A stretch of 64,000 bases of DNA. Origin: Escherichia coli. GTDB lineage: Bacteria > Pseudomonadota > Gammaproteobacteria > Enterobacterales > Enterobacteriaceae. The notes below the pieces were generated by a model. It was not told the DNA's origin, ran no database searches, and was given only the letters and a program-made list of their open reading frames with translations. The position numbers were made by a program, and so were the translations under genes. The stretch lies in NCBI RefSeq assembly GCF_030384885.1, contig NZ_CP128613.1; one strand, written 5' to 3'. Within the stretch, counting starts at the first letter, position 1, and every line of letters begins with the position of its first letter. This document shows, piece after piece, positions 1-64,000 of the stretch.

Positions 1-8937: not shown

Positions 8938-10362
8938 TTAATGTTTAACCATGACGTGGCGGACGACGGTGTAATCCTCCAACCCATAAAGTGACATATC
9001 CTTGCCGTAACCAGAAAGTTTCTGTCCACCGTGCGGCATTTCACTTACCAGCATGAAATGGGTATTGACCCAGGTACAACCATATTGCAGCCGTGCGCTG
9101 ACACGATGCGCCCTGCCCACATCTTTAGTCCATACCGAAGATGCAAGTCCGTACTGGCTGTCATTCGCCCAGTTCACCACCTGTTCTTCATTGTCAAAGG
9201 CCGTCACGCTCACCACCGGACCAAATACCTCTTTTTGCACGATGGCATCGTCCTGTAACGCGCCAGCCAGCAGCGTAGGCGCGTAGTAATAACCATTACC
9301 CTTGCGCTTTTCACCACCGGTGATCACTTTGATGTGCCCTGTCTCTTTCGCCTCTTCTACCGCCTTGCTGACACGTTCGAGATGCGCCAGCGAGCTTAAA
9401 GGTCCAAGCTCCGTAGACTCGTCATCCGGTGCACCAGATTTTAACGTTGCCACAGCAGCACCAAGTTTTTCCACCAGCGTATCGTAAATACCTTTTTGCG
9501 CGTAGATCCGACAAGCCGCAGTACAATCCTGTCCGGCATTGTAATAGCCAAAAGTACGTACACCTTCGACCACCGATTCAATATCCGCATCATCAAAAAC
9601 TATCACTGGCGCTTTGCCACCAAGTTCCATATGAGTACGCTTTATGGACGGCGCGGTATGGCTGATGATGTGTTCCCCAGTGGCGATAGAGCCCGTCAGC
9701 GACACCATCCGCACTTTGGGATGTCCGGTCAGCGGATCGCCCACTGTTTTGCCTCTGCCAAACAGCACATTAATCACGCCAGCCGGGAAGATATCTTTCG
9801 CCAGTTCAGCCAGCTTCAACGCTGTCAGCGGCGTAATTTCTGATGGTTTAAGCACTACGCAGTTCCCTGCCGCCAGCGCCGGAGCCAGTTTCCACGCGGC
9901 CATCATCAGCGGATAATTCCACGGTGCGATAGAAGCCACGACCCCCAACGGATCCCGACGGATCATTGAAGTATGACCTTCAAGGTATTCGCCGGCCGCC
10001 AGACCATTGAGGCAGCGCGCCGCCCCGGCGAAAAAGCGAAAGACATCGACAATCGCCGGAATTTCATCATTGAACGCACTATGCAGCGGTTTGCCACAAT
10101 TACGGGACTCCAGTTCGGCAAAAACCTGACCATTTTCTTCAATAACATCGGCCAGTTTCAGCAGGCATTCCGCACGCGCTTTCGGCGTGGTTTGCCCCCA
10201 TTCGGCAAATGCTGCATCTGCCGCGCGAACAGCAGCATCCACCTGCTCTGCGGATGCCTCGGCAATCTCCAGTAAAACGTCCCCCGTTGCCGGATTATAG
10301 ACAGGCTGTTTTTCCCCTTCGCCGCTAACCAGTTCTCCGTTAATCAGTAACTTATGTTGCAT
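8938..10362 (-). CDS. patD: Gamma-aminobutyraldehyde dehydrogenase PatD (YdcW)
   Basis: 474-aa aldehyde dehydrogenase with catalytic Cys/Glu context; N-terminus [27 protein letters not shown] matches PatD. Confidence 0.9.
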
Positions 10363-10383
10363 AGCATATTCCTGTATCAGTGG

Positions 10384-11178
10384 TTATTGACCATTGTCGC
10401 CTTCGCGGGTTAGCCACCAGGCCCCCAGGATCGGCAAGGTTGTTACCAACATAACCAGCAGTGCCACCACGTTGGTTACCGGTACATCACGTGGTCGCCC
10501 AAGCTGATTGAGCAACCACAACGGTAACGTTCGTTCATGACCTGCCGTAAAAGTCGTCACGATGATTTCATCGAACGACAAAGCAAACGCCAGCATTCCT
10601 CCTGCCAGTAGCGCCGAACTGAGATTCGGCAACACCACGTAGCGGAAGGTTTGCCAGCCATTGGCCCCAAGATCCATTGACGCCTCAACCAGACTCCAGG
10701 AGGTACGGCGAAAACGGGCGATGACATTGTTAAACACCACCACTACGCAAAAAGTCGCATGACCGACCACGATGGTGAAAAATCCCGGCTCCAGATTGAT
10801 GGTTTTAAAAGCAGTTAATAGCGCCAGACCAGTGACAATGCCCGGCAGCGCAATGGGCAGCAGCAATAGCAATGAAATGGCGCTTTTACCGAAAAAGTCC
10901 CGACGCCACAGCGCAGTAGCGGCCAGTGTCCCTAATACCAGCGCAATTAATGTCGCCAGCGCCGCCACTTTAAGTGACAGTGTCACGGCTTCAAGAATAT
11001 CACTACGCTGTGCTGCCACGCTAAACCAGCGCAGCGTCAGGCCTTGCGGTGGAAAACTAAACGCCGCATCTTCAGTGTTAAACGCATAGGCGGCGATAAT
11101 CAGGATGGGAAAATGTAGGAAAACCACGCCGCCCCAGGCCGCCAGTTTGAGGAGAAACGGTGCGCGTTCAGAGTGCAT
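10384..11178 (-). CDS. ydcV: ABC transporter permease YdcV (polyamine-type)
   Basis: 264-aa polytopic membrane ORF with a permease EAA-like loop; operon position after ydcU. Confidence 0.85.
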
Positions 11179-12109
11179 CGAACGCTCCCAGACGTTTCAC
11201 GAACGCCAGGTACAGTGCGATGAGAACAATCGGCACCAGGGTGAATGCCGCCGCCATCGGCATATTGCCAATCGCCCCCTGCTGGGAATAAACCATATTG
11301 CCGATAAAATATCCTGGAGGGCCAACCAGCTGCGGAACGATAAAATCGCCCAGTGTGAGTGAAAAGGTAAAGATAGAGCCAGCGGCAATACCCGGGATTG
11401 CCAGCGGCAGCACCACATAGCGAAAGGTTTGCCGTGGACGCGCGCCAAGATCAGCCGACGCCTGCAACAGTGACGGCGGCAAACGCTCAAGCGCCGCCTG
11501 CACGGGCAGGATCATGAACGGCAGCCAGATATAAAGAAACACGAGAAAGCGTCCCAGCCCGGAAGTTGACAACGTGTTACCGCCCACCGCGGGTAATGTA
11601 AGGAACGCTGTCAGCAGTGGTTCCAGCCCCAGATGTTGTAAAAACCACTGCGCCACGCCATCTTTTGCCAGCAATAATGTCCAGGCATAAGCTTTAACAA
11701 TGTAGCTTGCCCACATTGGCAGCATCACCGCAATATAGAAGAACGCTTTCATTTTCCCGCTGGTATAGCGCGCCATATACCACGCCATCGGAAAAGCCAG
11801 AATGGCGCTGGCGATAGTGACAGCCACAGCCATGGTTAGCGTGCGGAGGATGATGTCGTAATTCGCCGGATTAAACAGCGCGCGGATATTCGCCAGCGTC
11901 AGTTCTGGCGTTACCGACATGGTGAAATCGTCAAAGGTATAAAAGCCCTGCCATAACAACGTCAGGAGTGAACCAAAATAGACAATGCCAAACCACATCA
12001 GCGGACCAAGCAGCAGCAAAAACAGCCCCAGTCCCGGTTTCCGCCAGAAGAAACCTGACACCTTACCCAATCCTGGGCGCGCAGGTGATTGCAATACGTT
12101 CATCGCCAT
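11168..12109 (-). CDS. ydcU: ABC transporter permease YdcU
   Basis: 313-aa polytopic membrane ORF; overlaps ydcV by 11 nt and abuts ydcT. Confidence 0.85.
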
Positions 12110-13123
12110 TCACCTCTCCTCAACCAGCGGCACCATCACATCGCGCGACCAGGAAACCATCACCTGTTGTCCGGGCGTGAGCGTGGCAGGCAGTTCTTCG
12201 CCTGTCATATTGGCCTGACTTACCAGCAGTTTTTCACCGCCATTCAGTCTCAGTTCAAAACGGGTCGCCGCGCCCTGATACTGCACCGCCTGGATCGTGC
12301 CATTAACTTGCACTTCGCCGGGGGTGTTGAGGCGGATATGTTCCGGTCTCAGGGCAAAACTGCCTATCATGCCGCAAAGATTATCGGCCATTAGCGGCTC
12401 AAAAACGTTGGATGTCCCGACGAATCCAGCAACAAACGGCGTGCGCGGGCGCATATAGAGGTCACGCGGTGAATCAACCTGCTCAATGCGACCGTTATTG
12501 AATACCGCAACACGATCGGACATCGATAATGCCTCGCCCTGATCGTGGGTGACGAAAATAAAGGTGATGCCAAGAGACTGTTGCAGCTTTTTCAGCTCAA
12601 GTTGCATCTGCTCACGCAGCTTGAGATCCAGCGCGCCGAGCGGTTCATCCAACAGCAATACGCGCGGCTCATTCACCAATGCTCTGGCGATAGCAACCCG
12701 CTGGCGCTGACCACCAGAAAGTTGTGACGGTTTACGTTGCTGTACAAACCCCAACGCCACTTTCTCCAGCGCCTCTTGCGCCATTACGTGTCGCTGTTTT
12801 TTATCCACCCCTTTGACCATCAGCCCATAGGCCACGTTGTCAAGAATCGACATATGCGGAAATAGCGCGTAGTCTTGGAAGACGGTATTCACGTCCCGCT
12901 CCCACGGCGGCAGATTGCTGGCGGGTTTACCAAAGATAGATATAGTCCCGCCGGAAAGCTGTTCGAATCCAGCAATCAGGCGCAGGCAGGTGGTTTTGCC
13001 GGAGCCAGACGGCCCCAGCATTGAGAAAAACTCACCATCTTTTATCGCAATACTGACACCATCTACCGCGCGCACATCACCATACAGTCGCGATACGTTG
13101 TCAAACTCCACTGCGTACGTCAT
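12110..13123 (-). CDS. ydcT: ABC transporter ATP-binding protein YdcT (PotA-like)
   Basis: Walker A GPSGSGKTT, ABC signature LSGGQRQRVAIARAL and Walker B LLLDEP in a 337-aa ORF. Confidence 0.9.
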   Translation of the reverse strand: MTYAVEFDNVSRLYGDVRAVDGVSIAIKDGEFFSMLGPSGSGKTTCLRLIAGFEQLSGGTISIFGKPASNLPPWERDVNTVFQDYALFPHMSILDNVAYGLMVKGVDKKQRHVMAQEALEKVALGFVQQRKPSQLSGGQRQRVAIARALVNEPRVLLLDEPLGALDLKLREQMQLELKKLQQSLGITFIFVTHDQGEALSMSDRVAVFNNGRIEQVDSPRDLYMRPRTPFVAGFVGTSNVFEPLMADNLCGMIGSFALRPEHIRLNTPGEVQVNGTIQAVQYQGAATRFELRLNGGEKLLVSQANMTGEELPATLTPGQQVMVSWSRDVMVPLVEER

Positions 13124-13140
13124 AAAACACCCCAGCGAAG

Positions 13141-14286
13141 TTAGCGGCCGCCCATAATGGCAATATAATCCTGCGTCCAGCGACTGTAGGGAACAAACTT
13201 GCCCCCTTCTGCTATAGGCGTTTTCCAGAAGGCGATTTTATCGAAATAGTTAAAACCGTTTGTTTCACAACCTTTTTCGCCTAATAACGGACTGGCTTTA
13301 CACCCTTCCGGCACTACCGGTAACGAGCCAAACCAGGCCGCCACATCGCCCTGCACTTTTGGCGTTAATGACCAGTTCATCCATTTGTAGGCGCAAACCG
13401 GATGTTTCGCTTCGCTATGTAGCATGGTGGTGTCAGCCCAACCGGTAACGCCCTCCTTCGGGAAAACGGTAGCGACAGGCTGGCCTTCGGCTTTCAGGGC
13501 GTTGGCCTGATAGGGCCATGCACTGGAAGCAACCACACCCTCGTTTTTGAAATCGCTCATTTGCACGGTAGTGTCATGCCAGTAGCGATGGATCAAACTA
13601 TGTTGATCGCGCAGCACTTTCAGCACCGCCTGGTACTGTTCTTCGGTGAGTTGATACGGATCGCTGATGCCCAACTGCGGCTGAGTGGCTTTAACGAACA
13701 ACGCAGCATCCGCAATATAAATAGGGCCATCATAAGCCTGAACGCGGCCTTTATTGCTCTTACCGTCCGGCAGATTCTGCGCAACAAAAACCACTTGCCA
13801 GCTATCCGGCGGCGTCGGGAAGGTTTTCGTGTTGTACATCAGCAGGTTCGGCCCCCATTGGTAAGGAGTGCCGTAAACTTTGCCGCCAACGTTAAACCAG
13901 TCGCCTTTAACCACGCGCGGATCGAGCGCTTTCCAGTTGGGAATCAATGCGGTATTAATCGGCTGCACGCGTTTACCCATAATCAGGCGCAGCGAGGCAT
14001 CGCCGGACGCCGTAACCAGATCGTAACCCCCTTTGGTCATCAGACTGACCATTTCATCGGACGTCGCGGCGGTTTTTACATTCACCGCGCAACCTGTCTC
14101 TTTTTCGAATTGCGTTACCCAGTCGTATTGTTTATCGGTTTGTCCGCGTTCGATGTATCCCGGCCAGGCGATAATATCCAGTCGCCCTTCCGGTTTATCT
14201 AAATTGGTAGGCGGTTCGGCGGCGTGAGCGGTCATTATTATCATGGTGAGCGCACACAGGCTGCTGCGGGCAAATGTCTTGCTCAT
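13141..14286 (-). CDS. ydcS: Periplasmic polyamine-binding protein YdcS
   Basis: 381-aa ORF with signal peptide (MSKTFARSSLCALTMIIMTAHA) and PotD/PotF-like fold; first gene of the ydcSTUV-patD operon. Confidence 0.88.
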   Translation of the reverse strand: MSKTFARSSLCALTMIIMTAHAAEPPTNLDKPEGRLDIIAWPGYIERGQTDKQYDWVTQFEKETGCAVNVKTAATSDEMVSLMTKGGYDLVTASGDASLRLIMGKRVQPINTALIPNWKALDPRVVKGDWFNVGGKVYGTPYQWGPNLLMYNTKTFPTPPDSWQVVFVAQNLPDGKSNKGRVQAYDGPIYIADAALFVKATQPQLGISDPYQLTEEQYQAVLKVLRDQHSLIHRYWHDTTVQMSDFKNEGVVASSAWPYQANALKAEGQPVATVFPKEGVTGWADTTMLHSEAKHPVCAYKWMNWSLTPKVQGDVAAWFGSLPVVPEGCKASPLLGEKGCETNGFNYFDKIAFWKTPIAEGGKFVPYSRWTQDYIAIMGGR

Positions 14287-14530
14287 AAGGTCTTACTCCT
14301 GTCGTAATTAATTGTTCAGCCGCCGTGCCGTAAAAATATCTCCTTGTTTAACCATAGACGGCGGCTTGCAGGCACACCTTCGCCCCTGAGAAAATTTAAT
14401 CAGGTTGTGAGCTACCGCGCATTATGCCGTCTGTGAGATTATCTTCTGGAGTATAGACAAGGGGTTAGGAAATATGACTGCTATTCGAAATTCATATTAC
14501 CCAACCTAAGAGGAATTAAATTAAACGCTA

Positions 14531-15937
14531 TTACAGCCGTTCTTGAATAAGTTTGCCTAATTGTTTAACCGCCTGTTCTTCGCGCTCGCCCCACTGCCAT
14601 GCAGTATTAAAACGAAAAAAACGTGACCAGTTTGCACCGGTAGAAAACATTTTACCCGGCGCAATACTGATATGATGCGTCAGTGCTGCCAGGCTTAATT
14701 CGCCCGCATCTAACGGCGCGGGGAGTTCCAGCCAGAGAAAATAACCGCTGTCATTATGATGAATTTTCACTTCCGCAGGCAGATAACGCAGCAGTGCCTG
14801 CCAGGCACGTTGTTTACGTTCCGCAAGCTGGCGACGCAGGCGACGAAGATGGGCGTCGTATCGGCGCGTGGAAAGATAATCCACCAGCGCAAGCTGCATC
14901 GGTGAACTGGTCGAAAGCGTACTCATCAATTGCAAGCGTTGAATTTTACGTGCATGTTTTCCGGCGGCGACCCAACCAATACGAAAACCTGGCACCAGAC
15001 ATTTCGAAAACGAAGAGCAATGCAAAACGCCATCGTGGCGATCCCACGCTTTCGCAGGCAGCGGTTTTTCCCGTCCAAAATAAAGTTCGCTGTACACGTC
15101 ATCTTCAATCAGCGTTACGTTGTACTGATTGAGCAACGCTACCAGTTGTTCTTTTTTCTGCTGCGTTAAGGTAAAACCGAGTGGATTCTGGCTATTAGTC
15201 ATCAGCCAGCACGCTTTCACCGGATACTCCTGCAACGCCAGTTCCAGCGCCTGAAGATCGATCCCTTCGTTAACGTCCGTCGCCACCGATAACGCCTTCA
15301 GCCGTAACCGCTCCAGCGCCTGCAACGCGCCGTAGAAACAAGGATTCTCTACTATCACCCAATCGCCTGGTTCCGTTACCGCTTGTAAACTGAGGTTTAA
15401 TGCCTCTAACGCCCCGGCGGTAATGACAATTTCATCAGGAGAAATAGTGATGCCCTGTAAGGCATAGCGACGAGCAATAGCCTGACGCAGTTCTGCGTTT
15501 CCTGGCGGTAAGTTTTCAATCACGCTCATCGCCGTGGCGGTTTTGCTTACCTGCGCCAGCGAGCGGTTTAGTTGTTGGAGGGGGAAAAGTCGCGGGTCGG
15601 GAAAGGCCGAGGCAAACGGAACTACCGACGGATCGCGACTGGCCTGCAACATATCAAAAATATAGGTGTTGATATCGACTGCTTCATCTCGAGTGACTGG
15701 AATGACTGGCGCTTTCGGCATTTTTATTGCCTGTGGCGCAACGTAATAACCCGACTGCGGTCGCGCGATAATATGTCCCTGACTTTCGAGCAACTGATAG
15801 GCATGGCTGACGGTCATAAAGCTCATGCCAGAAAGCGCCACCTGGTCACGCAACGAAGGCAAACGATCTCCGGGTTGCCAGATCCCCGACGCAATCTGCT
15901 CGCGTAATTGTTCTGCAAGCTGCTGGTATTTTTTCAT
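14531..15937 (-). CDS. ydcR: MocR-family regulator YdcR (GntR HTH fused to aminotransferase-like PLP domain)
   Basis: 468-aa ORF with an N-terminal GntR-type HTH and a class-I aminotransferase-like C-terminal domain. Confidence 0.85.
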   Translation of the reverse strand: MKKYQQLAEQLREQIASGIWQPGDRLPSLRDQVALSGMSFMTVSHAYQLLESQGHIIARPQSGYYVAPQAIKMPKAPVIPVTRDEAVDINTYIFDMLQASRDPSVVPFASAFPDPRLFPLQQLNRSLAQVSKTATAMSVIENLPPGNAELRQAIARRYALQGITISPDEIVITAGALEALNLSLQAVTEPGDWVIVENPCFYGALQALERLRLKALSVATDVNEGIDLQALELALQEYPVKACWLMTNSQNPLGFTLTQQKKEQLVALLNQYNVTLIEDDVYSELYFGREKPLPAKAWDRHDGVLHCSSFSKCLVPGFRIGWVAAGKHARKIQRLQLMSTLSTSSPMQLALVDYLSTRRYDAHLRRLRRQLAERKQRAWQALLRYLPAEVKIHHNDSGYFLWLELPAPLDAGELSLAALTHHISIAPGKMFSTGANWSRFFRFNTAWQWGEREEQAVKQLGKLIQERL

Positions 15938-16015
15938 TATCGAATCGTTATTATGTGCAGGTGATTCGGCAGTCTATATCAGTTGTTAAAAATGACAACT
16001 TTTCATTAACTGTTA

Positions 16016-16255
<240 letters not shown>

Positions 16256-16430
16256 TTACCTCCGTGTGTAATGTGCTCGAAAATAGCACTAAATCGCCGC
16301 AACGGCAGAATGCAATGCAAAATCAGGAAGGAAGATTCCAGAATTTCTTTGCGCTAATTTGCAAAACTGAATAATAACCTCAAGAAACGATCGGCATCAT
16401 AGCGGCAAAAGGTCAGAAAAAGGTGGCGAG

Positions 16431-16661
16431 ATGTTTTCGAAGGCGTTATCGGTTGTCTTATTAACGTGTGCACTGTTCTCAGGACAACTCATGGCAGGGC
16501 ACAAAGGACATGAATTTATGTGGGTAAAGAATGTGGATCATCAGCTGCGTCATGAAGCGGACAGCGATGAATTGCGTGCTGTGGCGGAAGAGTCGGCGGA
16601 AGGTTTGCGCGAGCATTTTTACTGGCAAAAATCGCGCAAACCAGAAGCGGGACAGCGTTGA
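16431..16661 (+). CDS. yncJ: Small secreted protein YncJ (DUF2554)
   Basis: 76-aa ORF with signal peptide (MFSKALSVVLLTCALFSGQLMA); length and position match YncJ. Confidence 0.85.
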   Translation: MFSKALSVVLLTCALFSGQLMAGHKGHEFMWVKNVDHQLRHEADSDELRAVAEESAEGLREHFYWQKSRKPEAGQR

Positions 16662-16669
16662 GTCATTTG

Positions 16670-16705
16670 TTGCCGGATGCGGCATAACGCCTTACCCGGC
16701 CGACA
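16670..16705. repeat. REP (repetitive extragenic palindromic) element
   Basis: tgccggatgcggcataacgccttacccggcc closely matches the E. coli REP consensus GCCGGATGCGGCGTAAACGCCTTATCCGGC; lies between convergent yncJ and ydcP. Confidence 0.75.
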
Positions 16706-16752
16706 AGATCATGCAGATTCAATAAGTTGTGAGTAACCAGAAAACTGGCGTT

Positions 16753-18714
16753 TTACCCTTTTCGCTTCGGCAATGTTTTCAGCAGCTCATCCGGACTAAC
16801 GGATGCCACTACGCTTCCCGGTAACGGCATTTTCAGTATGTGATTTTTGATTTTGCCAATGACGTGCATCTCACATGGGCGACAATCGAACTTTAGCGTT
16901 AATACTTCATCGCCATTAACCAGTTGCATTGGCGTCGCCTTCCAGCTTTTGATGTTACCTTTTGCCTGTTTCGGACACAGATTGAAGGCAAAGCGCAGAC
17001 AATGCTTGGTGATCATTACCGGCACTTCCCCCTTCTCTTCATGCGCTTCATACGCCGCATCAATCAGTTGCACACCATAGCGATGATAAAATTCACGCGC
17101 TTTGTGGTTGTAAACGTTCGCGAGGAAACTCAAATGCGTTTGCGGATAAACCGGCGCAGGGTCAGCAACCGGTTTACGACTGCCGCGCTGATAACTGGCA
17201 AGACGCGCAGCATCCAGCATTTCGGCGGCCTCACGGCGGAACTGATTTAACAGACTGTTCGGTACAAACAGCGCACCAGGCAAATTAATTTGCACATCGC
17301 GGGCGTAATAGAGGGTTTGCCCCAGCTTAGCCAGACCATCTTTCAGGTTATTAAGCGCTTTTTCGGCGTTATTAGCTTCGTCGAATTGTCCATCCAGCGT
17401 ATGCGTGACGCTGACGCCCTCTTCACTGGTCAGGGTCAGAATCAGTTGTTCCTGCCAGCCGCCCAGTTCAATGTCTACCGCTACGCGACGTTCGCTGGAT
17501 GTTTTGGTCAACGCCTGCTGCCAGTTATGGTCCAGATTACGATTAAGCGGATGATGCGGACGAATTTTATGCAAATCCGCAGGCATCTCATTTGGCCAGA
17601 CGCGGTACTGATTTTGCCCGGTTTTTTCGACTGTATTGGCGCGAAAGCCAACCACTTCACGTTTAATCATCACATTCAGACCATCGCCATTTGCTAACGG
17701 CTCGGTGACGGCAACATCGAGATGATCCTTCGCCACTTTTAATACTTCACCGACCGGCAGGCCGATAAACTTGGGGGAGTCGAACGCGCCGATATCCCCT
17801 TTACGGGCGTTAACAAAGTAGTCGGTACTGCCACGATGGAAGGTTTTTTCCGTCGACGGTACGAAGAAATGCTCGGTACGACCGGATGAAGCACGCGCCA
17901 GATCGCCACGTTCATCAATAATGGCGTCCAGCATTTGGCGATAATGCGCGGTGATATTCTTCACGTAGCTCATATCTTTGTAACGCCCTTCAATCTTGAA
18001 GGAGCGCACGCCAGCATCAATCAGCGCGCCAAGGTTAGCAGTCTGATCGTTATCTTTCATCGACAGCAGATGTTTTTCATAGGAAACCACCCGCCCCTGA
18101 TCGTCTTTCAATGTGTATGGCAAACGGCATGCCTGCGAGCAATCGCCACGGTTGGCGCTACGCCCTGTTTGCGCATGAGAAATGTAGCACTGACCAGAAT
18201 AGGCCACGCACAATGCACCATGAATAAAGAATTCAATGGTCGCGTCCGTGGCCTGGTGAATCGCGCGGATCTGCTCAAGATTCAGCTCTCGCGCCAGCAC
18301 AATCTGCGTAAAGCCAACATCAGAGAGGAACTTCGCTTTTTCTACTGTGCGAATATCGCACTGCGTACTGGCGTGCAGTTCAATCGGCGGAATATCAAGT
18401 TCCAGAATCCCCATATCCTGAACAATCAGCGCATCGACGCCGGTCTGGTAGAGGTCGGTAATCAGCCGTTGCGCAGGGTCCAGCTCATCATCATGCAAAA
18501 TGGTGTTAAGCGTGACGAAAATTTTTGCACCATAACGATGGGCAAACGGCACCAGTTCGGCAATATCTTTCAGGCTATTACTGGCATTATGACGGGCACC
18601 AAAACCAGGGCCGCCGATATAAACAGCATCGGCACCGTGCAAAATAGCTTCGCGGGCAATGGCGGCATCGCGTGCCGGGCTTAACAGTTCAAGTCGATGA
18701 GAAGATACGGTCAC
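16753..18714 (-). CDS. ydcP: Peptidase U32-family protein YdcP (RlhA, 23S rRNA 5-hydroxycytidine synthase)
   Basis: ORF 16753-18756; U32 collagenase-like sequence. GTG at 18712-18714 gives the remembered 653 aa; the first ATG would give 667 aa. Confidence 0.85.
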   Translation of the reverse strand: MTVSSHRLELLSPARDAAIAREAILHGADAVYIGGPGFGARHNASNSLKDIAELVPFAHRYGAKIFVTLNTILHDDELDPAQRLITDLYQTGVDALIVQDMGILELDIPPIELHASTQCDIRTVEKAKFLSDVGFTQIVLARELNLEQIRAIHQATDATIEFFIHGALCVAYSGQCYISHAQTGRSANRGDCSQACRLPYTLKDDQGRVVSYEKHLLSMKDNDQTANLGALIDAGVRSFKIEGRYKDMSYVKNITAHYRQMLDAIIDERGDLARASSGRTEHFFVPSTEKTFHRGSTDYFVNARKGDIGAFDSPKFIGLPVGEVLKVAKDHLDVAVTEPLANGDGLNVMIKREVVGFRANTVEKTGQNQYRVWPNEMPADLHKIRPHHPLNRNLDHNWQQALTKTSSERRVAVDIELGGWQEQLILTLTSEEGVSVTHTLDGQFDEANNAEKALNNLKDGLAKLGQTLYYARDVQINLPGALFVPNSLLNQFRREAAEMLDAARLASYQRGSRKPVADPAPVYPQTHLSFLANVYNHKAREFYHRYGVQLIDAAYEAHEEKGEVPVMITKHCLRFAFNLCPKQAKGNIKSWKATPMQLVNGDEVLTLKFDCRPCEMHVIGKIKNHILKMPLPGSVVASVSPDELLKTLPKRKG

Positions 18715-18786
18715 ATTCTTATCCAGTAGCTGAAAAATGGCGGCTATTTTAGCCACAAGCGCGACGTTGCGAAATAGTTTTCCCGC

Positions 18787-19323
18787 TTAACTGCGTGGGT
18801 AATGGATGAGGGAATGAAAATGTACGATTTGCTCCCCACCATTACGATAGACATGCGTAACGTCTGCAGCAAATCGAGCGCCTTTTCCACAATTAAGGCT
18901 CTGCCATTCACCATCAACGCACAGATCAAGTTGCCCATCAATGACGACAACATGTTCGATTACTCCCTTCTCATGGGGCGTCGATTCACTTATTGCACCG
19001 GGAGCCATCTGAATTGAGAAGTGTTCAAAGCAGAGTTGCGGATCATAAGGAAACAGCGAAGTGATCACCATCGCCTGCTGTTGCGGATCATAAACTGAAG
19101 GCGTAGCGGACTGCGGCGGAGAAATAAATGTCGAAAATGGCACATTCAACCCGGTGGCAATTTTCCATAATGTCGCGACCGTCGGGCTGGACTCATTACG
19201 TTCAATCTGCCCTAACATCGCTTTAGAAACCCCCGTCGCTTCTGCCAGTCGCGAAAGACTCCAGCCGCGCTGCTGACGTAGTTGTTTAAGTGTGGTGGAT
19301 AAAAAGCGAGTGAGATTTTCCAT
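18787..19323 (-). CDS. sutR: XRE-family HTH plus cupin regulator SutR (YdcN)
   Basis: 178-aa ORF with N-terminal HTH (LSRLAEATGVSKAMLGQIERNESSPT) and C-terminal cupin domain. Confidence 0.88.
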   Translation of the reverse strand: MENLTRFLSTTLKQLRQQRGWSLSRLAEATGVSKAMLGQIERNESSPTVATLWKIATGLNVPFSTFISPPQSATPSVYDPQQQAMVITSLFPYDPQLCFEHFSIQMAPGAISESTPHEKGVIEHVVVIDGQLDLCVDGEWQSLNCGKGARFAADVTHVYRNGGEQIVHFHSLIHYPRS

Positions 19324-19414
19324 GTGACTCCTCCGGCAAAGCGGAAGTTTATCACTTGTGCGTTATAACGGACAAATGCTACGGTACCTGTACGCTATAA
19401 CGCACGAGGTGACC

Positions 19415-20587
19415 ATGCGTCTGTTTTCTATTCCTCCACCCACGCTACTGGCGGGGTTTCTGGCGGTATTAATTGGCTACGCCAGTTCAGCGGCAATAAT
19501 CTGGCAAGCAGCGATTGTCGCCGGAGCCACCACTGCACAAATCTCTGGCTGGATGACGGCGCTGGGGCTGGCAATGGGCGTCAGTACGCTGGCTCTGACA
19601 TTATGGTATCGCGTACCTGTTCTCACTGCATGGTCAACGCCGGGCGCAGCTTTGCTGGTTACCGGATTGCAGGGACTGACACTTAACCAAGCCATCGGTG
19701 TTTTTATTGTCACCAACGCGTTAATAGTCCTCTGTGGTGTGACGGGATTATTCGCCCGTTTGATGCGTATTATTCCGCACTCGCTGGCAGCGGCGATGCT
19801 GGCCGGAATTTTGTTACGCTTTGGTTTACAGGCGTTTGCAAGTCTGGATGGTCAGTTTACGTTATGCGGTAGTATGTTGCTGGCGTGGCTGGCGACAAAA
19901 ACTTTTGCGCCGCGTTATGCGGTAATTGCGGCGATGATAGTTGGCATCGTAATCGTTATTTTACAAGGTGACGTTGTCACAGGGGATATTGCCTTTAAAC
20001 CCGTTCTCCCCGCTTATATTGCCCCTGAATTTTCGTTTGCTCACAGTCTGAGCGTTGCACTCCCCCTTTTTCTGGTGACGATGGCATCGCAAAACGCACC
20101 GGGTATTGCGGCAATGAAAGCGGCCGGGTATTCGGCTCCTGTTTCGCCGTTGATTGTATTTACTGGATTGCTGGCGCTGGTATTTTCCCCTTTCGGGGTT
20201 TATTCCGTCGGTATTGCTGCAATCACCGCAGCTATTTGTCAAAGCCCGGAAGCGCATCCGGATAAAGATCAACGTTGGCTGGCAGCTGCCGTTGCAGGCA
20301 TTTTTTATTTGCTCGCAGGTCTTTTTGGTAGTGCTATTACCGGGATGATGGCTGCCCTGCCCGTAAGTTGGATCCAGATGCTGGCAGGTCTGGCGCTGTT
20401 AAGTACCATTGGCGGCAGTTTGTATCAGGCGCTGCATAATGAGCGTGAGCGAGACGCGGCGGTGGTGGCATTTCTGGTAACGGCAAGTGGATTGACGCTG
20501 GTCGGGATTGGTTCTGCGTTCTGGGGATTAATTGCCGGAGGCGTTTGTTACGTGGTGTTGAATTTAATCGCTGACAGAAACCGATAA
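19415..20587 (+). CDS. ydcO: BenE-family inner membrane transporter YdcO
   Basis: ORF 19358-20587; start at MRLFSIPPPT (ATG 19415) gives ~390 aa; highly hydrophobic polytopic protein. Confidence 0.85.
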   Translation: MRLFSIPPPTLLAGFLAVLIGYASSAAIIWQAAIVAGATTAQISGWMTALGLAMGVSTLALTLWYRVPVLTAWSTPGAALLVTGLQGLTLNQAIGVFIVTNALIVLCGVTGLFARLMRIIPHSLAAAMLAGILLRFGLQAFASLDGQFTLCGSMLLAWLATKTFAPRYAVIAAMIVGIVIVILQGDVVTGDIAFKPVLPAYIAPEFSFAHSLSVALPLFLVTMASQNAPGIAAMKAAGYSAPVSPLIVFTGLLALVFSPFGVYSVGIAAITAAICQSPEAHPDKDQRWLAAAVAGIFYLLAGLFGSAITGMMAALPVSWIQMLAGLALLSTIGGSLYQALHNERERDAAVVAFLVTASGLTLVGIGSAFWGLIAGGVCYVVLNLIADRNR

Positions 20588-20589
20588 TA

Positions 20590-20620
20590 AAAAGCGCCAT
20601 CTTACGATGGCGCGGCTGGA
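20590..20620. terminator. Bidirectional hairpin terminator between convergent ydcO and ydcL
   Basis: gcgccatc-ttac-gatggcgc stem-loop, with a T-run on the minus strand (ttttattatc). Confidence 0.6.
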
Positions 20621-20621
20621 A

Positions 20622-21290
20622 TTACTTTTTGTTAACGTCAAACATAGTGGCATCGGTCGCCATGTCATCAATAACTTGCTTAATATTCTCGAAAGCCATT
20701 GGCGTACTTTCATTATTCAGGTCTTTACCTTCGCCCTGACGAACGACTTTGATAACCGGTTTATTAGTAGCTGCATCAATCAGCTCACCTTCAAAATACA
20801 GGCGAGTATCCATGGTACGGTGGCCCGTCGCCATTTGCGTCCCCGCGACCACTAATGCGACAGGAACCACTTCATAGAATTGCAGCCCTTCTTTGCTGGT
20901 ATCTACACCGGTAATGGCCCCACGGAAAATCAGACTACGCGGCCCAGCGGTGGTAACCAGTGGTTTACGCTGCGCAATCGCTTCTTTCATTTCGGTGTTG
21001 GTATAACTCAAAATTTTATCCAGAACTTTCTGCCCTACCTGGGTAGATGGTTTCGGTACCGGATAATAAGTGATTGGGTTCCAGACGATGCTGTCATATT
21101 TACTTTGATCAAAACTCGGGTCTACCCAACGTAAAACAGGTTTACCTGTTGCTGAGGTTGTTTCTTTTAAATCAGAGTAATTGTTTAAAAAACCAGAATA
21201 TTTATCTGGCTGGGTGATTTTAGAGGCACAACCAGACAGAGCCAACAAGCCGCATAAAGCTGCAACTTTCGCAATTGATGTGGTACGCAT
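20622..21290 (-). CDS. ydcL: Lipoprotein YdcL (DUF3313)
   Basis: 222-aa ORF with lipobox (LALSGCASK). Confidence 0.85.
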   Translation of the reverse strand: MRTTSIAKVAALCGLLALSGCASKITQPDKYSGFLNNYSDLKETTSATGKPVLRWVDPSFDQSKYDSIVWNPITYYPVPKPSTQVGQKVLDKILSYTNTEMKEAIAQRKPLVTTAGPRSLIFRGAITGVDTSKEGLQFYEVVPVALVVAGTQMATGHRTMDTRLYFEGELIDAATNKPVIKVVRQGEGKDLNNESTPMAFENIKQVIDDMATDATMFDVNKK

Positions 21291-21592
21291 GAATAGTTTC
21301 CTGAGATGATTATATTACTTTCTAAGTTATAGCAAAAAGCACCGCTTCGTGTTGTGGCAAAAAAAGTGTTGGTGAAAATAAATTTTTCAGCCCCTTTTCA
21401 GACGACATAGTCAATGCCGAAAAAGGGGCTAAGTCAATCATCAGTAGTTAAATTTCAGTAAGTTAAGCTGCTAAAAAACTTCGACTACTGTGATTAATTT
21501 CACATCCATTCGATAAAAAATATGCTTACCGAAAAGAAGAACAGTAGACCATCTCAGCGTGGGGAATTTTCACGCGCCTTGTTCTTACCAGG

Positions 21593-22186
21593 TTATTTTT
21601 TACGTGCCAGCATCGTGGCGAAACGCAGTTTAATCCGATTACCGTTGGCATCGGTGCGGTGCAACTCACCGACGTCTTCATTGTATTTCACCATCTCCCA
21701 GCCTTCGTAATATCGACGTAATTCTCCTTCTTTGAAGGCAAACGGGAAGCCGACGGTACATGGATAATCAGCGGTATCCATCGCCGCCACAATCAGGTTG
21801 TAACCACCAGGTTTAGTGCAACGTTGCATATTGGCAATAAGCCCAGGGATGGTTTTATCCTCAAGGAACATCAGCACCACAGTCGAAAGAATAAAATCGT
21901 ACTGCCCATCAAATGTGAAGTTATTCAGATCAACAACCCGGGTGTGTAAATTATCCAGATTTTCAATGGATTTAATCCGCTCGACGTTGGCGATACTCAT
22001 GGCATTTTTATCCCATGCGTCAACTTCATAACCATTGGCTGCCAGGTAAAGACTGTTACGACCATTGCCACAGCCCAGATCCAGCGTTTTACCGGCTTTA
22101 ACCACTTTCACCGCTTCCAGTACTTCAGAGTGTGTGCGGGTTAATTCATATTTTTCAGTAAAATAGTTTTCGTCACGGATGATCAT
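21593..22186 (-). CDS. tehB: Tellurite methyltransferase TehB (SAM-dependent)
   Basis: 197-aa ORF with SAM-binding motif ([15 protein letters not shown]); overlaps the tehA stop by 4 nt. Confidence 0.92.
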
Positions 22187-23175
22187 TCTTTGTCCTCAGC
22201 TTTCATTAAAACAGCGCGCTCTGTTTTGATTAACAATTTCCCCTGCATCAGAAGCGCGAAAGTACGGATAAGCAGTATTGCTATTATAAAATTGGTAAAG
22301 ATAAACAGCGGCACCGCCAGGGTATGGAAAAATCCATTATTGCTGCCACTCCCCAAATGCAAACCGGTGGTTGCCAGTGCGGAAACGCCGAACGAGAAAC
22401 TCCAGAATGAAGCATTAAATGGTTGGGAGAGATACCATGGCATCAGACGTAGCATAAACAGCAGTTGCAGCAGTCCATAACCGAAAAGCATTTTTGCCAG
22501 CGTGTCCCCCTCGCCGCCGTTGACGCTTAGCCAGGCACTACAGGCCACCAGCGCAGGAGCGAGCTGAATGCCGAGTGATGTCCGCAATGCCGTGGGTAAC
22601 TCTCCCGAACTGCGCAGACGCTGAAGGATCACCGGTTCCAGACTTAACCATGAGAAAACGCCTGCGCCTAAAAACACCAGACCGGCGTCGGTGTAGCCCA
22701 ATGCACCACAGGCCATTGCGCTGATAAAGTTGTTGGCAACTGTCGGCAGATACAGTCCAGGCGTGGTAGCTTCTTCAGGATGAGATCCGCGCCATAATCC
22801 CGCAGTTTGCCAGGCGGCATAAGCCAACTGAACCACGACACCAAAACTGAACAGGCATACCGCCAGTGGGCGAAACCACGGAACAAAACCAATCGCCACC
22901 AGCATCGTCGTTGCCGGAAACAAACTCACAAAACTGCTCATCACTGGATGGCGCACTTCCGCCAGCACGCTATGCGGAAAGCGTATGAGTCGGGTAATAA
23001 ATGCGCTAGTCAATAATCCCCAGATGATCATCGCCAGAATCACTAGCCCATCCCCTAACCAGTGGCTGACCTGCCAAACCTGGCTGGCATAGCGCCAGGC
23101 AAATCCCATCCCTATCGTCCCCAACACAATACCAAAGTAGCCTGCCGGCAAATTGAGCACTTTATCGCTCTGCAT
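22183..23175 (-). CDS. tehA: Tellurite resistance / dicarboxylate-type anion channel TehA
   Basis: ORF 22183-23283; start at [19 protein letters not shown] gives 330 aa; polytopic membrane protein. Confidence 0.9.
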
Positions 23176-23298
23176 CTTCTTACTCATTTTGTTTAATTTA
23201 TAAAGTATATTTGAAATACATTTTATGGAATTTTCTCGAGCATAGCCAGAGCCGCAGAATTTGCTACGGTTATAGTAAGTCACCTGTGGGAAAACGCT

Positions 23299-24278
23299 AT
23301 GCGCAAATATCGTCTAAGTGAAGAACAGCGAGCCTTTAGTTATCAGGATGATGGCACTAAAAAAAGTGTGTTATTATGGCAAATTATCGCCATGAGCGAT
23401 TTTAACGATGTGATAGCAGGAACCGCTGGCGGCTGGATCGATCGCGAAACGGTGTTAGCACAGGAAGGAAATTGCTGGATTTACGACCAGAATGCTATTG
23501 CGTTCGGCGGAACGGTGATTTCCGGTAATACGCGTATCACCGGCACCAGCGTCCTTTGGGGAGAGGTTTACGCAACGGATAACGTCTGGATCGATAATAG
23601 TGAAGTCAGTCAGGGTGCATATATAAGTGACAGTGTCACCATTCGTGACTCATTAGTTTGCGGTCAATGTAGAATATTTGGTCACGCTTAATTGATCAAC
23701 ATTCTATGATCGTCGCCGCGCAAGGCTTAACCTCCGACCATCAACTCCTGCTACAAATTTATGATCGCGCAAGGGTTAGCGCCTCGCGTATTGTCCACCA
23801 GGCACAAATTTATGGCGATGCCGTCGTCCGGTATGCTTTTATTGAACATCGCGCCGAAGTTTTTGATTTTGCCAGTATTGAAGGTAATGAAGAGAACAAC
23901 GTCTGGCTATGCGATTGCGCTAAAGTCTACGGTCACGCGCAGGTGAAAGCTGGCATAGAAGAAGATGCCATTCCGACAATTCATTACAGTTCGCAGGTAG
24001 CGGAATATGCCATTGTGGAAGGTAATTGTGTGTTAAAACATCATGTCTTGATTGGCGGAAAGGCAGTGGTACGTGGCGGACCGATTCTGCTCGACGAACA
24101 CGTTGTAATACAAGGTGAGAGCCGTATTACAGGTGCGGTGATAATTGAAAACCATGTGGAGTTGACCGACCACGCCGTCGTTGAAGCCTTTGATGGCGAC
24201 ACGGTTCATGTCCGTGGTCCAAAAGTCATTAACGGCGAAGAGCTCATTACGCGAACGCCGCTGGCAGGGTTATTGTGA
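23299..24278 (+). pseudogene. ydcK: ydcK, hexapeptide-repeat protein disrupted by a 1-bp frameshift
   Basis: Two adjacent ORFs (23299-23691 frame 1; 23706-24278 frame 3). Frame 1 ends ...CRIFGHA-TAA; frame 3 reads [14 protein letters not shown]... straight through the junction. The sequence gcttaattg would read G H A L I D Q if one more T were present. Combined span 980 nt, one short of a 981-nt (326 aa + stop) gene. Confidence 0.6.
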
Positions 24279-24809
24279 ATCGATAATACGCGCGTATAAG
24301 TTCACATCATCATAGGCATCATTCAGAAACTCAGCCTGTTTCAGGCAACCTTCAAGGATAAAACCATTGCGCAAAGCGACCTGGTTGCTTTGCGCATTAT
24401 CCACCCGACATTTGATCACGAAGCGTCTAAGTTCACCAGACTGAGCGTAATGATGAATCAATGCCTGCAGCGCCTGAGAAATGATCCCCTGCCCCTGATG
24501 AGATTCGTCCAGCCAGTAGCCGATTTCAGCGGTTTTATTCAGTGGTTCAATACGATTAAACGAGATAACGCCGATAAGTTCATCTTCTTTGAAAATCATG
24601 AACATTTTGGCATAGCCGCGTTGATGCAACATTACATTGCCCTGCACCGTTTTTCGCGTGTCCTCTTCACTTTGAACAAACTGCGGCCAGTTTAGCGACT
24701 GCTGTAACCAGGTTCTATTTTTACAGATTAACTGATAAAGAGGTGTGACATGACTTTCTGCAACAGCATGTAATTCAAGTGATTCACTTACTTTTATCGT
24801 TTCAGCCAT
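24270..24809 (-). CDS. rimL: Ribosomal-protein L7/L12 serine N-acetyltransferase RimL (GNAT)
   Basis: ORF 24270-24824; start at [16 protein letters not shown]... gives 179 aa; GNAT fold motifs. Confidence 0.88.
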
Positions 24810-24871
24810 CTTATCTCCAGTCAATCCATGCAGTTGTTAAAAAAGCCGCCTGGCTGGCGGCTTAGGAAAGT

Positions 24872-25096
24872 TTACACCTCTTTGACGCTCTCCTGCTGCA
24901 GGATTTTGAGCATCTCATCTTTTAACTGTAGCTTTTGTTTTTTCATGCGGACCACTTCCGCATTGTACCCTCGACCGTCGGAACCTTCCTTTCTGGCAAT
25001 TTCATGATCAAGTTTATTGTGTTTATCGAACAAGGACATAAAGCGAGGATTTTCGTTTTTCAGACGGGATATTAAATCTCGGTATTCTGGAAACAT
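24872..25096 (-). CDS. ydcH: DUF465-family small protein YdcH
   Basis: ORF 24872-25102; start MFPEYRDLISRLKNENPRF gives 74 aa. Confidence 0.85.
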   Translation of the reverse strand: MFPEYRDLISRLKNENPRFMSLFDKHNKLDHEIARKEGSDGRGYNAEVVRMKKQKLQLKDEMLKILQQESVKEV

Positions 25097-25235
25097 ACGC
25101 ACTCCCTGTTAGTGGCTGACAAGGTGTATCTGAAATACACACTATCAGATTACTCATTTAACTTAGGGAAAAATGCGAGCGGGATCGTGTTTAACCAGAC
25201 GGCACCTCCCGAAGAAGGTGCCGAAGAAAAAACGA

Positions 25236-26891
25236 TTAACTCATCACGCGGTCGTCAACATACTGACGTTTATCCGGCGCTGGCGGGAAATACTGATACA
25301 GCCATGTTTCACTGATAGCGTCGCCCTGACAACGCAGATACATCCGCATATCGACCGGATCAGTGGAGTCCGAAGTCGGATACCAGTCAAACTGAATACG
25401 ATAACCATCAATGGGTTCAATATAGAGAATTTCGATTTGCTTCGCTTCCCCACTGGAAAGCGTAATCACCGGCTCAATGCCTTTTGGTGCGGCAGCTTTC
25501 AGATCACCACCAACGAAATCGACGGCAAAACGACGCGCCCATTTTTCGGGATAGTGTTCACCAGGCGCCCAACCTTCCGGGAAACCGCCCATGCCGGTAC
25601 GCGTTGCCATAACGCGCGCTAATGGGCAATGAACAGGCGGTTGCGCACTCCAGTACAGACGATACTGGAATGCAAACTCATCACCCGCTTTTACAGCTTT
25701 TTCTGGCTGCCAGAAGCAGACAATGTTATCCAGCGTTTCGCCCGTTGTTGGGATTTCCATCAGGCCGATGGTGCCCTTACCCCACTTGTTACGCGGTTCC
25801 ACCCACAGACTTGGGCGTTTGTTATACCAGCCCATAATGTCCTGATAATGAGAGAAATCACGATCCAGTTGCAATAAACCAAACCCTTTCGGGTTGTTGT
25901 CGGTGTAAGCATTGAACTGCAATTTTTGCGGATTATTCAGCGGACGGCAAATCCACTCGCCGTTGCCCCGCCACATGGACAGACGATCAGAGTCATGGAT
26001 TTGCGGATGAATGGTGTCGCACATCCGACGTTCATTAGTGCCGCAGCTGAACATGCTGGTCATCGGCGCAATGCCCAGCTGTTTAATGTCTTTGCGCGCA
26101 TACAGGTGATTTTCCACATCCATAATCACCTGACTTTTCTCACAATGGATAGTGAACTTATAGGCACCAGTAATGCTGGCGCTATCGAGCAACGCATAAA
26201 CGGTAAAGGTGGTTGCCCCCGGTTTTACCGTATCAAACCAGAAGGCGGTAAAGTCGGGGAACTCTTCTTTACTGTCGGTGTAAGTGTCGATCGCCAGGCC
26301 GCGAGCCGACAAACCGTATTGATATGTATCATCAACCGCGCGGAAATAACTCGCACCGAGGAATGATACGACATCACGGCGCGCCAGTTCGGGGGCTTTA
26401 AACACGCGAAAACCGGCAAAACCGAGATCGCTTTGCCCTTCTAATTGTTTGGTATCAACACCCGCATCGTTGTATTTGAACAACTCCGGGCGAAAGTGAA
26501 TTTCACGCGCCAGATGTGTTGCGGGATCAACAGAGAACATACGAACGCGGCGACGGAATCCCATTCCCATATGGAAGAACTGAGCGTCCAGTTGACGGTT
26601 CTCAACGTTATGCCAGAGCGATTTTTCGGCGTCGTATTGAATACTGTTATAAGCCTGCGGCGTCATTGTCGCCAGAGTGTCAGGTAACGGACGCGGCGCA
26701 CCACGCCACGCGGTTTGCGCTAAGTCGTGCGCCATTGACTGTAGAATGGAGAAGTCAAAACGCTGGGTTTGCCCGTCGGCAATATCAGAATCTGCCGCGA
26801 ATGCCGCCTGAGAAAAAAGAGAAGCAATGCCGCTGGTACCGCACACGGCGGCCATAGCCATTGAACCTTTAATAAATCGTCTACGATCCAT
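25236..26891 (-). CDS. opgD: Glucans biosynthesis protein D (OpgD/MdoD), Tat-exported
   Basis: 551-aa ORF; twin-arginine signal [32 protein letters not shown]; MdoG/MdoD family. Confidence 0.92.
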
Positions 26892-27115
26892 ACCTGAAAG
26901 TGAGTCCTTCTGGTGTTGTGAATGGTCCCGCGCTGGTCGTTTTCAGCGGCAAGAAAGTGCTTATTTATGACCGCTCACTCTAGACAATATTTATTAATAA
27001 TCCAATTGTTGAACTCAGAGAATATGCATTAATCGGCACTTTTTTTATGTCGATGGGATGAGCCTGATTCATTTGTAAAATCAGGCAAATTTTTGCAAAG
27101 GCAGATAGTCAAAAT

Positions 27116-28459
27116 TTAAAGCAAACCACAGCGGCGTTTACTGCGTTCTTCCGCTTCCTGATAAAGCTGGAACTCATCAAAAACTGGGCAGCCCAACGCC
27201 TGCTCAAATGCTTCGCGGCTGGCATTACCGTGACTGCGTGCCTGCGTTTCATTACCCAGATTTGACTGGAAGATCCCCGCAGCGCTAACAGGCAAAAAAT
27301 CTTCATAAGTAATGGGTTGTGCCACTACCCAACCACGTTCAATTAAGGGTTGTGGATCGTCTCCGGGATGAATCGCCTGACGATGCGCCTCACCTGAAGG
27401 CGTCAAACGATATCGGAACCATGCCAACCCTTGCTGACGCATTAAAAACTCACTGTCAGGAAAAGTGCGGAAGGTTTCCTGTAAATGCATTTGATGAGTG
27501 AGATTATCCTGCCCGGTTCCAGCGTTCCGCAGAAGATCATCATACAGTTGTCGTCCTTTCGGCGTTAATGCCACGCCACGCTGCTCTATTTCACCAAAGC
27601 GCGCGGTATGCGTTCCATGTTTCTGCCCCGCAAACAACACCGCCTCTTCCAGGGCTTTAAAGCTGGTCTGGCGAAGTAAAATCGGTACCTCGCGGCGCGG
27701 CGGCCCTTCGATCAGAATTTTGGGTTCAATTCCGCATTCAGGCATCATCGACTGCACCCGGTCAATATCCAGCGTGCGTGGCGTCAGGTGGTTGATATGG
27801 CATCCAGGAAAACAGACCACATCAGCAATCAGCCGATGTTCGTTATGCAAGGCGCGATAGGTTACTTCATCCACCGTTGCTGACTGGTGCCAGCGAAACG
27901 TTTCCAGGGCTTCCTGCACAAACTCCTGTGCCTGTGTTTCGTTAAAACCGCCCCGCTGCTCATACTCCTCTAACAGTTGTCGACAACGTGGGGTGAAGAT
28001 ATCGCGCTGACGCAGAATCTCCGCCGCTTTCTGGCGCAAAAATTCGTTCTCGATAAGCTCAAGACGGAGTAATGAGGTAAAAACGCGGAAGGGATTACGC
28101 GCCAGAGAAGCATCATCAATGGGCCGAAATGCTGTGGAATGTACCGGCACGCCCGCCTGCGAGAGATCGTAATAGCTCACCGGGTACATCCCCATAATGG
28201 CAAACATCCGCCGAAGAGTAGCAAGCTCTTGTGCAGTCCCAACGCGAATTGCCCCATGACGTTCAACATTCAGTCGCGCCAGCTCGTCTGCATTTACCAT
28301 TTTTTCGTGCAGTTGAGGATTGTTTTCCAGCACAGCCAGATTCACATCAGCTACCAGTTCCAGCAGCGTGCCGTACTGCGGAACTTCTTGCTGGTACATG
28401 GCTGACATTGCCTGCGAAAACTGTTCCCGAATCTCATCCGCCGTGATGCTGTTCGCCAT
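27116..28459 (-). CDS. ydcJ: DUF1338-family protein YdcJ (HglS-like putative 2-oxoadipate dioxygenase/decarboxylase)
   Basis: 447-aa ORF; length and sequence match remembered YdcJ. Confidence 0.85.
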   Translation of the reverse strand: MANSITADEIREQFSQAMSAMYQQEVPQYGTLLELVADVNLAVLENNPQLHEKMVNADELARLNVERHGAIRVGTAQELATLRRMFAIMGMYPVSYYDLSQAGVPVHSTAFRPIDDASLARNPFRVFTSLLRLELIENEFLRQKAAEILRQRDIFTPRCRQLLEEYEQRGGFNETQAQEFVQEALETFRWHQSATVDEVTYRALHNEHRLIADVVCFPGCHINHLTPRTLDIDRVQSMMPECGIEPKILIEGPPRREVPILLRQTSFKALEEAVLFAGQKHGTHTARFGEIEQRGVALTPKGRQLYDDLLRNAGTGQDNLTHQMHLQETFRTFPDSEFLMRQQGLAWFRYRLTPSGEAHRQAIHPGDDPQPLIERGWVVAQPITYEDFLPVSAAGIFQSNLGNETQARSHGNASREAFEQALGCPVFDEFQLYQEAEERSKRRCGLL

Positions 28460-28675
28460 AATGTCTGCCTCCAGTGGTCAGTAATCTGGAGTGTAGGTAA
28501 CCACATTCACTCTGGCGGGAAGAATTTACAAACTGTGATCTCGCCGCGAAAACATCAATATTATCCATTTTGCTGTAACACAATTGCTTTAATTGTTAAT
28601 AATATTTTGCAATCAAGTTATCATAATCAAACAACTTCACTTGTCAGCGACACCGCTTCGTTTTTAACATCGCTT

Positions 28676-29599
28676 ATGGAAAAAAATAGTCTGTTTAGTC
28701 AGCGCATCCGTTTGCGCCACCTTCATACATTCGTAGCTGTTGCACAACAAGGAACTTTGGGGCGCGCAGCTGAAACCCTTAATTTGAGTCAACCTGCGCT
28801 CTCCAAGACATTGAATGAACTAGAGCAATTGACAGGTGCTCGCTTGTTTGAGCGTGGTCGTCAGGGGGCGCAACTTACCTTACCCGGCGAACAATTTTTA
28901 ACACATGCAGTCAGAGTTCTTGACGCTATTAACACTGCCGGACAGTCGCTTCATCGTAAAGAAGGTCTTAACAATGATGTCGTCAGGGTAGGTGCATTAC
29001 CTACCGCGGCGCTGGGAATATTACCTTCAGTTATAGGTCAGTTTCATCAGCAACAAAAAGAGACGACCTTGCAAGTTGCGACAATGAGTAACCCTATGAT
29101 TCTGGCGGGTTTGAAGACCGGCGAAATCGATATCGGCATTGGTCGGATGTCAGATCCTGAACTGATGACCGGGCTTAATTATGAACTGCTGTTTCTTGAA
29201 TCGCTGAAGCTGGTCGTCCGCCCTAATCACCCGCTACTTCAGGAGAACGTAACGCTAAGCCGGGTGCTGGAATGGCCGGTTGTTGTATCACCAGAAGGCA
29301 CTGCGCCACGCCAGCATTCAGATGCATTAGTGCAGAGCCAGGGCTGTAAAATTCCTTCGGGCTGTATCGAAACGCTGTCTGCTTCGCTATCTCGTCAACT
29401 TACGGTTGAATACGACTACGTGTGGTTTGTCCCTTCTGGCGCTGTAAAAGACGACCTGCGTCATGCCACGCTGGTGGCCCTGCCTGTTCCGGGGCATGGT
29501 GCAGGCGAACCGATCGGAATATTGACCCGCGTAGATGCGACGTTCTCTTCCGGTTGCCAATTGATGATTAACGCTATTCGAAAATCAATGCCGTTCTGA
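28676..29599 (+). CDS. ydcI: LysR-family transcriptional regulator YdcI
   Basis: ORF 28535-29599; start at MEKNSLFSQRIRLRHLHTFVAVAQQG (ATG 28676) gives 307 aa; LysR HTH plus substrate-binding domain. Confidence 0.88.
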   Translation: MEKNSLFSQRIRLRHLHTFVAVAQQGTLGRAAETLNLSQPALSKTLNELEQLTGARLFERGRQGAQLTLPGEQFLTHAVRVLDAINTAGQSLHRKEGLNNDVVRVGALPTAALGILPSVIGQFHQQQKETTLQVATMSNPMILAGLKTGEIDIGIGRMSDPELMTGLNYELLFLESLKLVVRPNHPLLQENVTLSRVLEWPVVVSPEGTAPRQHSDALVQSQGCKIPSGCIETLSASLSRQLTVEYDYVWFVPSGAVKDDLRHATLVALPVPGHGAGEPIGILTRVDATFSSGCQLMINAIRKSMPF

Positions 29600-29604
29600 A
29601 AAGT

Positions 29605-29635
29605 AAGGGATCTTTCGATCCCTTCTTTGATATTT
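29605..29635. terminator. Bidirectional terminator between convergent ydcI and trg
   Basis: gggatc-tttc-gatccc hairpin followed by ttctttgatatttt. Confidence 0.6.
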
Positions 29636-31276
29636 TCACGCTGTTGCGAAACTAACAGACTCACCAGCTCCGCGTGGTTCTGCCAACACAGAATGTTTGT
29701 TCAGGCGGAAAACGTCTACCGCCTCAGTTAATCGTGCAGCCTGTTCTTCAAGGGATAGCGCCGCCGCAGAAGCCTCTTCTACCAGAGAAGCATTCTGTTG
29801 CGTCACCTTATCCATTTCGGAAATCGCCTGGCTCACCTGCGTTATGCCTCTACTTTGTTCATCCGAGGCGGCGGCAATCTCCTGCATGATATGTGTGACA
29901 CTCGCGACGGCATCAACAATCGTGCTCATGGTTTTCCCTGCCGTTGCCACTTCAACCGACCCCAGGTCAATTAACCTGACTGATTCACTGATCAAGCCTT
30001 CAATCTCTTTCGCCGCCTGGGCGCTGCGACTTGCGAGTGTCCGTACTTCGCTGGCGACAACGGCAAATCCACGTCCTTGCTCACCCGCTCGCGCGGCTTC
30101 AACGGCAGCATTCAGCGCCAGAATATTTGTCTGGAAAGCAATGCTGTTGATGACGGCAGTGATCTCGGAAATTTTCTTTGAACTCGTGGAGATTGCGCCC
30201 ATCGTTCTAACTACACCGGAAACCGTCTCCCCGCCATCGCTGGCTTTAATGGAGGCCTCTTGCGCCAGTTTGCTGGCATGATGCGCGTTATCCGCATTCT
30301 GTTTCACCGTCGCAGTGAGTTGCTCCATGCTAGCGGCAGTTTGTTCGATTGCCGCCGCTTGTTCTTCGGTGCGAGATGAAAGGTCCGCATTGCCAGCGGA
30401 AATTTCGCTGGTGCCACGATAAATCTCTTCCGTGCCCTGTCGAACGGTCCCTACTGTCATCCCCAGTGAATGCTGCATTTGCTGTAAATGACGACTTAAG
30501 CGACCGATTTCATTACGACCTGCCGGATCATCATTCATCGTCAGATCGCCACTGGCGATTTTTTCAATCCGTTGTGCGGCATGTTGCAATGGACGAATGA
30601 CGATCCGACGTAGCACCATAAATGTTATCAGCGTCATGACCACGGCAAGCACAAACGCGCCAATCATAAACATCACACCCAGGCGGGTACGCTGATGGGC
30701 CTGTTCCGCCAATTGGTTGGCTCTGGTGCTACGTATCTTAACGGCTTTGTTCAAAATATCGGTATAAGCATTATCCAGCGGTCGGATCTGCTCACTTTCA
30801 TGATTAATAATCGCTTCAAACATGCCATTTTTGGCATATTTCAACATAGGTTGCATACCCGTGATATAAGCCTGAAAGCGTTGATTTAATTCAGTGTCGA
30901 GGGCTTCATCAGCAGGTGTTTTCACCGGCCGACTCCGGTAAGCCCGATAACCTTGCTGCGACTGTTTAATCTCCGATTCGGCTTGCGCAATATTTCGCTT
31001 CATTGCTTCCATTTCCGCAATACGACTCGCCGCCCCGGCCTGAATCATATTGATCCGGGCCGAACGCAAAAAATCTGAGCTGTTCGCTAACCCGGTCCGA
31101 ATCTCAATCTCCGCAGTCACATCACGCTGATCGCGATCGGCCTGCCAGAGGAAATAGCCAGCCAGGGCTGAACTCAAGGCAAACAGAAGTAAGATACCGC
31201 CAAGAATGCAGGCAAATAACGGAACCAGCCTGATGTGATGCAAAAAACCTAATCGCTGTGAGGGAGTTGTATTCAT
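29636..31276 (-). CDS. trg: Methyl-accepting chemotaxis protein III (ribose/galactose sensor)
   Basis: 546-aa ORF with two TM segments, HAMP and the conserved MCP signalling domain with methylation-site heptads. Confidence 0.92.
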
Positions 31277-31315
31277 TACCGTTGTCTCTCTTCCAGGTTT
31301 ACTCCTGATAGAAAG

Positions 31316-31342
31316 TCATCGGCATTTGACGGTAATTACTTA
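31316..31342 (-). promoter_or_regulatory. Candidate sigma-28 (FliA) promoter for trg
   Basis: Minus strand reads TAAGTAAT-N11-GCCGATGA against the class III flagellar consensus TAAAGTTT-N11-GCCGATAA, about 40 nt upstream of the trg start. Confidence 0.4.
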
Positions 31343-31558
31343 CGACTAAAAACCTCTTTGCGTCACATTTTTACAACAATTATTGCAGAGAAGATTAATG
31401 CCATTGGATTGAAGAAAGTGAGGAATGGTTAAACTGGCTAACCCGAATGACGAAAAATTCTGGAAAACAGCACGCTATTTCGTGAAGTGATTATTTTCGT
31501 CCCTAAGGAAACCTCATAGGATGCCTGCGGGTGCCCTTACTGCCCCCCTTTTTACGCT

Positions 31559-31732
31559 TCAGTTAGTGCATATTTTTTTCGATGCACTAATAGAACCATC
31601 ATTACAGACAAATTTGCCGCCTGCTGTACAGTGAGAGATCCCCCCTTTCGAACCAGAGCAGGGTTTGCGCCCGGCATCGGCATAAAAGGAAACAAGCGCT
31701 CCCATAACCAAGATAAGTGCCAATTTTTTCAT
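31559..31732 (-). CDS. ydcA: 57-aa secreted cysteine-containing small protein YdcA
   Basis: Not in ORF track. ATG at 31732; [57 protein letters not shown] then TGA; signal peptide plus 4 Cys. Confidence 0.7.
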
Positions 31733-31902
31733 ATAACCTCCATGGTTTATCGAATCTTATGTTCGATTTGAACGTTATACGCTGGTTTATTTTGATACCG
31801 TTGATGAGATCAAAGATCGGGTGAATTGATTAAAGATAAGCCAGATGGACATATGGACAAGGATTATGGTTTTATTTGTCATACAAATAAATATAATAGG
31901 CG

Positions 31903-31967
31903 CTTCCGATGTAGGCCCGTACTTTTCGCCTGTACCGCGGGTCGGTTTTAGTACAGGCGTTTTCTTT
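31903..31967 (+). ncRNA. rydC: sRNA RydC (Hfq-dependent)
   Basis: cttccgatgtaggcccgtacttttcgcctgtaccgcgggtcggttttagtacaggcgttttcttt matches the remembered ~64-nt RydC, including the cgcctgtac/gtacaggcg terminator stem plus U-run. TATAAT at 31892-31897, about 6 nt upstream, with a TTTTAT-like -35. Confidence 0.65.
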
Positions 31968-31976
31968 AAAGATCCT

Positions 31977-32507
31977 TCAGGAACGTTTACGCGGCATCAT
32001 GCGTAGAAGTGTGTTGTCCTTCCAGAAATAGTGGTGTGCCAGTGCAGCCGCAGCGTGCAACCCGATGACAAAATATCCCAGATTCGCCAGCGTCTCATGC
32101 CACCACTTTAAGCTATCAACCCGTTCGAAATTGGCCTCTGCTGCATAAGGCATTGTCATACCAAACGCAAACCACGGGTTGCCCCGGTTATACATCATCA
32201 CCAAACCAATCACTGGCAGCGCAATAAACAGGAGATAAATCACCAAATGTCCCAAATGTGCCAGTCCCGTCATCATCGGTTTTGGTTTAGGTACAATCGG
32301 CGGAGTTGGGTATTTAAGCCTTAACAAAAGACGAACAACCATCAGCACGAGAATTGTGATGCCACAGGAAACATGAATCATGTTGATGAGCGGCCGATCG
32401 CTACGTGGGAAGAAACCACGAAACTCCATTGCGCAATACGCTGCGATAACCAGCAAAAAGACCAGCCAGTGAATGCCGATTTGTAACCTTGAATATTTAC
32501 TTTCCAT
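31977..32507 (-). CDS. cybB: Cytochrome b561
   Basis: ORF 31977-32543; start MESKYSRLQIGIHWLVFLL gives 176 aa; four TM helices with conserved His haem ligands. Confidence 0.9.
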   Translation of the reverse strand: MESKYSRLQIGIHWLVFLLVIAAYCAMEFRGFFPRSDRPLINMIHVSCGITILVLMVVRLLLRLKYPTPPIVPKPKPMMTGLAHLGHLVIYLLFIALPVIGLVMMYNRGNPWFAFGMTMPYAAEANFERVDSLKWWHETLANLGYFVIGLHAAAALAHHYFWKDNTLLRMMPRKRS

Positions 32508-32695
32508 AACATTTCCTGCTTTAACATAATTTTCCGTTAACATAACGAGCTTTTCTTAAAATTTCATTAAATATTGTTCACCCGTTTTCAGTACGTTACG
32601 TTTCACGGCAAGAATGTAGATTGCCCATCCCGCCATCCTGGTCTAAGCCTGGAAAGGATCAATTTTCATCCGAACGTTCCTGACAGGAGAAGACC

Positions 32696-33697
32696 ATGAG
32701 TAAAGTTGGTATTAACGGTTTTGGTCGTATCGGTCGACTGGTGTTGCGTCGATTACTTGAAGTCAAAAGCAACATAGACATTGTCGCTATTAATGATCTC
32801 ACTTCCCCAAAAATTCTCGCCTACCTGCTGAAACATGATTCAAACTACGGACCGTTCCCCTGGAGCGTTGATTTTACGGAAGATTCACTTATCGTTGATG
32901 GAAAAAGTATCGCGGTTTACGCCGAAAAAGAGGCTAAAAATATTCCATGGAAAGCGAAAGGCGCAGAAATCATTGTCGAATGTACTGGCTTTTATACCTC
33001 CGCCGAGAAATCGCAGGCGCACCTTGATGCTGGTGCGAAGAAGGTGTTGATTTCCGCCCCTGCCGGTGAAATGAAAACCATCGTTTATAACGTCAATGAC
33101 GACACACTGGATGGCAACGACACCATTGTTTCCGTGGCGTCATGCACCACTAACTGTCTTGCACCGATGGCCAAAGCCTTGCACGACAGTTTCGGAATAG
33201 AAGTCGGCACGATGACGACCATTCATGCCTATACTGGCACCCAGTCACTGGTGGATGGCCCGCGAGGTAAAGATCTACGCGCTTCACGTGCAGCGGCAGA
33301 AAATATCATTCCCCACACTACAGGCGCGGCAAAAGCCATTGGTCTGGTGATCCCAGAACTGAGCGGCAAACTGAAAGGTCATGCGCAACGCGTACCCGTG
33401 AAAACAGGTTCGGTGACTGAACTGGTGTCTATTCTTGGAAAAAAAGTGACTGCCGAAGAGGTGAACAACGCGCTTAAAAACGCGACAAACAATAACGAGT
33501 CATTTGGTTATACCGATGAAGAAATAGTCTCTTCTGATATCATTGGCAGCCATTTCGGGTCGGTGTTTGATGCCACGCAAACCGAAATTACCGCCGTGGG
33601 CGATTTACAACTGGTGAAAACGGTCGCCTGGTATGATAACGAATATGGCTTCGTCACGCAGCTTATTCGCACCCTCGAAAAATTCGCTAAACTCTGA
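32696..33697 (+). CDS. gapC: Glyceraldehyde-3-phosphate dehydrogenase GapC, intact 333-aa reading frame
   Basis: N-terminal NAD-binding motif INGFGRIGR and active site SCTTNCLAP; uninterrupted ORF. Confidence 0.9.
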
Positions 33698-33703
33698 CGA
33701 GCA

Positions 33704-33735
33704 AAGGCGGAGGGAAAAGCCTCCGCCTCTTTCAC
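33704..33735. terminator. Bidirectional terminator between convergent gapC and aldA
   Basis: ggcggagg-gaaaagc-ctccgcc hairpin followed by tctttcactc. Confidence 0.6.
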
Positions 33736-33738
33736 TCA

Positions 33739-35178
33739 TTACGACTGTAAATAAACCACCTGGGTCTGCAGGTATTCATGCAAGCCATGTTTGCCATCTG
33801 CGCCGCCAATACCGGATTTACGCCATCCGGCGTGGAATCCTTGCATAGCTTCGAAGTTTTCACGGTTGATGTAAGTTTCACCAAACTTCAGCCCTTTAAT
33901 AGCTTTCATCGCGACGTTCAGATTTTGGGTATAGAGTGATGAGGTCAGGCCGTAATCACTGTCATTAGCCATTGCGATAGCCTCTTCCAGCGTGTCAAAT
34001 GCGACCACTGGCAGCACCGGGCCAAAGGTTTCCTCGTGCATAATCGACATTTCCTGACGAACATCCAGCAGCAAAGTCGGCGGATAATAATATCCTTTCC
34101 CCTCAACCGCTTTGCCCCCCAACGCTACCCTCGCCCCCTCTTCGACTGCGCGCGCCACTTTTTGCTCGACCCTTTCCAGCGCCGCGGCGTTAATCAACGG
34201 CCCCATCGCAATGTCGTTGCGTTCAGCGGGGTTACCAAATTGAACCGCCTGCATCGCTTCACCCAGCCGATTGACGAACTGATCATAAATGCCTTTCTGT
34301 ACATAAACACGTTCTGCACAGTTACACACTTGCCCACTATTAATGACGCGTGAATCAACGATGGCTTTGACTGCCAGTTCAAGATCGGCATCGTCCATTA
34401 CGATAGCTGGTGCTTTACCACCCAATTCCAGACACACTTTTGTGATATTTTTTGCTGCAGTCGCCATGATCTTTTCACCTGCAGAGACGCTGCCTGTCAT
34501 ACTGACCATTGCGACCTTTGGGTTACCCGCCAGTTCTTGCCCAACGGTTTCACCACGCCCCAGCACAAGGTTAAACACACCGCGTGGAAGGCCTATTTCA
34601 TCGACAATTTTGGCAAAAGCAATCGCATTGTTTGGCGTAAATTCACTGGGTTTAATGACGATGGTATTACCGGTCAAAAGAGCGGGAGCCATTTTGCGGG
34701 CAATGAGGAAGAACGGGAAGTTCCACGGCAGAATGCCGGTAGTCACGCCAAGCGCACGTTTAAAGAGAAGAATATTTTCTCCTGGACGATCGCTTTGAAT
34801 AATCTCACCTTCGTAACGCCGCGCCCACTCTGCCATGTAATCGATATAATCCGCAGTAAATGCCACCTCAACTTCGGCCAGCTGCTGGATCTTGCCCCCT
34901 TCTTCAACAATCAGCGCACTGATTTCACTGGCGCGTTCGCGGATCCCGGCGGCGATTTTGCGCAACCAACTGGCGCGTTCAATGGCAGGCAATGCTTCCC
35001 ATTCTGGCTGCGCGCGCTCTGCGGCGTCGATTGCTTTGCGAGCATCTTCAGCCTGACCATCGGGAATGCGGGAAATCACCGCCTCTGTTGCGGGGTTAAC
35101 CACATCAATCCATGCGTCTCCACGCCAGGTAACAAACTGTCCATCGATATACATAGGATGTTGAACGGGTACTGACAT
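33739..35178 (-). CDS. aldA: Lactaldehyde dehydrogenase AldA
   Basis: 479-aa aldehyde dehydrogenase; N-terminus MSVPVQHPMYIDGQFVTWRGDAWIDVVNPATEAVISRIPDGQAED. Confidence 0.92.
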   Translation of the reverse strand: MSVPVQHPMYIDGQFVTWRGDAWIDVVNPATEAVISRIPDGQAEDARKAIDAAERAQPEWEALPAIERASWLRKIAAGIRERASEISALIVEEGGKIQQLAEVEVAFTADYIDYMAEWARRYEGEIIQSDRPGENILLFKRALGVTTGILPWNFPFFLIARKMAPALLTGNTIVIKPSEFTPNNAIAFAKIVDEIGLPRGVFNLVLGRGETVGQELAGNPKVAMVSMTGSVSAGEKIMATAAKNITKVCLELGGKAPAIVMDDADLELAVKAIVDSRVINSGQVCNCAERVYVQKGIYDQFVNRLGEAMQAVQFGNPAERNDIAMGPLINAAALERVEQKVARAVEEGARVALGGKAVEGKGYYYPPTLLLDVRQEMSIMHEETFGPVLPVVAFDTLEEAIAMANDSDYGLTSSLYTQNLNVAMKAIKGLKFGETYINRENFEAMQGFHAGWRKSGIGGADGKHGLHEYLQTQVVYLQS

Positions 35179-35371
35179 GGGAGACTCCTGTGATTAATGT
35201 GTGTATTTGGTAAATTATTTGTTAATTAATATCAATCATCATAGAGACAGCATCTTGAAAGGACAAATCTGTGAAGAGCTTCATAAAAAGAAGGGTAAAA
35301 GGAATAAAAGGCAGAAAAAAAAGTAAGGAGTCATGCCCGTTTGCAAACAGTTATTCTCAAACGGGCAATTT

Positions 35372-36172
35372 TCAACGTAGCGAACGACTTTCCATCGCCT
35401 CGATAAGCACAGCATCGTGTTTCAGCGTTTGCCATGCCTGGGTGACTTCTGCAGGAAAATCAACGTGAACGATAAAATCTCGCCCACGGGGACCATAGCC
35501 ATCACTATCATCGCGTAAACGTGGCAGCTCGCCAGTGAGTAGTGAGAGATAACGCTCAACCGGCCATAATCCTTCTAACTGGTTAATAAAGATTACACTG
35601 TCTTCGTTGTTTCCTAGCTGAGGAACGAATCCGGGATAACTTAACCAGCGAGGTGCATCTGGATTGTCCCCGGTCATACGGCGGAACGTCGCCATCGTGC
35701 GCCGCTGCATGGTGGGGTCCTGAACAACGATAGCCGTATGAACTCTTTCTACGGCCTGATTCAATAGCGCGATGCTAAAGCGTGCGTTTTCACCGCAGTT
35801 TGTTGACTGGTCTTCAATCCAGATTTTTTCATGCGGAATGTGCCAGAACTGATGAGCGATATCCGCCAGGATGGTAGCTTCTGCTCTGCCAGTGGTGCGG
35901 ATAGTGTTGTAGTGCGGATGCTGTGCGATGGCGCTATACAAAAAAGTTGTCGAGTGACCGATACCACCACTAATCAGTAGAGGAATTTGCTGATCGCGGG
36001 CAATCTTACATGCCGCATCGATAGTCGGTATAACCGCATTGCCTGCAAGGATCACGCAATCGGCCTGATACGGCACCTCACCGGAGAAATCATCCTGCGC
36101 CAGCCACTGACCGATAACATTTATGGCATCTATGGTTGCCGGCGAAAGCGTCGGAAACGGGGTAATGTTCAT
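35372..36172 (-). CDS. ydcF: DUF218-domain protein YdcF
   Basis: 266-aa ORF; length and sequence match remembered YdcF. Confidence 0.85.
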
Positions 36173-36389
36173 GGTTCCTCCTTATCGTTCCCTTAAGAAT
36201 ACTGCGTGAGATAATAATGAGAAGCGGAGCACTCTGAAAGGAGGAAGTCGTATTTCCTTAACCGCCACTCCGCAAGCCTGACATATCTTTTAAGGAAATG
36301 CTGTAGATAAACATTATTCATCTTGCAGCAGAGAATTGTATTTTTCTGAATTCCTGAATTTTTGCCCTTACCGTTTTAGAATTAATAAA

Positions 36390-36425
36390 AAACCCGGCGC
36401 TAAATGCTTACCGGGTTTTAGATTT
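36390..36425 (-). terminator. Intrinsic terminator downstream of hrpA
   Basis: Minus strand reads aaaacccggtaagcatttagcgccgggtttttt (hairpin plus U-run) directly after the hrpA stop. Confidence 0.65.
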
Positions 36426-36443
36426 ATCAGGCAAATAGCAGCG

Positions 36444-39400
36444 TTAACCGCTAATCTGCTCCATCGCCTGTAGAATACGCTTATCTGAAATCGGATAAGG
36501 TGTACCGAGTTGTTGGGCAAAATAGCTGACGCGCAACTCCTCTATCATCCAGCGTATCTCTTTCACGTCTTCATCCTCACGACGTGCAGGCGGCAGTTTG
36601 TTGATCCATTGCTGCCACGCCTGCTGGACGTTTTCAACTTTCAGCATCTGAGCACGGTCACGGTGCGGGTCAACCGCCAGTTTTTCCAGACGCTTTTCAA
36701 TCGCCTGCAAATAACGCAGCGTGTCGCCCAGGCGTTTGAAGCCATTACCAGTGACAAAACCGCGATACACCAGCCCACTCATCTGCGCTTTAATGTCAGA
36801 AAGCCCCAGCGCCATGGTCATATCCACCCGCCCTTTCAGGCGTTTGTTGATATTGAACACCGCCGTAAGGATTTGCTCTACCTGCTTCGCAATATCCACC
36901 ACCGTGTCGTTCAGTTCAGCGCGGACTTTTTCATGAAGCGCAGCAAAGCCCTCTTCCGTCCAGACCGGGCCGCCCGCCTCATCAATCAACTTATCAACAC
37001 CGCAGGAGATGCAGTCGTCAATGAGATCCAGCACTTTACCGTACGGGTTAAAGTAGAGACCAAGCTTCGCTTTGTTCGGCAGTTTCTCATGCAGATATTT
37101 AATTGGCGACGGAATATTCAGCAGCAGCAAGCGACGCAAACCACGCCACATAGCCTGCTGTTGTTCCTGCGGGTTATCAAAAAGCTTAATCGCTACGCTG
37201 TCACGCTCATCCACCAGCGCAGGCCAGGCCTTCACTTTGTAGTTGCCACGTTTCTGCTCGTAGTGATCCGGTAAATTACCGAAGCTCCAGATATGTAACC
37301 CGCTTTGCTCAATACCATCATCGGCAACGGCGGAAAGCGTTTCCTGCACTTTGCCTTTCAGGGCGTCTTTCAGATCCTGTAATGAGCGCCCTTCTTTTAG
37401 CTTCTTATTTTTGTCATCCACCACACGGAAGGTGATTTTCAGGTGATCGGGCACCTGATCCCAGTGCCAGTCTTCGCGGTCAACGGTAACGCCGGTCATC
37501 CGCCGTAGCTCGCGCTCAAGGCTGTCGAGCAACGGCAGTTCCAGCGGCGTGACGCGACCTAAAAACGCTTCGGCGTAGTTTGGCGCGGGCACAAAATTAC
37601 GCCGTACCGGTTTCGGCAACGATTTGATTAGAGCAATCACCAGTTCACGGCGCAGGCCGGGGATCTGCCACTCAAACCCGCTTTCCTCAACCTGGTTAAG
37701 TAATGGCAGCGGAATATGCACGGTCACACCGTCAGCATCCGCCCCCGGCTCAAACTGATAGCTTAAACGCAGCTTGAGATTGCCCTGATGCCAGAAGTTC
37801 GGGTAATCCAGCTTGCTGATTTTTTCCGCCCCTTCTTTGATCAACATGCTCTTTTCAAAGTTGAGCAAATCAGGTGTTTCGCGGCTGACTTTTTTCCACC
37901 AACTATCAAAGTGACGTGCAGAGATCACATCATGGCTGATGCGCTGGTCGTAAAACTCAAACAACGTTTCGTCATCCACCAGAATATCGCGGCGACGTGA
38001 TTTGTGTTCCAGTTCTTCCACTTCTGCCCGTAGTTTCAGGTTTTCACGGAAGAATGCGTGACGCGTCTGCCAGTCACCTTCCACCAGCGCGTGGCGAATA
38101 AAAAGTTCACGACACAGCGCCGGATCAATCTGGCTGTAGTTGACCTTACGCGCAGCAACAATCGGCAACCCGTAAACGGTGACTTTTTCAGTTGCCATCA
38201 CCGCGCCCTGCGCCCGTTCCCAGTGCGGTTCGCTGTAGGAGCGTTTAATCAAATGCTGGGCAACTGGCTCTACCCATTCTGGATCGATGCGTGCCGCAAT
38301 GCGCCCCCACAGGCGGCTGGTTTCTACCAGTTCCGCCACCATTGCCCATTTCGGCGGCTTCTTGAATAAACCAGAACCGGGGAAGATGGAGAAACGCGCG
38401 TTACGTGCGCCGGTATATTCCTGTTTATCGGCATCTTTCATCCCGATATGCGAAAGCAAACCGGTCAGTAAGGCGATGTGAATTTCGCGATACTCCGCCG
38501 GTTCGCTGTTAACCGGAATGCCAAGTTCTTTCACCACCTGGCGCAACTGGGTGTAGATGTCCTGCCATTCGCGCACGCGCAGATAGTTAAGGTAATCGGT
38601 ACGGCAAAGGCGACGGAAGGCGTTTGAAGAGAGCGCCTTTTGCTGCTCGCCGAGATAATTCCACAGATTTACAAACGCCAGGAAGTCGGATTCTTTATCG
38701 TGGAAGCGACGATGTTTTTCGTCCGATGCCTGCTGCTTGTCCATTGGCCGCTCACGCGGGTCCTGAATAGAGAGCGCGGAAGTGATAATCATCGCCTCAC
38801 GCACGCAGCCATGTTTCTGCGCTTCCAGCACCATTCGCGCCAGACGAGGATCGACTGGCAGTTGCGAGAGCTGGCGACCGAGCGGCGTCAGTTTATAGGC
38901 GCTGGCCTGTTCATCAGTGGTGATCGCGCCCAGCTCTTCGAGCAGACGCACGCCATCCTGGATATTGCGTTTATCCGGCGCTTCTACAAACGGGAACGCA
39001 GCGATATCGCCCAGCCCCAGCGCGGTCATCTGCAAAATAACCGAGGCCAGGTTGGTACGCAGAATCTCCGGATCGGTAAACTCCGGGCGCGAGAGGAAAT
39101 CGTCTTCGGAATAAAGACGAATGCAGATCCCTTCTGACACACGACCACAGCGGCCTTTACGCTGATTAGCTGAAGCCTGCGAAATGGGCTCAATCGGCAA
39201 ACGCTGCACTTTGGTGCGATAGCTGTAGCGGCTGATACGCGCCGTACCTGGGTCGATAACGTATTTAATCCCCGGCACGGTCAGCGACGTTTCCGCGACG
39301 TTAGTCGCCAGCACAATGCGCCGTCCGCTGTGCGACTGGAAGACGCGGTTCTGCTCGCTGTTCGAAAGCCGTGCATAAAGCGGAAGAATTTCCGTATGGC

Positions 39401-40346
39401 GTAAGTTCAGCTTGTTCAGCGCATCGGCGGTATCGCGAATTTCTCGCTCGCCGCTCATAAAAATCAGAATGTCGCCGGGGCTTTCCTGGCTCAGTTCGTC
39501 TACGGCGTCAAAAATCGCCTGCAACTGGTCGCGCTCGGTGTCATCAGCTTCTTCAACAATCGGGCGATAGCGCACCTCCACCGGATAGGTACGACCGGAG
39601 ACTTCGATAATCGGCGCATTATTAAAGTGGCGCGAAAAGCGTTCCGGGTCGATAGTCGCGGAAGTGATAATGATTTTTAGGTCAGGACGCCGCGGCAGCA
39701 ACTCTTTCAAATAACCGAGGAGAAAATCGATATTCAGGCTACGTTCGTGCGCTTCGTCAATAATGATAGTGTCGTACTGCATCAGCAGGCGGTCTTGCTG
39801 GATCTCTGCCAGCAGGATACCGTCGGTCATCAGTTTGACCATCGTGTTATCACTGACGTGATCGCTGAATCGGACTTTATACCCGATGCAACCGCCCGGC
39901 TCCGTTTTCAGCTCTTCCGCGATCCGGTTCGCCACCGTTCGTGCCGCCAGACGACGCGGCTGGGTATGGCCGATCAGCCCTTTAATCCCGCGCCCCAGCT
40001 CCATACAGATTTTCGGTAGCTGAGTCGTTTTACCGGAACCCGTTTCCCCGGCGACGATCACCACCTGGTGATCACGGATTGCTTCGAGAATGTCCTGCTT
40101 TTTCTGACTAACCGGCAAATTGTCTGGATAAGTGATTTCCGGTCGTGCTGCTTCACGCAGCAGGACTTTCCCTGCCGCCTGGTCAATCTCTTTCGCCATC
40201 TCCTGGAAAATGGCCTGTTGTGCATCAGGATTTTTAACCTTCTTCACACCATGCAGACGGCGGGAAAAACGCAGTCTGTCACGCAGCATCAGCGAATCCA
40301 ACCGTTGCTGCAAGGCCGTAAAGGTCAATTTTTGTTGTTCTGTCAT
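36444..40346 (-). CDS. hrpA: ATP-dependent RNA helicase HrpA (DEAH-box)
   Basis: 1300-aa ORF with Walker A GETGSGKTT, DEAH motif (IIIDEAHERS) and helicase C-terminal and OB-fold regions. Confidence 0.93.
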   Translation of the reverse strand: MTEQQKLTFTALQQRLDSLMLRDRLRFSRRLHGVKKVKNPDAQQAIFQEMAKEIDQAAGKVLLREAARPEITYPDNLPVSQKKQDILEAIRDHQVVIVAGETGSGKTTQLPKICMELGRGIKGLIGHTQPRRLAARTVANRIAEELKTEPGGCIGYKVRFSDHVSDNTMVKLMTDGILLAEIQQDRLLMQYDTIIIDEAHERSLNIDFLLGYLKELLPRRPDLKIIITSATIDPERFSRHFNNAPIIEVSGRTYPVEVRYRPIVEEADDTERDQLQAIFDAVDELSQESPGDILIFMSGEREIRDTADALNKLNLRHTEILPLYARLSNSEQNRVFQSHSGRRIVLATNVAETSLTVPGIKYVIDPGTARISRYSYRTKVQRLPIEPISQASANQRKGRCGRVSEGICIRLYSEDDFLSRPEFTDPEILRTNLASVILQMTALGLGDIAAFPFVEAPDKRNIQDGVRLLEELGAITTDEQASAYKLTPLGRQLSQLPVDPRLARMVLEAQKHGCVREAMIITSALSIQDPRERPMDKQQASDEKHRRFHDKESDFLAFVNLWNYLGEQQKALSSNAFRRLCRTDYLNYLRVREWQDIYTQLRQVVKELGIPVNSEPAEYREIHIALLTGLLSHIGMKDADKQEYTGARNARFSIFPGSGLFKKPPKWAMVAELVETSRLWGRIAARIDPEWVEPVAQHLIKRSYSEPHWERAQGAVMATEKVTVYGLPIVAARKVNYSQIDPALCRELFIRHALVEGDWQTRHAFFRENLKLRAEVEELEHKSRRRDILVDDETLFEFYDQRISHDVISARHFDSWWKKVSRETPDLLNFEKSMLIKEGAEKISKLDYPNFWHQGNLKLRLSYQFEPGADADGVTVHIPLPLLNQVEESGFEWQIPGLRRELVIALIKSLPKPVRRNFVPAPNYAEAFLGRVTPLELPLLDSLERELRRMTGVTVDREDWHWDQVPDHLKITFRVVDDKNKKLKEGRSLQDLKDALKGKVQETLSAVADDGIEQSGLHIWSFGNLPDHYEQKRGNYKVKAWPALVDERDSVAIKLFDNPQEQQQAMWRGLRRLLLLNIPSPIKYLHEKLPNKAKLGLYFNPYGKVLDLIDDCISCGVDKLIDEAGGPVWTEEGFAALHEKVRAELNDTVVDIAKQVEQILTAVFNINKRLKGRVDMTMALGLSDIKAQMSGLVYRGFVTGNGFKRLGDTLRYLQAIEKRLEKLAVDPHRDRAQMLKVENVQQAWQQWINKLPPARREDEDVKEIRWMIEELRVSYFAQQLGTPYPISDKRILQAMEQISG

Positions 40347-40537
40347 AACGTTAGTGGGCAGCAGGCTGCCTGATTAATTTTCTTTTAAATGATAGATATA
40401 GAGTACCACATCGCGGCTTTCTATGCGTTGTTCAATAAATTCGAACATAGGCTTCGATTTATTGCGCTATCTCTGTGGCAGGATTGTGAATAAAGTGTCA
40501 ACAAGCAACGGGGCATCGCCCATTCAAACATCTATAA

Positions 40538-41152
<615 letters not shown>

Positions 41153-41205
41153 CCGGACACTATTTTGATGTGGACTGTAGATATTCAGTCCACATCTCAA
41201 TCCAC

Positions 41206-44269
<3,064 letters not shown>

Positions 44270-44284
44270 TTTCTCTATTTTCCT

Positions 44285-45181
44285 TCAGTAACAGCAGTAG
44301 CGAATAAAATAAAAAAATACCGGAGCGGTGAAAATTAATGAGTCAATCCTGTCAAGGAGTCCGCCATGTCCTGGTAATAGTTTTCCGCTATCTTTAACAC
44401 CAATATCTCGTTTGATGGCTGACATCACTACATCGCCGCAAAAACCACTAATACCAATTAACAAACCCGCTAATAATGCCTGTAATGTATCTAGCGGTGT
44501 CAGCAACGGTCCAATAATCAGTGACGCAATCATGGTGGTGATTACGCCGCCCATCAGACCTTCCAATGTTTTTCCCGGGCTGACTTTAGGGACCACTTTT
44601 CTTCTGCCGCAGGATTTTCCCCATAAATACTGTGCAATATCGTTTGACTCGGTTAATGCCAAAAGAAATAACACCAGTAACGCCCCGCCCTGGATATTTG
44701 TGGTTGGCAACATTAATAACCAGGCGGCATGACTCAAGGCGAAAACGGTCATTATCCAGCCCCAAAAAATGGCGCTCACGGTATGCAGAAAACCGGAGGG
44801 GTCACCCACAAAAACTCGCCAGGTGGCTAATATCAGAAACCCAGCCAAAGGTATAAATAACAGAAACAGCTCAAAGCAATTAAAACCGATAAGCAAATAG
44901 TTAAGAGGAATAACCCAATATAACCAACGCGGAAAATGTACGAATACAAGCGTACAATATTCTTTCAATGCCATAAAACTTATCAGCGCAAAAAACGTCA
45001 ATGTCATCAAGCGTGGACCTGAAATCACTAGTGAAAAACAAATAACGATGCTCCACCAGGTACGAATACGTAATGTAACTTCATCTCCTTTTCTCTCCGG
45101 TAACCGCCATACCAGAAAACGGTTTATCAGCGTTGCTAAAATTAACAACACGAAAAGTATTGCCAGAGATTTTTCCAGCAT
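44285..45181 (-). CDS. ynbB: YnbB, CDP-diglyceride synthase (CdsA)-family membrane protein
   Basis: 298-aa polytopic ORF with a CdsA-like C-terminal signature region (...KRDIGVKDSGKLLPGHGGLLDRIDS...). Confidence 0.82.
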   Translation of the reverse strand: MLEKSLAILFVLLILATLINRFLVWRLPERKGDEVTLRIRTWWSIVICFSLVISGPRLMTLTFFALISFMALKEYCTLVFVHFPRWLYWVIPLNYLLIGFNCFELFLLFIPLAGFLILATWRVFVGDPSGFLHTVSAIFWGWIMTVFALSHAAWLLMLPTTNIQGGALLVLFLLALTESNDIAQYLWGKSCGRRKVVPKVSPGKTLEGLMGGVITTMIASLIIGPLLTPLDTLQALLAGLLIGISGFCGDVVMSAIKRDIGVKDSGKLLPGHGGLLDRIDSLIFTAPVFFYFIRYCCY

Positions 45182-45786
45182 TACTTTTCAGCGCTCATAA
45201 GGAGCACGCTTCGACAACGATTAATCGCAGTCCAGAGAAGCAGAATTGAAGCAATGCTCCATAAAAGATTATTCCATTGCATCCACTGGGGATAAATGGC
45301 AACGGCCAGCCCCCACAAACCAAATATTAACGCACGATCGCTTTTGCCAAATGGACCGGCATAACTGCGAATACCGTTAATCGTCTGCGCGAGTAAACCG
45401 CAAAACTCAGTCAATATGGTGCAAAATAACATGAGTATTACGAGTGATGCGTTACTTTCCGGTAAAAATAAAAACGGTAAATAAAGCGCAATATCGGAAA
45501 TAACATCGCCAGTTTCATTCAAAATCGCCCCCAGACGTGTTTGCTGATTGCACTCACGCGCCATCATGCCATCCAGCGCATTGAGTGCCATACGGACAAA
45601 AAGCACGATGGGCAATAGCAAAAAGAGGATGGGTCGTGCCACCAACATCAACAGCAATCCGATAAGAAGAGAAAGCGCCAGTGCCGCAAGAGTGATGTGA
45701 TTCGCTGTAACGTGGTGCTTATAAAGCCAAAACATCGTCGGCCTTAACAGCGACTGAAAGAGCGGTTTTATCTGGTAGAGCGTCAT
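45181..45786 (-). CDS. ynbA: YnbA, CDP-alcohol phosphatidyltransferase-family membrane protein
   Basis: ORF 45181-45792; CDP-OH phosphatidyltransferase region (ALDGMMARECNQQTRLGAILNETGDVISD); start at MTLYQIKPL gives 201 aa; stop shares 1 nt with the ynbB start. Confidence 0.82.
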   Translation of the reverse strand: MTLYQIKPLFQSLLRPTMFWLYKHHVTANHITLAALALSLLIGLLLMLVARPILFLLLPIVLFVRMALNALDGMMARECNQQTRLGAILNETGDVISDIALYLPFLFLPESNASLVILMLFCTILTEFCGLLAQTINGIRSYAGPFGKSDRALIFGLWGLAVAIYPQWMQWNNLLWSIASILLLWTAINRCRSVLLMSAEK

Positions 45787-45956
45787 TATCAATCCTTGAT
45801 AATTCGGTTTGCGCTATGGTGCATCAATTCCCCTGACGGAGATATCGCAACACGCCGCTTCATTAAAAATTCAGAATATATCAAGGTATTGGGGACTCAC
45901 TGCCAGGAATGATTATCCCCAATTAATCAAATGGTTAAGAAAAATTACGTTGTGGA

Positions 45957-48263
45957 TCAATACAACTCATCAAGTTTTCTCATCGCTTGTTCCCGTATTG
46001 CGCGCGTCTTACCGTTAAGCGCCAGCTGGCGAACTAAATCCAGTTCAGGGTTAACAAGCTCTAACGCCAGCAAAGGATCACGTTTCAGCCTCGCCTTTAA
46101 TACATCAACTGGAAAACGGGGATTATTCATCGCCACAATCCACCACTCGGGATCAATTTCTGCCGCCAGTACTGCAGGCGGTGTGTGGCGGTTGTTAAGT
46201 GCGCCGAACTTGAAAAATGTGAGATTGCTTTTCGCCAGTGTACTCCACCATATACGATCCGGTTGTTTTGCCAGTACATCCAGTTGTGCTAACGCATCGG
46301 GGTCGAGTGCATAATAAACACGTAACGCTTCGTTAACCTGCGCACGGGAACTGTTTTCCTGCCTCAGAAAAAACTTCGCCCAAATATCATTGCGTGGCGT
46401 GTTTTGCTGTAATTCCTTGAGAACAACAGCGGGTAAATTATCCCAACTAATTAATGCACTCTCTAAAAAGTCCCAGTCGTCCGAACGTATCAGAGAGGTG
46501 GCATTTAATAGCATCTGGTCATCAACTTCACCGTAGCTGATAAGCTCAGACAAAATCATATCAGCGCTGGTTTCATATGCATCTGAGTCTGCTTTGGGAT
46601 TATTTTTCCGATGCGATAAAGCACGTTGCCAAATTTTTTGTTTCATCGACGTGCTCAGATACTGATTTTTCGCCAGATTACTCCAACCCTCAGGATCGTT
46701 GAAACGTGTCAATAACCGTTGTAGAGCAGCGTCAGAGTGAATTTCCTGCATATCCCGACAGCAAAAGTAGGCAGGGGATTTTTTCTCCATCCTTTTAACA
46801 AAATTAAACTGTAAGTTATCTGGCAATGCTAAAAATAACACACGTATTAGATCATCGTCATTCTCGAATTTTTGGTATAAATATACTGCAACTTTGTCAC
46901 TCTCTTGTGGCGTCATCCGCAACAATTGACCATGGTGTTTCATCTCTGCCAGCTTTGACGCTAAGCTTGTGACAACATCGTTTGATGAATCGTTCGCCAA
47001 CTGCATTGCCTGATTGTAGGTGAGTTGTCCTCCAGCACCGACCTGACGAATAGAGGGATCATCACTGCGGATATAGCCATCAATAATGGATTCGGGCAAT
47101 AACCACGCATCTTTATAAAGCTCCTGAATGATCATATCCCAATCTCTTTTCGCCAGAGTCATGACGATATCCAGAGGGAGATTTTCACGTAGCGCAAGAT
47201 TCAACGGACCGACACCATCAGGTAGATGACTCATTCGCGTCATTATTTCGACAGAGAGCGGTTCACGGTCGAGCAACCCCAGAACAACAGGCTGGTAACC
47301 CAATTGCTGATCGGTCAACTCCAGAATCTCATTGTCAGGCATATATCTCGCCATACTTTCAATCGTTTGTCCATCATTGCTATTAATAAGTTGTTTGCGT
47401 AGGTTAGCTGAAATTCCTTTAATCCTTGGGAGAGTTCGCATTATGGCAAGATCAAATGTCGCAATATCTCGTCCTTCAAATGCAGCAACGTTGCCTTCAT
47501 CCAGCATTTGCAATTCCTGCACTAACTCAGGAGAAGGCTTAGGGCGAAACAGCGCTTCTTTTTTCATCAGACTACAGATATTCCCTGCCATGCGAATATT
47601 GCTTCGCTTAAAAATTTCTTTCAGAGCATCTTCATCATTTATTAGACCCCAATAATATGCATCAGGATTTATTATCATCAGCGCTTTTTTGACATTTTCA
47701 GTGTCATTTTTGTCACTCGCACGGACCATGAATTCACTATTTGTCGAAGACGCAACAACAGGTGCAATTATGTCATTGATAAATATCCCTCGCGCATTAA
47801 TACTCCCCTTAATCGTAGACGGATTATCGTAATATGAGTCGATAAATACCAGTCCACTTGCATTTATCGAACCGGTAATTAACAGTGGTGAATCCGTAAC
47901 TATATTCGTTGCCGTCACGTTACCGAGAATAACCCATGGATTAGAAAGAGATAAAGTGGAAATATTACCTTTGACTGTCAAATTGCCAAGAACAATCAAT
48001 TTTTGATTACTCTCTATATTACCGTCTACCACTAAATCGCCACGATGCACTTTCCAGTCCGATGCAGATAAACCGAAGGGGACAAGGTTCACGCTACTGT
48101 TGATAGCTTGTTCAACTTGTTGTTTATCTTCAGCGGTAGCCGCAGAAAAAAATGGTTCAATATCAACTGCATTTGCAACACATCGAAGGTCCGCCTGTAC
48201 TGGAAGACTCAGCATAAACAGGGGAAGTAAACCTATCCAGCTGCAAATCCTGGGCTTAAACAT
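45957..48263 (-). CDS. ydbD: Large uncharacterised secreted protein YdbD
   Basis: ORF 45957-48269 (770 aa from the first ATG; about 768 aa if the start is MFKPRICSWIGLLPLFMLSLPVQA); signal peptide; somewhat AT-rich. Confidence 0.75.
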   Translation of the reverse strand: MFKPRICSWIGLLPLFMLSLPVQADLRCVANAVDIEPFFSAATAEDKQQVEQAINSSVNLVPFGLSASDWKVHRGDLVVDGNIESNQKLIVLGNLTVKGNISTLSLSNPWVILGNVTATNIVTDSPLLITGSINASGLVFIDSYYDNPSTIKGSINARGIFINDIIAPVVASSTNSEFMVRASDKNDTENVKKALMIINPDAYYWGLINDEDALKEIFKRSNIRMAGNICSLMKKEALFRPKPSPELVQELQMLDEGNVAAFEGRDIATFDLAIMRTLPRIKGISANLRKQLINSNDGQTIESMARYMPDNEILELTDQQLGYQPVVLGLLDREPLSVEIMTRMSHLPDGVGPLNLALRENLPLDIVMTLAKRDWDMIIQELYKDAWLLPESIIDGYIRSDDPSIRQVGAGGQLTYNQAMQLANDSSNDVVTSLASKLAEMKHHGQLLRMTPQESDKVAVYLYQKFENDDDLIRVLFLALPDNLQFNFVKRMEKKSPAYFCCRDMQEIHSDAALQRLLTRFNDPEGWSNLAKNQYLSTSMKQKIWQRALSHRKNNPKADSDAYETSADMILSELISYGEVDDQMLLNATSLIRSDDWDFLESALISWDNLPAVVLKELQQNTPRNDIWAKFFLRQENSSRAQVNEALRVYYALDPDALAQLDVLAKQPDRIWWSTLAKSNLTFFKFGALNNRHTPPAVLAAEIDPEWWIVAMNNPRFPVDVLKARLKRDPLLALELVNPELDLVRQLALNGKTRAIREQAMRKLDELY

Positions 48264-48326
48264 ATGCACTCCATGCCATTAAAAAAGAAACAAAAGGGAA
48301 ATGCATCTTTCCCTTTTGTATATTCG

Positions 48327-49187
48327 TTATTCTCGCGAAATACCGTCCAACGTAGACAACACGTCCGCAGAAAGATGCAATTTTTCTGCGGCCATATTCT
48401 CCCGTAAATGAGCAACAGAAGACGTTCCTGGGATCAGCAAAATATTCGGTGAACGTTGTAACAGCCACGCCAGCGCCACCTGCATTGGTGTTGCACCCAG
48501 GCTCGCAGCAACATCGGAAAGCGTGGAGGATTGCAGCGGCGTAAAGCCCCCGAGCGGAAAGAACGGCACGTAGGCAATGCCGTCACGAGCCAAAGCATCA
48601 ATCATTGCGTCATCAGCACGATGAGCAATGTTGTATTCGTTCTGCACACAGACGATTTCGGTAATCTTACGCGCCTCTGCAACCTGCGTCGTTGTTACAT
48701 TGCTCAGGCCAATATGTTTTACCAGGCCTTGTTGTTGCATCTCTGCCAGCACGGTCAGGCTGGCTTCAATCGATCCTTCCGCTGGGCCATGACCATCCCC
48801 CATCATAACGCGCAGGTTAACCACATCCAGTACGTCCAGCCCGAGATTACGTAGATTATCGTGCACCGCTTTTTGCAGCTCTGCCGGAGAAAATGCGGGC
48901 AACCAGGATGCGTTCTCTCCACGCCGCGCACCAATTTTAGTGACAATTGTCAGATCGTCAGAGTAAGGATAAAGCGCTTCGCGGATAATCTGATTGGTGA
49001 CGTGCGGACCATAAAAGTCACTGGTATCAATGTGATTGACGCCCAATGCTAGCGCCTCGCGCAGAACGGTTATAGCGACGTGGCGATCTCTGGGCGGGCC
49101 GAAAACCCCAGGACCTGCCAGTTGCATCGCGCCATAACCAAGACGGTTAACGGATTTTGTACCGAGAGTAAATGTGTTGCTGCTCAT
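48327..49187 (-). CDS. ydbC: Aldo/keto reductase YdbC
   Basis: 286-aa ORF with AKR-family motifs. Confidence 0.88.
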   Translation of the reverse strand: MSSNTFTLGTKSVNRLGYGAMQLAGPGVFGPPRDRHVAITVLREALALGVNHIDTSDFYGPHVTNQIIREALYPYSDDLTIVTKIGARRGENASWLPAFSPAELQKAVHDNLRNLGLDVLDVVNLRVMMGDGHGPAEGSIEASLTVLAEMQQQGLVKHIGLSNVTTTQVAEARKITEIVCVQNEYNIAHRADDAMIDALARDGIAYVPFFPLGGFTPLQSSTLSDVAASLGATPMQVALAWLLQRSPNILLIPGTSSVAHLRENMAAEKLHLSADVLSTLDGISRE

Positions 49188-49340
49188 CGCACCCTGCCCT
49201 GTAATAAAACGGATTAAGAAAAATCAGTATAGAAACGAAAAGAGTTAAATAATGCGAAGGCGTAAACAAGATTACTGGATGAGTTCCTCTATTGTCCTGA
49301 AAAACACCAAAACAAAACGCGTCAAGCGCCGCATCCGGCA

Positions 49341-49378
49341 ATAAAAAACCGCAACCTGTATCAGCGTTGCGGTTTATG
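49341..49378 (-). terminator. Intrinsic terminator downstream of ydbA, flanked by a REP-like half-site
   Basis: Minus strand hairpin ccgcaacgctgatacaggttgcgg followed by tttttt; the adjacent gcgccgcatccggc (49327-49339) resembles a REP half. Confidence 0.6.
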
Positions 49379-49394
49379 CATCACATACTAAAAA

Positions 49395-52300
49395 TTAGAA
49401 CGTTTTCTTGAAGTTCAGCATCACACCTTTATCGCTGATACCATCCTCTTTCCAGTGGTAAGCATCCAGATTCAGCGAGCTCTCTTTGCTGCTGTACTTC
49501 ACGCCGACGCTTGCCAGGCTGTTGATACCGCCGCCCTTTTGCCCATCATCGACATTAAAGTGCTGGCTGCCTGCGCCTGCCAGGCTTGCCGTGCGCTGGC
49601 TCTTCGTGTAGCTCAGGTTTGGCCCACCTTCCAGCGTGGCGTTCGCACTCCAGCCGTCTTTGCCTGCGTAGTCCAGCTTCAGCCCAACGATGCTGTCCAC
49701 CGCCGTTTCGCTGCCGCTGTTCATACTCAGGTTAAAGTCTCCGGCATTACGCTCCTGATAACCGCCTTCCAGCGTGTGACGCAGTTTCACACTCGCATAT
49801 GGCGTGATTTTCAGCCCTTCGCGCGGTTCAAAGGTTTTCGCCCCTTCGCTGCGGAACTCCAGGTACTGCTGTTTCACATTCGTGTCTGCCGTCTTACTGA
49901 TGTCGCCGTAAGCCACCGAACGGCTGCTGTCCAGTTGGTGGATATCGTAACGCAGCGCGTTATTCCAGCTCATACCGTTGTCAAAGGACATCTGATGCTT
50001 CAGGCCAAAGAACTGGCTGTAGCCGCCTGTAACACCGTTATCACCCGCTTTCTGCGCACCGTCGCCGTCCAGACGGGCGATACCGTACTCCAGGCTCATG
50101 GTCTGGTTTTCGCTCAGGTCGAGGGTTTTGCGCAGCGCCAGCATGTCGTACTCGGTATTATTCCCCAGCTCTGCACGCGGATCGCCTTTCGCCACCACGT
50201 TAAATGCCAGACCGTTGCCCATCTTCGGTGCGGCGTCTGCCAGCATACTAAAGCGATTGCTTAACACACGCGCTTCGCGGAATACCGTGGTCGCCTGGCT
50301 ACCGCTAATTTGCTTAAGTGCGCTGTTCAGCTCTGCAGTGGTGCCGACGTTCAGACTGGTATACAGCTCATTGTTGGTGTAACCCGCATCCAGCGCTTTT
50401 GCCACGTCATTCACTGAGGCATCCGTCGCCACATCGGTGTAGGCTTTTTTGCTCATGGTCACGTCAACGTTGCCGCTGGCGTCGGTACTGCCTGTCGCCT
50501 GCCAGACAACAGATGTCGAAGTGATCGCTTGCGCATCGGTCAGGTTGCTGCCTTGCACCACATCATCAAAGCTGACGGTTTTGTCCACCGTTCCCGCCGC
50601 AAAAGCGGTGTTGATCTCCACGCCATTCATACTGGCGTTATTGACCATCAGCTTACCGGCGCTACCGTCGGCGTTCGTCCCCACCACGTAACCATTGAGG
50701 TTGTTCATGCCATCGTTGCGGCTAACGGAAGAAGAATGGCTGCCGTCGTATGGCGTAATGGTGGGTTCTTCCGGCGCGGTAAAGTCGACATAGTGTACTT
50801 CCGTACCGTCTCCCCCTTCGCCACTGCCCTCTATCGGCGTGCCAGATTGTTTAATCAATCCGGAACCATTCACGTTGTCGTCAATATAAACAGTGCCGTT
50901 GTTAACAATATGACCATTGCTCCCGAGCTTGCTGAAGGCGAAGGAGTTATTGGCGTAGATATTAATCGTACCGTTGTTTTCAACCACACCATCCGCTTTG
51001 GCGTCCGATGCTAATTGCATCCCAATCATGCCTGTTTGTGTCGTGCCTTCGCTGCCGACATTGATGGTGCCATTGTTAACCATTTTTGCGCTGCCGTGCG
51101 CATTCATGGCGATGGTATTATTTTTATCAATATTGATAGTGCCATCGTTAATTGCCCGGCTACCGGCGTTATTATTTGACGTCGTAACCTGGCCGTTAAT
51201 CACACCTGTCGTACCGTTATACAATGTATGCCCATTACCGCCGGTAGCGATATCAGCATCCCCATTCACTGTACCCCAGTTGTTGAAATGCCCAGCCCAA
51301 AGTCCGTTATCAAGAAGATCGACAACACCACCGTCCAGGTTATTGAAGGTCGCGTTTTTATCAACCGAACCACTATGAACCGTTCCTGCGTTATTGAATG
51401 TGGCTGCGGCAGAAAAATTCACTTTATTGACCGTTCCACCCGCTTCGTTATTCATCACGGCAGAAGCAGAGGCTCCCTTCCATGCTGTTACCGTCCCGGC
51501 GTTATAAAACGTACTGGCCCATTGTTCAACAGTGTTGATAGTGCCGGAGTTGTTGATAACAGAACCCGCAACGGTTGTACCTACTTGCCCGGTCACTACA
51601 CCTTCGTTAGTAAACACGCCGCCATCCACAGAAACGGTTTTTGTCGTGCCCTGGTTGGTGTATTCCCCACCCGTTGCAATATCAACCTCGTTTATACTGC
51701 CCGTGGTTTCATTGACCAGATGACCAAAGTCAGCCACGGTGACAGGCCCTCCGGTTACGGTACCCGCGTTGGTTACCAGGGTTTCAGCGGTCGCTATCAT
51801 ATCAGTAGAACCACCGGATGAAGACAGGTTAAGCGTCTCCCCCTCGGCCGTAATGATATCGCCGTTTCTCCAGCTTAATGAAACGAACCCATCAGTCGGG
51901 TTATAGGCGTTACTGTCCTGGCATATACCAAAAGTACAGATGGTTCCGTAATTAACGATAGTCCCGCTGCCATCGTTATAGAATGCCTGCCCGTTTTCAG
52001 CATTGATATTGATGATGCCCGTCTGGTCATTAACTGCGGTACCGCCACTATAAACTGCCATACCAACGAGTTTATTCGCCCCCAGGCTGCCATCAAAGTT
52101 CTCATTCTTCTCGAGGTTGATGGTACCCTGATTAACCACCGTATTATCGGTACCGTATGCTGCCATCCCAGCACCTGCATTATAGATAGTGATAGTACCT
52201 GACTGCTGGTTAAGCGCGGTAGCATTTTGCCTTGCGCCACCATAACTGTCCGTTCCTACCGCCATGCCGACACCATAATTTTTTGCATTGCTGCTGCCGA

Positions 52301-54932
52301 TATCGTTGCGTAAGGTGGTGGTATCGTTTTCATCTACCCAGATCGTATCCAGGGTAATCTGGCCTGCATTTGTTACAGTCGAATGATTAATCGCCAGCAT
52401 ACCGACATTACCCCGGCCATACATATCAATAACGCCATTCGCACCATTTAGCGCTGAACCATTATCCTGAGCAGTCATGCCCGTCATACTAACAACGCCA
52501 CTATTAAAAACCGTGGGATCGCTCAATGACAAAGCATTGAACATATTCAAAACGCTATACTGTTCCATCACTTTAGCCGTAATGGTACCGTTATTCACCG
52601 CCGTCCCACCTTCGGAGCTAAAGAAGGCTTTATTACCGGATTCCGGCGATACATCAATTGCGGATGAGTAATCATATTGCTCAAGTAAAACATTACCGTT
52701 ATTCGTTGCAACGGAACCCGTACCCGATATATTGGTAAACCCCATATTCCAGAGCTCAACAAACCCGTTATTGATAACTTGTGACCCTGAACTGACGCTA
52801 AGTATTTCTGATGGGTTATTGCCATAATGCGCGTAAACGTCAATATCCTTCATACTGAAGGTCGCATCCTCCGTGATTTCAAGAAAAGCATTATTGCTTA
52901 CCTGAATAATATTTGCATAGCCCAGCGGAAATTGACCGCTGACTGAGGAGTCTCCTCCCAGATAAACCGACGAATGACCATCAACCTTAATGAGCGGAAT
53001 ATCACCATAGCCCGTACGACTTGCGGCTGGGACTGAACCATCCGTCATAGCCGATGCTTCACCGAAAAGTTGAATACCCCCCCGTAAGGTAACGCTATTT
53101 TCATCCCCTGAAATCACCAACCCACTGATGTTTTCTTGGCTACCATTGACAGTACTATAGGTGTGATGCGCAAGTTCGCTATCAACCTTCAATGTTAACT
53201 GACCATCCAGCGTCAGGTCATTATTGTTACCCGAAACACGAATACCTACGGAAGAATCGAAAAAGTGTTCTGCTGCATTATCAGTCGTCTGATCTTTATC
53301 CACCATAATATTACCGGTAATTTCAACTTCATTGCCATCACCGGCCACATTTACCCCTGTAGCAACACTGCCAGTCACATTAAGCTCATTCGTTGCCAGC
53401 GTCATGGTGTTATTATTTCCAGACACATCCAGACCGGTTGAATAATCCCCAACATCCATACGGCCAGCCAGAGAAATTTCGCCCCCATCTCCAACAACGC
53501 GAATCCCGGTACTGGCATTTCTGGCAGTGATATCCCCCACATTGATAAGAGTAGAATGATTACCCTCAATCAGAATCCCTGTCGCATTGGCCTCTGAACT
53601 ACCATTACTGACGGAAATATCCCCCCTGTTAATGAACGTCGACGCATCACCACTGAGAGAAACACCCAGCGAATTTTCATCCACGACCGTTATATTGCCT
53701 TTGTTGCTGACGATCGCGCCATTACCCTCAACATCAATACCCCGAGCAGCATTGCTAACGTATAAATCCCCTTCCTGTATAACCGTCGCATTATTACCAA
53801 CGATTTTGCTGCCCGTTGAATTTTGCCCATCAACCGTCATATGTCCTTTATTATCGGTCCTGACATCATTACCGATAATAAGGGCCCCTGTTCCACCATT
53901 ATTGACGGTGGAGTCGCCAGTGTTATTTAAGATTGTACGATCGCCATTAACGATAACCGCCGTGCCAGCATCGACCACCGTCTGACCGTTATTATTAATG
54001 GTTATATTATCGCCGGTCAGGATACCGACCACCGAATCTTCACCGACAGCCTCTGTTTTACCCTCGTTTGTCAGCGCAATGTTGTCACCATTAATCATCA
54101 TCACTGTACCGCCATTCAGGGCCGTGTTGCCGCCCTGGTCAGTGATAATTGCATCATTAACGGTAATTATTCTGCCCGTTGTTCCATCAGACACGACGCT
54201 GGCTAACTGTGTGACGTGGAGTTTACCTTCGTCATCATAGCGCCATTCCGTATCACCAGTGGTACTCACTCCACTAAAGATGGCGGTATGAGTCTCTTCA
54301 TGGTTTTCCCACTCAGTCACAATGGTTTTTCGGCCATCTTTTGCCGTCAGCGTGTAGCTACCATCTTCATTTTGGGTATAAGTGAACGTCGCCCCGCGAA
54401 TCTTCAAGGTTTGCGCGTCCTTGTCCCATGTCACATTGTTTTCAAAGACAACGGGTTCTGTTCTCGGGGGGTCAACATCATCATCGCTATTGTCGGGTGG
54501 AGTAACATCACCGCCTTTATCTGGGGGGGTAACATCATCGGCGTTATCTGGCTTTACAGGTATATCTGAATCTTCATCACTGGGAAGGGGTGGCGGTAGA
54601 GAGCCATTATCATCTGGCGGTATGGGCTGGGAAAAAGAAGAGTGAGCAGAATGATCATTGTCATGAGACAATTCAATCACTGCGAGTGTTGCCAGTACCG
54701 CCGTGGCACCTAATGCCAGTAACGAGCTGAAACCATTATTTGTAACAACAGCACATTTTTCTGGCACTGTTTTCAACTTCATTGACGGTCGGGCGTGCCC
54801 TTCTGACTGACATGTCATTTGAGAGCTTCTGCGCATACTGTCTGCACTCTCGCCTTCTGTTATTTCCGCCCCCCAGCTTTGGCCACTTAACGCTATAGCG
54901 ATACACGCTGATAATAACGTTTTCTTTTGCAT
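49395..54932 (-). CDS. ydbA: Autotransporter YdbA, uninterrupted 1845-aa reading frame (beta-helical passenger plus C-terminal beta-barrel translocator)
   Basis: Signal peptide; Pro/Asp-rich N-terminal repeats; long Gly/Asn/Thr-rich degenerate repeats typical of beta-helix passengers; C-terminus ends ...MLNFKKTF (terminal aromatic) as in autotransporter barrels. One continuous ORF, no IS sequences inside. Confidence 0.85.
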   Translation of the reverse strand: MQKKTLLSACIAIALSGQSWGAEITEGESADSMRRSSQMTCQSEGHARPSMKLKTVPEKCAVVTNNGFSSLLALGATAVLATLAVIELSHDNDHSAHSSFSQPIPPDDNGSLPPPLPSDEDSDIPVKPDNADDVTPPDKGGDVTPPDNSDDDVDPPRTEPVVFENNVTWDKDAQTLKIRGATFTYTQNEDGSYTLTAKDGRKTIVTEWENHEETHTAIFSGVSTTGDTEWRYDDEGKLHVTQLASVVSDGTTGRIITVNDAIITDQGGNTALNGGTVMMINGDNIALTNEGKTEAVGEDSVVGILTGDNITINNNGQTVVDAGTAVIVNGDRTILNNTGDSTVNNGGTGALIIGNDVRTDNKGHMTVDGQNSTGSKIVGNNATVIQEGDLYVSNAARGIDVEGNGAIVSNKGNITVVDENSLGVSLSGDASTFINRGDISVSNGSSEANATGILIEGNHSTLINVGDITARNASTGIRVVGDGGEISLAGRMDVGDYSTGLDVSGNNNTMTLATNELNVTGSVATGVNVAGDGNEVEITGNIMVDKDQTTDNAAEHFFDSSVGIRVSGNNNDLTLDGQLTLKVDSELAHHTYSTVNGSQENISGLVISGDENSVTLRGGIQLFGEASAMTDGSVPAASRTGYGDIPLIKVDGHSSVYLGGDSSVSGQFPLGYANIIQVSNNAFLEITEDATFSMKDIDVYAHYGNNPSEILSVSSGSQVINNGFVELWNMGFTNISGTGSVATNNGNVLLEQYDYSSAIDVSPESGNKAFFSSEGGTAVNNGTITAKVMEQYSVLNMFNALSLSDPTVFNSGVVSMTGMTAQDNGSALNGANGVIDMYGRGNVGMLAINHSTVTNAGQITLDTIWVDENDTTTLRNDIGSSNAKNYGVGMAVGTDSYGGARQNATALNQQSGTITIYNAGAGMAAYGTDNTVVNQGTINLEKNENFDGSLGANKLVGMAVYSGGTAVNDQTGIININAENGQAFYNDGSGTIVNYGTICTFGICQDSNAYNPTDGFVSLSWRNGDIITAEGETLNLSSSGGSTDMIATAETLVTNAGTVTGGPVTVADFGHLVNETTGSINEVDIATGGEYTNQGTTKTVSVDGGVFTNEGVVTGQVGTTVAGSVINNSGTINTVEQWASTFYNAGTVTAWKGASASAVMNNEAGGTVNKVNFSAAATFNNAGTVHSGSVDKNATFNNLDGGVVDLLDNGLWAGHFNNWGTVNGDADIATGGNGHTLYNGTTGVINGQVTTSNNNAGSRAINDGTINIDKNNTIAMNAHGSAKMVNNGTINVGSEGTTQTGMIGMQLASDAKADGVVENNGTINIYANNSFAFSKLGSNGHIVNNGTVYIDDNVNGSGLIKQSGTPIEGSGEGGDGTEVHYVDFTAPEEPTITPYDGSHSSSVSRNDGMNNLNGYVVGTNADGSAGKLMVNNASMNGVEINTAFAAGTVDKTVSFDDVVQGSNLTDAQAITSTSVVWQATGSTDASGNVDVTMSKKAYTDVATDASVNDVAKALDAGYTNNELYTSLNVGTTAELNSALKQISGSQATTVFREARVLSNRFSMLADAAPKMGNGLAFNVVAKGDPRAELGNNTEYDMLALRKTLDLSENQTMSLEYGIARLDGDGAQKAGDNGVTGGYSQFFGLKHQMSFDNGMSWNNALRYDIHQLDSSRSVAYGDISKTADTNVKQQYLEFRSEGAKTFEPREGLKITPYASVKLRHTLEGGYQERNAGDFNLSMNSGSETAVDSIVGLKLDYAGKDGWSANATLEGGPNLSYTKSQRTASLAGAGSQHFNVDDGQKGGGINSLASVGVKYSSKESSLNLDAYHWKEDGISDKGVMLNFKKTF

Positions 54933-55578
54933 GAGAAATCCTTTTCAATGAATGACATTTCAAATAATAAAATATGAGTAACAGATAAGAAATAGCCACA
55001 GGCTGTGTCATGATTTAATGTCTGCTCTTGAAATTTTATTTAGCAATCCCAGAACATTCAACTTAATTAGTATTTCGAAACCTCAATGCAGACACATAAA
55101 AAACAAATTATTCGATTACTTAGGCTATTTGTTGCATTAATACACATCCTCTAACAATAATCAGACAAAAAGCAATGTCAGCGTCAAATTGGGTAGCTGA
55201 TTCATATTACTGATCACTCCGTAAATTCATTCATCGTGAAAATATTAACATTTAAACCATGTTCCATTTAATCAACCCACTGAAAATCTGGAGGTTATCT
55301 ACTGCGGTTTGTTGTTGACTGCCCCTGATAGGATTACCAGGCGTTGACAGAAGATGAGGCTTGCAAGATGCTAAAAACAATGTGGTGTTACAAGCAATCC
55401 CATAAACCTCGTAACTTCACTTAAATGAGCGATGCCGTCCATATTTGGGTTGACTATAAAAATCCTTAATATTGAGGTTGATGATGATATTCATGATGGC
55501 GTTGGAAAAATAGGACACCCATAAAATATCTATACAGCCTTTAAATTAAATCATTGAAATATCGCTGTTGCATAGTGC

Positions 55579-55905
55579 TTATTTTTGCAACCATTTTCCG
55601 TTAATTCCCTGCACATATTCCCCCGGTTTGGCCCGAGCTACAAGCTTTTGTCCGGCAAGCTTCGCGATATCATCTACCGATACATTATTTTGCTTTGCCA
55701 GTTGTTGATAACTCACTTTACGTGCGGCATTAATCTCGGTTACTAATTTCTCTGTTTCAGCATCCGTTTTCAACGCAACCAAATAACCATAAAATGTTTC
55801 ACCTACCCGCCCCTGAGTTCTGGCTTCATCCAGAGTCAATGCCATTACATTGCTGCTTACCAGCCCAACAAGAAACGCACAAAGAAGTAATGTTTTCTTC
55901 ATCAT
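55579..55905 (-). CDS. ydbL: YdbL (DUF1318) periplasmic protein
   Basis: ORF 55579-55983; start at MKKTLLLCAFLVGLVSSNVMA gives 108 aa with signal peptide. Confidence 0.82.
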   Translation of the reverse strand: MMKKTLLLCAFLVGLVSSNVMALTLDEARTQGRVGETFYGYLVALKTDAETEKLVTEINAARKVSYQQLAKQNNVSVDDIAKLAGQKLVARAKPGEYVQGINGKWLQK

Positions 55906-55909
55906 CGCC

Positions 55910-56095
55910 TCAGAAAAGATCGCTACGAGTTTCAAGCAGCTCTTCGACATCTTTGTCTGCCTTGATGATGATCTCATGCTCAATTTTAACGTTCATATTG
56001 ATAGTGATCGGTTCCTTAGGTGCAGCGACTTCAATGCGAGGCGTACAGCCAACCAGCATAAAAGATGACGTCAACGCAGCCAGTAAAATTTTCAT
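55910..56095 (-). CDS. ynbE: Small lipoprotein YnbE
   Basis: 61-aa ORF with lipobox (MLVGCT); overlaps the ydbH stop by 4 nt. Confidence 0.82.
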   Translation of the reverse strand: MKILLAALTSSFMLVGCTPRIEVAAPKEPITINMNVKIEHEIIIKADKDVEELLETRSDLF

Positions 56096-58731
56096 TGTTT
56101 TTCCTCACACCTTTTTCCTTGCGGACAGCCATTTTCCGGCAGACGCGCGTTCTGCTCCAACCATGCCTGGAGATTATCGCCAAAGCGTAAACTGCGCCAC
56201 AGGGTAAAAATATTCTCTTCATGATGGTAATTAAGGTTTACCGTACCACTTTTACCGTCGACGCGACTGGTACCTGTAATATTGGCCTGCATGGTTAACA
56301 CACCGAGATTATCTAAATTAATTTTTGTCGATGAACGGCTAATTTCCATATAGCGCAACCAGTTAATCGCAGAACCCGCGGTCATATTGTCTTTCACCAC
56401 CGCATCTGCGGTGTCTTTATCCAGCCGCAAGGTCATTGGTCCGCTATTTGCCAGCCAGCCGTCTTTAACTATCCATTTTTCATTGTTCAGCCATAAAGGC
56501 AATGCCCCACTAAATGCCCCGGACATGGCGAATTGTTTCGGATTGACGGCGCTAACCAGTTCGCTGGATGAGAGATTATTCAGCCGCAACAGCGCCGGGT
56601 CATGTTGCGGCATGCGTAATTGTTTCATCAGCACGTTACCGCCTAACACATCGACGCTAACATCGGTCAACAACAATGGTTCGTCTTCACTCCACGGATA
56701 ACGCCCTTGCAAATCAGCCGTAATATTTTTCGCTGTCACAAGATTAATCACTTCGGCAATTCGCAACGTAACGGGGCCGCGAGTCCCCAGATGCCAGGCT
56801 CCATCGGCAAAACGGAAAGGCAGGACAAAATCGACACCGTTAACCTGATTATCTGGCATCCAGGCACTACCGCCTTTCAACACACCGTGCCCTCCCGCGC
56901 GGAATCCTTGTTCAGGCGCAGCAGAAAATGCGACCTGGGCATACAGTTCGCCATCGCGTAAGTTCATCTTCCAGTCGGGTGGCACCAGCGGCTGGAATAC
57001 GGTCAGTGATTGTTTAGGCCACCAGGCGTTACCGCGCAGACGAATACCGTCCCAGCGACCATTTACCCGAACCGGGCCAATCTCACCAGCATGTAAATCG
57101 CCTTTAAAGAGGAAATACGTCGGATCGCGTCCATCGACGCTAAATTTTAAGGTTGATGGCGGTAACACACTGCCACCCGTGAACAGCGTTTGCCCGGCGT
57201 CCAGTGACAGCGCGCCGCTAAAGGAGGGATGCTGTGCGTCACGTACCCAGACGACGGGCTTGTCGAGAATTAATCGCGGCTTTTCTACCGTCATCGTACC
57301 GTATTGTAACTGGTCGAAACCGGTTGAGAGATCGGTCAGCGTAATCGTGCTGTCATGCCACTCACCTTTTCCTGCGACATCCCAGGTGGCATTCATCGGT
57401 GTAAAACTCCCTTTTCCCCAGTAGCGCCACTGCCAGCGGCCAGCGTCAGGGAGAAAATCATTCGCCAGCCCATCCATATGCAGTACGAAATCGCCCAGTT
57501 CATTTTCATGCGCCTGCAAAATGGCCTGCAAACGCCCGTCAACACCACGTTGGGTGACTTTTACACCCGCTAAAGGCCAGCGGATTTCATCGATGTCCAG
57601 CGAATCGATGACTCTTCCCTTCGAACGTAATAACGCGCCTGGCTCAAAGGCCAGCGTTGGGTCAGTCAGACTTCCGCTTAGCTGCGCAGGTAAACGGGCA
57701 TATAAAATGAGGTCCGCCTGTTTCGCTTCACCGGTCAGTTGCAAAGGCAGCTGGCTGTTATCCATACTTAATTTTCCTGGGCCAAAATTTAGCACCGCGT
57801 TGCCCTTACCCGCTTGCCCCTGGGTCAGCACACTCAGTCGTCCGCTGACCAGAGCGTTCTCAAGCCCTGCCTGCCAGTTGTCGACTTTGACACCCAGTCG
57901 TCCACTCAAAGGAAAACCTGCATACGGCCAGCTCCAGCGACCATCGCTTACGGTCAATTGTTGGCGAGTAATTTGCCACGGCAGATCGAGCAACGGATCG
58001 CCGTTATCCCGTGCCAGCACAATCAATTGCCCGCTATTTTCCTGCCAGTCCAGCTCGGCATCCACCAGTGAAGGCTCCTGCGGCAAGTTTAACGTCGCAG
58101 TAGCATGACCACTTACAGGAAGTCCATCCGGCACTAGCGGCATAGTAAATTCCCCCACCAGTTTAACTGGCGGCTGATTTTCAAACGCGACGACATCCAG
58201 TTCGCTGACTGTAAGTTGTTGCCCTTTCAGCTGGCCTTGAAATTTAACTTTTTCGCCCTGATAACGCAGTTGCTGGATATCGGAGTTTAATGCGAGAGAG
58301 AGTTTTCCCTGCCATTCCTGCCAGGGAGAAAAAATCAGTTTATCGATATTGATCCAGGTGTTAGGCAACATGGCCTGCCACTGCGCGAGGGTTTTTGGAG
58401 CGGCTGGCGATTGCTCCGTCTGCGGCAATTTCGCCAGACAAGCAGAGTCAAGTTCTACCGTGCCGACGTTCAATAACCAGCGGCTGGGATGAGAAAGGCT
58501 GGCGTTTGTGATATGTGCAAGCTGACAATCGCCCACCAGATAACGGAGATCGGGAATGATTAAACCTTTACGCGTAATGCGTGGGCTTTCATCTAATGCA
58601 ATACGTGTCCCGAGCGGTAGCCAGATGCCCGCCAGCGTGGGAACCCACAAGCCGAGCGTCATCAGCAGCGTCAACGGCACAAGAATAATCAGTAATAACA
58701 GCGCGAGAACGGCTTTATATTTACCCAGCAT
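56092..58731 (-). CDS. ydbH: AsmA/TamB-like envelope protein YdbH
   Basis: 879-aa ORF with N-terminal membrane anchor (MLGKYKAVLALLLLIILVPLTLLMTLGLW); AsmA-like family by established knowledge. Confidence 0.88.
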   Translation of the reverse strand: MLGKYKAVLALLLLIILVPLTLLMTLGLWVPTLAGIWLPLGTRIALDESPRITRKGLIIPDLRYLVGDCQLAHITNASLSHPSRWLLNVGTVELDSACLAKLPQTEQSPAAPKTLAQWQAMLPNTWINIDKLIFSPWQEWQGKLSLALNSDIQQLRYQGEKVKFQGQLKGQQLTVSELDVVAFENQPPVKLVGEFTMPLVPDGLPVSGHATATLNLPQEPSLVDAELDWQENSGQLIVLARDNGDPLLDLPWQITRQQLTVSDGRWSWPYAGFPLSGRLGVKVDNWQAGLENALVSGRLSVLTQGQAGKGNAVLNFGPGKLSMDNSQLPLQLTGEAKQADLILYARLPAQLSGSLTDPTLAFEPGALLRSKGRVIDSLDIDEIRWPLAGVKVTQRGVDGRLQAILQAHENELGDFVLHMDGLANDFLPDAGRWQWRYWGKGSFTPMNATWDVAGKGEWHDSTITLTDLSTGFDQLQYGTMTVEKPRLILDKPVVWVRDAQHPSFSGALSLDAGQTLFTGGSVLPPSTLKFSVDGRDPTYFLFKGDLHAGEIGPVRVNGRWDGIRLRGNAWWPKQSLTVFQPLVPPDWKMNLRDGELYAQVAFSAAPEQGFRAGGHGVLKGGSAWMPDNQVNGVDFVLPFRFADGAWHLGTRGPVTLRIAEVINLVTAKNITADLQGRYPWSEDEPLLLTDVSVDVLGGNVLMKQLRMPQHDPALLRLNNLSSSELVSAVNPKQFAMSGAFSGALPLWLNNEKWIVKDGWLANSGPMTLRLDKDTADAVVKDNMTAGSAINWLRYMEISRSSTKINLDNLGVLTMQANITGTSRVDGKSGTVNLNYHHEENIFTLWRSLRFGDNLQAWLEQNARLPENGCPQGKRCEEKQ

Positions 58732-58938
58732 GGGTAGTTAATATCCTGATTTAGCGAAAAATTAAGCATTCAATACGGGTATTGTGGCATGTTTAACCGT
58801 TCAGTTGAAGGTTGCGCCTACACTAAGCATAGTTGTTGATGAATTTTTCAATATCGCCATAGCTTTCAATTATATTTGAAATTTTGTAAAATATTTTTAG
58901 TAGCTTAAATGTGATTCAACATCACTGGAGAAAGTCTT

Positions 58939-59928
58939 ATGAAACTCGCCGTTTATAGCACAAAACAGTACGACAAGAAGTACCTGCAACAGGTGAACGA
59001 GTCCTTTGGCTTTGAGCTGGAATTTTTTGACTTTCTGCTGACGGAAAAAACCGCCAAAACCGCCAATGGCTGCGAAGCGGTATGCATTTTCGTAAACGAT
59101 GACGGCAGCCGCCCGGTGCTGGAAGAACTGAAAAAGCACGGCGTTAAATATATCGCCCTGCGCTGTGCCGGTTTCAATAACGTCGACCTTGACGCAGCAA
59201 AAGAACTGGGGCTGAAAGTAGTCCGTGTTCCAGCCTATGATCCAGAAGCTGTTGCTGAACACGCCATCGGTATGATGATGACGCTGAACCGCCGTATCCA
59301 TCGCGCATATCAGCGTACGCGTGACGCCAACTTCTCTCTGGAAGGTCTGACCGGCTTTACCATGTATGGCAAAACGGCAGGCGTTATCGGTACTGGTAAA
59401 ATCGGTGTGGCGATGCTGCGCATTCTCAAAGGTTTTGGTATGCGTCTGCTGGCGTTCGATCCGTATCCAAGTGCGGCGGCGCTGGAACTCGGTGTGGAGT
59501 ATGTCGATCTGCCAACCCTGTTGTCTGAATCAGACGTTATCTCTCTGCACTGCCCGCTGACACCGGAAAACTACCATCTGTTGAACGAAGCCGCCTTCGA
59601 TCAGATGAAAAATGGCGTGATGATCGTCAATACCAGTCGCGGTGCATTGATTGATTCTCAGGCGGCAATTGAAGCGCTGAAAAATCAGAAAATTGGTTCG
59701 TTGGGTATGGACGTGTATGAAAACGAACGCGATCTGTTCTTTGAAGATAAATCCAACGACGTAATCCAGGATGACGTATTCCGTCGTCTGTCTGCCTGCC
59801 ACAACGTGCTGTTTACCGGGCACCAGGCATTCCTGACAGCAGAAGCTCTGACCAGTATTTCTCAGACTACGCTGCAAAACTTAAGCAATCTGGAAAAAGG
59901 CGAAACCTGCCCGAACGAACTGGTTTAA
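58939..59928 (+). CDS. ldhA: Fermentative D-lactate dehydrogenase (NAD-dependent)
   Basis: 329-aa D-2-hydroxyacid dehydrogenase with NAD-binding GVIGTGKIG; N-terminus MKLAVYSTKQYDKKYLQQVNESFGFELEFFDF. Confidence 0.93.
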   Translation: MKLAVYSTKQYDKKYLQQVNESFGFELEFFDFLLTEKTAKTANGCEAVCIFVNDDGSRPVLEELKKHGVKYIALRCAGFNNVDLDAAKELGLKVVRVPAYDPEAVAEHAIGMMMTLNRRIHRAYQRTRDANFSLEGLTGFTMYGKTAGVIGTGKIGVAMLRILKGFGMRLLAFDPYPSAAALELGVEYVDLPTLLSESDVISLHCPLTPENYHLLNEAAFDQMKNGVMIVNTSRGALIDSQAAIEALKNQKIGSLGMDVYENERDLFFEDKSNDVIQDDVFRRLSACHNVLFTGHQAFLTAEALTSISQTTLQNLSNLEKGETCPNELV

Positions 59929-59933
59929 TCTTG

Positions 59934-59965
59934 CCGCTCCCCTGTACGCCAGGGGAGCTTATTCA
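59934..59965 (+). terminator. Intrinsic terminator downstream of ldhA
   Basis: gctcccctg-tacgc-caggggagc hairpin followed by ttattc. Confidence 0.6.
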
Positions 59966-60038
59966 GATAATCCCCAAAGATATTTCATCCTCTATTCTTA
60001 AAATATTCCTCAGTCAGAAACCGTAATTGAGAACCACA

Positions 60039-60461
60039 ATGAAGAAAGTAGCCGCGCTTGTTGCGCTAAGCCTGCTGATGGCGGGATGTGTAAGTAATGA
60101 CAAAATTGCTGTAACCCCAGAACAGCTACAGCATCATCGCTTTGTGCTGGAAAGCGTAAACGGTAAGCCCGTGACCAGCGATAAAAACCCGCCAGAAATC
60201 AGCTTTGGTGAAAAGATGATGATTTCCGGCAGCATGTGTAACCGCTTTAGCGGTGAAGGCAAACTGTCTAATGGTGAACTGACAGCCAAAGGGCTGGCAA
60301 TGACCCGTATGATGTGCGCTAACCCACAGCTTAATGAACTCGATAACACCATTAGCGAAATGCTGAAAGAAGGTGCACAAGTGGATCTGACCGCGAACCA
60401 GTTAACGCTGGCGACCGCGAAACAGACATTAACTTATAAGCTGGCGGATTTAATGAATTAA
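60039..60461 (+). CDS. hslJ: Heat-shock lipoprotein HslJ
   Basis: ORF 60027-60461; start MKKVAALVALSLLMAGC (lipobox) gives 140 aa. Confidence 0.88.
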   Translation: MKKVAALVALSLLMAGCVSNDKIAVTPEQLQHHRFVLESVNGKPVTSDKNPPEISFGEKMMISGSMCNRFSGEGKLSNGELTAKGLAMTRMMCANPQLNELDNTISEMLKEGAQVDLTANQLTLATAKQTLTYKLADLMN

Positions 60462-60724
60462 TAGCTGCCACAGCTCCCGGCGGCAAGTGACTGTTCGCTA
60501 CAGCGTTTGCCGTTGGGTAATGCACACATCCCAATCGCCGTACCATCCAGTTGACGGGCAACAGAAAGCGAACCGCCGATCATTGCACAATTTGCTTCTC
60601 CACTACTGGACATCGACGCTTTTAAACCTGGCGCTACGTGCGCCGCAGTCGCCTGCTGAACAGGTTCACTACTACACGCCGACAATAATAAAGCGGCACA
60701 CCCTACCCAAAACGCTGCTCGCAT
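60458..60724 (-). CDS. ydbJ: DUF333 lipoprotein YdbJ
   Basis: 88-aa ORF with lipobox (LLLSACSS); convergent with hslJ, stops overlap by 4 nt. Confidence 0.82.
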   Translation of the reverse strand: MRAAFWVGCAALLLSACSSEPVQQATAAHVAPGLKASMSSSGEANCAMIGGSLSVARQLDGTAIGMCALPNGKRCSEQSLAAGSCGSY

Positions 60725-60997
60725 CTTTTCTTCCTCTGATCTTCAAGCCAAACGACACCGCCATAAATAATAGGCAGCACAGAGGGCGGCGTCGAGAGCT
60801 GTCCTGCGCGTTGCCCCGCATTTTTACTTTTTTATGGCTATTTTTTTGCCCTCTGTTTGATCAAAACATTCATTACGCTGATGTGGGGGACACAAAAGCG
60901 AAAATGCAGAAGAAAGCCATTTGCTAAAATTGAAAGATAACTACTGGGCGCGCAGCAATTTCGTGCGCCCCTCATTTGCGCAATGTAAGGGTGTCAT

Positions 60998-63900
60998 ATG
61001 ATTACTATTGACGGTAATGGCGCGGTTGCTTCGGTGGCGTTTCGCACCAGTGAAGTTATCGCCATCTACCCTATTACCCCCAGTTCCACGATGGCAGAAC
61101 AGGCTGATGCATGGGCCGGAAACGGCTTGAAAAACGTTTGGGGAGACACACCACGCGTGGTTGAAATGCAGTCGGAAGCGGGTGCTATCGCTACCGTGCA
61201 TGGTGCTTTGCAAACTGGCGCCCTCTCAACATCGTTTACGTCATCGCAGGGTTTGCTGCTGATGATCCCAACGCTGTACAAACTGGCAGGCGAACTGACG
61301 CCGTTTGTCCTGCATGTTGCGGCTCGTACCGTTGCCACACATGCACTCTCTATTTTTGGCGATCATTCCGACGTCATGGCAGTGCGCCAGACGGGTTGCG
61401 CGATGTTGTGTGCAGCAAACGTCCAGGAGGCGCAAGACTTTGCTCTCATTTCGCACATTGCGACGCTGAAAAGTCGCGTGCCATTTATTCATTTCTTTGA
61501 TGGTTTCCGCACGTCCCACGAGATCAATAAAATTGTCCCGCTGGCCGATGACACTATTCTTGAACTGATGCCGCAGGCAGAAATTGATGCTCATCGCGCC
61601 CGTGCACTCAACCCGGAACATCCGGTGATCCGCGGTACGTCCGCCAATCCTGACACTTATTTCCAGTCTCGCGAAGCCACCAACCCATGGTACAACGCAG
61701 TCTATGACCATGTTGAACAGGCGATGAATGATTTCGCTGCCGCGACAGGTCGCCATTATCAGCCCTTTGAGTATTACGGGCATCCACAAGCGGAACGGGT
61801 GATTATCCTGATGGGCTCTGCCATCGGCACCTGTGAAGAAGTGGTTGATGAATTGCTGACCCGAGGCGAAAAAGTGGGCGTGCTAAAAGTTCGTCTGTAC
61901 CGCCCCTTCTCCGCCAAACACTTGCTACAAGCTCTGCCGGGATCCGTACGCAGCGTGGCGGTAGTGGACAGAACCAAAGAACCGGGTGCCCAGGCAGAAC
62001 CGCTCTATCTGGATGTGATGACCACACTGGCTGAAGCCTTTAATAATGGCGAGCGCGAAACCCTGCCCCGTGTCATCGGCGGGCGCTATGGTCTTTCATC
62101 CAAAGAATTTGGCCCGGACTGTGTTCTGGCAGTATTTGCCGAACTCACTGCAGCTAAACCGAAAGCGCGCTTTACGGTTGGTATTTACGATGATGTGACC
62201 AATCTGTCACTGCCGTTGCCGGAAAACACCCTGCCAAACTCGGCGAAACTGGAAGCCTTGTTTTATGGTCTTGGTAGTGATGGCAGCGTTTCCGCGACCA
62301 AAAACAATATCAAGATTATCGGTAATTCCACGCCGTGGTACGCACAGGGCTATTTTGTTTACGACTCCAAAAAGGCGGGCGGCCTGACGGTTTCTCACCT
62401 TCGCGTGAGCGAACAGCCGATTCGTTCCGCTTATCTCATTTCCCAGGCTGATTTTGTTGGCTGCCACCAGTTGCAGTTTATCGATAAATATCAGATGGCT
62501 GAACGTTTAAAACCTGGCGGCATTTTCCTGCTCAACACGCCGTACAGCGCAGATGAAGTATGGTCGCGCTTGCCGCAGGAAGTTCAGGCCGTGTTAAACC
62601 AGAAAAAAGCGCGCTTCTATGTGATTAACGCGGCGAAAATCGCCCGTGAATGTGGCCTGGCGGCCCGTATTAATACCGTCATGCAGATGGCTTTTTTCCA
62701 TCTGACGCAAATTCTGCCTGGCGACAGCGCCCTGGCCGAATTGCAGGGCGCGATTGCCAAAAGCTACAGCAGCAAAGGCCAGGATCTGGTGGAACGCAAC
62801 TGGCAGGCTCTGGCACTGGCGCGTGAATCCGTAGAAGAAGTTCCGCTACAGCCGGTTAATCCGCACAGCGCCAATCGACCGCCTGTGGTTTCCGATGCTG
62901 CTCCTGATTTCGTGAAAACCGTTACCGCTGCGATGCTCGCCGGACTTGGCGATGCTCTCCCCGTTTCGGCGCTGCCGCCAGACGGCACCTGGCCGATGGG
63001 TACCACACGCTGGGAAAAACGCAATATTGCCGAAGAGATCCCCATCTGGAAAGAGGAACTCTGTACTCAATGTAACCACTGCGTCGCCGCTTGCCCACAC
63101 TCAGCTATTCGCGCCAAAGTGGTGCCGCCTGAAGCAATGGAAAATGCCCCTGCCAGCCTGCATTCGCTGGATGTAAAATCGCGTGATATGCGCGGGCAGA
63201 AATATGTCTTGCAGGTAGCTCCGGAAGATTGCACCGGCTGTAACCTGTGCGTCGAAGTTTGCCCGGCGAAAGACCGTCAGGATCCAGAGATCAAAGCTAT
63301 CAATATGATGTCACGTCTGGAACATGTAGAAGAAGAGAAAATCAATTACGACTTCTTCCTAAATTTACCAGAAATCGATCGCAGCAAACTGGAACGTATT
63401 GATATTCGTACATCGCAACTGATTACACCGCTGTTTGAATATTCAGGTGCTTGCTCTGGTTGTGGCGAGACGCCGTATATTAAATTGCTGACTCAGCTCT
63501 ATGGCGATCGGATGTTGATCGCTAACGCTACGGGTTGTTCTTCAATTTATGGTGGTAACCTGCCCTCCACACCATATACCACCGATGCCAACGGTCGTGG
63601 ACCGGCATGGGCGAACTCGCTGTTTGAAGATAACGCCGAATTTGGCCTTGGTTTCCGCCTGACGGTCGATCAACACCGTGTCCGCGTGCTGCGTCTGCTG
63701 GATCAATTTGCCGATAAAATCCCGGCTAAATTACTAACTGCGTTGAAATCAGACGCCACGCCAGAGGTTCGTCGTGAACAGGTTGCAGCTTTACGCCAGC
63801 AACTCAACGATGTTGCTGAAGCACATGAACTGCTGCGTGATGCAGATGCACTGGTGGAAAAATCAATCTGGCTGATTGGTGGCGATGGCTGGGCTTACGA

Positions 63901-64000
63901 TATTGGCTTTGGCGGTCTGGATCATGTATTGAGTCTGACGGAAAACGTCAACATTCTGGTGCTGGATACGCAATGCTATTCCAATACCGGTGGTCAGGCG
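60998..64000 (+). CDS. pfo: Pyruvate:flavodoxin/ferredoxin oxidoreductase Pfo (YdbK), 5' ~1000 codons, runs off window end
   Basis: Not in ORF track (no stop in window). ATG at 60998; MITIDGNGAVASVAFRTSEVIAIYPITPSS...; two 4Fe-4S ferredoxin motifs (CTQCNHCVAACP, CTGCNLCVEVCP) and a TPP-binding region. Confidence 0.9.
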   Translation, partial: MITIDGNGAVASVAFRTSEVIAIYPITPSSTMAEQADAWAGNGLKNVWGDTPRVVEMQSEAGAIATVHGALQTGALSTSFTSSQGLLLMIPTLYKLAGELTPFVLHVAARTVATHALSIFGDHSDVMAVRQTGCAMLCAANVQEAQDFALISHIATLKSRVPFIHFFDGFRTSHEINKIVPLADDTILELMPQAEIDAHRARALNPEHPVIRGTSANPDTYFQSREATNPWYNAVYDHVEQAMNDFAAATGRHYQPFEYYGHPQAERVIILMGSAIGTCEEVVDELLTRGEKVGVLKVRLYRPFSAKHLLQALPGSVRSVAVVDRTKEPGAQAEPLYLDVMTTLAEAFNNGERETLPRVIGGRYGLSSKEFGPDCVLAVFAELTAAKPKARFTVGIYDDVTNLSLPLPENTLPNSAKLEALFYGLGSDGSVSATKNNIKIIGNSTPWYAQGYFVYDSKKAGGLTVSHLRVSEQPIRSAYLISQADFVGCHQLQFIDKYQMAERLKPGGIFLLNTPYSADEVWSRLPQEVQAVLNQKKARFYVINAAKIARECGLAARINTVMQMAFFHLTQILPGDSALAELQGAIAKSYSSKGQDLVERNWQALALARESVEEVPLQPVNPHSANRPPVVSDAAPDFVKTVTAAMLAGLGDALPVSALPPDGTWPMGTTRWEKRNIAEEIPIWKEELCTQCNHCVAACPHSAIRAKVVPPEAMENAPASLHSLDVKSRDMRGQKYVLQVAPEDCTGCNLCVEVCPAKDRQDPEIKAINMMSRLEHVEEEKINYDFFLNLPEIDRSKLERIDIRTSQLITPLFEYSGACSGCGETPYIKLLTQLYGDRMLIANATGCSSIYGGNLPSTPYTTDANGRGPAWANSLFEDNAEFGLGFRLTVDQHRVRVLRLLDQFADKIPAKLLTALKSDATPEVRREQVAALRQQLNDVAEAHELLRDADALVEKSIWLIGGDGWAYDIGFGGLDHVLSLTENVNILVLDTQCYSNTGGQA

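What the first reader, a model, noticed from the sequence alone, without database searches (positions are those of the whole stretch)
8938..14286. ydcSTUV-patD: polyamine-type ABC importer co-transcribed with gamma-aminobutyraldehyde dehydrogenase
Five co-directional, overlapping or abutting genes couple a PotD-like binding protein, an ATPase and two permeases to PatD, implying uptake and oxidation of a putrescine-derived aminoaldehyde or related amine. The MocR-type regulator gene ydcR lies directly upstream in the same orientation, and the Vat-like acetyltransferase island sits directly downstream of the operon.
Basis: established knowledge. Interest (0 to 1): 0.3.

Follow-up and report, generated by a model that had tools for sequence, protein, structure and literature searches.

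The report
E. coli ydcSTUV-patD amine-uptake operon
This is the well-known, nearly universal E. coli operon that joins a polyamine-type ABC importer to the enzyme gamma-aminobutyraldehyde dehydrogenase. It is ordinary as a feature, but what it transports has never been measured, and the regulator gene next to it does not appear to control it.

Summary
Window 8938-14286 (minus strand) holds intact ydcS, ydcT, ydcU, ydcV and patD of E. coli strain 2013C-4282, packed with gaps of 17, 0, -11 and 21 nt. The block is present in 5400 of 5426 complete E. coli genomes and conserved as a unit in 80 Enterobacteriaceae species.

YdcS belongs to the PotD/PotF fold family and PatD is a true aminobutyraldehyde dehydrogenase. 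However, YdcS keeps only one of the four acidic polyamine-clamping residues, and the papers read cite only a database for transport; I found no transport assay.

In Serratia, Lonsdalea, Rahnella and Pseudomonas the same block is preceded by a LysR regulator and a second PatD paralog. It often sits beside a Tat-exported spermidine dehydrogenase. This hints that the cargo could be an aminoaldehyde or a short diamine rather than putrescine.

ydcR is not the operon's regulator on present evidence. Its conserved operator and its published ChIP-exo peak lie upstream of ydcR itself, and nothing similar lies upstream of ydcS.

The acetyltransferase sits on a 1346-bp low-GC insert carried by 21% of E. 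coli genomes.

Verdict: already known, low to moderate interest.

The parts
13141..14286 (-). ydcS: periplasmic substrate-binding protein (381 aa) with a Sec signal peptide ending AHA|AEPP, PotD/PotF fold family
   Evidence: It matches Pfam SBP_bac_8/1/6 and the NCBIfam YdcS equivalog at 812 bits against a cutoff of 725. PDB 6NLP is this protein, at E=3e-253. The next structural neighbours are SpuE, PotF and PotD at 18-24% identity. The N-terminus was read.
12110..13123 (-). ydcT: ABC ATPase (337 aa) with a C-terminal TOBE_2 domain
   Evidence: It matches Pfam ABC_tran plus TOBE_2. It carries Walker A GPSGSGKT at residue 37, the LSGGQ signature at 135, Walker B VLLLDE at 155 and an H-loop at 189. 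PotA is the best NCBIfam match but falls below its cutoff, 356.7 bits against 482.
11168..12109 (-). ydcU: permease (313 aa). Its start codon abuts the ydcT stop codon.
   Evidence: It matches Pfam BPD_transp_1. PotB and PotH are the best NCBIfam matches, both far below cutoff.
10384..11178 (-). ydcV: permease (264 aa). It overlaps the end of ydcU by 11 nt.
   Evidence: It matches Pfam BPD_transp_1. It has an EAA loop, EASMDLGA, at residue 165. PotC and PotI are the best NCBIfam matches, both below cutoff.
8938..10362 (-). patD (ydcW/prr): NAD-dependent gamma-aminobutyraldehyde dehydrogenase (474 aa), starting 21 nt after ydcV
   Evidence: It scores 1035 bits against a cutoff of 909 for TIGR03374 ABALDH. 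PDB 1WNB/1WND match at E=0. The catalytic motifs ELGGK (Glu246) and GQDCTA (Cys280) are present.
14287..14530 (-). Intergenic region between ydcR and ydcS, holding the operon's control region. The conserved blocks within it are listed as separate parts below.
   Evidence: Phylogenetic footprinting was done on 22 and then 39 Enterobacteriaceae species. The region has no Rfam match and no conserved RNA structure.
14481..14498 (-). Conserved block AATATGAATTTCGAATAG (ATA-N9-AAT). Candidate Nac/LysR-type activator site; this assignment is inferred.
   Evidence: The block is conserved across genera. The literature lists ydcSTUVW as Nac-controlled. The assignment to Nac rests on resemblance to the ATA-N9-TAT consensus, recalled from memory, with one mismatch.
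14450..14456 (-). CTATACT: a sigma-S-type -10 element with C at -13, nearly invariant across species
   Evidence: It is conserved as CTATA(C/A)T in 39 species. Published data show RpoS dependence of ydcS, ydcT and ydcU. No transcription-start data could be obtained.
14406..14421 (-). TGCGC-N6-TCACA: a CRP-like site. Both half-sites are invariant while the spacer varies.
   Evidence: The invariant columns are T36, G37, G39 and T47-A51 of alignment A3. ydcS and ydcU appear in a published table of cAMP-dependent genes. The assignment is inferred.
14351..14358 (-). TCTATGGT (TCTAYNNT across species): a second -10-like element and possible proximal promoter
   Evidence: It is conserved in A3. Its function is inferred. 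I could not determine which of the two -10 elements is used.
14326..14343 (-). GGAGATATTTTTACGGCA: a nearly invariant block of unknown function containing an invariant GGA. It is followed by a small GC hairpin.
   Evidence: Conservation is shown. RNAalifold finds only a 4-bp hairpin with one compensatory change. An alternative stem has no covariation. The fold of the E. coli leader is no better than shuffled sequence, z = -0.47.
8885..8936 (-). Hairpin with a 23-bp interrupted stem immediately after the patD stop codon, at the edge of the insert. It is followed by AGUUUUGAG and is the likely operon terminator in this strain.
   Evidence: Folding gives -25.7 kcal/mol with z = -5.76, and 0 of 200 shuffles fold as well.
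7591..8936 (-). 1346-bp low-GC accessory insert between the patD stop codon and the ancestral terminator, flanked by ATTAAG direct repeats
   Evidence: Alignment with K-12 defines the insert and one search gives the coordinates. GC is 27-37% against 50-58% in the operon. At least 80% of the segment is present in 1142 of 5426 E. coli genomes. It is absent from K-12.
7895..8704 (-). XAT-class hexapeptide acetyltransferase (269 aa), in the same orientation as the operon
   Evidence: It matches Pfam Hexapep. Its NCBIfam scores are all below cutoff: Vat 126.7 against 300, CatB 104 against 350, phn_thr-fam 131.9 against 201.65. RefSeq names it a CatB-related O-acetyltransferase.
7518..7552 (.). Ancestral patD/yncL hairpin terminator (13-bp arms at 7540-7552 and 7518-7530, 14 pairs in the predicted fold), now about 1.4 kb from patD
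   Evidence: The alignment with K-12 is, the fold at -23.2 kcal/mol is, and the coordinates are.
14531..15937 (-). ydcR: MocR-type (GntR plus aminotransferase fold) regulator. It is a neighbour and is not shown to belong to the operon.
   Evidence: It matches Pfam GntR plus Aminotran_1_2. It falls below all NCBIfam MocR equivalog cutoffs.
15976..16016 (.). Candidate YdcR operator ATAACAGTT-N23-AACTGATAT, upstream of ydcR. It is context for the finding, not part of the operon.
   Evidence: It is the only occurrence in the 64-kb window. It is present upstream of ydcR in 71 of 78 Enterobacteriaceae loci and upstream of ydcS in 0 of 78. It coincides with the published K-12 YdcR ChIP-exo peak at 1509941-1509970.

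Best explanation
ydcSTUV-patD is one transcription unit, read from the minus strand. It starts from a promoter region in 14287-14530 and ends at the hairpin just after patD.

It encodes a binding-protein-dependent type I ABC importer of the polyamine (PotD/PotF) family. YdcS is exported to the periplasm and captures a small amine. YdcU and YdcV form the channel. The YdcT dimer hydrolyses ATP. PatD, made from the same mRNA, oxidises an omega-aminoaldehyde (4-aminobutanal) to GABA with NAD+. The imported compound is therefore either already such an aldehyde or becomes one after a deamination encoded elsewhere (PatA in E. coli).

Expression is a starvation and stationary-phase response (sigma-S, cAMP-CRP, Nac), not a response governed by the adjacent ydcR.

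Shown here: gene content, intactness, family membership, conserved linkage, and the absence of a YdcR site.
Taken from the literature: RpoS, cAMP and Nac dependence; the PatD enzymology implied by its family and solved structure.
Inferred: the direction of transport, the ligand, and which promoter elements are used.
For: - Gene order, spacing and motifs support a single operon encoding an importer.
- The block is in the core genome: 5400 of 5426 E. coli genomes.
- The five-gene block is intact in every one of 80 Enterobacteriaceae loci that is long enough. It is also intact in Serratia, Lonsdalea, Rahnella and five Pseudomonas genomes.
- YdcS is closest in sequence and fold to the polyamine receptors SpuE, PotF, PotD and VcPotD1. 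It keeps the aromatic box W41, Y44, W257, W283 and the anchoring Asp285.
- PatD scores above the ABALDH equivalog cutoff and has its catalytic Glu and Cys.
- Papers name the operon and observe it as one co-expression cluster. They report RpoS dependence, a cAMP effect and Nac control.
- Matching conserved promoter blocks lie upstream of ydcS.
Against: - No paper I could read reports a transport or binding assay. The one paper that lists YdcSTUV as a putrescine importer cites a transporter database for it.
- YdcS lacks three of PotF's four acidic ligand contacts: D39 becomes Gly43, E185 becomes Tyr190, and D247 falls in a deletion. It also lacks three of PotD's four.
- YdcT, YdcU and YdcV all score below the Pot equivalog cutoffs.
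- Co-transcription of patD was not measured here. An internal promoter inside ydcV cannot be excluded.
- No transcription start site data were obtained.
Confidence: 0.8

Rival explanations
1. YdcSTUV is a conventional putrescine (or spermidine) importer, as databases and reviews label it. Putrescine is then transaminated by the unlinked PatA and oxidised by PatD.
For: YdcS belongs to the PotF/SpuD/PotD family by sequence and fold, and PotA, PotB and PotC are the best family matches for the other subunits. Reviews and expression papers use this label. Nac and sigma-S control fits nitrogen scavenging.
Against: - The citation trail in the one paper I could check ends at a database rather than an assay.
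- Only one of the four acidic residues that clamp the two ammonium groups in PotF and PotD is kept. The replacements Pro42, Gly43, Asp96 and Tyr190 are invariant or nearly so from E. coli to Pseudomonas, so this is a different, conserved pocket.
- No aminotransferase accompanies the block in about 90 loci inspected, whereas an aminoaldehyde dehydrogenase always does, and two do outside Enterobacteriaceae.
- From memory, not checked here: growth on putrescine depends on PuuP even when ydcSTUV is intact.
Confidence: 0.35
2. YdcSTUV imports omega-aminoaldehydes or their cyclic imines (4-aminobutanal/delta-1-pyrroline, 3-aminopropanal) that are produced outside the cytoplasm by amine-oxidising enzymes. 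PatD and its paralog oxidise them directly, with no aminotransferase step.
For: - The transporter is always linked to PatD, and outside Enterobacteriaceae to a second PatD paralog about 62% identical to it. An aminotransferase or oxidase is never found inside the block.
- In Serratia and P. nitroreducens the block is followed by spermidine dehydrogenase SpdH. Both SpdH homologues I picked independently also sit next to the block.
- All four SpdH proteins start with a twin-arginine motif, TRRDFLNG. The Serratia copy is followed by a Sec-exported cytochrome c. SpdH releases 4-aminobutanal and 3-aminopropanal. On the reading that SpdH is exported, these aldehydes would arise in the periplasm, while the NAD-dependent dehydrogenases are presumably cytoplasmic.
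- The YdcS pocket keeps one amine anchor and the aromatic box but loses the distal acidic clamp.
Against: - I know of no binding protein shown to bind an aminoaldehyde.
- Delta-1-pyrroline may cross membranes unaided.
- From memory, not tested here: E. coli itself has no SpdH.
- SpdH is next to the block in only 2 of 6 loci found from the YdcS side.
- The other SpdH product, 1,3-diaminopropane, is an equally good candidate cargo. The conserved Asp96 could be its second anchor.
- The mapping of pocket residues rests on alignments at 25% identity, not on inspection of the 6NLP coordinates.
Confidence: 0.3
3. ydcR, the MocR-type gene directly upstream, senses the substrate and regulates ydcSTUV-patD through the 14287-14530 region.
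For: ydcR and ydcS are adjacent and co-oriented in every one of the 80 Enterobacteriaceae loci long enough to show it. MocR-type regulators often control amine or GABA genes next to them.
Against: - The ChIP-exo list for YdcR in K-12 has sites at ylaC, at its own promoter and elsewhere, but none between ydcR and ydcS.
- The conserved box ATAACAGTT-N23-AACTGATAT is upstream of ydcR in 71 of 78 loci and upstream of ydcS in 0 of 78.
- The comparative-genomics regulon for YdcR is ylaC and cydAB-like genes. In 62 of 80 loci ydcR is divergent from exactly such an oxidase operon.
- The ydcSTUV-patD block occurs with a LysR regulator and without ydcR in Serratia, Rahnella, Lonsdalea and Pseudomonas.
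- Caveat: the ChIP-exo was done in glucose minimal medium only.
Confidence: 0.07
4. YdcS is mainly something other than a transport receptor: a periplasmic short-chain poly-3-hydroxybutyrate synthase, or, together with YdcV, the inner-membrane route for double-stranded DNA in natural transformation.
For: The K-12 RefSeq product name includes 'polyhydroxybutyrate synthase'. A review reports 6.7-fold lower natural transformation in ydcS mutants and 9.5-fold lower in ydcV mutants, and cites the PHB synthase claim.
Against: YdcS has only binding-protein domains and no PHA synthase or alpha/beta-hydrolase match at E<=0.001. Its crystal structure was deposited as a periplasmic binding protein. A complete importer with a strictly conserved dehydrogenase partner is not explained by either role. 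The transformation effects are modest and ydcT matters little, so they may be indirect.
Confidence: 0.05

Closest known systems
PotFGHI (E. coli putrescine ABC importer) and SpuDEFGH (P. aeruginosa)
   Same: Both have the same four-component architecture: a periplasmic binding protein, a TOBE-containing ATPase and two permeases. PotF, SpuD and SpuE are the nearest solved structures to YdcS apart from YdcS itself. The aromatic box and PotF Asp278 (YdcS Asp285) are kept.
   Different: Identity is only 18-24%. PotF D39, E185 and D247 are replaced or deleted, and a new invariant Asp96 appears. NCBIfam scores fall far below the PotF/G/H/I cutoffs. The gene order differs, and an aldehyde dehydrogenase sits in the operon.
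PotABCD (E. coli spermidine-preferential importer)
   Same: PotA, PotB and PotC are the best-scoring NCBIfam models for YdcT, YdcU and YdcV. The binding proteins share a fold.
   Different: All scores are below the equivalog cutoffs (for example 356.7 against 482 for PotA). PotD residues E36, D168 and E171 are not conserved in YdcS.
PatA-PatD aminotransferase pathway of putrescine catabolism (E. coli)
   Same: PatD in this window is that enzyme. Reviews describe the pathway.
   Different: patA is not in or near the operon. The operon links PatD to a transporter instead of to the enzyme that makes its substrate.
Spermidine dehydrogenase (SpdH) route of Pseudomonas and Serratia
   Same: In four genomes the ydcSTUV-patD block, with a PatD paralog, lies beside SpdH. 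SpdH yields 4-aminobutanal and 3-aminopropanal, which are PatD-type substrates.
   Different: The E. coli window has no SpdH, no second dehydrogenase and no LysR regulator.
MocR/GabR-type regulators with adjacent target operons (GabR-gabTD, EnuR, TauR)
   Same: YdcR has the GntR plus aminotransferase-fold architecture. It binds a widely spaced repeat at its own promoter.
   Different: Its site is not in front of the adjacent ydcS. Its conserved partner is the divergent cydAB-like operon, which Escherichia has lost.
Atu4243 (Agrobacterium GABA receptor, PotF-like fold)
   Same: It belongs to the same fold family as YdcS (ranks 34-36). It shows that this family can evolve to bind a mono-amine carrying a non-cationic distal group.
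   Different: Identity to YdcS is 17-18%. I did not test for shared specificity residues.

Membership tests
Binding-protein-dependent type I ABC importer, polyamine/opine/phosphonate group (PotABCD/PotFGHI-like) | Exported substrate-binding protein with the class II periplasmic binding-protein fold | tested here: met
   YdcS matches SBP_bac_8/1/6. Its N-terminus is signal-peptide-like and ends AHA|AEPP. The crystal structure 6NLP starts at residue 21-23. The nearest folds are polyamine receptors.
Binding-protein-dependent type I ABC importer, polyamine/opine/phosphonate group (PotABCD/PotFGHI-like) | ATPase with Walker A, Walker B and the LSGGQ signature, plus a TOBE regulatory domain | tested here: met
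   Searches show all of these in YdcT.
Binding-protein-dependent type I ABC importer, polyamine/opine/phosphonate group (PotABCD/PotFGHI-like) | Two BPD_transp_1 permeases with an EAA coupling loop | tested here: met
   Both YdcU and YdcV match Pfam BPD_transp_1. A simple regex finds the EAA motif in YdcV only.
Binding-protein-dependent type I ABC importer, polyamine/opine/phosphonate group (PotABCD/PotFGHI-like) | Equivalog-level identity to PotA-D or PotF-I, meaning the same function by NCBIfam cutoffs | tested here: not met
   YdcS scores 62 bits against 636 for PotF and 46 against 582 for PotD. YdcT scores 356.7 against 482 for PotA and 264.9 against 613 for PotG. YdcU and YdcV are also far below cutoff. 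YdcS has its own equivalog model, named only as 'putative'.
Binding-protein-dependent type I ABC importer, polyamine/opine/phosphonate group (PotABCD/PotFGHI-like) | Polyamine-binding pocket: an aromatic box plus acidic residues that clamp both ammonium groups | tested here: inconclusive
   The aromatic box (W41, Y44, W257, W283), Ser94 and Asp285 are kept. PotF D39, E185 and D247, and PotD E36, D168 and E171, are not. The mapping of E185 to Tyr190 agrees across three alignments. The other central-region mappings (PotF D247, PotD E171) depend on the alignment used. I did not inspect the 6NLP coordinates.
Binding-protein-dependent type I ABC importer, polyamine/opine/phosphonate group (PotABCD/PotFGHI-like) | Demonstrated polyamine uptake or binding | not testable with these tools
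   No assay appears in the papers I could read. The one paper that calls it a putrescine importer cites a database. Key J Bacteriol papers are not held in the library.
Aminobutyraldehyde dehydrogenase (PatD/YdcW, TIGR03374) | Score above the curated equivalog cutoff, and near-identity to the solved enzyme | tested here: met
   The score is 1035.2 bits against a cutoff of 909.3. PDB 1WNB/1WND match at E=0 over residues 1-474. The protein differs from K-12 at 7 residues.
Aminobutyraldehyde dehydrogenase (PatD/YdcW, TIGR03374) | Catalytic Glu and Cys of the aldehyde dehydrogenase superfamily | tested here: met
   ELGGK is present at residue 246 and GQDCTA at residue 277, which places Cys at 280.
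Operon (single transcription unit) | Co-directional genes with junctions too short for separate promoter and terminator pairs | tested here: met
   The junction gaps are 17, 0, -11 and 21 nt. Terminator-like hits across 7600-16400 are not enriched over shuffles, 15 against 10.4 +/- 3.1.
Operon (single transcription unit) | A transcript spanning ydcS to patD | not testable with these tools
   Only indirect support is available. Papers name the operon and find it as one expression cluster. The gene order is conserved in more than 85 genomes.
MocR-type regulator controlling the adjacent operon | GntR wHTH domain plus a fold-type-I aminotransferase domain | tested here: met
   YdcR matches Pfam GntR and Aminotran_1_2.
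MocR-type regulator controlling the adjacent operon | An operator for the regulator in the promoter region of the adjacent operon | tested here: not met
   No YdcR-type box lies in 14287-14530 or in the 330 bp upstream of ydcS in any of 78 loci, whereas 71 of 78 have one upstream of ydcR. No ChIP-exo site falls in that interval in K-12.
Vat / CatB xenobiotic acetyltransferases | Left-handed beta-helix hexapeptide repeats | tested here: met
   The protein matches Pfam Hexapep at E=6.7e-13.
Vat / CatB xenobiotic acetyltransferases | Score above the curated family cutoff for Vat or CatB | tested here: not met
   It scores 126.7 bits against 300 for Vat and 104.1 against 350 for CatB. Its best match is a phosphonate-cluster hexapeptide transferase at 131.9 against 201.65.
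PHA/PHB synthase (claimed second activity of YdcS) | PhaC or alpha/beta-hydrolase catalytic domain | tested here: not met
   Only binding-protein families match YdcS at E<=0.001. The fold is that of a binding protein.

The most novel reading that the evidence does not exclude
YdcSTUV is not a polyamine importer. It is the first ABC importer for omega-aminoaldehydes or cyclic imines (4-aminobutanal/delta-1-pyrroline, 3-aminopropanal) formed outside the cytoplasm by amine-oxidising enzymes such as Tat-exported spermidine dehydrogenase. PatD and its paralog act as the immediate cytoplasmic sink. On this reading, E. coli keeps a reduced version of the module to scavenge aminoaldehydes made by the host or by other microbes during starvation.
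Probability: 0.25. Interest if true: 0.6.

Novelty: already known. Interest (0 to 1): 0.3.

Why it matters
As a sequence feature this changes nothing. It is a textbook-annotated core operon of E. coli.

Its value lies in three clarifications.
1. The label 'putrescine importer' rests on homology only. The binding pocket differs from PotF and PotD in a way that is conserved from E. coli to Pseudomonas.
2. The wider genomic context offers a concrete, cheaply testable idea for a transporter that has stayed uncharacterised for more than 20 years. That context is a second PatD paralog, a LysR regulator and a Tat-exported spermidine dehydrogenase.
3. ydcR should not be assumed to regulate this operon. 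Its operator lies on its other side, facing an oxidase operon that Escherichia has lost.

If the aminoaldehyde-uptake idea held, it would add a new substrate class to binding-protein-dependent transport. It would also add a new link in polyamine turnover in the gut.

Tried and rejected
- **Riboswitch or structured leader upstream of ydcS.** Rfam gave no credible match; the single hit, a miRNA model at E=0.21, simply reflects the hairpin after patD. RNAalifold on 39 species found only a 4-bp hairpin. An alternative 'anti-terminator' stem showed no covariation and was no better than shuffles. The E. coli leader fold scored z = -0.47. The conserved blocks are therefore more likely protein-binding sites.
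- **YdcR site in the ydcS promoter.** No inverted repeat of either tested form was found there.
- **Transcription start sites.** The Cappable-seq supplements contained no coordinates for this region. I could not decide which -10 element is used.
- **Primary papers on putrescine transport and catabolism.** The J Bacteriol 2009 and 2012 papers are not held in the library.
- **Contexts of remote YdcS homologues (35-59% identity).** They lie on short metagenome contigs and were uninformative. One had the transporter genes without a dehydrogenase.
- **Antisense ORFs inside the operon (up to 213 aa).** They have no Pfam match and are treated as chance ORFs.
- **Simple promoter scan.** It found fewer sigma-70-like sites than shuffled sequence and none in the ydcS upstream region. 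This is consistent with a non-canonical, sigma-S or activator-dependent promoter.
- **Sigma-54 promoter in the CGGCAC-N5-CCGC block.** I considered this by eye. I did not adopt it because the -12 GC is not kept in Escherichia.

Full report
**What is in the window**

The window is 100% identical to the chromosome of E. coli strain 2013C-4282 (NZ_CP027579.1). The reported interval holds five ORFs on the minus strand: ydcS 13141-14286, ydcT 12110-13123, ydcU 11168-12109, ydcV 10384-11178 and patD 8938-10362. RefSeq annotates them identically.

The junctions are a 17-nt gap, an abutting stop and start, an 11-nt overlap and a 21-nt gap. ydcR (14531-15937) lies 244 bp upstream in the same orientation. 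A hexapeptide acetyltransferase (7895-8704) lies 233 bp downstream.

At least 80% of the segment is present in 5400 of 5426 complete E. coli genomes. All five proteins have the K-12 length and differ from K-12 at 4-12 residues. They retain the ABC motifs (Walker A and B, LSGGQ, H-loop), an EAA loop in YdcV, and the catalytic Glu246 and Cys280 motifs of PatD. Antisense ORFs inside the operon match nothing in Pfam.

**What the proteins are**

- YdcS is a periplasmic binding protein (Pfam SBP_bac_8/1/6). It has its own NCBIfam equivalog, named only 'putative'.
- The YdcS crystal structure is deposited as 6NLP. Its title names no ligand.
- Its nearest relatives by sequence and by fold are the polyamine receptors SpuE, SpuD, PotF, PotD and VcPotD1, at 18-24% identity. 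The GABA receptor Atu4243 comes next.
- YdcT, YdcU and YdcV match PotA/PotG, PotB/PotH and PotC/PotI best, but all fall well below the curated cutoffs.
- PatD exceeds the aminobutyraldehyde dehydrogenase equivalog cutoff (1035 against 909 bits). It is essentially identical to the solved YdcW enzyme, PDB 1WNB.

So 'polyamine-type ABC importer plus gamma-aminobutyraldehyde dehydrogenase' is correct at the level of family.

**The substrate is not established**

The one paper I could read that lists YdcSTUV among putrescine importers cites a transporter database for it. Others call it 'putative' or an ABC transporter of unknown specificity.

I aligned YdcS with PotF and PotD, alongside the HMMER alignment to PotF.
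- Kept in YdcS: the aromatic box (W41, Y44, W257, W283), Ser94 and the anchoring Asp285 (PotF D278, PotD D257).
- Replaced: PotF D39 becomes Gly43 and E185 becomes Tyr190.
- Deleted: PotF D247 falls in a deletion.
- Not conserved: PotD E36, D168 and E171.
- New: an Asp96 appears where PotF has Ser and PotD has Tyr.

These YdcS residues are invariant or nearly so across 13 orthologues from E. coli to Pseudomonas. The pocket is therefore conserved but differs from the di-cation clamp of PotF and PotD. The mapping rests on alignments at 25% identity, not on the 6NLP coordinates. It is firm for the N-terminal motif, for E185 and for D278, and less firm elsewhere.

**Genomic context beyond E. coli**

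A scan of one genome per species found relatives in 528 species, and the 80 best loci were kept. In all of them that are long enough, ydcS-ydcT-ydcU-ydcV-patD is intact and co-linear.

Outside Enterobacteriaceae I inspected six loci reached from YdcS: Serratia, Lonsdalea, Rahnella and three Pseudomonas. In each, the block is preceded by a LysR-type regulator and a second aldehyde dehydrogenase. Where I checked it (one Serratia and three Pseudomonas loci), that enzyme is a PatD paralog, about 62% identical to PatD and within the same NCBIfam subfamily. No aminotransferase or oxidase lies inside the block in any locus.

In Serratia and P. nitroreducens the gene after patD encodes a protein of about 620-636 aa. 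The Serratia copy matches the solved P. aeruginosa spermidine dehydrogenase SpdH at E=1e-245. Two further SpdH homologues, chosen from the SpdH side (P. solani and Pseudomonas sp. UW4), also lie next to the same block.

All four SpdH proteins begin with a twin-arginine motif, TRRDFLNG. The Serratia copy is followed by a Sec-signal cytochrome c with three CxxCH motifs. According to a review, SpdH cleaves spermidine to 1,3-diaminopropane plus 4-aminobutanal, and spermine to spermidine plus 3-aminopropanal.

My inference is as follows. In these bacteria the aldehydes arise in the periplasm, while the NAD-dependent dehydrogenases are cytoplasmic. The importer between them therefore plausibly carries an SpdH product, either an aminoaldehyde (or its cyclic imine) or 1,3-diaminopropane. 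This fits the altered pocket but is not proof. From memory, E. coli has no SpdH, and I could not check that here. From the YdcS side, only 2 of 6 loci carry SpdH.

**Regulation and ydcR**

The adjacency of ydcR and ydcS holds in every one of the 80 Enterobacteriaceae loci long enough to show it. In 62 of them ydcR is also divergent from a cydAB-like cytochrome bd-type oxidase operon. That operon is missing in Escherichia, where hicAB occupies the position in K-12 and only a hicB remnant remains in this strain.

A published comparative-genomics reconstruction assigns YdcR the regulon ylaC and cydAB-like genes, not ydcSTUV. Published ChIP-exo in K-12 lists YdcR sites at ylaC, at its own promoter (1509941-1509970) and at several other places. 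It lists none between ydcR and ydcS.

Under that promoter peak I found ATAACAGTT-N23-AACTGATAT (window 15976-16016).
- It is the only such box in the 64-kb window.
- It is present upstream of ydcR in 71 of 78 loci.
- It is present in the 330 bp upstream of ydcS in 0 of 78 loci.

One caveat applies: the ChIP-exo was done only in glucose minimal medium.

**The ydcS upstream region**

This region shows strong phylogenetic footprints.
- An ATA-N9-AAT block at 14481-14498.
- A nearly invariant CTATACT at 14450-14456, with the C at -13 that is typical of sigma-S promoters.
- An invariant TGCG...TCACA pair with a variable 6-nt spacer at 14406-14421, which is CRP-like.
- A second TCTAYNNT element at 14351-14358.
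- An almost invariant GGAGATATTTTTACGGCA at 14326-14343.
- The Shine-Dalgarno sequence ACAGGAG.

These fit published dependence on RpoS, a cAMP effect and Nac control. The assignments are inferences, because I could not obtain start-site data. Tests for a structured RNA were negative.

**The downstream 'island'**

Compared with K-12, this strain carries a 1346-bp insert (7591-8936) that begins directly after the patD stop codon. It is flanked by ATTAAG repeats. Its GC content is 27-37%, against 50-58% in the operon.

The insert separates patD from the ancestral hairpin terminator, now at 7518-7552. It supplies its own strong hairpin at 8885-8936 (-25.7 kcal/mol, z = -5.8). At least 80% of the segment is present in 1142 of 5426 E. 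coli genomes, and it is absent from the other Enterobacteriaceae loci.

Its 269-aa product has hexapeptide repeats but scores below the Vat, CatB and phosphonate-cluster transferase cutoffs. 'XAT-class acetyltransferase of unknown substrate' is the safe name. The gene runs in the same direction as the operon, so read-through from patD is possible. I did not test this.

**Other published claims**

YdcS has been claimed as a periplasmic poly-3-hydroxybutyrate synthase. YdcS and YdcV have been claimed as a route for double-stranded DNA uptake. Neither claim is supported by domain content or fold. Neither explains the conserved five-gene block.

**Verdict**

This is a known operon, correctly recognised and correctly placed, so its novelty is 'already known'. 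The family-level interpretation stands and the ydcR link does not. The unanswered question is the cargo. My best estimate gives about 0.35 to a conventional diamine importer and about 0.3 to aminoaldehyde or pyrroline uptake. The rest goes to other small amines such as 1,3-diaminopropane. Interest is 0.3: a specialist would not be surprised by the feature, but the context found here makes an old open question directly testable.

Noticed in passing
window 15976-16016: A conserved, widely spaced inverted repeat, ATAACAGTT-N23-AACTGATAT, lies just upstream of ydcR. It contains an inner perfect repeat, AGTTGT-N8-ACAACT. It coincides with the published YdcR ChIP-exo peak in K-12 and is present in 71 of 78 Enterobacteriaceae loci. 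It is probably the YdcR operator, shared with the divergent cydAB-like operon where that operon exists.
   Followed up: yes
window 16016-16252: Only a 237-bp 3' remnant of the antitoxin gene hicB remains between ydcR and yncJ. hicA and the 5' part of hicB, both intact in K-12, are missing, so the interval is about 445 bp shorter.
   Followed up: partly
window 7591-8936: A 1346-bp low-GC insert carries a 269-aa XAT-class acetyltransferase. It sits exactly between the patD stop codon and the ancestral terminator, is flanked by ATTAAG repeats, and brings its own hairpin. It is found in about 21% of E. coli genomes, and copies in other lineages are only about 91% identical.
   Followed up: partly
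L006 8464-18616; L093 8385-17801; L097 1894-11863; L098 870-11863: In Serratia and three Pseudomonas genomes the ydcSTUV-patD block, together with a PatD paralog and a LysR regulator, is clustered with Tat-signal spermidine dehydrogenase SpdH. Serratia also has an exported multihaem cytochrome c there. Two loci have an amino-acid permease downstream of patD (L096, L098), and three have a SnoaL-like protein (L093, L096, L097).
   Followed up: partly
window 14326-14343: The block GGAGATATTTTTACGGCA is almost invariant in 39 species but has no assigned function. It contains an invariant GGA, and a second GGA lies in the Shine-Dalgarno sequence about 40 nt downstream. That arrangement resembles CsrA targets, and a CsrA study saw this operon as a responsive expression cluster. 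I did not test this.
   Followed up: no
L007 5436-7992 and most loci L011-L087: A cydAB-like oxidase operon (Cyt_bd_oxida_I, Cyt_bd_oxida_II and DUF2474) lies divergent from ydcR in 62 of 80 Enterobacteriaceae species and is absent in Escherichia. YdcR in E. coli may therefore be a regulator that has lost its main target.
   Followed up: partly
window 8500-14700: The next-best E. coli genome is only 98.3% identical over this 6.2-kb core segment. Most genomes fall at 95-99% (3780 records) or 90-95% (1634 records), so this strain carries a comparatively rare allele of the region.
   Followed up: no

Follow-up and report, generated by a model that had tools for sequence, protein, structure and literature searches.

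Insertion sequences that contain tnpB frequently have TTAT and TCAA as their left and right cleavage motifs, respectively (PMC9956272). According to the preprint by Meers et al. (bioRxiv 10.1101/2023.03.14.532601), excision of IS200/IS605 elements rejoins the flanks exactly, yielding a "donor joint," and complexes of TnpB with its guide RNA cut this donor joint via the same AT-rich motif that is used by TnpA. The TnpB of IS609 has been named in a list of purified orthologues (PMC12781874). In the literature, we found no description specific to the IS609 target site or to insQ/ydcO at the locus considered here.

The closest described counterpart of this locus is the ydcL-IS609-ydcO region of Escherichia coli K-12. 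As the original prediction had stated, K-12 has insQ (ydcM) of IS609 between ydcL and ydcO, and the annotation of K-12 BW2952 lists insQ together with a tnpA pseudogene. The insQ gene of BW2952 is intact and encodes a protein of 402 aa annotated as "RNA-guided endonuclease InsQ/TnpB family protein," in which the Pfam domains OrfB_IS605, TNB, and HTH were detected.

The E. coli DNA analyzed here (a stretch of 64 kb, hereafter the window) has the same two genes without the element. The original prediction held that ydcO and ydcL converge across a gap of 34 bp that contains a single hairpin with an 8-bp stem and no IS. All of this was confirmed: the coordinates are exact in the raw sequence and in the list of open reading frames, no transposase-like ORF lies between the two genes (ORFs of 17500-24000), and the stem is perfect in 8 of 8 pairs. 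The features of the junction are as follows:

19415 to 20587, + strand: ydcO, coding sequence of a BenE-family transporter (ORF list; Pfam BenE, 1.9e-160; RefSeq annotation)
20557 to 20586, - strand: 30 nt that come next to the target motif on its 3' side and are antisense to the end of ydcO (flank comparison with K-12)
20586 to 20587, no strand: empty IS609 point, inside the ydcO stop codon, TA/A (BLAST breakpoints, junction sequences)
20587 to 20591, - strand: TTTAT, the IS609 target (TTAT, transposon-adjacent motif), directly 5' of the insertion point (five IS609 copies)
20588 to 20621, no strand: spacer between ydcO and ydcL, 34 bp (raw sequence, ORF list)
20589 to 20593, - strand: T5 tract (AAAAA on the + strand), bordering the 3' side of the hairpin as read on the strand of ydcL (terminator scan)
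20594 to 20613, - strand: putative terminator hairpin, arms 20594-20601 and 20606-20613 (GCGCCATC/GATGGCGC), loop 20602-20605
20622 to 21290, - strand: ydcL, coding sequence of a DUF3313 lipoprotein-like protein (ORF list; Pfam DUF3313, 2.1e-62; RefSeq)

The YdcO protein of the window ends with ...DRNR, followed by the stop codon TAA at 20585-20587 (+ strand), and the stop codon of ydcL occupies 20622-20624 (TTA as written on the + strand). The start codon of ydcO is uncertain, with GTG 19358 in the mechanical ORF and the equivalents of 19376 or 19415 in the RefSeq homologues, as judged from the annotation of a 100%-identical genome and of other strains. An Rfam scan of 20300-20900 revealed no known sRNA; its sole match, to MicX, was at chance level (16 bits, with the gathering score being 75; E = 0.5). 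We consider it highly probable that ydcO and ydcL natively converge across this 34-bp interval, which would comprise a Rho-independent terminator of ydcL, i.e., a GC-rich 8-bp hairpin with a U-tract on the - strand, with the ydcO stop codon adjoining the far side of this U-tract.

The comparison with K-12 shows the same gene order and orientation (rlhA/ydcP-sutR-ydcO and, convergently, ydcL-tehB-tehA-ydcK), an identical T-tract, and a hairpin with one difference in the loop (TAAC in K-12 and TTAC in the window, + strand). The two loci differ by a clean insertion of 1,748 bp in K-12 (positions 1753-3500 of the BW2952 sequence L001), outside of which the flanks are collinear. It has no target duplication, and its flanks abut at window 20586/20587. 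K-12 does not have the 34-bp junction of the window, since IS609 is located there. The insertion point lies one base outside of 20588-20621, i.e., inside the ydcO stop codon and not in the spacer. The stop codon of K-12 ydcO has been rebuilt from TAA to TAT-TGA with bases from the right end of IS609, and therefore the K-12 protein ends with ...RNRY and is longer by one IS-derived Tyr. In K-12, the element parts ydcO from the hairpin by 1.75 kb. The flanks of the window differ from those of K-12 by 3.3% on the ydcL side (96.7% identity) and by 6.1% on the ydcO side (93.9% identity).

No trace of an element was revealed in the window itself. The best blastn matches of IS609 and IS200C to the 64 kb were 13-25 nt long with E values of at least 0.09, the IS609 end-hairpin motif is absent from the window, and neither tnpA nor tnpB nor end hairpins of an IS609 or another IS200/IS605 element are present.

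Apart from this junction, several other differences from K-12 were observed. Over the approximately 50 kb that are collinear, the window has 94-97% identity to K-12, an unusually low value for E. coli. In the junction region, strain 2013C-4282 is 100% identical to the window, and an identity of at least 99% is reached in only 13 of 5,416 genomes. Within ydcO, the segment 19735-20034 forms a mosaic patch with approximately 84.6% identity to other E. coli and 92% identity to a cryptic Escherichia (L006), while the ydcO segments beside it have 95-97% identity to E. coli, which points to either an old import by recombination or a polymorphism that has long persisted. A 1.3-kb segment between the equivalents of patD and yncL (7602-8936) is not found in K-12 and includes a 269-aa ORF (7895-8704, - strand), the C-terminal half of which we take, from reading the sequence, to be hexapeptide-repeat acetyltransferase-like. 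Two stretches of K-12 with toxin genes are missing from the window: at 16254, 444 bp with hicA and the 5' portion of hicB (a toxin-antitoxin pair of type II), and at 31535-31542, approximately 344 bp with the type I toxin locus that comprises hokB and yncP. Beyond 50710 (50711-64000), no megablast match to the corresponding K-12 region was obtained; in K-12, this region contains the paa operon, preceded by an autotransporter gene that IS2 and IS30 have split. In the window, positions 49395-54932 are occupied by a single uninterrupted ORF of 1,845 aa on the - strand.

The hairpin of the spacer, GCGCCATC-TTAC-GATGGCGC, consists of 8 perfect pairs, 6 of them G-C, with a 4-nt loop, and it begins 8 nt after the ydcL stop codon. 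It dominates the predicted folds of both strands, with -16.9 and -16.3 kcal/mol and z-scores of -2.6 and -3.4. A scan for consensus terminators listed the hairpin on the - strand with the tail TTTTTATTAT. On the + strand, the hairpin is followed by GGCTGGAATTAC and by no U-tract, so that the U-tract is found solely on the strand of ydcL. This indicates a terminator of ydcL rather than a symmetric bidirectional one; the original prediction of a terminator between both genes is accordingly narrowed to ydcL. In comparison with Rho-independent terminators known from convergent gene pairs, the hairpin is similar in its GC-rich 8-bp stem, 4-nt loop, T5 tail, and compensatory changes, and it differs in that the U-tract is one-sided, with only an upstream A-tract on the ydcO side. 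The number of terminator-like sites found by the terminator scan in the region was not enriched (8 vs 3.7 +/- 2.3), and the case for the hairpin therefore relies on its conservation across species.

This conservation was assessed in two sets of sequences. A protein-guided scan with one genome per species provided 80 loci encoding relatives of YdcL, and in 69 of these 80 species a perfect GC-rich hairpin of at least 6 pairs was found no more than 60 nt past the stop codon of ydcL, usually followed by a T-run. The stem sequence varies by genus, with types such as GCGCCATC, GCACCATC, GGCCTGC, GGGGGAG, and GGGAGC, and in most of the 80 species the hairpin and T-run keep the same position even where other genes lie downstream. 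For covariation, we used 26 unselected sequences of Escherichia, Salmonella, and Citrobacter (25 distinct); the subset with perfect hairpins was left out of these statistics because it had been selected for pairing. In the 25 distinct sequences, 100% of the 200 cells of the stem were paired, while the loop was variable. Compensatory changes were found at pair 3 (G-C to A-U in 11 sequences) and at pair 6 (A-U to G-C in E. albertii). The observed covariation score was matched by 0 of 500 shuffles, and pairing dropped to 16-59% when the register was slid. At the level of sequence comparison, conservation of this kind is typical of a functional stem-loop, here one that keeps its place behind ydcL, and the hairpin is accordingly predicted to terminate ydcL transcription.

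The tight convergent junction is not universal in the family. A distance of approximately 2 kb between ydcL and ydcO was observed in most Citrobacter, Enterobacter, Klebsiella, and related genera, with two genes between them (e.g., L010, 3707-5670; most of L010-L083) that encode a membrane protein of 302 aa and a regulator of 289 aa. From reading their sequences, we take the former to be EamA/DMT-like and the latter to be of the AraC type. Both genes are missing in Escherichia, in S. enterica subsp. diarizonae and arizonae, and in a few others (few Citrobacter, Atlantibacter, "Enterobacter pulveris"). The tight arrangement is therefore that of Escherichia and Salmonella, and not necessarily that of all Enterobacteriaceae.

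The target of IS609 could be defined from five independent copies, namely the one at the ydcO site and those beside yedK, a gene for a DUF3251 protein, a TetR gene, and yfeD. All five start with CCGGTGCGCC, finish with GGATGTCAA, and lie directly 3' of (T/C)TTAT, in line with the left cleavage motif TTAT surveyed in PMC9956272. On the - strand of the window, the sequence at the equivalent point (marked by a slash) is GCGCTTTTTAT/TATCGGTTTC, i.e., TTTAT/TATCGG. This corresponds to an unoccupied IS609 target, with the motif on the 5' side, no residual IS sequence, and occupation without duplication in other genomes, and the last bases of the predicted terminator U-tract double as this target. 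The 30 nt of the window past the slash are identical (30/30) to the flank of the right end of IS609 in K-12 and would be the predicted match of the guide RNA of a K-12-type InsQ.

The junction of the window resembles the donor joint described by Meers et al. (bioRxiv 10.1101/2023.03.14.532601) in that TTTAT abuts the sequence of the right-end flank. It differs in that the joint of the window is most likely primary, i.e., never occupied, and in that the window is without IS609. We looked for the sequence features that a substrate of InsQ would presumably need, a motif and a guide match of approximately 16-20 nt, and found TTTAT and the 30/30-nt match as candidates for them. By analogy with the donor joint, an active complex of a K-12-type InsQ with its guide RNA would be expected to recognize the junction of the window.

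The distribution of the junction states was determined in 5,426 complete E. coli genomes by a megablast search with window 20200-21000. The region was found in 5,416 of them and was unbroken in only 2,135; in the remaining genomes the alignment is interrupted at query position 387/388, equivalent to 20586/20587 of the window, and at 50/51 in a junction query of 100 bp. Three such 100-bp junction queries, with a genome counted at a coverage of at least 80%, gave the following states, the sum of which slightly exceeds the genome total because a few genomes were counted twice:

Empty junction: 2,046 genomes, approximately 38%
Junction of ydcO with the IS609 right end: 3,265 genomes, approximately 60%
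Junction of ydcO with IS200C: 122 genomes, approximately 2%

Irrespective of the site, 5,015 of the 5,426 genomes contain IS609, and the median number of matching places in a genome is two. In seven sampled empty alleles, including that of O157:H7, the RefSeq annotation gives the 34-bp spacing in all cases. The empty junctions of O157:H7 and of some 2,000 complete genomes share with the window the 34-bp spacer, the hairpin, the absence of an IS, and the convergence of ydcO and ydcL, and they differ from it in divergence only, being 95.9-98.6% identical over 801 bp (100% in strain 2013C-4282). A further variant was observed in an O121 strain, which has IS609 and, in addition, a ydcL gene that contains an element of the IS3 family. 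Whether or not IS609 occupies this site is therefore an ordinary and already known difference, visible in the RefSeq annotation of thousands of genomes.

The original prediction had also considered the IS-free state as probably ancestral, and several comparisons point in the same direction. Among the 80 species representatives, no IS609 tnpB was found beside ydcL. The hairpin runs directly into ydcO in three cryptic species of Escherichia with 88-89% identity to the window, and S. enterica subsp. diarizonae has an uninterrupted ydcL-hairpin-ydcO arrangement with an essentially full-length ydcO. In S. enterica subsp. arizonae only a fragment of ydcO remains, and in E. albertii the hairpin is kept with a compensatory change and is followed by a ydcO remnant. 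We also built local neighbor-joining trees of the flanks, which are not a genome phylogeny (19-22 sequences, outgroup-rooted; ydcL flank, 2.9 kb; ydcO flank, 1.7 kb). In these trees, the first of the E. coli alleles to branch off is that of the window, and the alleles with IS609 form a shallow crown cluster nested among the empty ones. The flank divergence from K-12 of 3.3% and 6.1% indicates that the window is not a recent excision derivative. Taken together, the outgroups, the flank trees, and the divergence argue for a derived insertion and an IS-free state that is most likely ancestral. Because of the two genes that separate ydcL and ydcO in Citrobacter, Enterobacter, Klebsiella, and others, "ancestral" holds only relative to IS609 within Escherichia.

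The bases beside the hairpin have received other elements of the same family. In Escherichia sp. MOD1-EC7003, a 46-bp sequence, CCAGTGCGCCTTATATCCCCGTCCTTCAGTGCGTGGAGGATGCCAA, is located at the equivalent of window 20586/20587 (L004, 3705-3750) and matches the left end of IS609 fused to its right-end hairpin (39/46 identical). A deletion after this remnant joins a short 3' piece of ydcO to the 3' end of sutR, so that ydcO and most of sutR are gone. In the tree of the ydcL flank, MOD1-EC7003 has a basal position relative to the alleles of E. coli, and elements of the IS609 type have therefore visited the site outside the crown group. Since the remnant is far more diverged than its flanks, we read it as an independent visit by a relative of IS609, an old shared insertion being the less probable reading. 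In addition, IS200C (approximately 709 bp; L003, 1893-2597, and L084) lies within or next to the T-tract at 20589-20593 in 122 complete genomes. It is at most 5 bp from the IS609 point and represents a second element of the IS200/IS605 family at the same spot.

A shared mutation in tnpA was considered as a marker for a single origin of the ydcO-site copies, and it failed since the lesions are heterogeneous. The comparison included eight copies at the ydcO site (L001, L002, L085, L097-L101) and copies elsewhere (L086, L087, L089). Seven of the eight ydcO-site copies have four different tnpA lesions (a stop at aa 96, a stop at aa 76, a 5-nt gap, and a 1-nt gap), and the eighth (strain 35) has no in-frame stop in tnpA, yet is annotated as incomplete. 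Three of these lesions (the stop at aa 76 and the 5-nt and 1-nt gaps) recur in IS609 copies at other loci. The tnpB gene is annotated as intact in seven of the eight copies and is frameshifted in one (EC0885). This pattern suggests gene conversion between IS609 copies or mobilization of the ydcO-site copy in trans. Owing to the heterogeneity of the lesions, the evidence for a single origin comes from the flank trees only.

The best explanation of the junction is that the site is unoccupied and most probably was never occupied, to which we assign a probability of roughly 0.9 on the basis of the sequence comparisons. Other readings were weighed against it. Draft assemblies commonly lose IS elements, and the missing IS could be an artefact of a collapsed or skipped repeat; given that the junction is continuous with both stop codons and the hairpin intact, that it is 100% identical to the complete genome of strain 2013C-4282, and that an identical 34-bp junction occurs in 2,046 complete genomes, such an artefact is scarcely credible. 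It is also very improbable that the hairpin, instead of being a terminator, belongs to the REP palindromes or was left behind by an old IS200/IS605 element as its subterminal hairpin. The ends of IS200/IS605 elements and REP elements are likewise short GC-rich hairpins, and three different insertions of this family lie within 5 bp of this one. However, the hairpin is single-copy in the 64-kb window even with 2 mismatches permitted, i.e., a search of the window for REP/BIME repetition gave one match, and it is unrelated to the end hairpins of IS609 (CCCCATCC.../CCACGTCC...). Its retention with a T-run after the ydcL stop codon in most of the 80 species, the covariation of the stem with a variable loop, and the canonical T5 tail are likewise features that argue against a repeat or a relic.

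More weight should be given to the possibility that the site is secondarily empty, i.e., that an ancestral IS609 was precisely excised by TnpA (the "peel" step) and left a seamless donor joint. As IS200/IS605 excision religates the flanks exactly (bioRxiv 10.1101/2023.03.14.532601), sequence alone cannot prove that a site was never occupied. Such a history could accommodate the IS609-like remnant at the identical point in the deep-branching MOD1-EC7003, as well as O157:H7 (L092, L088), which has an empty site with flanks that cluster with those of the IS609 alleles and a copy of IS609 with intact tnpA (TnpA protein WP_000604943.1) inside a TetR-family gene. For O157:H7, either precise excision or a split of the lineage just before the insertion would account for these data. 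On the other hand, an ancestral IS609 would require one gain and several independent losses, as opposed to two gains, and it finds no counterpart in the other species, whether in the 80 representatives without IS609 tnpB beside ydcL or in the uninterrupted junctions of the three cryptic Escherichia and S. enterica subsp. diarizonae. The window, as the deepest E. coli branch, is 3-6% away from the occupied alleles; the ends of the MOD1-EC7003 remnant are only 39/46 identical to IS609 while its flanks are at approximately 95-96%, which suggests a different, independently inserted relative; and tnpA is defective in every ydcO-site copy for which the annotation was read (8 of 9 strains). We thus regard secondary loss as improbable, and a site that has never been occupied is preferred for the window.

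Overall, judged by its sequence, the locus is an ordinary predicted intrinsic terminator between convergent genes combined with an ordinary unoccupied target of the IS200/IS605 family. What remains mildly interesting is that three apparently independent events of this family (IS609 in the crown group, the IS609-like element of MOD1-EC7003, and IS200C) fall within 5 bp beside the terminator hairpin. This led us to the assumption that IS200/IS605 elements may repeatedly use the bases between the hairpin and the stop codon of ydcO as a landing pad, and that reuse of the exact IS609 point could be explained by homing guided by InsQ/TnpB; we consider this assumption speculative and rather unlikely. 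Likewise, a contribution of InsQ-guided homing to the reuse of the exact point has a low probability. If it were true, the guide RNA of InsQ would direct homing into empty alleles after DNA exchange, beyond the choice of the target motif alone, and empty alleles of the window type would be natural substrates of an RNA-guided nuclease encoded by K-12.

In conclusion, the finding matters little alone, as the empty state is a common allele of E. coli (approximately 38%). From the window, the sequence of the K-12 insQ locus before the insertion can be read exactly, with its TTAT target, the absence of duplication, and the stop codon that the IS has rebuilt, and the comparison shows that in K-12 the IS has added a residue to YdcO and that the hairpin next to the gene is lost. 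As a natural target, the empty allele is readily available for testing whether the InsQ/TnpB of E. coli is an active guided nuclease.

Follow-up and report, generated by a model that had tools for sequence, protein, structure and literature searches.

Within the window, the 64,000-nucleotide stretch of DNA that was analysed, the list of open reading frames places two consecutive ORFs on the + strand, at 23299-23691 (130 aa) and 23706-24278 (190 aa), at the position of ydcK. This layout raises the question of whether the two are separate working units, one gene that is still read across a frameshift, a gene broken by a genuine mutation, or an intact gene that was misread. We conclude that ydcK here is very probably a recent, genuine frameshift pseudogene, the result of an ordinary loss of one C in a small clone of cryptic clade I.

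Layout and identity of the split gene

The two ORFs correspond to residues 1-130 and 137-326 of YdcK, a protein of 326 aa. The 5' fragment (23299..23691, + strand) comprises codons 1-130 followed by a premature TAA, and its product is identical to residues 1-130 of the intact protein WP_074500982.1. The 3' part (23688..24278, + strand) lies in the -1 frame and holds codons 132-326 together with the native stop; the ORF listed from 23706 begins within it, at the ATG of the internal native Met137. Translation of the junction confirmed that frame 3 reads through it continuously, as an earlier note on this DNA had described.

Comparison with the NCBIfam profile YdcK_fam (NF040481, 326 positions) yielded the same division. 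The 5' fragment aligns to positions 1-130 with 191.7 bits and the 3' fragment to positions 137-326 with 341.4 bits; an intact orthologue scores 553.7 bits. YdcK_fam is an equivalog profile with a cutoff of 350 bits, which neither window fragment reaches. The break is straddled by the left-handed beta-helix (LbH) stretch that Pfam places at residues 56-140, and the Salmonella YdcK structures 2f9c and 2pig consist of one chain, aligned over residues 1-325. Since the fragments match positions 1-130 and 137-326 of one profile, the LbH stretch spans the break and the structures are single-chain, the two ORFs are parts of one gene. The proposal of the earlier note that they are consecutive parts of one protein is thereby borne out. 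The finding that it had named as speaking against this, orthologues that are naturally two genes, was not encountered: the orthologues and the solved Salmonella structure represent one continuous frame.

The divergent upstream neighbour and synteny marker tehA (22183..23175, - strand) was located by mapping the annotation of strain 2013C-4282 onto the window. The convergent downstream neighbour rimL (24270..24809, - strand), present in the ORF list and in the same annotation, overlaps the 3' end of the ydcK coding sequence by 9 nt (24270-24278). These tehA and rimL flanks, together with 99.9% DNA identity over 1,081 nt to the ydcK of NZ_CP027579.1, place the locus in the family by position. 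Judged by the profile scores, the locus is ydcK by descent and no longer codes for a family-complete protein.

The single-base deletion, its rarity and its inheritance

A 1,081-nt query covering the locus found matches in 5,412 of the 5,426 complete E. coli genomes. At 99.9%, 2013C-4282 (NZ_CP027579.1) matched best; in this record the corresponding stretch has 1,082 bases, and the annotation shows an intact ydcK CDS of 981 nt between tehA and rimL. In the alignment, GGTCACGCCTTAATTGATC of the intact genomes stands against GGTCACGCTTAATTGATC in the window. The intact codons CAC GCC TTA ATT GAT (H A L I D) have become CAC GCT TAA TTG AT: one C of the CC doublet in codon 131 (GCC, Ala131) is gone, leaving G-C-T where intact genomes have G-C-C-T (23686..23688, + strand), with the lone C at 23687. 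The site is given alike by the alignment with 2013C-4282 and 2017-02-2CC and by the list of differences from NZ_CP027579.1, and this single-base indel is the sole difference from 2013C-4282, the closest genome, within ydcK. An indel whose length is not divisible by three has led from codon 131 directly into a premature stop, TAA at 23689..23691 (+ strand), which results when the intact TTA (Leu132) and the following A, from ATT, are read with a one-base offset.

The earlier note had ascribed the change to the loss of one T from a T-run at about 23686-23692. We rejected this candidate on the strength of the alignment, in which the missing base proves to be one C from a CC doublet and no T-run is present; positions 23686-23692 read GCTTAAT, and no homopolymer of four or more bases occurs within 23600-23760. 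What stands of that claim is that the frame-1 TAA was created by a shift of frame through single-base loss; the identity of the base does not stand. The check that the note had suggested, alignment to ydcK from other E. coli, revealed the intact CC in every other E. coli examined.

Across the whole 64,000-base window, the alignment with 2013C-4282 contains seven substitutions and one indel, the missing C in ydcK, and no other complete E. coli genome exceeds about 98.2% identity over a 24-kb stretch. 2013C-4282 is a stx1-positive member of Escherichia cryptic clade I, lineage A, with serotype OG9:H45 (PMC10100065). On the evidence of this near-identity, the background of the window is likewise Escherichia cryptic clade I (lineage A, OG9:H45). 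The seven substitutions comprise V61A in opgD, G14S in ynbD, one synonymous change in nifJ and four changes in one autotransporter gene. This last gene (49395-54932, - strand) is intact and encodes 1,846 aa; three of its four SNPs are non-synonymous (T51M, G389D and I837M), and recombination between repeats or diversifying selection may account for this local excess. Elsewhere in the window, we observed a remnant of a hicB antitoxin gene (16016-16252, - strand), which is partial, with its N-terminus missing, in the 2013C-4282 annotation and has no hicA annotated adjacent to it. The same annotation places a CatB-related O-acetyltransferase gene (7895-8704, - strand) between yncL and patD.

A 30-mer spanning the deletion was present in none of the 5,426 complete E. 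coli genomes. The matching intact 31-mer, serving as a positive control, was found at 100% identity in 3,867 of them, and a 60-mer query matched 3,873 genomes, all with a one-base gap relative to the window; the 30-mer and 60-mer searches are blind to about 1,550 complete genomes that differ locally by SNPs. Given these three counts, the single-C state is derived and rare.

The exact 130-aa product is recorded on nine contigs and the exact 190-aa product on ten, and the deletion was confirmed in the DNA of at least six independent public datasets from Logan and NCBI. The Logan dataset ERR2987533 is 100% identical to the window over the 20.6 kb compared. SRR34938331, SRR34489103 and SRR32234830, also from Logan, carry the deletion within flanks that are 100% identical to the window, Logan SRR35948513 carries it along with one private SNP, and the NCBI draft GCA_036346665.1 along with two, one of which results in Y62F in the truncated product. 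ERR2987533 represents strain 14S03600-2, a Dutch isolate of 2014 from bovine faeces that is assigned to clade I lineage A, OG9:H45, so that its lineage and serotype match those of 2013C-4282. At least three genotypes from different sources therefore have the deletion in common. Because it recurs in at least six datasets and at least three genotypes with private SNPs, the deletion has been passed on as a mutation within a circulating clone and is not an artefact; reproducibility in independent data and inheritance are what is expected of a real frameshift pseudogene. Among the explanations offered by the earlier note, these datasets and the intact CC elsewhere favour a genuine pseudogenising mutation.

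Predicted loss of YdcK and the competing explanations

We postulate that an ordinary spontaneous single-base deletion removed one C of the codon-131 doublet in an ancestor of a small clade I clone (lineage A, OG9:H45), a sister of 2013C-4282. Translation from the native start would then reach a stop after 130 residues, at TAA 23689-23691, partway through the left-handed beta-helix domain. Because the other 195 codons are in the -1 frame and lack a separate ribosome-binding site, full-length YdcK would not be made. The missing recoding signals, described below, suggest that YdcK function is lost in the carriers, and this loss is presumably tolerated because ydcK is dispensable. A full-text literature search for ydcK returned no functional study and no report of the C deletion.

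It is very improbable that the loss of ydcK is non-neutral in the clade I lineage, either through selection for inactivation or through altered convergent transcription into rimL. Selection for inactivation could lie behind the two independent 1-nt deletions, at codon 131 here and codon 237 in a related strain, that have struck one ydcK allele. With regard to transcription, the rimL-ydcK pair is among the listed candidate excludons (PMC12288877), and the early stop in ydcK would, if the idea is true, alter transcription into rimL and thus change the acetylation of ribosomal protein L7/L12. A scan of 23100-24500 for promoters and terminators gave nothing above shuffle expectation. Polarity would have no target, as ydcK is not followed by any gene on its own strand.

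We consider it very improbable that the locus yields two working polypeptides, with a 130-aa N-fragment and a 190-aa C-fragment, the latter made by reinitiation at ATG 23706, reassembling or partly keeping a functional beta-helix. The ATG lies only 14 nt past the new stop, close enough for translational coupling, and both ORFs are intact in every deletion carrier examined. However, with a mutation this young the intactness of the downstream codons carries no information on selection, no Shine-Dalgarno-like sequence precedes ATG 23706, residues 131-136 would be missing, and the break falls inside the LbH stretch of a protein that has been solved as a single chain. Some termination-reinitiation would be conceivable and would yield the 190-aa C-terminal fragment, but inefficiently, and this product would be devoid of the N-terminal 136 residues.

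An error of sequencing or assembly, such as a homopolymer miscall in a gene that is really intact, is highly unlikely, even though long-read assemblies typically err by single-base indels and the nearest complete genome, 2013C-4282, has an intact ydcK. The site is a CC doublet and not a homopolymer run, and a sole indel across 64 kb relative to 2013C-4282 is not what an error-prone assembly would look like. We rejected this explanation, which the earlier note had also entertained, on account of the exact truncated products and of the same deletion in at least six independently made datasets (separate Logan runs and an NCBI draft), two of them with private SNPs.

There is next to no likelihood that full-length YdcK is made or toggled by a programmed -1 frameshift, transcriptional slippage or a slipped-strand phase switch. 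Slipped-strand or programmed frameshifting had been a further suggestion of the earlier note, and the downstream frame is indeed open, so that the protein would be restored by a -1 shift within 23673-23689. However, 23299-23691 contains no X XXY YYZ heptamer in the zero frame, and the six codons of this 17-nt rescue window all fail to re-pair after a -1 shift. Folding of the 89 nt downstream is no more stable than that of shuffled controls (MFE -16.5 kcal/mol, shuffle mean -16.0, z = -0.17). The rest of E. coli, like Salmonella, has one continuous ORF, and the deletion is younger than the split from a strain only 7 SNPs apart in 64 kb (2013C-4282). The rescue window is bounded by a -1-frame TAG (23670-23672) and the zero-frame TAA at 23689, and no base run within it would serve transcriptional slippage or slipped-strand mispairing. 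Slipped-strand contingency tracts typically comprise 7 or more units; here, a CC has been reduced to a C. All three processes were therefore discarded, with no slippery heptamer, homopolymer or stimulatory structure at hand and an arrangement that is not conserved.

Other broken ydcK copies and comparison with known systems

The intact protein of the window's ydcK allele is recorded from 507 contigs. A second frameshift of this allele, the loss of a T in codon 237 that leaves a 245-aa product, was found on seven contigs and marks a related strain, for example that of Logan SRR35649766. In the contig from that dataset, positions 10001-10980 are the equivalent of window 23299-24278, and about 176 SNPs are concentrated in the approximately 7.8 kb upstream (window ~13300-21100), in what looks like a recombined block. 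A third lesion, E198* (GAA to TAA), occurs in 8 of the 5,426 complete genomes and on hundreds of draft contigs; PGAP flags the copy as a pseudogene with an 'internal stop', for example at 1155708-1156688 of NZ_CP027355.1. E198* and the deletion in the window are independent events. An extra C in codon 153 of an ENA long-read contig was not counted as a lesion; neighbouring genes are also split there, and we treated the contig as a noisy assembly.

The pattern of broken ydcK copies looks like sporadic decay of a dispensable gene and by itself is no proof of selection for loss. Three independent lesions support the view that ydcK is dispensable in natural populations, and the biological weight of the present case is small, adding one more lineage-specific pseudogene in such a gene. 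Its practical value is twofold. The correct annotation of the locus is a frameshifted ydcK pseudogene and not two hypothetical proteins, and the single-C deletion can be used as a clonal marker for a cryptic clade I OG9:H45 sublineage related to the stx1-positive strain 2013C-4282.

Set beside known systems, the locus shares its order of tehA, ydcK and rimL with the intact ydcK (b1428) of E. coli, and differs from it by the absence of one C in codon 131, with which a 326-aa product is impossible by normal translation. Programmed -1 frameshifting in E. coli dnaX uses A AAA AAG and a downstream stem-loop. Readthrough in ydcK would, as in dnaX, need a -1 shift shortly before the zero-frame stop, whereas the ydcK site has neither the slippery heptamer nor the stimulatory structure nor the conservation. 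The codon-237 lesion resembles that of the window as a 1-nt deletion outside any repeat tract on the same allele background, but it lies at another site, in a strain that differs by the recombined upstream block of ~7.8 kb. The E198* ydcK of E. coli 2013C-4991 and seven other complete genomes is, like that of the window, lineage-restricted and split by gene callers into two ORFs (197 and 111 aa); it differs in its allele (96.4% identical), in the position of the lesion and in the kind of mutation, a nonsense substitution in place of a 1-nt deletion.

Follow-up and report, generated by a model that had tools for sequence, protein, structure and literature searches.

The stretch of Escherichia coli DNA analysed here, a window of 64,000 nucleotides, carries two divergent genes and the spacer that separates them:

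27116-28459, minus strand: ydcJ, which is hglS, encoding a 2-oxoadipate dioxygenase/decarboxylase of 447 amino acids (open reading frame, RefSeq gene hglS, family scores and PDB matches)
28460-28675, no strand: the divergent spacer between ydcI and hglS, 216 bp (RefSeq annotation)
28676-29599, plus strand: ydcI, encoding a LysR-type regulator of the PcaQ lineage, 307 amino acids (RefSeq start, domains and best match to PcaQ)

RefSeq confirms the divergent arrangement of ydcJ and the LysR gene ydcI reported in a preliminary description of the window, and the outer coordinates 27116-29599 are exact. The pair is already known, its enzyme has been characterised, the structure is solved and the annotation is correct, with RefSeq/PGAP already naming the gene hglS. 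The gene pair itself adds nothing new, and the comparative analysis provides a modest evolutionary and regulatory lead. For ydcI, the ATG at 28676 is the start conserved in all orthologues, with the N-terminus MEKN.LF.QRIRLRHLH (kept in 15 orthologues). The GTG at 28535, which opens a reading frame of 354 residues, was rejected as the longest frame and not the annotated start. Positions 26500-30500 are 100% identical to E. coli 2013C-4282 (NZ_CP027579.1), and this region is found at more than 95% identity in 5417 of the 5426 complete E. coli genomes, while the 216-bp spacer reaches at least 95% identity in 5416 of them. The allele of this window shares 97-99% identity with the other YdcJ proteins of E. 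coli. A word-indexed search with the protein yielded nothing beyond E. coli variants, and a 50%-clustered library was used instead for diversity.

[quoted passage not shown] YdiJ can oxidise D-2-hydroxyglutarate further to 2-oxoglutarate. YdcJ scores 533.5 bits against Pfam PF07063 (HGLS, formerly DUF1338; cut-off 25) and 738 bits against the NCBIfam HglS equivalog NF049974 (cut-off 550), and its matches to PDB 2RJB (E = 1.2e-299) and to HglS 6W1G (E = 6.6e-156) are both full-length. The fold is assigned from the solved chain 2RJB_A, to which residues 1-447 are near-identical; this chain is YdcJ of Shigella flexneri (SF1787), which is near-identical to the E. coli protein over all 447 residues and was deposited as an uncharacterised protein without functional data of its own. 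The VOC fold and the metal site were seen in the 2RJB structure (PMC7286885).

HglS of Pseudomonas putida KT2440 (PP_5260; PDB 6W1G/6W1H) and YdcJ are alike in their full-length alignment, metal ligands, specificity arginine and substrate loop. Across 38 diverse homologues, the metal-binding histidines H68 and H224 are invariant, and in the motif FGEIEQRG E292 is invariant and E290 nearly so. H68, H224 and E290/E292 align to H70, H226 and E294/E296 of HglS. We take the glutamate ligand of HglS to be E294, and YdcJ has both candidate glutamates. R72, in the motif ERHGAIRVG, is conserved in the 38 homologues and is equivalent to Arg74 of HglS, which binds the distal carboxylate of 2-oxoadipate (PMC7286885). 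In the substrate loop (FLPVSAAGIF), V391 and S392 correspond to Val402 and Ser403 of HglS; both are conserved in the same 38 homologues, S392 being nearly invariant and D387, F388, L389 and P390 fully so. The preliminary description had made its assignment of YdcJ as an HglS-like DUF1338 enzyme depend on the metal-binding residues; YdcJ retains every ligand as well as the specificity arginine, and the assignment is borne out by the equivalog model and by published activity on 2-oxoadipate.

E. coli YdcJ was reported in 2020 to turn 2-oxoadipate into 2-hydroxyglutarate in vitro, the same reaction as P. putida HglS, which accepted no other tested 2-oxoacid (PMC7286885). The preliminary description was therefore out of date in treating this assay as still to come. 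No route to 2-oxoadipate is known in E. coli, and its physiological source was left open in the same study. In P. putida, growth on lysine requires HglS, and lysine and 2-aminoadipate are its published inducers. In Rhizobium-type loci hglS occurs with AmaA-like, AmaB, YdiJ-like and transaminase genes, whereas E. coli hglS has none of these, and the RefSeq annotation of the window places no 2-oxoadipate-producing genes beside it.

YdcI has the LysR-type architecture, composed of HTH_1 (PF00126, 69.1 bits) and LysR_substrate (PF03466, 120.6 bits). Its best NCBIfam match is PcaQ (TIGR02424), which spans model positions 1-296 of 300 with 287 bits, just under the curated cut-off of 303.8, and the next family follows at 136 bits. 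The orthologues of YdcI score 284-300 bits on the same model, all below 303.8, with the next family at about 137 bits. The closest solved structures are those of CatM (E = 1e-28) and BenM (E = 2e-21), cis,cis-muconate-sensing LysRs of Acinetobacter baylyi in the same aromatic-catabolism group. YdcI is, however, not a member of either family, and reaches 103 and 74 bits on models with cut-offs of 580 and 600. By these profile scores YdcI belongs to the PcaQ (protocatechuate) lineage known from Agrobacterium tumefaciens and Sinorhizobium meliloti, and not to the GcvA-type LysRs of lysine-catabolic clusters. In such clusters of Rhizobium and Halomonas a LysR gene also lies beside hglS, often divergent as with ydcI, but its product matches GcvA best (266-278 bits) and scores below 70 bits to YdcI. 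Since that regulator is of another subfamily, the LysR gene beside hglS arose independently, and YdcI is not its orthologue.

The effectors of PcaQ are reportedly beta-carboxy-cis,cis-muconate or gamma-carboxymuconolactone, according to work by Parke in the 1990s. No pca genes are found in the window and no native ones across the 5426 E. coli genomes. In the literature YdcI is a pleiotropic regulator acting on gltA, gltP, lldP, dtpA, nhaA and iraP, and these central-metabolism and proton-symport targets are unlike those of PcaQ. The published YdcI work covered here, which did not extend to the Gao 2018 list of 18 ChIP-exo sites, makes no mention of ydcJ as a target.

The neighbourhoods of 80 hglS loci among the matches listed were compared, 31 from Enterobacterales and 49 from other orders; Salmonella and Klebsiella are absent from this sample. 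Upstream of hglS, and divergent from it, an orthologue of YdcI with 64-97% identity is present in 30 of the 31 Enterobacterales loci and in 0 of the 49 others, again among the matches listed. Outside Enterobacterales the listed loci carry pipecolate/2-aminoadipate genes, often with a GcvA-type LysR, and none of the listed enteric loci has lysine-pathway genes next to hglS. Four kinds of content occupy the gap between ydcI and hglS: nothing, pcaHG, an MFS gene or a pyrophosphatase gene. The pcaHG genes (PcaH 365 bits, cut-off 296; PcaG 265 bits, cut-off 126) lie there in at least five relatives (loci L008, L010, L011, L021 and L023), adjoining ydcI upstream on the same strand and not divergent as with PcaQ. 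A PcaK-like MFS gene fills the gap in at least three loci; the order in Erwiniaceae is ydcI, then the PcaK-like MFS gene and hglS on the opposite strand. In some loci a PQQ dehydrogenase of the glucose/quinate/shikimate family adjoins ydcI. A carboxylesterase gene downstream of hglS is present in relatives and missing in the Escherichia lineage. The pairing of ydcI and hglS outlasts rearrangements on both outer flanks, across two families.

At least 14 related loci carry the dyad ATAAC-N5-GTTAT at 9-10 of 10 positions, placed at -115 to -134 from the hglS ATG and about 35-50 bp upstream of a conserved GATCACA element. The half-sites of this enteric dyad, ATAACC...GGTTAT, are near-identical to those of the operator of PcaQ in S. 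meliloti, ATAaccgggggatTAT (PMC5002191). In at least nine relatives the dyad lies between ydcI and hglS without pcaHG, and there it can only serve ydcI or hglS. At the loci without pcaHG its distance to hglS is constrained to the range given, whereas that to ydcI varies from +136 to +249. Even where it occurs, the dyad may act on pcaH or ydcI and not on hglS.

The upstream regions of six published YdcI targets of E. coli contain seven dyads scoring at least 9 of 10, against 0.88 expected from shuffles. With N5 spacing, six fall in 3.0 kb of target upstream DNA, compared with two in 15.7 kb of flanks and one in the 64-kb window. The targets with this enrichment are gltP (whose site of the dyad type is ATAACAAATGGTTAT), lldP, iraP, dtpA and gltA. 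The enrichment suggests that YdcI recognises the dyad. The lone 9/10 dyad of the window (29020-29034, inside ydcI) is attributed to chance; its orthologues score 3-9, with no conservation. In the E. coli spacer between ydcI and hglS the best candidate scores 8 of 10 with the wrong spacing (N6), which is chance level, and within Escherichia conservation of the spacer is lowest in the stretch where relatives carry the dyad. The dyad is absent from the Escherichia spacer, so that E. coli has retained enzyme and regulator and not the canonical operator. Of the marks of a classical divergent LysR unit, divergent genes with a shared spacer are present, but a T-N11-A dyad is not found in the E. coli spacer. 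The other elements of the spacer are as follows:

28620-28647, minus strand: promoter-like site CTGACA-16-TATGAT directed toward ydcJ, the best consensus match of the region (10/12)
28594-28623, plus strand: invariant block next to ydcI (TGTTAA..TTTG..GTTATCA), from invariant columns in 24 species
28596-28601 and 28619-28624, plus strand: promoter-like hexamers TTAATA and TATCAT of ydcI, from a promoter scan, coinciding with the ydcI-side block
28580-28596, no strand: E. coli-specific inverted repeat I6, ACAATT-N5-AATTGT, where relatives carry the ATAAC-N5-GTTAT box
28534-28540, minus strand: conserved GATCACA element, nearly invariant in the hglS-proximal alignment A3
28520-28527, minus strand: conserved AAATTCTT element downstream of GATCACA (T77, T80 and T81 nearly invariant in alignment A3)
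28490-28495, minus strand: TACACT, candidate -10 hexamer (TAnnnT) of an hglS-proximal promoter (alignment A3)
28468-28472, minus strand: Shine-Dalgarno sequence GGAGG of hglS, lying in the 3' arm of a putative hairpin (inverted repeat I3)

The conserved blocks segregate, one travelling with ydcI and the other with hglS. The ydcI-side block is invariant also at loci where the gene opposite it is not hglS and is pcaG, an MFS gene or a pyrophosphatase gene, and the CTGACA-16-TATGAT block is likewise found at loci without hglS downstream. The TTAATA/TATCAT hexamers for ydcI and CTGACA/TATGAT for ydcJ are also given by Shimada 2014, in a spacer from RpoD-holoenzyme SELEX marked as bound by H-NS (PMC3946193). 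The block next to ydcI contains the single half-sites ATAAC and TTAAC, which could permit non-canonical binding of YdcI overlapping the promoter-like site toward ydcJ. The repeat I6, which falls where the spacer is least conserved, scores below 8/10 against the YdcI box; it was rejected as a non-canonical operator because neither a divergent E. coli nor E. albertii preserves it.

On the hglS side, GATCACA lies at -76 to -83 from the start codon in every Enterobacterales locus listed except Erwinia (-98). It was read by eye as a possible CRP half-site, and the other half is not conserved. The sole invariant columns of the hglS-proximal alignment, T106, A107 and T111, form the TAnnnT pattern, and TACACT is the putative -10 hexamer of hglS. 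In the hglS leader, CTCCAG (28486-28491) could pair on the transcript with CTGGAG (28469-28474), and this hairpin appears in the minimum-free-energy fold with a z-score of only -1.73. Covariation does not support it, because pairs occur in 78.9% of cells against 78.5% in shuffles. RNAalifold on 19 hglS leaders gave no consensus structure, and an Rfam scan of the spacer returned noise only (E >4).

The account preferred here, with a probability of roughly 0.6, is that HglS stands next to a PcaQ-lineage regulator whose local dyad was lost in Escherichia and which acts mainly elsewhere. The divergent arrangement would have been inherited from the ancestor of Enterobacteriaceae and Erwiniaceae, probably with the dyad between ydcI and hglS, where some extant lineages also have pcaHG or a PcaK-like transporter. 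The Escherichia lineage would have come to be without pcaHG, without the downstream carboxylesterase gene and without the dyad-bearing stretch of the spacer. Since Escherichia lacks the local dyad, YdcI would act mainly at the other dyad-bearing promoters, those of gltP, lldP, iraP, dtpA and gltA. Transcription of hglS would probably start from its own conserved proximal elements, under control by growth phase and CsrA; ydcJ is induced, along with ydcI, on entry into stationary phase (PMC2241611) and reportedly responds strongly to CsrB/CsrC (PMC5389547). Classical substrate induction through activation by YdcI is improbable for this gene in E. coli. On this point the preliminary description, which took the divergent LysR gene as a sign of a substrate-inducible step, is only partly borne out. 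Its conclusion for E. coli is weakened by the missing dyad, the PcaQ-like character of YdcI, the confinement of the pairing to Enterobacterales among the matches listed and the silence on ydcJ in published descriptions of YdcI targets. With the operator missing in E. coli and present in relatives, caution is due in reading a divergent LysR gene as a local inducible regulator there.

The alternative that survives best, though we consider it unlikely, is that E. coli YdcI is a dedicated local regulator of ydcJ, which binds the spacer and activates hglS with 2-oxoadipate, 2-aminoadipate or lysine. Divergent LysR-target pairs are usually regulatory (PMC9068703), and the near-universal pairing in the Enterobacterales loci listed, the selected dyad in relatives lacking pcaHG and a dyad-like site upstream of the MFS gene that precedes hglS in Erwiniaceae all favour such a role. 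Moreover, ydcJ and ydcI are induced together at stationary-phase entry (PMC2241611), which is compatible with shared control. YdcI may still bind the E. coli spacer, and the divergent pairing kept in all Escherichia genomes could itself reflect function. Against this, the E. coli spacer has no above-chance dyad, the inverted repeat that it does have is not maintained even among Escherichia, YdcI is unrelated to the GcvA-type LysRs of lysine clusters, ydcJ goes unnamed as a target in the YdcI work covered (the full ChIP-exo list of Gao 2018 aside), and no 2-oxoadipate-producing genes flank E. coli hglS.

PcaHG belongs to the pathway that yields 3-oxoadipate, which is not a 2-oxoacid. This weighs against the improbable view that HglS of Enterobacterales serves aromatic-acid and not lysine catabolism, with a 2-oxo-dicarboxylate from protocatechuate or quinate breakdown, or from PcaK-like uptake, as its substrate. 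Such a role would explain the lasting link to a PcaQ-type regulator, and is favoured by the linkage of hglS to pcaHG in at least five loci and to a PcaK-like aromatic-acid:H+ symporter in at least four, by the PQQ dehydrogenase beside some ydcI genes and by the lack of adjacent lysine-pathway genes in the enteric loci listed. However, the residues for 2-oxoadipate specificity are fully conserved, the in vitro substrate is 2-oxoadipate with no other tested 2-oxoacid taken by the P. putida enzyme, and pca genes are missing from most of the enteric loci listed and from all E. coli. Slightly less credible still is that ydcI and hglS are simple neighbours at a variable insertion hotspot, functionally unconnected in every lineage, as the four gap contents and the clean segregation of the conserved blocks might imply, since the pairing, at 64-97% identity, has persisted in two families whose outer flanks were rearranged and the dyad keeps its distance to hglS and not to ydcI where pcaHG is absent.

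Within the preferred account, in which YdcI acts mainly away from hglS, we tentatively propose, with the odds somewhat against it, that YdcI is an exapted PcaQ, which outlived the loss of the protocatechuate pathway and of the local operator in Escherichia and now uses the same dyad for gltA, gltP, lldP, dtpA and iraP. If so, hglS would be the one neighbour retained from the ancestral locus and would now be governed by growth phase and Csr, and the effector of YdcI would be a muconate-like or tricarboxylate-like acid. With a PcaQ-like family and a concrete operator sequence given to YdcI, the list of candidate effectors is therefore short. The same proposal would explain the frequent mutation and selection of ydcI in acetate, long-term-starvation and persister selections, where this poorly understood regulator is recurrently selected.

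RefSeq annotates opgD, hglS, ydcI, and trg in the region 26500-30500 of the window, and the preliminary description was right both in its coordinates for ydcJ (hglS) and ydcI and in calling the two genes divergent:

27116-28459, minus strand: hglS (ydcJ), 447 amino acids (RefSeq)
28676-29599, plus strand: ydcI, 307 amino acids (RefSeq), ATG start at 28676

The spacer between them is 216 bp. A GTG start for ydcI at 28535 (354-aa ORF, covering most of the spacer, 28535-28675) was rejected as a longest-ORF artefact, because the orthologues all start at the ATG that gives MEKN.LF.QRIRLRHLH. In the convergent ydcI-trg gap, the G+C-rich inverted repeat AAGGGATCTTTCGATCCCTT (29605-29624), followed by a T-rich stretch, is likely a terminator. 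The region is 100% identical to E. coli 2013C-4282 (chromosomal) and is present at >95% identity in 5417 of 5426 complete E. coli genomes. The source strain alone matches at ≥99%; the 5416 other genomes lie at 95-99% (next best 98.6%), and thus the window carries a somewhat divergent allele.

The proposed HglS-like identity of YdcJ is confirmed by scores of 533.5 bits against Pfam HGLS and 738 bits against the NCBIfam HglS equivalog (cut-off 550). YdcJ is nearly identical to Shigella YdcJ, whose structure is solved (2RJB), and its alignment to P. putida HglS (6W1G) spans the full length. From the 6W1G alignment and an alignment of 38 diverse homologues, HglS His70, Arg74, His226, Glu294/Glu296, and Val402/Ser403 correspond to YdcJ H68, R72, H224, E290/E292, and V391/S392, each invariant or nearly so in the 38 homologues. 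The metal-binding residues, whose loss the preliminary description named as counting against HglS, are therefore kept. Moreover, the in vitro test that it suggested is already published: E. coli YdcJ turns 2-oxoadipate into 2-hydroxyglutarate with "identical activity to HglS", and the authors leave undecided a second lysine route in E. coli or another use of 2-oxoadipate (Thompson et al. 2020, PMC7286885). No later literature on the E. coli physiology of YdcJ was found. The assignment of YdcJ as HglS is secure and is not new.

The further claim, that YdcI is a local regulator making hglS substrate-inducible, stands in its gene arrangement but not in the E. coli spacer. A genome-collection scan with a YdcJ alignment gave at least 80 hglS loci, which were searched by tblastn with YdcI and by ORF clustering. 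Among those listed, a YdcI orthologue (64-97% identity) lies divergent and upstream of hglS in 30 of 31 Enterobacterales loci, the exception being Erwinia mallotivora, which lacks ydcI there. By tblastn, none of the 49 listed loci from Halomonadaceae, Rhizobiales, Xanthomonadaceae, Pseudomonas, Ralstonia, and Sphingomonas has one at hglS, and many of these 49 show a classical lysine context. The divergent pairing would thus reflect inheritance within Enterobacterales. One Rhizobium sp. locus (L057) has a compact cluster, which makes a complete pipecolate-to-2-oxoglutarate gene set:

3662-13216, one strand: AmaA-like oxidase, GcvA-type LysR, hglS, YdiJ-like D-2-hydroxyglutarate dehydrogenase, AmaB (809 bits, above cut-off), aminotransferase

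Its LysR is GcvA-type, whereas E. coli YdcI is not, so a LysR gene beside hglS is recurrent across orders yet non-orthologous.

The ydcI-hglS gap is empty of genes in 20 listed loci, E. coli included. In five (Pseudocitrobacter, Kluyvera, Cedecea sulfonylureivorans, RIT691) it holds pcaH and pcaG (protocatechuate 3,4-dioxygenase) on the ydcI strand, with pcaH at 365 bits against a cut-off of 296 and pcaG at 265 against 126. In three loci of Pantoea and Mixta the gap holds a PcaK-like aromatic-acid:H+ symporter gene on the hglS strand, and in two of Citrobacter a Mn-dependent pyrophosphatase gene. In Erwiniaceae (L028 4599-5933, L029, L030, L032) the symporter gene is immediately 5' of hglS on the same strand; since this pair is kept in E. 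mallotivora, which has no ydcI, the transporter is suggested to import the HglS substrate or a precursor. Directly 3' of hglS, most listed relatives have a carboxylesterase gene (type B, Pfam COesterase, 331 bits; L008 7385-8893, L024 7385-8896, and 17 other listed loci), which may be co-transcribed with hglS; E. coli lacks it and has opgD there instead. Two genes past hglS, many Enterobacter-type loci (L013 8879-11809, L024 8883-11806, and similar) carry a GcvA-type LysR gene divergent from genes for a YbdL-like methionine aminotransferase (732 bits) and an ArgT/HisJ-like lysine/arginine/ornithine-binding protein. Together they may form a module for basic amino acids that supplies a 2-oxoacid; E. 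coli does not have it at the hglS site. E. coli has no native pcaHG: among the 5426 complete genomes the only matches are four strains, JME64-67 (NZ_CP042843-CP042846, ~1.286-1.292 Mb), with a pcaH 69% identical to enteric pcaH at a different chromosomal site. Their host is listed as 'not applicable', so they are probably engineered.

By family scores, YdcI is a LysR protein of the PcaQ lineage. PcaQ, the pca-operon activator, is by far the best family (E. coli 287 bits, next family ~137 bits), and the orthologues score 284-300 bits, like E. coli below the cut-off of 303.8. The closest solved structures are CatM and BenM, which sense muconate. Published work reports repression of gltA and activation of nhaA, dtpA, lldP, and gltP by YdcI (PMC6237786), and loss-of-function ydcI mutations recur under long-term starvation (PMC11441560) and also in acetate chemostats. 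This regulon and mutation literature, including both papers, does not mention ydcJ, and no literature link of ydcI to protocatechuate was found.

The dyad ATAAC-N5-GTTAT (T-N11-A) lies, at 9-10/10, between ydcI-side and hglS-side elements in 14 listed loci. Five of these are the full set of pcaHG loci; the other nine, among them Kosakonia, Phytobacter, Pseudescherichia, and Cedecea neteri, have no pcaHG. The dyad is centred 115-134 bp 5' of the hglS ATG, and both its N5 spacer and the flanking sequence vary. Comparison of the loci indicates that the dyad is under selection in many relatives, where it could serve pcaH, hglS, or ydcI. It is almost identical to the PcaQ site reported for S. meliloti, ATAaccgggggatTAT (PMC5002191). 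YdcI orthologues differ hardly at all in their DNA-binding domain and so should share the dyad. The scan for it covered the sequence upstream of six MG1655 genes published as YdcI targets.

Dyad matches with N5 spacing upstream of published YdcI targets
gltP: ATAACAAATGGTTAT, N5, 10/10
gltP, 29 bp downstream of the first gltP site: ATAAACTCGCGTTAT, N5, 9/10
lldP: ATAACATTTAGTTAA, N5, 9/10
iraP: ATAACTTTTATTTAT, N5, 9/10
dtpA: ATAACCTTTCTTTAT, N5, 9/10
gltA: ATGACGCGCAGTTAT, N5, 9/10

A seventh match, with N4 spacing, is in the gltA-sdhC spacer, and nhaA reaches only 8/10. The seven matches at ≥9/10 compare with 0.88 expected from shuffles, and the six N5 matches in 3.0 kb of target sequence with two in 15.7 kb of flanking MG1655 and one in the whole 64-kb window. 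The dyad also fits Gao's site description, as ATAA-N7-TTAT amounts to two AT-rich repeats 7 nt apart. The single 9/10 match of the window (ATTACCTTCAGTTAT, 29020-29034, inside the ydcI coding sequence) is unconserved, with orthologues scoring 3-9, and is probably due to chance.

The E. coli ydcI-hglS spacer has no dyad above chance (best 8/10, N6 spacing), nor do those of E. albertii and the Enterobacter cloacae group; these three have the shortest spacers (216-276 bp). The place of the relatives' dyad is occupied in E. coli by the inverted repeat ACAATT-N5-AATTGT, in a stretch (~28555-28593) that is the least conserved of the spacer within Escherichia; neither a divergent E. coli nor E. albertii has the repeat. 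Escherichia lacks the dyad at the locus, pcaHG, and the esterase gene, and has the dyad instead at the published YdcI targets. Given this distribution, it is unlikely that YdcI mediates classical substrate induction of hglS in E. coli, with a probability of roughly one in four; non-canonical binding of YdcI to the spacer may occur. We infer the direction of the dyad and gene gains and losses, and the YdcI effector. The gene pair is ordinary, as first described, and the by-product, a concrete candidate operator and a family assignment for YdcI, is a modest, testable lead.

The remaining spacer elements divide between the two genes. The ydcI-side block, on the plus strand, and one hglS-side element are as follows:

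28594-28599, plus strand: TGTTAA, ydcI side
28606-28609, plus strand: TTTG, ydcI side
28617-28623, plus strand: GTTATCA, ydcI side, then conserved up to the ydcI ATG
28490-28495: TACACT, the invariant TAnnnT of the hglS-side set

The ydcI-adjoining block is invariant in all four gap architectures and is kept even where it faces pcaG and not hglS, and so it belongs to ydcI. Promoter-like hexamers found by our scan coincide with it; identical hexamers were given for the ydcI-ydcJ spacer, bound by RpoD holoenzyme and marked H-NS (Shimada 2014, PMC3946193). The second set travels with hglS in the order GATCACA (fixed at -76 to -83 from the hglS ATG), AAATTCTT, TAnnnT, and Shine-Dalgarno. GATCACA-N6-AAATTCTT (28520-28540) keeps a constant distance to the hglS ATG across Enterobacterales, MFS-upstream loci included, contains a GATC (Dam) site, and looks like one CRP half-site. 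All promoter assignments in this spacer are putative.

Other control of ydcJ has been reported. On stationary-phase entry in O157:H7, ydcI rises 3.35-fold and ydcJ 3.64-fold, and both cluster with the ast operon (PMC2241611), and removal of CsrB and CsrC gives a strong ydcJ response (PMC5389547). RNAalifold on the hglS leaders and Rfam returned nothing, and a pair-count test found no covariation above shuffles for a possible CUCCAG/CUGGAG hairpin in the leader (28469-28491, minus-strand transcript). This hairpin would occlude the Shine-Dalgarno sequence and could be linked to the CsrA control described for ydcJ; at its position Siccibacter has CTCGTG/CACGAG.

Follow-up and report, generated by a model that had tools for sequence, protein, structure and literature searches.

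The closest described counterpart of the locus studied here is the interval cybB-rydC-ydcA-yncP-hokB/mokB/sokB-trg of Escherichia coli K-12 (b1418-b1421), and each of its components that concern us, namely RydC, YdcA, the FliA promoter of trg and the hokB module, is already known. RydC is an Hfq-dependent small RNA (sRNA) with a pseudoknot fold that activates the cfa mRNA. The trg gene of K-12 has a FliA (sigma-28) site, TAAGTAATTACCGTCAAGTGCCGATGAC, which was identified as a ChIP-seq motif, and expression of the gene falls from 108 to 4 in the absence of FliA (PMC4183435, Table 2). The published promoter of rydC is a sigma-70 promoter whose -10 box is perfect and which has no obvious -35, it is repressed by YieP, and a signal sequence has been predicted for YdcA (PMC11340327).

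The window analysed here, a stretch of 64,000 nucleotides of E. coli DNA, shows the same order and orientation of trg, ydcA, rydC and cybB as K-12. Both have the same FliA promoter, rydC promoter and RydC seed, and their flanks are 95-96% identical. In contrast to K-12, the window has no yncP, hokB, mokB or sokB, a net difference of 337 bp; yncP is a small gene that overlaps the type I toxin-antitoxin cassette hokB/mokB/sokB, and both usually lie between ydcA and trg. We estimate at roughly 90% the probability that the interval is an ordinary E. coli trg-ydcA-rydC-cybB region, belonging to a cryptic clade I strain, from which the hokB cassette was secondarily deleted in a sub-lineage of clade I. 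The features of the locus, with the evidence used for each, are as follows.

29636-31276, minus strand: trg, methyl-accepting chemotaxis protein, intact, 546 aa (ORF list and RefSeq annotation of NZ_CP027579.1)
31277-31528, no strand assigned: trg–hokB intergenic DNA, retained and colinear with K-12 (alignment with K-12, strain 214-4 and clade I relatives)
31316-31342, minus strand: putative FliA (sigma-28) promoter of trg (motif and K-12 orthology)
31529-31553, plus strand: hokB deletion scar (alignment)
31559-31732, minus strand: ydcA, 57 aa (ORF and NCBIfam NF007462)
31892-31897, plus strand: -10 box TATAAT of the rydC promoter (read from the sequence)
31903-31966, plus strand: RydC sRNA (Rfam RF00505)
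31977-32507, minus strand: cybB, cytochrome b561, convergent with rydC (RefSeq annotation of NZ_CP027579.1; Pfam PF01292, 86.4 bits)
32696-33697, plus strand: gapC, intact (ORF list and annotation)

Over the trg–cybB region the window shows 100% identity with E. coli 2013C-4282 (NZ_CP027579.1), a strain listed as Escherichia cryptic clade I in a population study (PMC10100065). With K-12, strain 214-4 and Nissle, the 6.4 kb around the interval share only 95-96% identity, which is consistent with the placement of the window in clade I. Two other 3-kb segments of the window have counterparts with at least 99% identity in 15 and 3, respectively, of 5426 complete genomes.

An earlier note on this DNA had read three retained elements in the interval, a 57-aa Cys-containing YdcA, an RydC with its own promoter and terminator, and a plausible sigma-28 promoter of trg, and all three were borne out. 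RydC is called by the covariance model RF00505 with 80.1 bits against a gathering cut-off of 48 (model positions 1-64 of 64, E = 6e-14), and it is the sole Rfam match above the gathering score across the whole 64 kb. The K-12 RNA scores higher, with 92.5 bits. The first 12 nt, which form the seed, are the same in both RNAs, and the four substitutions that separate them lie at positions 13, 20, 22 and 35; two of these turn stem pairs of the model into G-U wobbles, and the other two are found in a loop. The 5' seed CUUCCGAUGUAG is invariant among the window, K-12, Nissle, the clade I relatives and two distant Escherichia genomes. The window RNA thus agrees with the RydC family in its full-length match, its 5' seed and its position convergent with cybB; rydC ends at 31966 and the stop codon of cybB lies at 31977, so that the two genes adjoin. 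The minimum free energy (MFE) fold of the RNA is not significantly more stable than that of shuffled sequences (z = -1.5), pseudoknots being outside the folding model.

Regarding the promoter of rydC, a perfect TATAAT -10 box ends 5 nt before the 5' end of the RNA, and no -35 can be recognised. The roughly 27 nt that precede the RNA start are almost unchanged, even in the outgroups with 83-85% identity. A sigma-70 consensus scan of positions 31200-32050 called no promoter, that of rydC included. The perfect -10 box, conservation and the literature (PMC11340327), and not the consensus scan, are therefore the basis of the assignment. At the 3' end, the terminator is made of an 8-bp stem between GCCTGTAC (31928-31935) and GTACAGGC (31951-31958), followed by GTTTTCTTT; it was missed by the terminator scan because its 15-nt loop exceeds the limit of the scan.

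YdcA matches the NCBIfam equivalog NF007462 over residues 1-57 of 57, with 142.8 bits against a cut-off of 118, and differs from the K-12 protein at three residues; Pfam has no family for it. The protein has a signal-peptide-like N-terminus, composed of a KK motif, a hydrophobic core and YADA followed by G, and four cysteines in the remaining 37 residues. Export to the periplasm via this N-terminal signal peptide is predicted. Among the matches listed, small Cys proteins similar to YdcA (51-68% identical) appear in Yersinia, Pluralibacter, Acinetobacter, Hydrogenophaga, Variovorax, Microvirga and Aquabacter, a patchy and wide distribution, and no Hok was found near the loci of these listed genera. 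Within the last codons of ydcA (31563-31590), TTAGTGCAT...ATGCACTAA form an inverted repeat of 9 bp without mismatches, the loop being T-rich. This repeat is located directly downstream of the former 3' end of hokB and is kept in all aligned E. coli sequences.

The candidate promoter of trg, TAAGTAATTACCGTCAAATGCCGATGA, matches the consensus TAAA-N15-GCCGATAA with two mismatches, and the motif ends 39 nt upstream of the trg ATG. Taken on its own this match is weak, since 15 matches of the same type were observed in the window where 6.2 are expected. The comparison with K-12 is more informative: 26 of the 27 bases are those of the K-12 FliA site, the single difference being in the spacer, and the form TAAG-N15-GCCGATGA is kept, with a diverged spacer, in the two Escherichia genomes that are 83-85% identical to K-12. 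As judged from sequence, the site in the window is the orthologue of the FliA-bound, FliA-dependent site of K-12, and FliA-dependent transcription of trg in the window strain is putative.

The gap between trg and ydcA covers positions 31277-31558, exactly the 282 bp given in the earlier note, which had stated that K-12 carries hokB/mokB/sokB near trg and had proposed that such a module is absent here. Annotation and control searches place the module in K-12, and the profile, tblastn and cmscan searches of the window, negative here and positive in K-12, agree with its absence. Among the ORFs of at least 20 aa in the gap there is no match to Pfam HOK_GEF (PF01848), for which the K-12 HokB control scored 83 bits. 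Searching the window by tblastn with HokB, MokB, YncP, R1 Hok and HokC returned chance-level matches only (best E of about 0.3-0.4), whereas with the K-12 locus as target the identical queries reached E values between 1e-9 and 1e-35. The K-12 hokB segment found nothing in the window by blastn. The Rfam sok model (RF01794) had no match up to E = 10 in positions 31000-32200, compared with 109.7 bits in the K-12 control. In the alignment to the K-12 cybB-trg interval, the window is colinear up to GGGTGCC (31529-31535) and again from about 31542, and the net gap between these points covers yncP, hokB, mokB and sokB of K-12. The locus is not a member of the Hok/sok type I family, as it has no toxin ORF, mok, sok or leader RNA and keeps only both ends of a former hokB unit together with the sequence upstream. 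From these results we infer that the window strain has no HokB, MokB, SokB or YncP at this locus.

A 60-bp query specific for the hokB-less junction was found in 4 of the 5426 complete E. coli genomes.

2013C-4282: human, USA; hokB-less junction
MFDS1022581: animal-source food, Korea; hokB-less junction
MFDS1019527: cattle, Korea; hokB-less junction
N96: Tibetan pig; hokB-less junction

In the filler of the junction, the CT of the window corresponds to TG in the last three genomes. Over 5698 flanking positions, 56-57 differences separate these genomes from the window but only 1-4 separate them from one another; the hokB-carrying clade I strain R32_14_1F has 68 differences from the window. The occurrence of the allele in four independent genomes, with two diverged junction variants, indicates that it is real and not very young. 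Because the missing unit is highly structured, one could imagine that it had been collapsed during sequencing or assembly; the chance of such an artefact is negligible, as the four complete genomes come from different laboratories, hosts and countries and share the architecture, while their sequences vary at the junction and near it. In metagenome contigs, neither an exact nor a relaxed pattern of the hokB-less junction gave a hit. To judge from these four isolates, the cassette appears to be dispensable in the wild, even though at least part of it is kept in the 5411 of 5426 complete genomes in which the hokB unit was detected (4531 of them at a coverage of at least 80%).

The polarity of the difference can be established by comparing haplotypes, and at the level of sequence the absence of hokB is shown to be a derived secondary deletion with a scar, and not an empty ancestral site. 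The scar keeps the start of the hokB unit, GGGTGCC(TG), and a degenerate GGCACCCC-TTTT end, both of which argue for a deletion. The closest haplotypes, those of the clade I strains R32_14_1F, EC42405 and RMDEC465 (97.9-98.5% identical), all carry hokB, which points in the same direction. Furthermore, hokB also occupies this position between ydcA and trg in two Escherichia genomes much further removed than clade I, one of which has it in two tandem copies; both are labelled E. coli but represent separate GTDB species, with 83-85% identity to K-12 at this locus. These two genomes constitute the outgroup sample, among at least 11 loci listed by a species-wide YdcA scan, and the representative of E. 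coli itself is absent among the matches listed by that scan. Escherichia albertii and E. fergusonii have different genes beside rydC (PMC11340327) and are thus uninformative on polarity.

If the lineage had instead never possessed hokB, the cassette would have entered the remaining E. coli lineages by insertion. Horizontal spread and local duplication are known for the hok family (bioRxiv 10.1101/2025.08.07.668861), and the hokB-less allele, being composed of two diverged variants, is not very recent, which would suit such a history. However, an uninserted site would hold neither the first 7-9 nt of the hokB unit nor a 3' remnant, and the junction holds both; the presence of hokB at the same site in the distant genomes and in the nearest clade I haplotypes is equally difficult to reconcile with late insertion. 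An ancestral empty site is therefore largely refuted, and we give it a very small probability. The genome of 'E. coli' E69 (CP089930.1, positions 4181-5039), a representative of a separate GTDB species, contains two tandem hokB units between ydcA and trg, each with its upstream region. Both 49-aa Hok ORFs are intact and 88-90% identical to K-12 HokB, and the repeat starts at the AAAAGGGGTGCC end that adjoins ydcA.

Having a derived deletion as the preferred reading, we analysed the junction at the level of single bases. The scar opens with the 7 nt that begin the hokB unit, GGGTGCC; CTTACT follows as a 6-nt filler, and then come GCCCCCC and TTTTT. The G that begins the scar and the hokB unit is homologous to the position at which the Rfam sok model starts in K-12, and GCCCCCC is a degenerate form of the 3' arm, GGCACCC. 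In the other allele variant, 9 nt of the unit start are kept, GGGTGCC(TG), and the filler has between 4 and 6 bases across variants. In the 3' remnant, GGCACCCC-T4 stands against TGCCCCCC-T5 of the hokB-carrying sequences, and there is a nearby A to G change. Because of these filler bases and the several substitutions in the 3' remnant, a single clean deletion does not explain the junction. A simple microhomology model, with a TG common to both breakpoints, failed to yield the junction that is seen. When a source of the junction bases (TACTGCCCCCC and its variants) was sought across all the loci retrieved and the window, they were found only at the junction itself.

In a clade I relative, the 362-nt hokB unit is closed by a 12-bp helix in which the initial 12 nt, GGGUGCCUGAGA, pair with the 3' end, UCUCAUGGCACCC, and the unit folds with an MFE of -139.9 kcal/mol (z = -4.2 against shuffled sequences). 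Six sequences, drawn from four lineages, preserve the closing helix, one pair having changed in a compensatory way from U-A to C-G, and the helix presumably corresponds to the 5'-3' fold-back pairing described for hok mRNAs. The breakpoints of the deletion are located inside both arms of this helix, so that the interior was removed and the outer part of each arm was left. With the 3' arm mutated, no hok-type mRNA with paired 5' and 3' ends was found at the locus. What remains of this long-range pairing in the hokB mRNA is 7-9 nt on the 5' side, then a small number of filler bases, and a 3' arm that has mutated but still has its T-run. The position of the breakpoints suggests that the helix, or the corresponding inverted repeat, may have brought them together in a structure-guided deletion. 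A more specific mechanism, in which the cassette was excised at the base of its own 5'-3' helix by template switching across the stem in single-stranded DNA, is speculative and in our opinion unlikely. If it were true, the inverted repeats that allow hok mRNAs to fold would also make whole hok cassettes prone to deletion. This would provide a structure-guided route of loss for chromosomal type I toxin-antitoxin loci, in which both parts leave together and the cell is not killed. The breakpoints in the closing helix of the hokB mRNA thus offer a small, testable idea on how these cassettes get lost. That the helix is not a required site of deletion follows from strain GPEC349-628, in which hokB was deleted between other breakpoints.

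Immediately upstream of the scar lies what is presumably the orphaned promoter of hokB. This raises the question of whether the scar is itself a selected functional element, a hairpin and T-run that would end transcripts from the orphan promoter before they run antisense into ydcA, with adaptive substitutions. The consensus scan flags positions 31529-31545 plus CCCTTTTTAC as terminator-like on the plus strand, and the junction has accumulated more changes than its flanks. However, the hairpin is weak, with five pairs and an MFE no better than that of shuffled sequences (z = +0.9), a result on which the scar was rejected as a terminator, and the substitutions lower the complementarity of the two arms instead of raising it. 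We consider a selected element highly improbable, and we retain the reading of the scar as the remains of a deletion.

An ORF of 21 aa at 31425-31490 on the plus strand, MVKLANPNDEKFWKTARYFVK, was also evaluated and was not called a gene, because all of its differences are amino-acid changes and its Shine-Dalgarno sequence abuts the ATG. K-12 and 214-4 both have the ORF uninterrupted, and in E69 its C-terminal part can be recognised. Conservation at these positions probably reflects regulatory DNA rather than protein.

Other lesions affect the trg–hokB interval in E. coli. In the type represented by Nissle and ATCC 11775, found in 308 of the 5426 complete genomes, the 5' parts of both trg and hokB are deleted. 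The Nissle deletion (2390-2945; junction query 2809-2868) fuses a trg without its N-terminus to a hokB without its N-terminus, and the strains with it include ExPEC. The C7 type is a shorter version, with trg truncated and hokB intact, and Ecol_AZ147 has an IS150 between trg and hokB. The deletion in GPEC349-628 (NZ_CM160080.1, 1500-1545) is independent, beginning at position 35 of the hokB unit and reaching into ydcA at the 3' end of that gene; in this genome phage tail-fibre genes occupy the place where trg would be expected, and the deletion adjoins prophage genes. Among these lesions, only the allele of the window removes the cassette with both neighbours intact.

Regarding consequences, chromosomal hokB is reported not to mediate post-segregational killing, in work cited by a study of the hok family (bioRxiv 10.1101/2025.08.07.668861). 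As the toxin and the antitoxin were lost together, the deletion should be tolerated. Within clade I, the hokB-less allele is a rare but ordinary natural deletion of minor interest. Chromosomal hok loci are expected to be gained and lost, and all the parts of the locus have been described, which limits the significance of the allele. Its practical value is that the four isolates are natural clean knockouts of hokB, sokB and yncP at this locus, with the neighbouring genes intact, and they could serve as controls in studies of HokB-dependent persistence.

Beyond cybB, the gapC gene, which encodes a type I glyceraldehyde-3-phosphate dehydrogenase of 333 aa, is intact in the window and in the other non-K-12 strains examined, whereas in K-12 it is annotated as a pseudogene.

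Follow-up and report, generated by a model that had tools for sequence, protein, structure and literature searches.

The closest described relative of the protein studied here is EcGAPDH1, an E. coli 'type 1 GAPDH' that was purified and crystallised by Zhang et al. (Biomolecules 2021; PMC8615399), with PDB entries 7C5F, 7C5H, 7C5P and 7C7K. According to that paper, the enzyme has NAD-linked activity with a KM of 0.73 mM for glyceraldehyde-3-phosphate (G3P), in assays run at pH 10 and 50 °C, conditions that are not physiological. The C150A mutation abolishes this activity, and H177A lowers it by a factor of about 8000. The paper also describes structures with NAD, phosphate, G3P and the thioacyl intermediate, and names Asp34, R11, I12, K78 and S120 among the NAD+ contacts. 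The name gapC does not occur in the paper; it is by sequence comparison that EcGAPDH1 can be equated with GapC. A second reference protein is GapC of E. coli O157:H7 (UniProt P58072), as cited in PMC10614358, a study in which gapC is the E. coli marker of a urine qPCR assay. The third is GapA (WP_000153502.1), which has the same fold as GapC, the catalytic Cys and His, the same reaction and the same NAD dependence, but shares only 47% identity with it.

We analysed a window of 64,000 nucleotides of E. coli DNA, in which gapC lies at 32696..33697 on the + strand. Both in the ORF list and in the raw sequence it is a single open reading frame of 333 codons plus a stop, which starts with ATG and ends with TGA at 33695-33697; the ORF listing of the window gives 0 internal stops in this frame. 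The initial annotation had described an intact GAPDH of 333 residues with precisely these limits, and on this point it is exact. A Shine-Dalgarno sequence, AGGAG, was read 6 nt 5' of the ATG (32687..32691, + strand) and is invariant in 17 of 17 aligned alleles. The predicted product is identical to WP_000048645.1, and the CDS is found with 100% identity in NZ_CP027579.1, the genome of strain 2013C-4282 (human stool, USA). This genome is 100% identical to the window over positions 20000-44000, the next best genome reaching 98.5%, and its RefSeq entry for the gene reads 'gap: type I glyceraldehyde-3-phosphate dehydrogenase' (WP_000048645.1) and carries no flag as a pseudogene. An intact gapC is already known, by way of RefSeq and UniProt annotation and of a crystallised and assayed product, so that its observation in the window is correct but ordinary.

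The product contains the two Pfam domains of the family, Gp_dh_N (residues 3-102, 122.7 bits) and Gp_dh_C (155-313, 195.8 bits), both above their gathering thresholds. Against the NCBIfam model TIGR01534 ('type I GAPDH') GapC scores 446.2 bits, for a cut-off of 367.2, and the match spans residues 3-325 of 333 and model positions 1-330 of 330. This full-length match at the equivalog level, together with PF00044 and PF02800, places GapC within the type I phosphorylating GAPDHs. The active-site motif SCTTNC is found at residues 149-154 (S149-C150-T-T-N-C154, codons at 33140..33157, + strand), where Cys150 would be the nucleophile, and is completed by His177 (33224..33226, + strand), the catalytic base. 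The GxGxxG signature of the Rossmann domain is provided by GFGRIGR at residues 8-14, and Asp34 (32795..32797, + strand) is the acidic residue that determines the use of NAD+ rather than NADP+. R11, I12, D34, K78, S120, C150, H177, T180, T182 and R232 were all found in a check of individual residues. The SCTTNC motif (from residue 149) and the NAD-binding fold, which had been noticed at first sight of the sequence, are thus both confirmed. On these grounds, the gapC product is predicted to be an NAD-dependent phosphorylating type I GAPDH.

Neighbouring families were also considered. Assignment to the GapA-type housekeeping GAPDHs (PRK15425, NF011954) was rejected, GapC scoring 302.4 bits for a cut-off of 662, with the 47% identity to GapA given above. 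GapC might have a different main job: it could be an erythrose-4-phosphate dehydrogenase (E4PD), a GAPDH of arsenate resistance, a gluconeogenic GAPDH that depends on NADP, or a secreted protein that moonlights as an adhesin. Divergence of a GAPDH paralogue in its substrate has a precedent in E. coli, namely Epd. Secretion of GAPDH by EHEC and EPEC is also on record (Egea et al. 2007, as cited in PMC7062713). We nevertheless regard a different main job as very improbable. The scores with the Epd/GapB models (TIGR01532, 277.4 bits for a cut-off of 530.55; NF010058, 279.9 for 539) and with the model of ArsJ-associated GAPDH (NF033735, 307.3 for 450) are far below the cut-offs, whereas the type I GAPDH model is passed. 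The genes flanking gapC are cybB and aldA, with no arsJ adjacent, and both Asp34 and the NAD-bound crystal structures favour NAD over NADP. Robust activity on G3P was measured for EcGAPDH1 (PMC8615399), and we found nothing that links the secreted enzyme to gapC rather than to gapA.

The comparison with EcGAPDH1 is particularly close. In a PDB search, 330 of the 333 residues were identical over the full length; the residues are numbered alike (Cys150, His177), and every residue of the NAD and phosphate sites that is named in PMC8615399 is conserved. The two proteins differ by three surface-polymorphic substitutions, I29V, N262Q and N265T, all of which are natural polymorphisms among intact gapC alleles. 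The crystallised sequence itself is a natural allele, that of strains H15, Ec-U7 and 102651. GapC would therefore be, like this 99%-identical protein for which the chemistry has been shown, a homotetrameric, NAD+-dependent, phosphorylating type I GAPDH. Cys150 would attack glyceraldehyde-3-phosphate to form a thiohemiacetal; with His177 acting as the base, a hydride would pass to NAD+, and inorganic phosphate would then cleave the thioacyl intermediate to yield 1,3-bisphosphoglycerate. By score, GapC is nearer to enzymes of Gram-positive bacteria, for example S. aureus GAPDH 1 (PDB 3K73, E = 2e-122), and the 60 best PDB matches to GapC included no structure of E. coli GapA. The O157:H7 counterpart is found at the same cybB-gapC-aldA locus. 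The allele of strain MB41-1 is intact and differs from GapC of the window at 4 residues; the nucleotide divergence of the O157 allele from the window is about 4.4%, nearly all of it synonymous.

In the window, gapC is transcribed away from cybB (32507 down to 31977, - strand; cytochrome b561, Pfam Ni_hydr_CYTB), and converges with aldA (33739..35178, - strand; Pfam Aldedh). Beyond cybB lie a 57-aa ORF (31559..31732, - strand) and trg (29636..31276, - strand), and beyond aldA come ydcF and then hrpA. The order cybB-gapC-aldA is the same in 2013C-4282, in a K-12 derivative and in 16 other sampled genomes, and this position, between a divergent cybB and a convergent aldA, is the one expected of the gapC orthologue group. 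As called mechanically, the cybB ORF extends over 31977..32543 (- strand) from an upstream ATG and has 188 aa, versus 176 aa from the RefSeq start at 32507. With the RefSeq start, the true spacer between cybB and gapC is 188 bp long.

Strain 2013C-4282 also encodes gapA (WP_000153502.1, at 693517-694512), and it therefore has two GAPDH genes. The two differ in their conservation: gapA shows at least 99% DNA identity in 5424 of 5425 genomes; for gapC, most values lie at 95-99%. The suggestion made in the initial annotation, that the strain may carry a second functional GAPDH beside GapA, is supported by the intact frame, the catalytic and NAD-binding residues, the activity of an enzyme identical at 330 of 333 positions, the purifying selection described below and the presence of gapA. 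Outside the window, 2013C-4282 has the gene for the type III secretion effector EspL1 between yniD and thrS, which suggests an attaching-and-effacing or STEC-type background.

gapC was reportedly described in K-12 by Hidalgo et al. in 1996 (as cited in PMC10614358). The K-12 gene, the pseudogene gapC_1/gapC_2 (b1417/b1416), occupies the same locus in the same orientation and is 96.2% identical to gapC of the window at the nucleotide level. In the K-12 derivative AML001_ev03 the orthologue is 1001 nt long and is flagged in RefSeq as a pseudogene ('frameshifted; internal stop'). Its alignment with the window shows 38 substitutions and one deletion, among which two changes are disabling. The first, A115T, converts Lys39 from AAA to TAA; this codon, 39 (32808..32810, + strand), is AAA in the window. 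The second is the loss of one base, A7 to A6, in the homopolymer at gene nt 744-750, a -1 frameshift at a site that has its full length in the window (33439..33445, + strand). The K-12 product further differs by R18G. A 72-mer containing the frameshift matches with 100% identity in the record named K-12 substr. MG1655. The statement, made in the initial annotation, that gapC is a pseudogene in K-12 is borne out by the RefSeq flag, by the location of both lesions and by the MG1655 match; the K-12 allele is neither identical to that of the window nor intact.

Compared with the intact allele of Ec-U7, the K-12 allele shows exactly three differences (R18G, K39* and the frameshift). Since only these three lesions separate the two, the K-12 pseudogene must be very young. 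Strain MB30 carries the K-12 stop and lacks the frameshift, which suggests that the stop came first and the frameshift later in this type of allele. In the window strain gapC is not unusually divergent, since all of the surrounding region shares about 95-96% identity with K-12.

To estimate how common the intact gene is, we relied on 18 sampled loci and on exact counts of 72- and 73-mers. Of 5426 complete E. coli genomes, 5417 contain gapC, and in 5409 the match covers at least 80% of the gene with 95-100% identity, as expected of orthologues. The K-12 73-mer with TAA was found exactly in 1152 genomes (21%), and the matching intact 73-mer with AAA in 2908 (54%); the rest carry other SNPs within the 73-mer. 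An exact match to the K-12 A6 72-mer was obtained in 1041 genomes, and among 40 gapC matches spread over the ranks of the list, 7 are 1001 nt long. From these 40, 18 loci were examined. Thirteen translate without interruption, and 12 of those 13 are annotated in RefSeq with long-standing WP_ accessions; four, including that of MB30, have the K-12 stop. In the remaining one (SCPM-O-B-7615), an IS1A element has taken the place of the 3' 80% of gapC and of the 3' end of aldA, which is an independent, insertion-sequence-mediated loss of gapC. We conclude that about three in four complete E. coli genomes have an intact gapC, among them those of Nissle 1917 (EcN), O157:H7 and APEC strains. The window strain is in the majority state, and it is K-12 that is exceptional. 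Although gapC is a core-type gene of the chromosome, five matches fell on records labelled as plasmid; the replicons may have been mislabelled, or may have captured large pieces of chromosome.

Allelic variation was analysed by comparing gapC of the window with 16 other alleles, 17 in total. Pairwise dN/dS between the window allele and the 16 others ranged from 0.00 to 0.07, at dS values of up to 0.18, and of the 86 segregating sites, 70 fall on the third position of a codon. The allele of F5446 has 16 nucleotide differences from that of the window, all synonymous, so that the protein is identical. gapC has thus been under strong long-term purifying selection. This pattern of dN/dS and third-position changes is not that of an unused gene, and implies that GapC has a role in the cell. 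The PSS-04 allele is formally intact and has four private non-synonymous changes (N26K, L44P, A90T and N203I), which may reflect functional decay or assembly errors.

Could gapC instead be a cryptic, unexpressed gene that is drifting towards a pseudogene across E. coli, K-12 being merely the first to have arrived there? Several observations go in this direction: at least two losses are seen, by the K-12-type stop and frameshift (about 21% of genomes) and by the IS1-associated deletion in SCPM-O-B-7615; the PSS-04 allele has its four private changes, including L44P and N203I; and GapA alone is sufficient in K-12. However, dN/dS values of 0.03 to 0.07 at a dS of about 0.15, with 70 of 86 sites at third positions, are incompatible with neutral drift. 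Furthermore, the three lesions that set K-12 apart from Ec-U7 indicate a decay that is recent and local, rather than species-wide. We therefore judge species-wide drift of a cryptic gene to be unlikely, and the data on expression bear on it as well.

Codon bias was measured by the reference-free ENC, which is 54.4 for gapC, a value like those of its neighbours, versus 27.9 for gapA. A bias this weak would fit an unexpressed gene. Taken together with a DNA identity of 95-99%, compared to at least 99% for gapA, it rather points to a gene whose expression is low. The 188-bp divergent region between cybB and gapC (32508..32695) is presumed to contain the gapC promoter; 21 of its 188 columns vary among the 17 alleles. 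A sigma-70 scan upstream of gapC returned a single weak site (32501-32530, 9/12), which does not exceed what chance would give, and the lack of a recognisable sigma-70 promoter is another point in favour of a cryptic gene. By eye, TAGATT (32617-32622) was considered as a -10 element and dropped, because its first base varies among alleles. The segment TCTAAGCC (32642-32649) resembles a σS -10 element but, among the 17 alleles, is without the conserved final T in all except the K-12 derivative. In that derivative, the lab-evolved AML001_ev03, a C to T change at the equivalent of window position 32649, found in this one allele of the 17, gives TCTAAGCTT instead of TCTAAGCC and so a better fit to an extended -10 element of the σS type.

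Published data from K-12, whose own gapC is a pseudogene, point to σS in the transcription of the locus. A ChIP-seq peak of EσS was found in the gapC_1/cybB intergenic region (PMC4447067), and in a glucose-limited chemostat the gapC_1 mRNA was 5.6-fold lower in a ΔrpoS mutant (PMC4512719); the starvation-phase isoenzyme gene fbaB appears in the same table of the latter study. From the peak and the drop in mRNA, we infer that gapC is controlled by σS. In EPEC, gapC mRNA is reported and drops in a ΔcsrA mutant (PMC6333774), so that the gene would be transcribed in a strain named as having gapC. Transcripts are thus known from EPEC, and even from the K-12 pseudogene (PMC4512719), which again argues against a cryptic gene. 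No entry for gapC or gapA was found on searching supplements to a proteome study of O157:H7 and to the EPEC transcriptome study of CsrA. Downstream, where gapC and aldA converge, a GC-rich hairpin, GGCGGAGGG-loop-CCTCCGCC, was found by folding between their two stop codons, at 33705..33728. Its free energy is -20.7 kcal/mol (z = -3.9), and 0 of 200 shuffled sequences fold equally well. It is probably a bidirectional intrinsic terminator for gapC and aldA; a simple terminator scan did not list it.

The reading we prefer, and hold to be highly probable, is that of an intact chromosomal gapC coding for an NAD+-dependent GAPDH, a low-abundance, σS-controlled auxiliary to GapA that is selected in most lineages and was lost recently in K-12. 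GapC would act as an auxiliary isoenzyme beside the housekeeping GapA, and would be transcribed mainly under σS, in starvation or stationary phase, which would put it among other isoenzymes of that phase such as fbaB. Selection would keep the gene in most E. coli lineages; the K-12 pseudogene would be a recent loss in a single lineage, and the window strain would represent the ancestral and common state. K-12 is atypical here, since about three quarters of complete E. coli genomes retain an intact gapC under strong purifying selection, and metabolic models and assumptions on gapA essentiality that are based on K-12 may not transfer exactly to natural or pathogenic isolates.

A stronger version can be put forward, though only tentatively: GapC, encoded next to the cytochrome b561 gene cybB, could have a non-redundant function as a σS-controlled GAPDH of starved or stressed cells, for instance as a backup when the cysteine of GapA is oxidised. 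The strong purifying selection, the binding of σS and the dependence on it in K-12, and the low codon bias are compatible with such a starvation isoenzyme without demonstrating it, and the literature searched held no study that defines the cellular role of GapC. Were it true, selection would be maintaining GapC in most natural E. coli, and decades of K-12 physiology would have missed a real branch of central metabolism.

Other differences from K-12 were seen in the vicinity. Between trg and the 57-aa ORF (window ~31277-31558), about 337 bp of K-12 are missing; in K-12, hokB, which codes for a type I toxin, and a small ORF, yncP, lie in this segment, and no hok gene is annotated at the corresponding position in 2013C-4282. 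The 3' 1.25 kb of hrpA (window ~36444-37700) show 89.8% identity to K-12, compared to about 95-97% for the neighbouring genes, and the aldA-ydcF spacer (35179-35371) shows 88%; these may be recombined or hypervariable segments. Finally, an unbroken ORF of 1845 aa at 49395..54932 (- strand) has the Pfam domains BigA_N and BigA_beta, and is of the YdbA/BigA autotransporter type. In K-12, ydbA is presumably a pseudogene interrupted by an IS, and this ORF would then be a second gene that is intact here and broken in K-12.

Follow-up and report, generated by a model that had tools for sequence, protein, structure and literature searches.

The window, a 64,000-nucleotide stretch of the Escherichia coli contig NZ_CP128613.1 (assembly GCF_030384885.1), encodes an intact autotransporter of the YdbA/BigA family with a short imperfect repeat in its N-terminal linker. 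We consider it probable that this repeat is an eroded in-frame variable-number tandem repeat (VNTR) with copy number changing by whole units, and that the acidic linker around it is disordered and acts as a flexible spacer. The region at positions 54440-54620, for which the minus strand is the coding strand, corresponds to aa 105-165 of a 1845-aa ORF (PPDDNGSLPPPLPSDEDSDIPVKPDNADDVTPPDKGGDVTPPDNSDDDVDPPRTEPVVFE). The protein features described below are all encoded on the minus strand.

The autotransporter gene and its locus

According to the ORF list and the translation, the gene occupies positions 49395-54932. The linker directly adjoins a beta-barrel domain (aa 161-241; 54210-54452), BigA_N, named after BigA and YdbA. 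The Pfam match to this domain (PF25784) had an E-value of 2.8e-26 and 91.9 bits against a cut-off of 24.5, and AlphaFold2 modelled the same residues as beta-strands with a pLDDT above 90. A beta-sandwich domain, BigA_beta (PF25783), was detected by Pfam at aa 1414-1497 near the C-terminal end of the passenger (E = 5e-24). No Pfam autotransporter-barrel match was obtained on the 1845-aa protein at E ≤ 0.01, and the C-terminal ~400 residues are 97-100% identical to RefSeq entries named [quoted passage not shown]. When compared with the NCBIfam profile auto_BigA (NF033178), aa 245-1845 aligned to positions 309-1874 of the 1875 profile positions, reaching the profile end, with a score of 991.8 bits, which is under the curated cut-off of 3400. 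The protein is thus a relative of BigA and not BigA proper. It belongs to a family of candidate adhesins, and its export to the cell surface is predicted.

The gene lies at the orthologous E. coli ydbA locus, immediately upstream of pdxI (ydbC), as in K-12. The window is collinear with E. coli 2013C-4282 (NZ_CP027579), with 99.97% identity over 12.65 kb, and the gene order in that genome is ydbH-ynbE-ydbL-[gene]-pdxI(ydbC). In K-12, the order is paaXY-ydbA-pdxI; the pdxI side agrees with the window, whereas the other flank is ydbL in one case and paaY in the other. The RefSeq protein WP_106907510.1 (“autotransporter domain-containing protein”), encoded between ydbL and pdxI, showed 99.8% identity to the 1845-aa product. 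The allele is mosaic relative to its nearest kin. It is intact, whereas ydbA of K-12 is broken by IS2 and IS30, and ydbA is often a pseudogene elsewhere (K-12, O157:H7, 2014C-3075 and 2020CK-00188). The first-pass annotation had placed the repeat near the N-terminus of ydbA. This placement stands, given the residues concerned, the pdxI-adjacent locus and the position of BigA_N.

N-terminal leader and acidic linker

The protein begins with a predicted Sec-type signal peptide read from the sequence (aa 1-22, MQKKTLLSACIAIALSGQSWGA; 54867-54932). It has a basic N-terminus, a hydrophobic core and small residues followed by an acidic stretch, a pattern conserved across the family alignment. Next comes a conserved segment from Cys41 to Cys60 (54753-54812), which in other family members reads CPxxI..L..LPxxC; both cysteines are invariant in the 15-sequence family alignment. 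A second hydrophobic segment was identified at aa 67-88 by Kyte-Doolittle analysis, and its translation was verified (GFSSLLALGATAVLATLAVIEL; 54669-54734). The 19-residue Kyte-Doolittle mean is 2.03 at aa 70-88, while the conventional value for membrane-spanning helices is about 1.6. This segment is common to all family members in the 15-sequence alignment, with G75 invariant; it is flanked by Lys/Arg on the N-side and by acidic residues on the C-side, and in E. coli-type alleles it ends with a conserved (T/A)-L-A motif. Ahead of the repeats lies a conserved His/Asp patch. Noise aside, aa 1-160 had no Pfam match to ESPR or any other leader family even at E ≤ 10. The sequence LSAC at aa 7-10 was also considered as a lipoprotein signal and rejected: its Cys is just 10 residues from the start, and the site is not kept as a lipobox in other alleles (LSVC, ISIA).

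The acidic linker extends over aa 89-160 (54453-54668) in the translation and is His-rich, then Pro/Asp-rich. Its 72 residues include 22% Pro and 24% Asp, with a net charge of -16. AlphaFold2, run on the 15-sequence alignment, gave pLDDT values of about 33-49 over the linker, rising to more than 90 at about aa 160 and beyond; low pLDDT fits disorder but is no proof of it, and the model is consistent with an intrinsically disordered linker. Pfam scans of three N-terminal leader-plus-linker sequences found nothing significant on the repeat part. Likewise, when an O157-type linker together with BigA_N was compared with PDB sequences, the repeat part gave no significant match; one weak, non-significant match was to the Pro-rich repeats in bile-salt-activated lipase (E = 1.4). 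The sole sub-threshold E-value in that search (0.0002) belonged to a hit on the BigA_N portion, and no individual stretch of this hit passed alone.

The repeat array in the window

The whole repeat (54468-54551) is composed of three head-to-tail units of 27, 27 and 30 nt. Unit 1 encodes PDNADDVTP (aa 128-136; 54525-54551), unit 2 PDKGGDVTP (aa 137-145; 54498-54524) and unit 3 PDNSDDDVDP (aa 146-155; 54468-54497). The two strings quoted in the first-pass annotation are both present on the plus strand, aacatcaccgcc at 54505-54516 and aacatcatcggc at 54532-54543. Our repeat search recovered three copies, with spacings of 30 and 27 nt and identities of 64-80%; by hand count, units 1 and 2 are identical at 22 of 27 nt. 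The best ungapped self-match of the segment was at a lag of 27 with a score of 21, and the second-best lag was 57 (27 + 30). Composition-preserving codon shuffles scored 8.9 on average (sd 1.5), and only one of 5000 attained the observed lag-27 score. The array is therefore not a product of chance or composition. Tandem Repeats Finder (TRF) made no call on it at a minimum score of 30, so that the array is short and degenerate. The earlier claim of an imperfect tandem repeat is thus borne out by the lag-27 periodicity and the three units; of the tests named with it, the self-comparison showed a periodicity and TRF made no call. A G7/C7 homopolymer is located within unit 1 (Thr-Pro-Pro codons; 54523-54529), and a second tract, G6, at 54466-54471. 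The G7 tract was constant in length in four ungapped three-unit alleles.

Length variation in the allele type of the window

The allele type of the window is rare, being found in 17 of 5426 complete E. coli genomes. The matched stretch measured 651 nt (three units) in four of the 17 genomes and 624 nt, which is 27 nt shorter, in the other 13. The stretch absent from two aligned two-unit alleles (GCCGATGATGTTACCCCCCCAGATAAA; 54516-54542, minus strand) was delimited by alignment and a sequence check. It is exactly one unit, in register and bounded by the direct repeat CCAGATAA; the register was checked by alignment in these two of the 13 shorter alleles. The suggestion that strains may differ in length at this in-frame repeat is therefore supported, by a 27-nt difference that separates four genomes from 13.

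Three-unit alleles were 98.5-99.8% identical to the window, and two-unit alleles 92-94%. Only two length states were seen in this allele type and they track sub-lineage, a pattern that speaks for a single ancient change in this allele and against continuing rapid slippage. Slippage should be rare here because TRF makes no call and the units are only 64-81% identical; the high unit identity expected of a hypervariable locus is absent in the window and present in other alleles. As to direction, we infer that a deletion is favoured over a duplication, because the mismatch between units 1 and 2 (5 of 27 nt) greatly exceeds the 6-8% by which the flanks of two- and three-unit alleles have diverged.

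Arrays at the homologous position in relatives

At the homologous position, other alleles carry long and nearly perfect arrays, for which TRF scores were 278-679, compared with no call in the window or K-12. In O157-type alleles the unit is PPDDGGDTPV, in 2-15 copies (2, 5, 7 and 15 units were observed), and the matches spanned 808, 751, 718 and 661 nt, lengths whose differences are sums of 27- and 30-nt units. In SMS-3-5-type alleles the unit is PDDGGNT, in about 5-17 copies, and the spans of 904, 883, 862, 841, 799, 757 and 652 nt all differ by multiples of 21 nt. Escherichia albertii has 4-17 units of DDGG[DN]VTPP on otherwise near-identical proteins of 1796-1913 aa, which differ by multiples of 9 aa. 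Unit 2 of the window is the same 9-residue unit as that of the E. albertii DDGGNVTPP array. Copy number also varies in the O157:H7 lineage. The comparison of copy number among ydbA alleles, proposed in the first-pass annotation, thus revealed lengths that are not identical in all alleles and that differ by whole units. Two other identifications were tried and rejected: that the O157 array corresponds to the known MLVA locus Vhec1, which has 21-45 repeats against about 7 units in EDL933, and that the NVT of E. albertii units is an N-glycosylation sequon, as most alleles are without Asn.

Homologs were collected by a word-indexed search, which returned nine proteins, mostly fragments, and by an exhaustive representative search, which returned 41 matches. 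An acidic Pro-rich repeat linker lies between the hydrophobic segment and BigA_N in all 14 long family representatives inspected. In the 15-sequence alignment, linkers are 33-164 aa long, with 11-27% Pro, 23-35% Asp+Glu, 0-3 Lys+Arg and a charge of -10 to -37. Unit length across the family is 7-12 residues and copy number 2-17, the latter range spanning E. coli, E. albertii, Salmonella and Enterobacter. The N-terminal linker of BigA/YdbA is a family-wide variable-number repeat in a narrow enterobacterial family. The PPDD core is kept across genera with flanks that are 26-45% identical; P106 and D119 are invariant, and D107, D108, P117 and D120 nearly so. Counts of pairwise codon differences between units, synonymous versus nonsynonymous, were 320 versus 0 in SMS-3-5, 32 versus 0 in EDL933 and 185 versus 24 in L26. 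Since the units of long arrays differ almost only at synonymous sites, the unit peptide appears to be under purifying selection, and this suggests a specific role for the linker in this family of candidate adhesins.

Origin and possible roles of the repeat

The linker joins the leader (signal peptide, Cys pair, hydrophobic segment and His/Asp patch) to the first folded domain, BigA_N. In the proposed mechanism, misalignment of direct repeats, through replication slippage or unequal recombination, would change the copy number by whole units; as the frame is kept, the linker becomes longer or shorter and never acts as an on/off switch. The window array is probably the eroded, low-copy form of a family-wide variable repeat with a consensus of about PPDDGG[DN]xTP, which is long, nearly perfect and highly variable in O157-type, SMS-3-5-type and E. 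albertii alleles. At the protein level, it would most likely serve as a polyanionic spacer, flexible or extended, at the presumed distal tip of the passenger, its N-terminal end. The length of this spacer would be free to vary while the sequence of its unit is constrained. We infer both slippage as the mechanism and the spacer function; a purely passive role is argued against by how strictly other alleles preserve the unit peptide.

Other explanations were weighed against the same evidence. The repeat might be merely apparent, that is, a chance similarity in a Pro/Asp-biased low-complexity stretch with neither a history of duplication nor a potential for slippage. Such a view would account for the missing TRF call at a score of at least 30, the unit identity of 64-81% and the biased composition of the whole linker. 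It can hardly be right, because so few codon shuffles reproduce the lag-27 score, and because it is effectively refuted by an in-register one-unit indel between natural alleles and by long near-perfect arrays of the same unit at the homologous site in E. albertii and other E. coli. The possibility that the units form an immunodominant surface epitope, of which the copy number is selected as antigenic variation, a view also argued for the GGXXP region of pertactin, seems distinctly improbable. In its favour are the predicted disorder of the linker, which would be exposed on the surface if kept on the mature passenger, the strong variation of copy number among close relatives (E. albertii and the O157:H7 lineage), and the concentration of pertactin polymorphism in a comparable repeat (PMC1459169). 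However, the unit sequence is conserved rather than diversified, and copy number alone changes epitopes little. Furthermore, the frequent pseudogenes (K-12, O157:H7, 2014C-3075 and 2020CK-00188) argue against strong immune-driven selection, and we found no serological data.

A sequence-specific functional module, with units that bind a divalent metal or a ligand of the host or the envelope, or that are modified at the conserved Thr-Pro, and with copies that tune avidity or dose, is possible, if on the whole doubtful. The identity of the peptide while the DNA diverges synonymously (320 versus 0 in SMS-3-5, 32 versus 0 in EDL933) speaks for it, as do the PPDD core conserved across genera and the conserved His/Asp patch ahead of the repeats. 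However, no known motif or family matches, with nothing in Pfam on the linker and nothing significant in the PDB for the repeat part, the ranges of 2-17 copies and 7-12 residues per unit argue against a strict structural requirement, the window units have diverged at the peptide level, and the synonymous-only pattern could partly reflect selection for composition and charge. We regard as very unlikely a tether for biogenesis. In that case, the hydrophobic segment would anchor the protein transiently in the inner membrane or form the true core of a late-cleaved signal peptide, and the repeat would bridge the periplasm during passenger threading, similar to a TonB-like spacer or to the delayed release that extended signal peptides of autotransporters have been proposed to bring about. 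This idea draws on the conserved hydrophobic segment (Kyte-Doolittle 2.03 against about 1.6, preceded by Lys/Arg and followed by acidic residues), its (T/A)-L-A end motif in E. coli-type alleles and the family-wide architecture. Against it, an ordinary-looking signal peptide is already present at aa 1-22, Pfam detects no ESPR or other leader family, AlphaFold gave no confident model of the region, and the five-fold range of linker length fits a distance-matched span poorly. In a further reading, which we consider unlikely, the repeat is not a passive spacer but half of a conserved, previously undescribed N-terminal module of BigA/YdbA autotransporters, composed of the signal peptide, a disulfide-type Cys pair, a second membrane-like hydrophobic segment, the His/Asp patch and the acidic repeat. 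If so, the hydrophobic segment would be a second anchor or late-cleaved signal core, the acidic repeat would be a functional element with a constrained sequence, for example metal-binding or an envelope-spanning tether of which the copies tune reach or secretion timing, and the three-unit array of the window would be a degenerate survivor. The length-variable spacer remains our preferred explanation.

Comparison with known systems

Literature searches on ydbA, BigA and Z2322 found no description of this repeat in the library covered, and no experiment on the secretion, topology or function of YdbA/BigA was found. The papers found mention BigA solely as an adhesin that is a candidate or pseudogenised, its passenger being AIDA-I-like and its barrel of the NalP type. 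The product of the window gene resembles BigA of Salmonella and YdbA of K-12 in its succession of signal peptide, Cys pair, hydrophobic segment, acidic linker, BigA_N, beta-helix, BigA_beta and C-terminal barrel region. It differs in that the gene is intact, as opposed to the copy with IS2 and IS30 in K-12, in its score of 992 bits against the cut-off of 3400, and in being a rare mosaic allele.

The repeats of pertactin form a loop that protrudes from the beta-helix beside the RGD site. In Bordetella pertussis, the copies of the pertactin GGXXP repeat differ between strains and account for most of the allelic polymorphism (PMC1459169). The two systems share a type Va autotransporter passenger and a short in-frame repeat containing Gly and Pro that is gained or lost by whole units with the frame preserved. 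However, there is no sequence homology between the two repeats. The YdbA repeat is N-terminal to all folded domains, strongly acidic and placed after a hydrophobic segment, and in the window allele type it has only 2-3 degenerate units. It is an ordinary but real length-variable repeat of a surface protein, comparable to the pertactin repeats.

TonB is an inner-membrane protein with alternating Glu-Pro and Lys-Pro. Its Pro-rich region may be likened to the YdbA linker as a charged, repetitive and length-tolerant Pro-rich segment that follows a hydrophobic segment and precedes a folded domain. The likeness extends to composition and position alone. The YdbA linker is purely acidic, and the protein is predicted to be exported to the cell surface. 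Phase-variation contingency loci resemble the YdbA repeat as slippage-prone, repeat-mediated sites inside surface-protein genes. They differ from it in their on/off switching, whereas the units of 27, 27 and 30 nt and the 27-nt indel are multiples of three. In principle the G7 tract could cause a frameshift, but it did not vary in the four three-unit alleles.

Whole-unit changes occur even within clonal groups (O157:H7 and E. albertii). Therefore, the repeat could serve as a typing marker. In the window itself, the repeat explains why a rare, intact ydbA allele varies in length by 9 residues, which is of small practical consequence, and the repeat site is one where assemblies and gene callers may disagree.

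A degenerate in-frame repeat in an intact ydbA/bigA-family gene

The window encodes an intact ydbA/bigA-family ORF of 1845 codons (49395-54932, minus strand). The region is collinear with E. coli 2013C-4282 (99.97% across 12.65 kb), where the gene order is ydbJ-hslJ-ldhA-ydbH-ynbE-ydbL-autotransporter gene-pdxI. Pfam detected BigA_N ("BigA and YdbA N-terminal beta barrel") at aa 161-241 and BigA_beta at aa 1414-1497, with no model over the first 160 residues. The alignment to the NCBIfam BigA model runs to the protein's end, but at 992 bits it falls short of the 3400-bit cut-off; the protein is therefore a BigA/YdbA-family autotransporter and not BigA proper. This allele type is rare, the N-terminal 650 nt being matched over most of their length in 17 of 5426 complete E. 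coli genomes.

The first-pass annotation described a Pro/Asp-rich tandem repeat at 54440-54620, which encodes aa 105-165 of the minus-strand ORF (translated peptide PPDDNGSLPPPLPSDEDSDIPVKPDNADDVTPPDKGGDVTPPDNSDDDVDPPRTEPVVFE). The repeat is present: the quoted strings were found on the plus strand, and the repeat proper (54468-54551, minus strand) consists of three head-to-tail units of 27, 27 and 30 nt, with the peptides PDNADDVTP, PDKGGDVTP and PDNSDDDVDP. In an ungapped self-match of the segment the best lag was 27 (score 21), followed by 57 (27+30). Codon shuffles of the same segment gave maxima averaging 8.9 (sd 1.5), and 1 of 5000 attained the lag-27 score; the repeat is not explained by composition. 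A repeat search recovered three copies at 64-80% identity, with spacings of 30 and 27 nt, and a manual count gave 22 matching positions out of 27 between units 1 and 2. Tandem Repeats Finder (TRF), the kind of tool suggested in that annotation, made no call here at a score of at least 30. Therefore, the array is weak and degenerate.

Two homopolymers, G7 inside unit 1 (54523-54529, plus strand; Thr-Pro-Pro codons) and G6 at unit 3 (54466-54471, plus strand; Asp-Pro-Pro codons), are potential frameshift sites. Neither tract varied in length among four ungapped 3-unit alleles. One protein from a short-read assembly (P0006) shifts frame near these tracts, which may be a sequencing error.

Length variation within the allele type

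Four of the 17 genomes have a 651-nt match, like the window (98.5-99.8% identity), and the other 13 have a 624-nt match (92-94% identity). Alignment of two of these shorter alleles with the window showed that both lack GCCGATGATGTTACCCCCCCAGATAAA (54516-54542). The missing 27 nt are one unit in register, with the direct repeat CCAGATAA at the bounds. The length variation among strains anticipated for this repeat thus exists as a one-unit difference, and lengths also differ among other ydbA/bigA alleles. The flanks of the two allele groups have diverged by 6-8%, and units 1 and 2 by far more (5 of 27 nt). We therefore infer that loss of a unit from the shorter lineage is a more parsimonious explanation than its recent duplication in the lineage of the window. 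The 2- and 3-unit states follow sub-lineage, and within this allele type the evidence is for one event, not continuing instability.

A family-wide variable-number repeat

Translation of homologous N-termini revealed long, near-perfect arrays at exactly the position of the window repeat. In O157-type E. coli the unit is PPDDGGDTPV, with 7 copies in EDL933, 15 in L26, and 5 and 2 in metagenomic proteins; the matched spans are 808, 751, 718 and 661 nt, with differences composed of 27- and 30-nt units. The SMS-3-5-type alleles carry about 5-17 copies of PDDGGNT, and their spans in 44 genomes (904, 883, 862, 841, 799, 757 and 652 nt) step by multiples of 21 nt. Escherichia albertii carries 4, 7, 8, 13, 15, 16 or 17 copies of DDGG[DN]VTPP, and within one 90% cluster otherwise near-identical proteins of 1796-1913 aa step by multiples of 9 aa. 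The window's PDKGGDVTP is the same 9-residue unit as that of E. albertii. TRF scores of these long arrays were 278-679; TRF made no call in K-12, the linker of which is degenerate too. The long arrays at the homologous position, together with the degenerate window array, indicate that the window carries an eroded version, low in copy number, of a repeat that varies in unit number throughout the family.

The SMS-3-5 array (locus L006, 3352-3697) has 15 units with one identical peptide but 7 DNA variants, and pairwise codon differences among them are 320 synonymous versus 0 nonsynonymous. The corresponding counts are 32 versus 0 in EDL933 (L004, 2790-2999) and 185 versus 24 in L26 (L005, 2559-2999). 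The SMS-3-5 array requires at least 7 separate synonymous changes. Because about 24% of single-base changes in its unit are synonymous, neutral evolution would very rarely leave synonymous changes alone (about 0.24^7, or roughly 4e-5, by our own calculation). The near-exclusively synonymous differences argue that the unit peptide (PDDGGNT or PPDDGGDTPV) is under purifying selection while copy number, and with it linker length, is free to vary. The PPDD core is kept across genera, in which the flanks are just 26-45% identical. The units of the window's allele have themselves diverged in peptide sequence.

N-terminal architecture and predicted structure

An exhaustive search with aa 1-275 against 1.84 billion representatives found only 41 proteins, the named members being from E. 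coli, E. albertii, Salmonella Typhi (BigA) and Enterobacter cancerogenus (BigA). Every long representative inspected shares one order of parts: a Sec-type signal peptide, a two-Cys segment, a second, strongly hydrophobic segment, an Asn/Asp/His/Gly patch, the acidic Pro-rich repeat and BigA_N. In the window (minus strand), the predicted signal peptide (aa 1-22) looks normal, and both cysteines of the pair C41...C60 (54753-54812, aa 41-60) are invariant in the family. The SHDNDHSAHSS patch (54636-54668, aa 89-99), which separates the hydrophobic segment from the Pro-rich repeats, is conserved in kind across the family (DDDNHHHNN, DDDDHHHRNN, NGGHSHHHSS) and may bind metal.

The second hydrophobic segment comprises 22 residues (54669-54734, aa 67-88), with a Kyte-Doolittle 19-residue mean of 2.03 at aa 70-88. 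It is more hydrophobic than the signal peptide, with basic residues on its N-side and acidic ones on its C-side. Such a membrane-like stretch would not be expected within an autotransporter passenger; candidate roles include a second signal core and an anchor.

In 15 aligned members the linker has 33-164 residues, 11-27% Pro, 23-35% Asp+Glu, 0-3 Lys+Arg and a net charge of -10 to -37; that of the window has 72 residues, 22% Pro, 24% Asp and a net charge of -16. In an AlphaFold2 model of aa 1-330, pLDDT was below 50 for nearly all of aa 1-155 (33-49 in the linker) and above 90 from about aa 160 on, covering BigA_N and then regular beta-helix rungs. The model, with its shallow 15-sequence alignment, is consistent with a disordered or extended linker.

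Possible mechanism and function

The pattern of variation suggests that misaligned direct repeats lead to gain or loss of whole units with the frame kept, at a rate that would be high in near-perfect arrays and low in the window's degenerate one. On/off phase variation by the repeat itself is excluded, because unit lengths are multiples of 3 nt. From its composition, position, length tolerance and predicted disorder, the repeat segment would serve as a polyanionic spacer, flexible or extended, that separates the leader region at the N-terminus from the passenger's first folded domain.

Purifying selection on the unit would also suit a sequence-specific binding or modification module, and the unit may be a candidate for one, but neither a PDB sequence search nor Pfam scans gave a motif match. 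The conserved architecture and the charge distribution fit the idea that linker and second hydrophobic segment may together form a biogenesis tether; the normal-looking signal peptide already present and the five-fold range of linker length speak against it. By analogy with what has been proposed for the pertactin GGXXP repeat (PMC1459169), copy-number change may also represent antigenic variation, but here the unit sequence is conserved and the gene is frequently pseudogenised.

BigA appears in the searchable literature solely as an uncharacterised candidate adhesin, and we found no description there of the BigA/YdbA N-terminal repeat. In-frame variable repeats are a well-known feature of autotransporters and other surface proteins, pertactin being the textbook case. 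The BigA/YdbA linker resembles pertactin in this respect and is a newly described instance of that feature class. The window's copy is a modest example; more interest attaches to the pattern seen across the family, the purifying selection acting on its unit peptide and the second hydrophobic segment.

Other features of the locus

Elsewhere in E. coli the ydbA-type gene is split (O157:H7 EDL933 and strain 2020CK-00188) or frameshifted (2014C-3075). In L26 the gene is annotated as a full-length CDS, with an IS1 element directly upstream of it. K-12 ydbA (L008, 1893-10514) occupies the same place relative to pdxI and is a pseudogene, interrupted by IS2 and IS30. The next annotated gene upstream is ydbL in the window (about 55000-55580) and, as in L001 (5372-6019), in every non-K-12 E. 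coli locus fetched; in K-12 (L008, 1-1893), paaX and paaY are immediately upstream. On the K-12 map the fea/tynA/paa cluster lies between ydbL and ydbA; the lineage of the window appears to lack it at this position.

The central passenger (aa ~500-1200; window ~51300-53400, minus strand) is mosaic. Against the 2-unit allele of strain EC42405, identity scored per 100 residues drops to 43-66% mid-protein but is 97-100% in the last ~400 residues and 95-99% close to the N-terminus, with three further small indels of 3, 1 and 2 aa at aa 766, 897 and 1253. The mosaic suggests recombination between divergent alleles. We noticed no counterpart in the window's allele of several near-identical ~100-residue repeat copies (…NNNGKTTVDGKDSTGTEINGNNGKVIQDGDLDVSGGGHGIDITGDSATVDNKGTMTVTDPES…) in the K-12 ydbA passenger (L008 from ~nt 2600), which are a second, larger-scale repeat system in the gene family.
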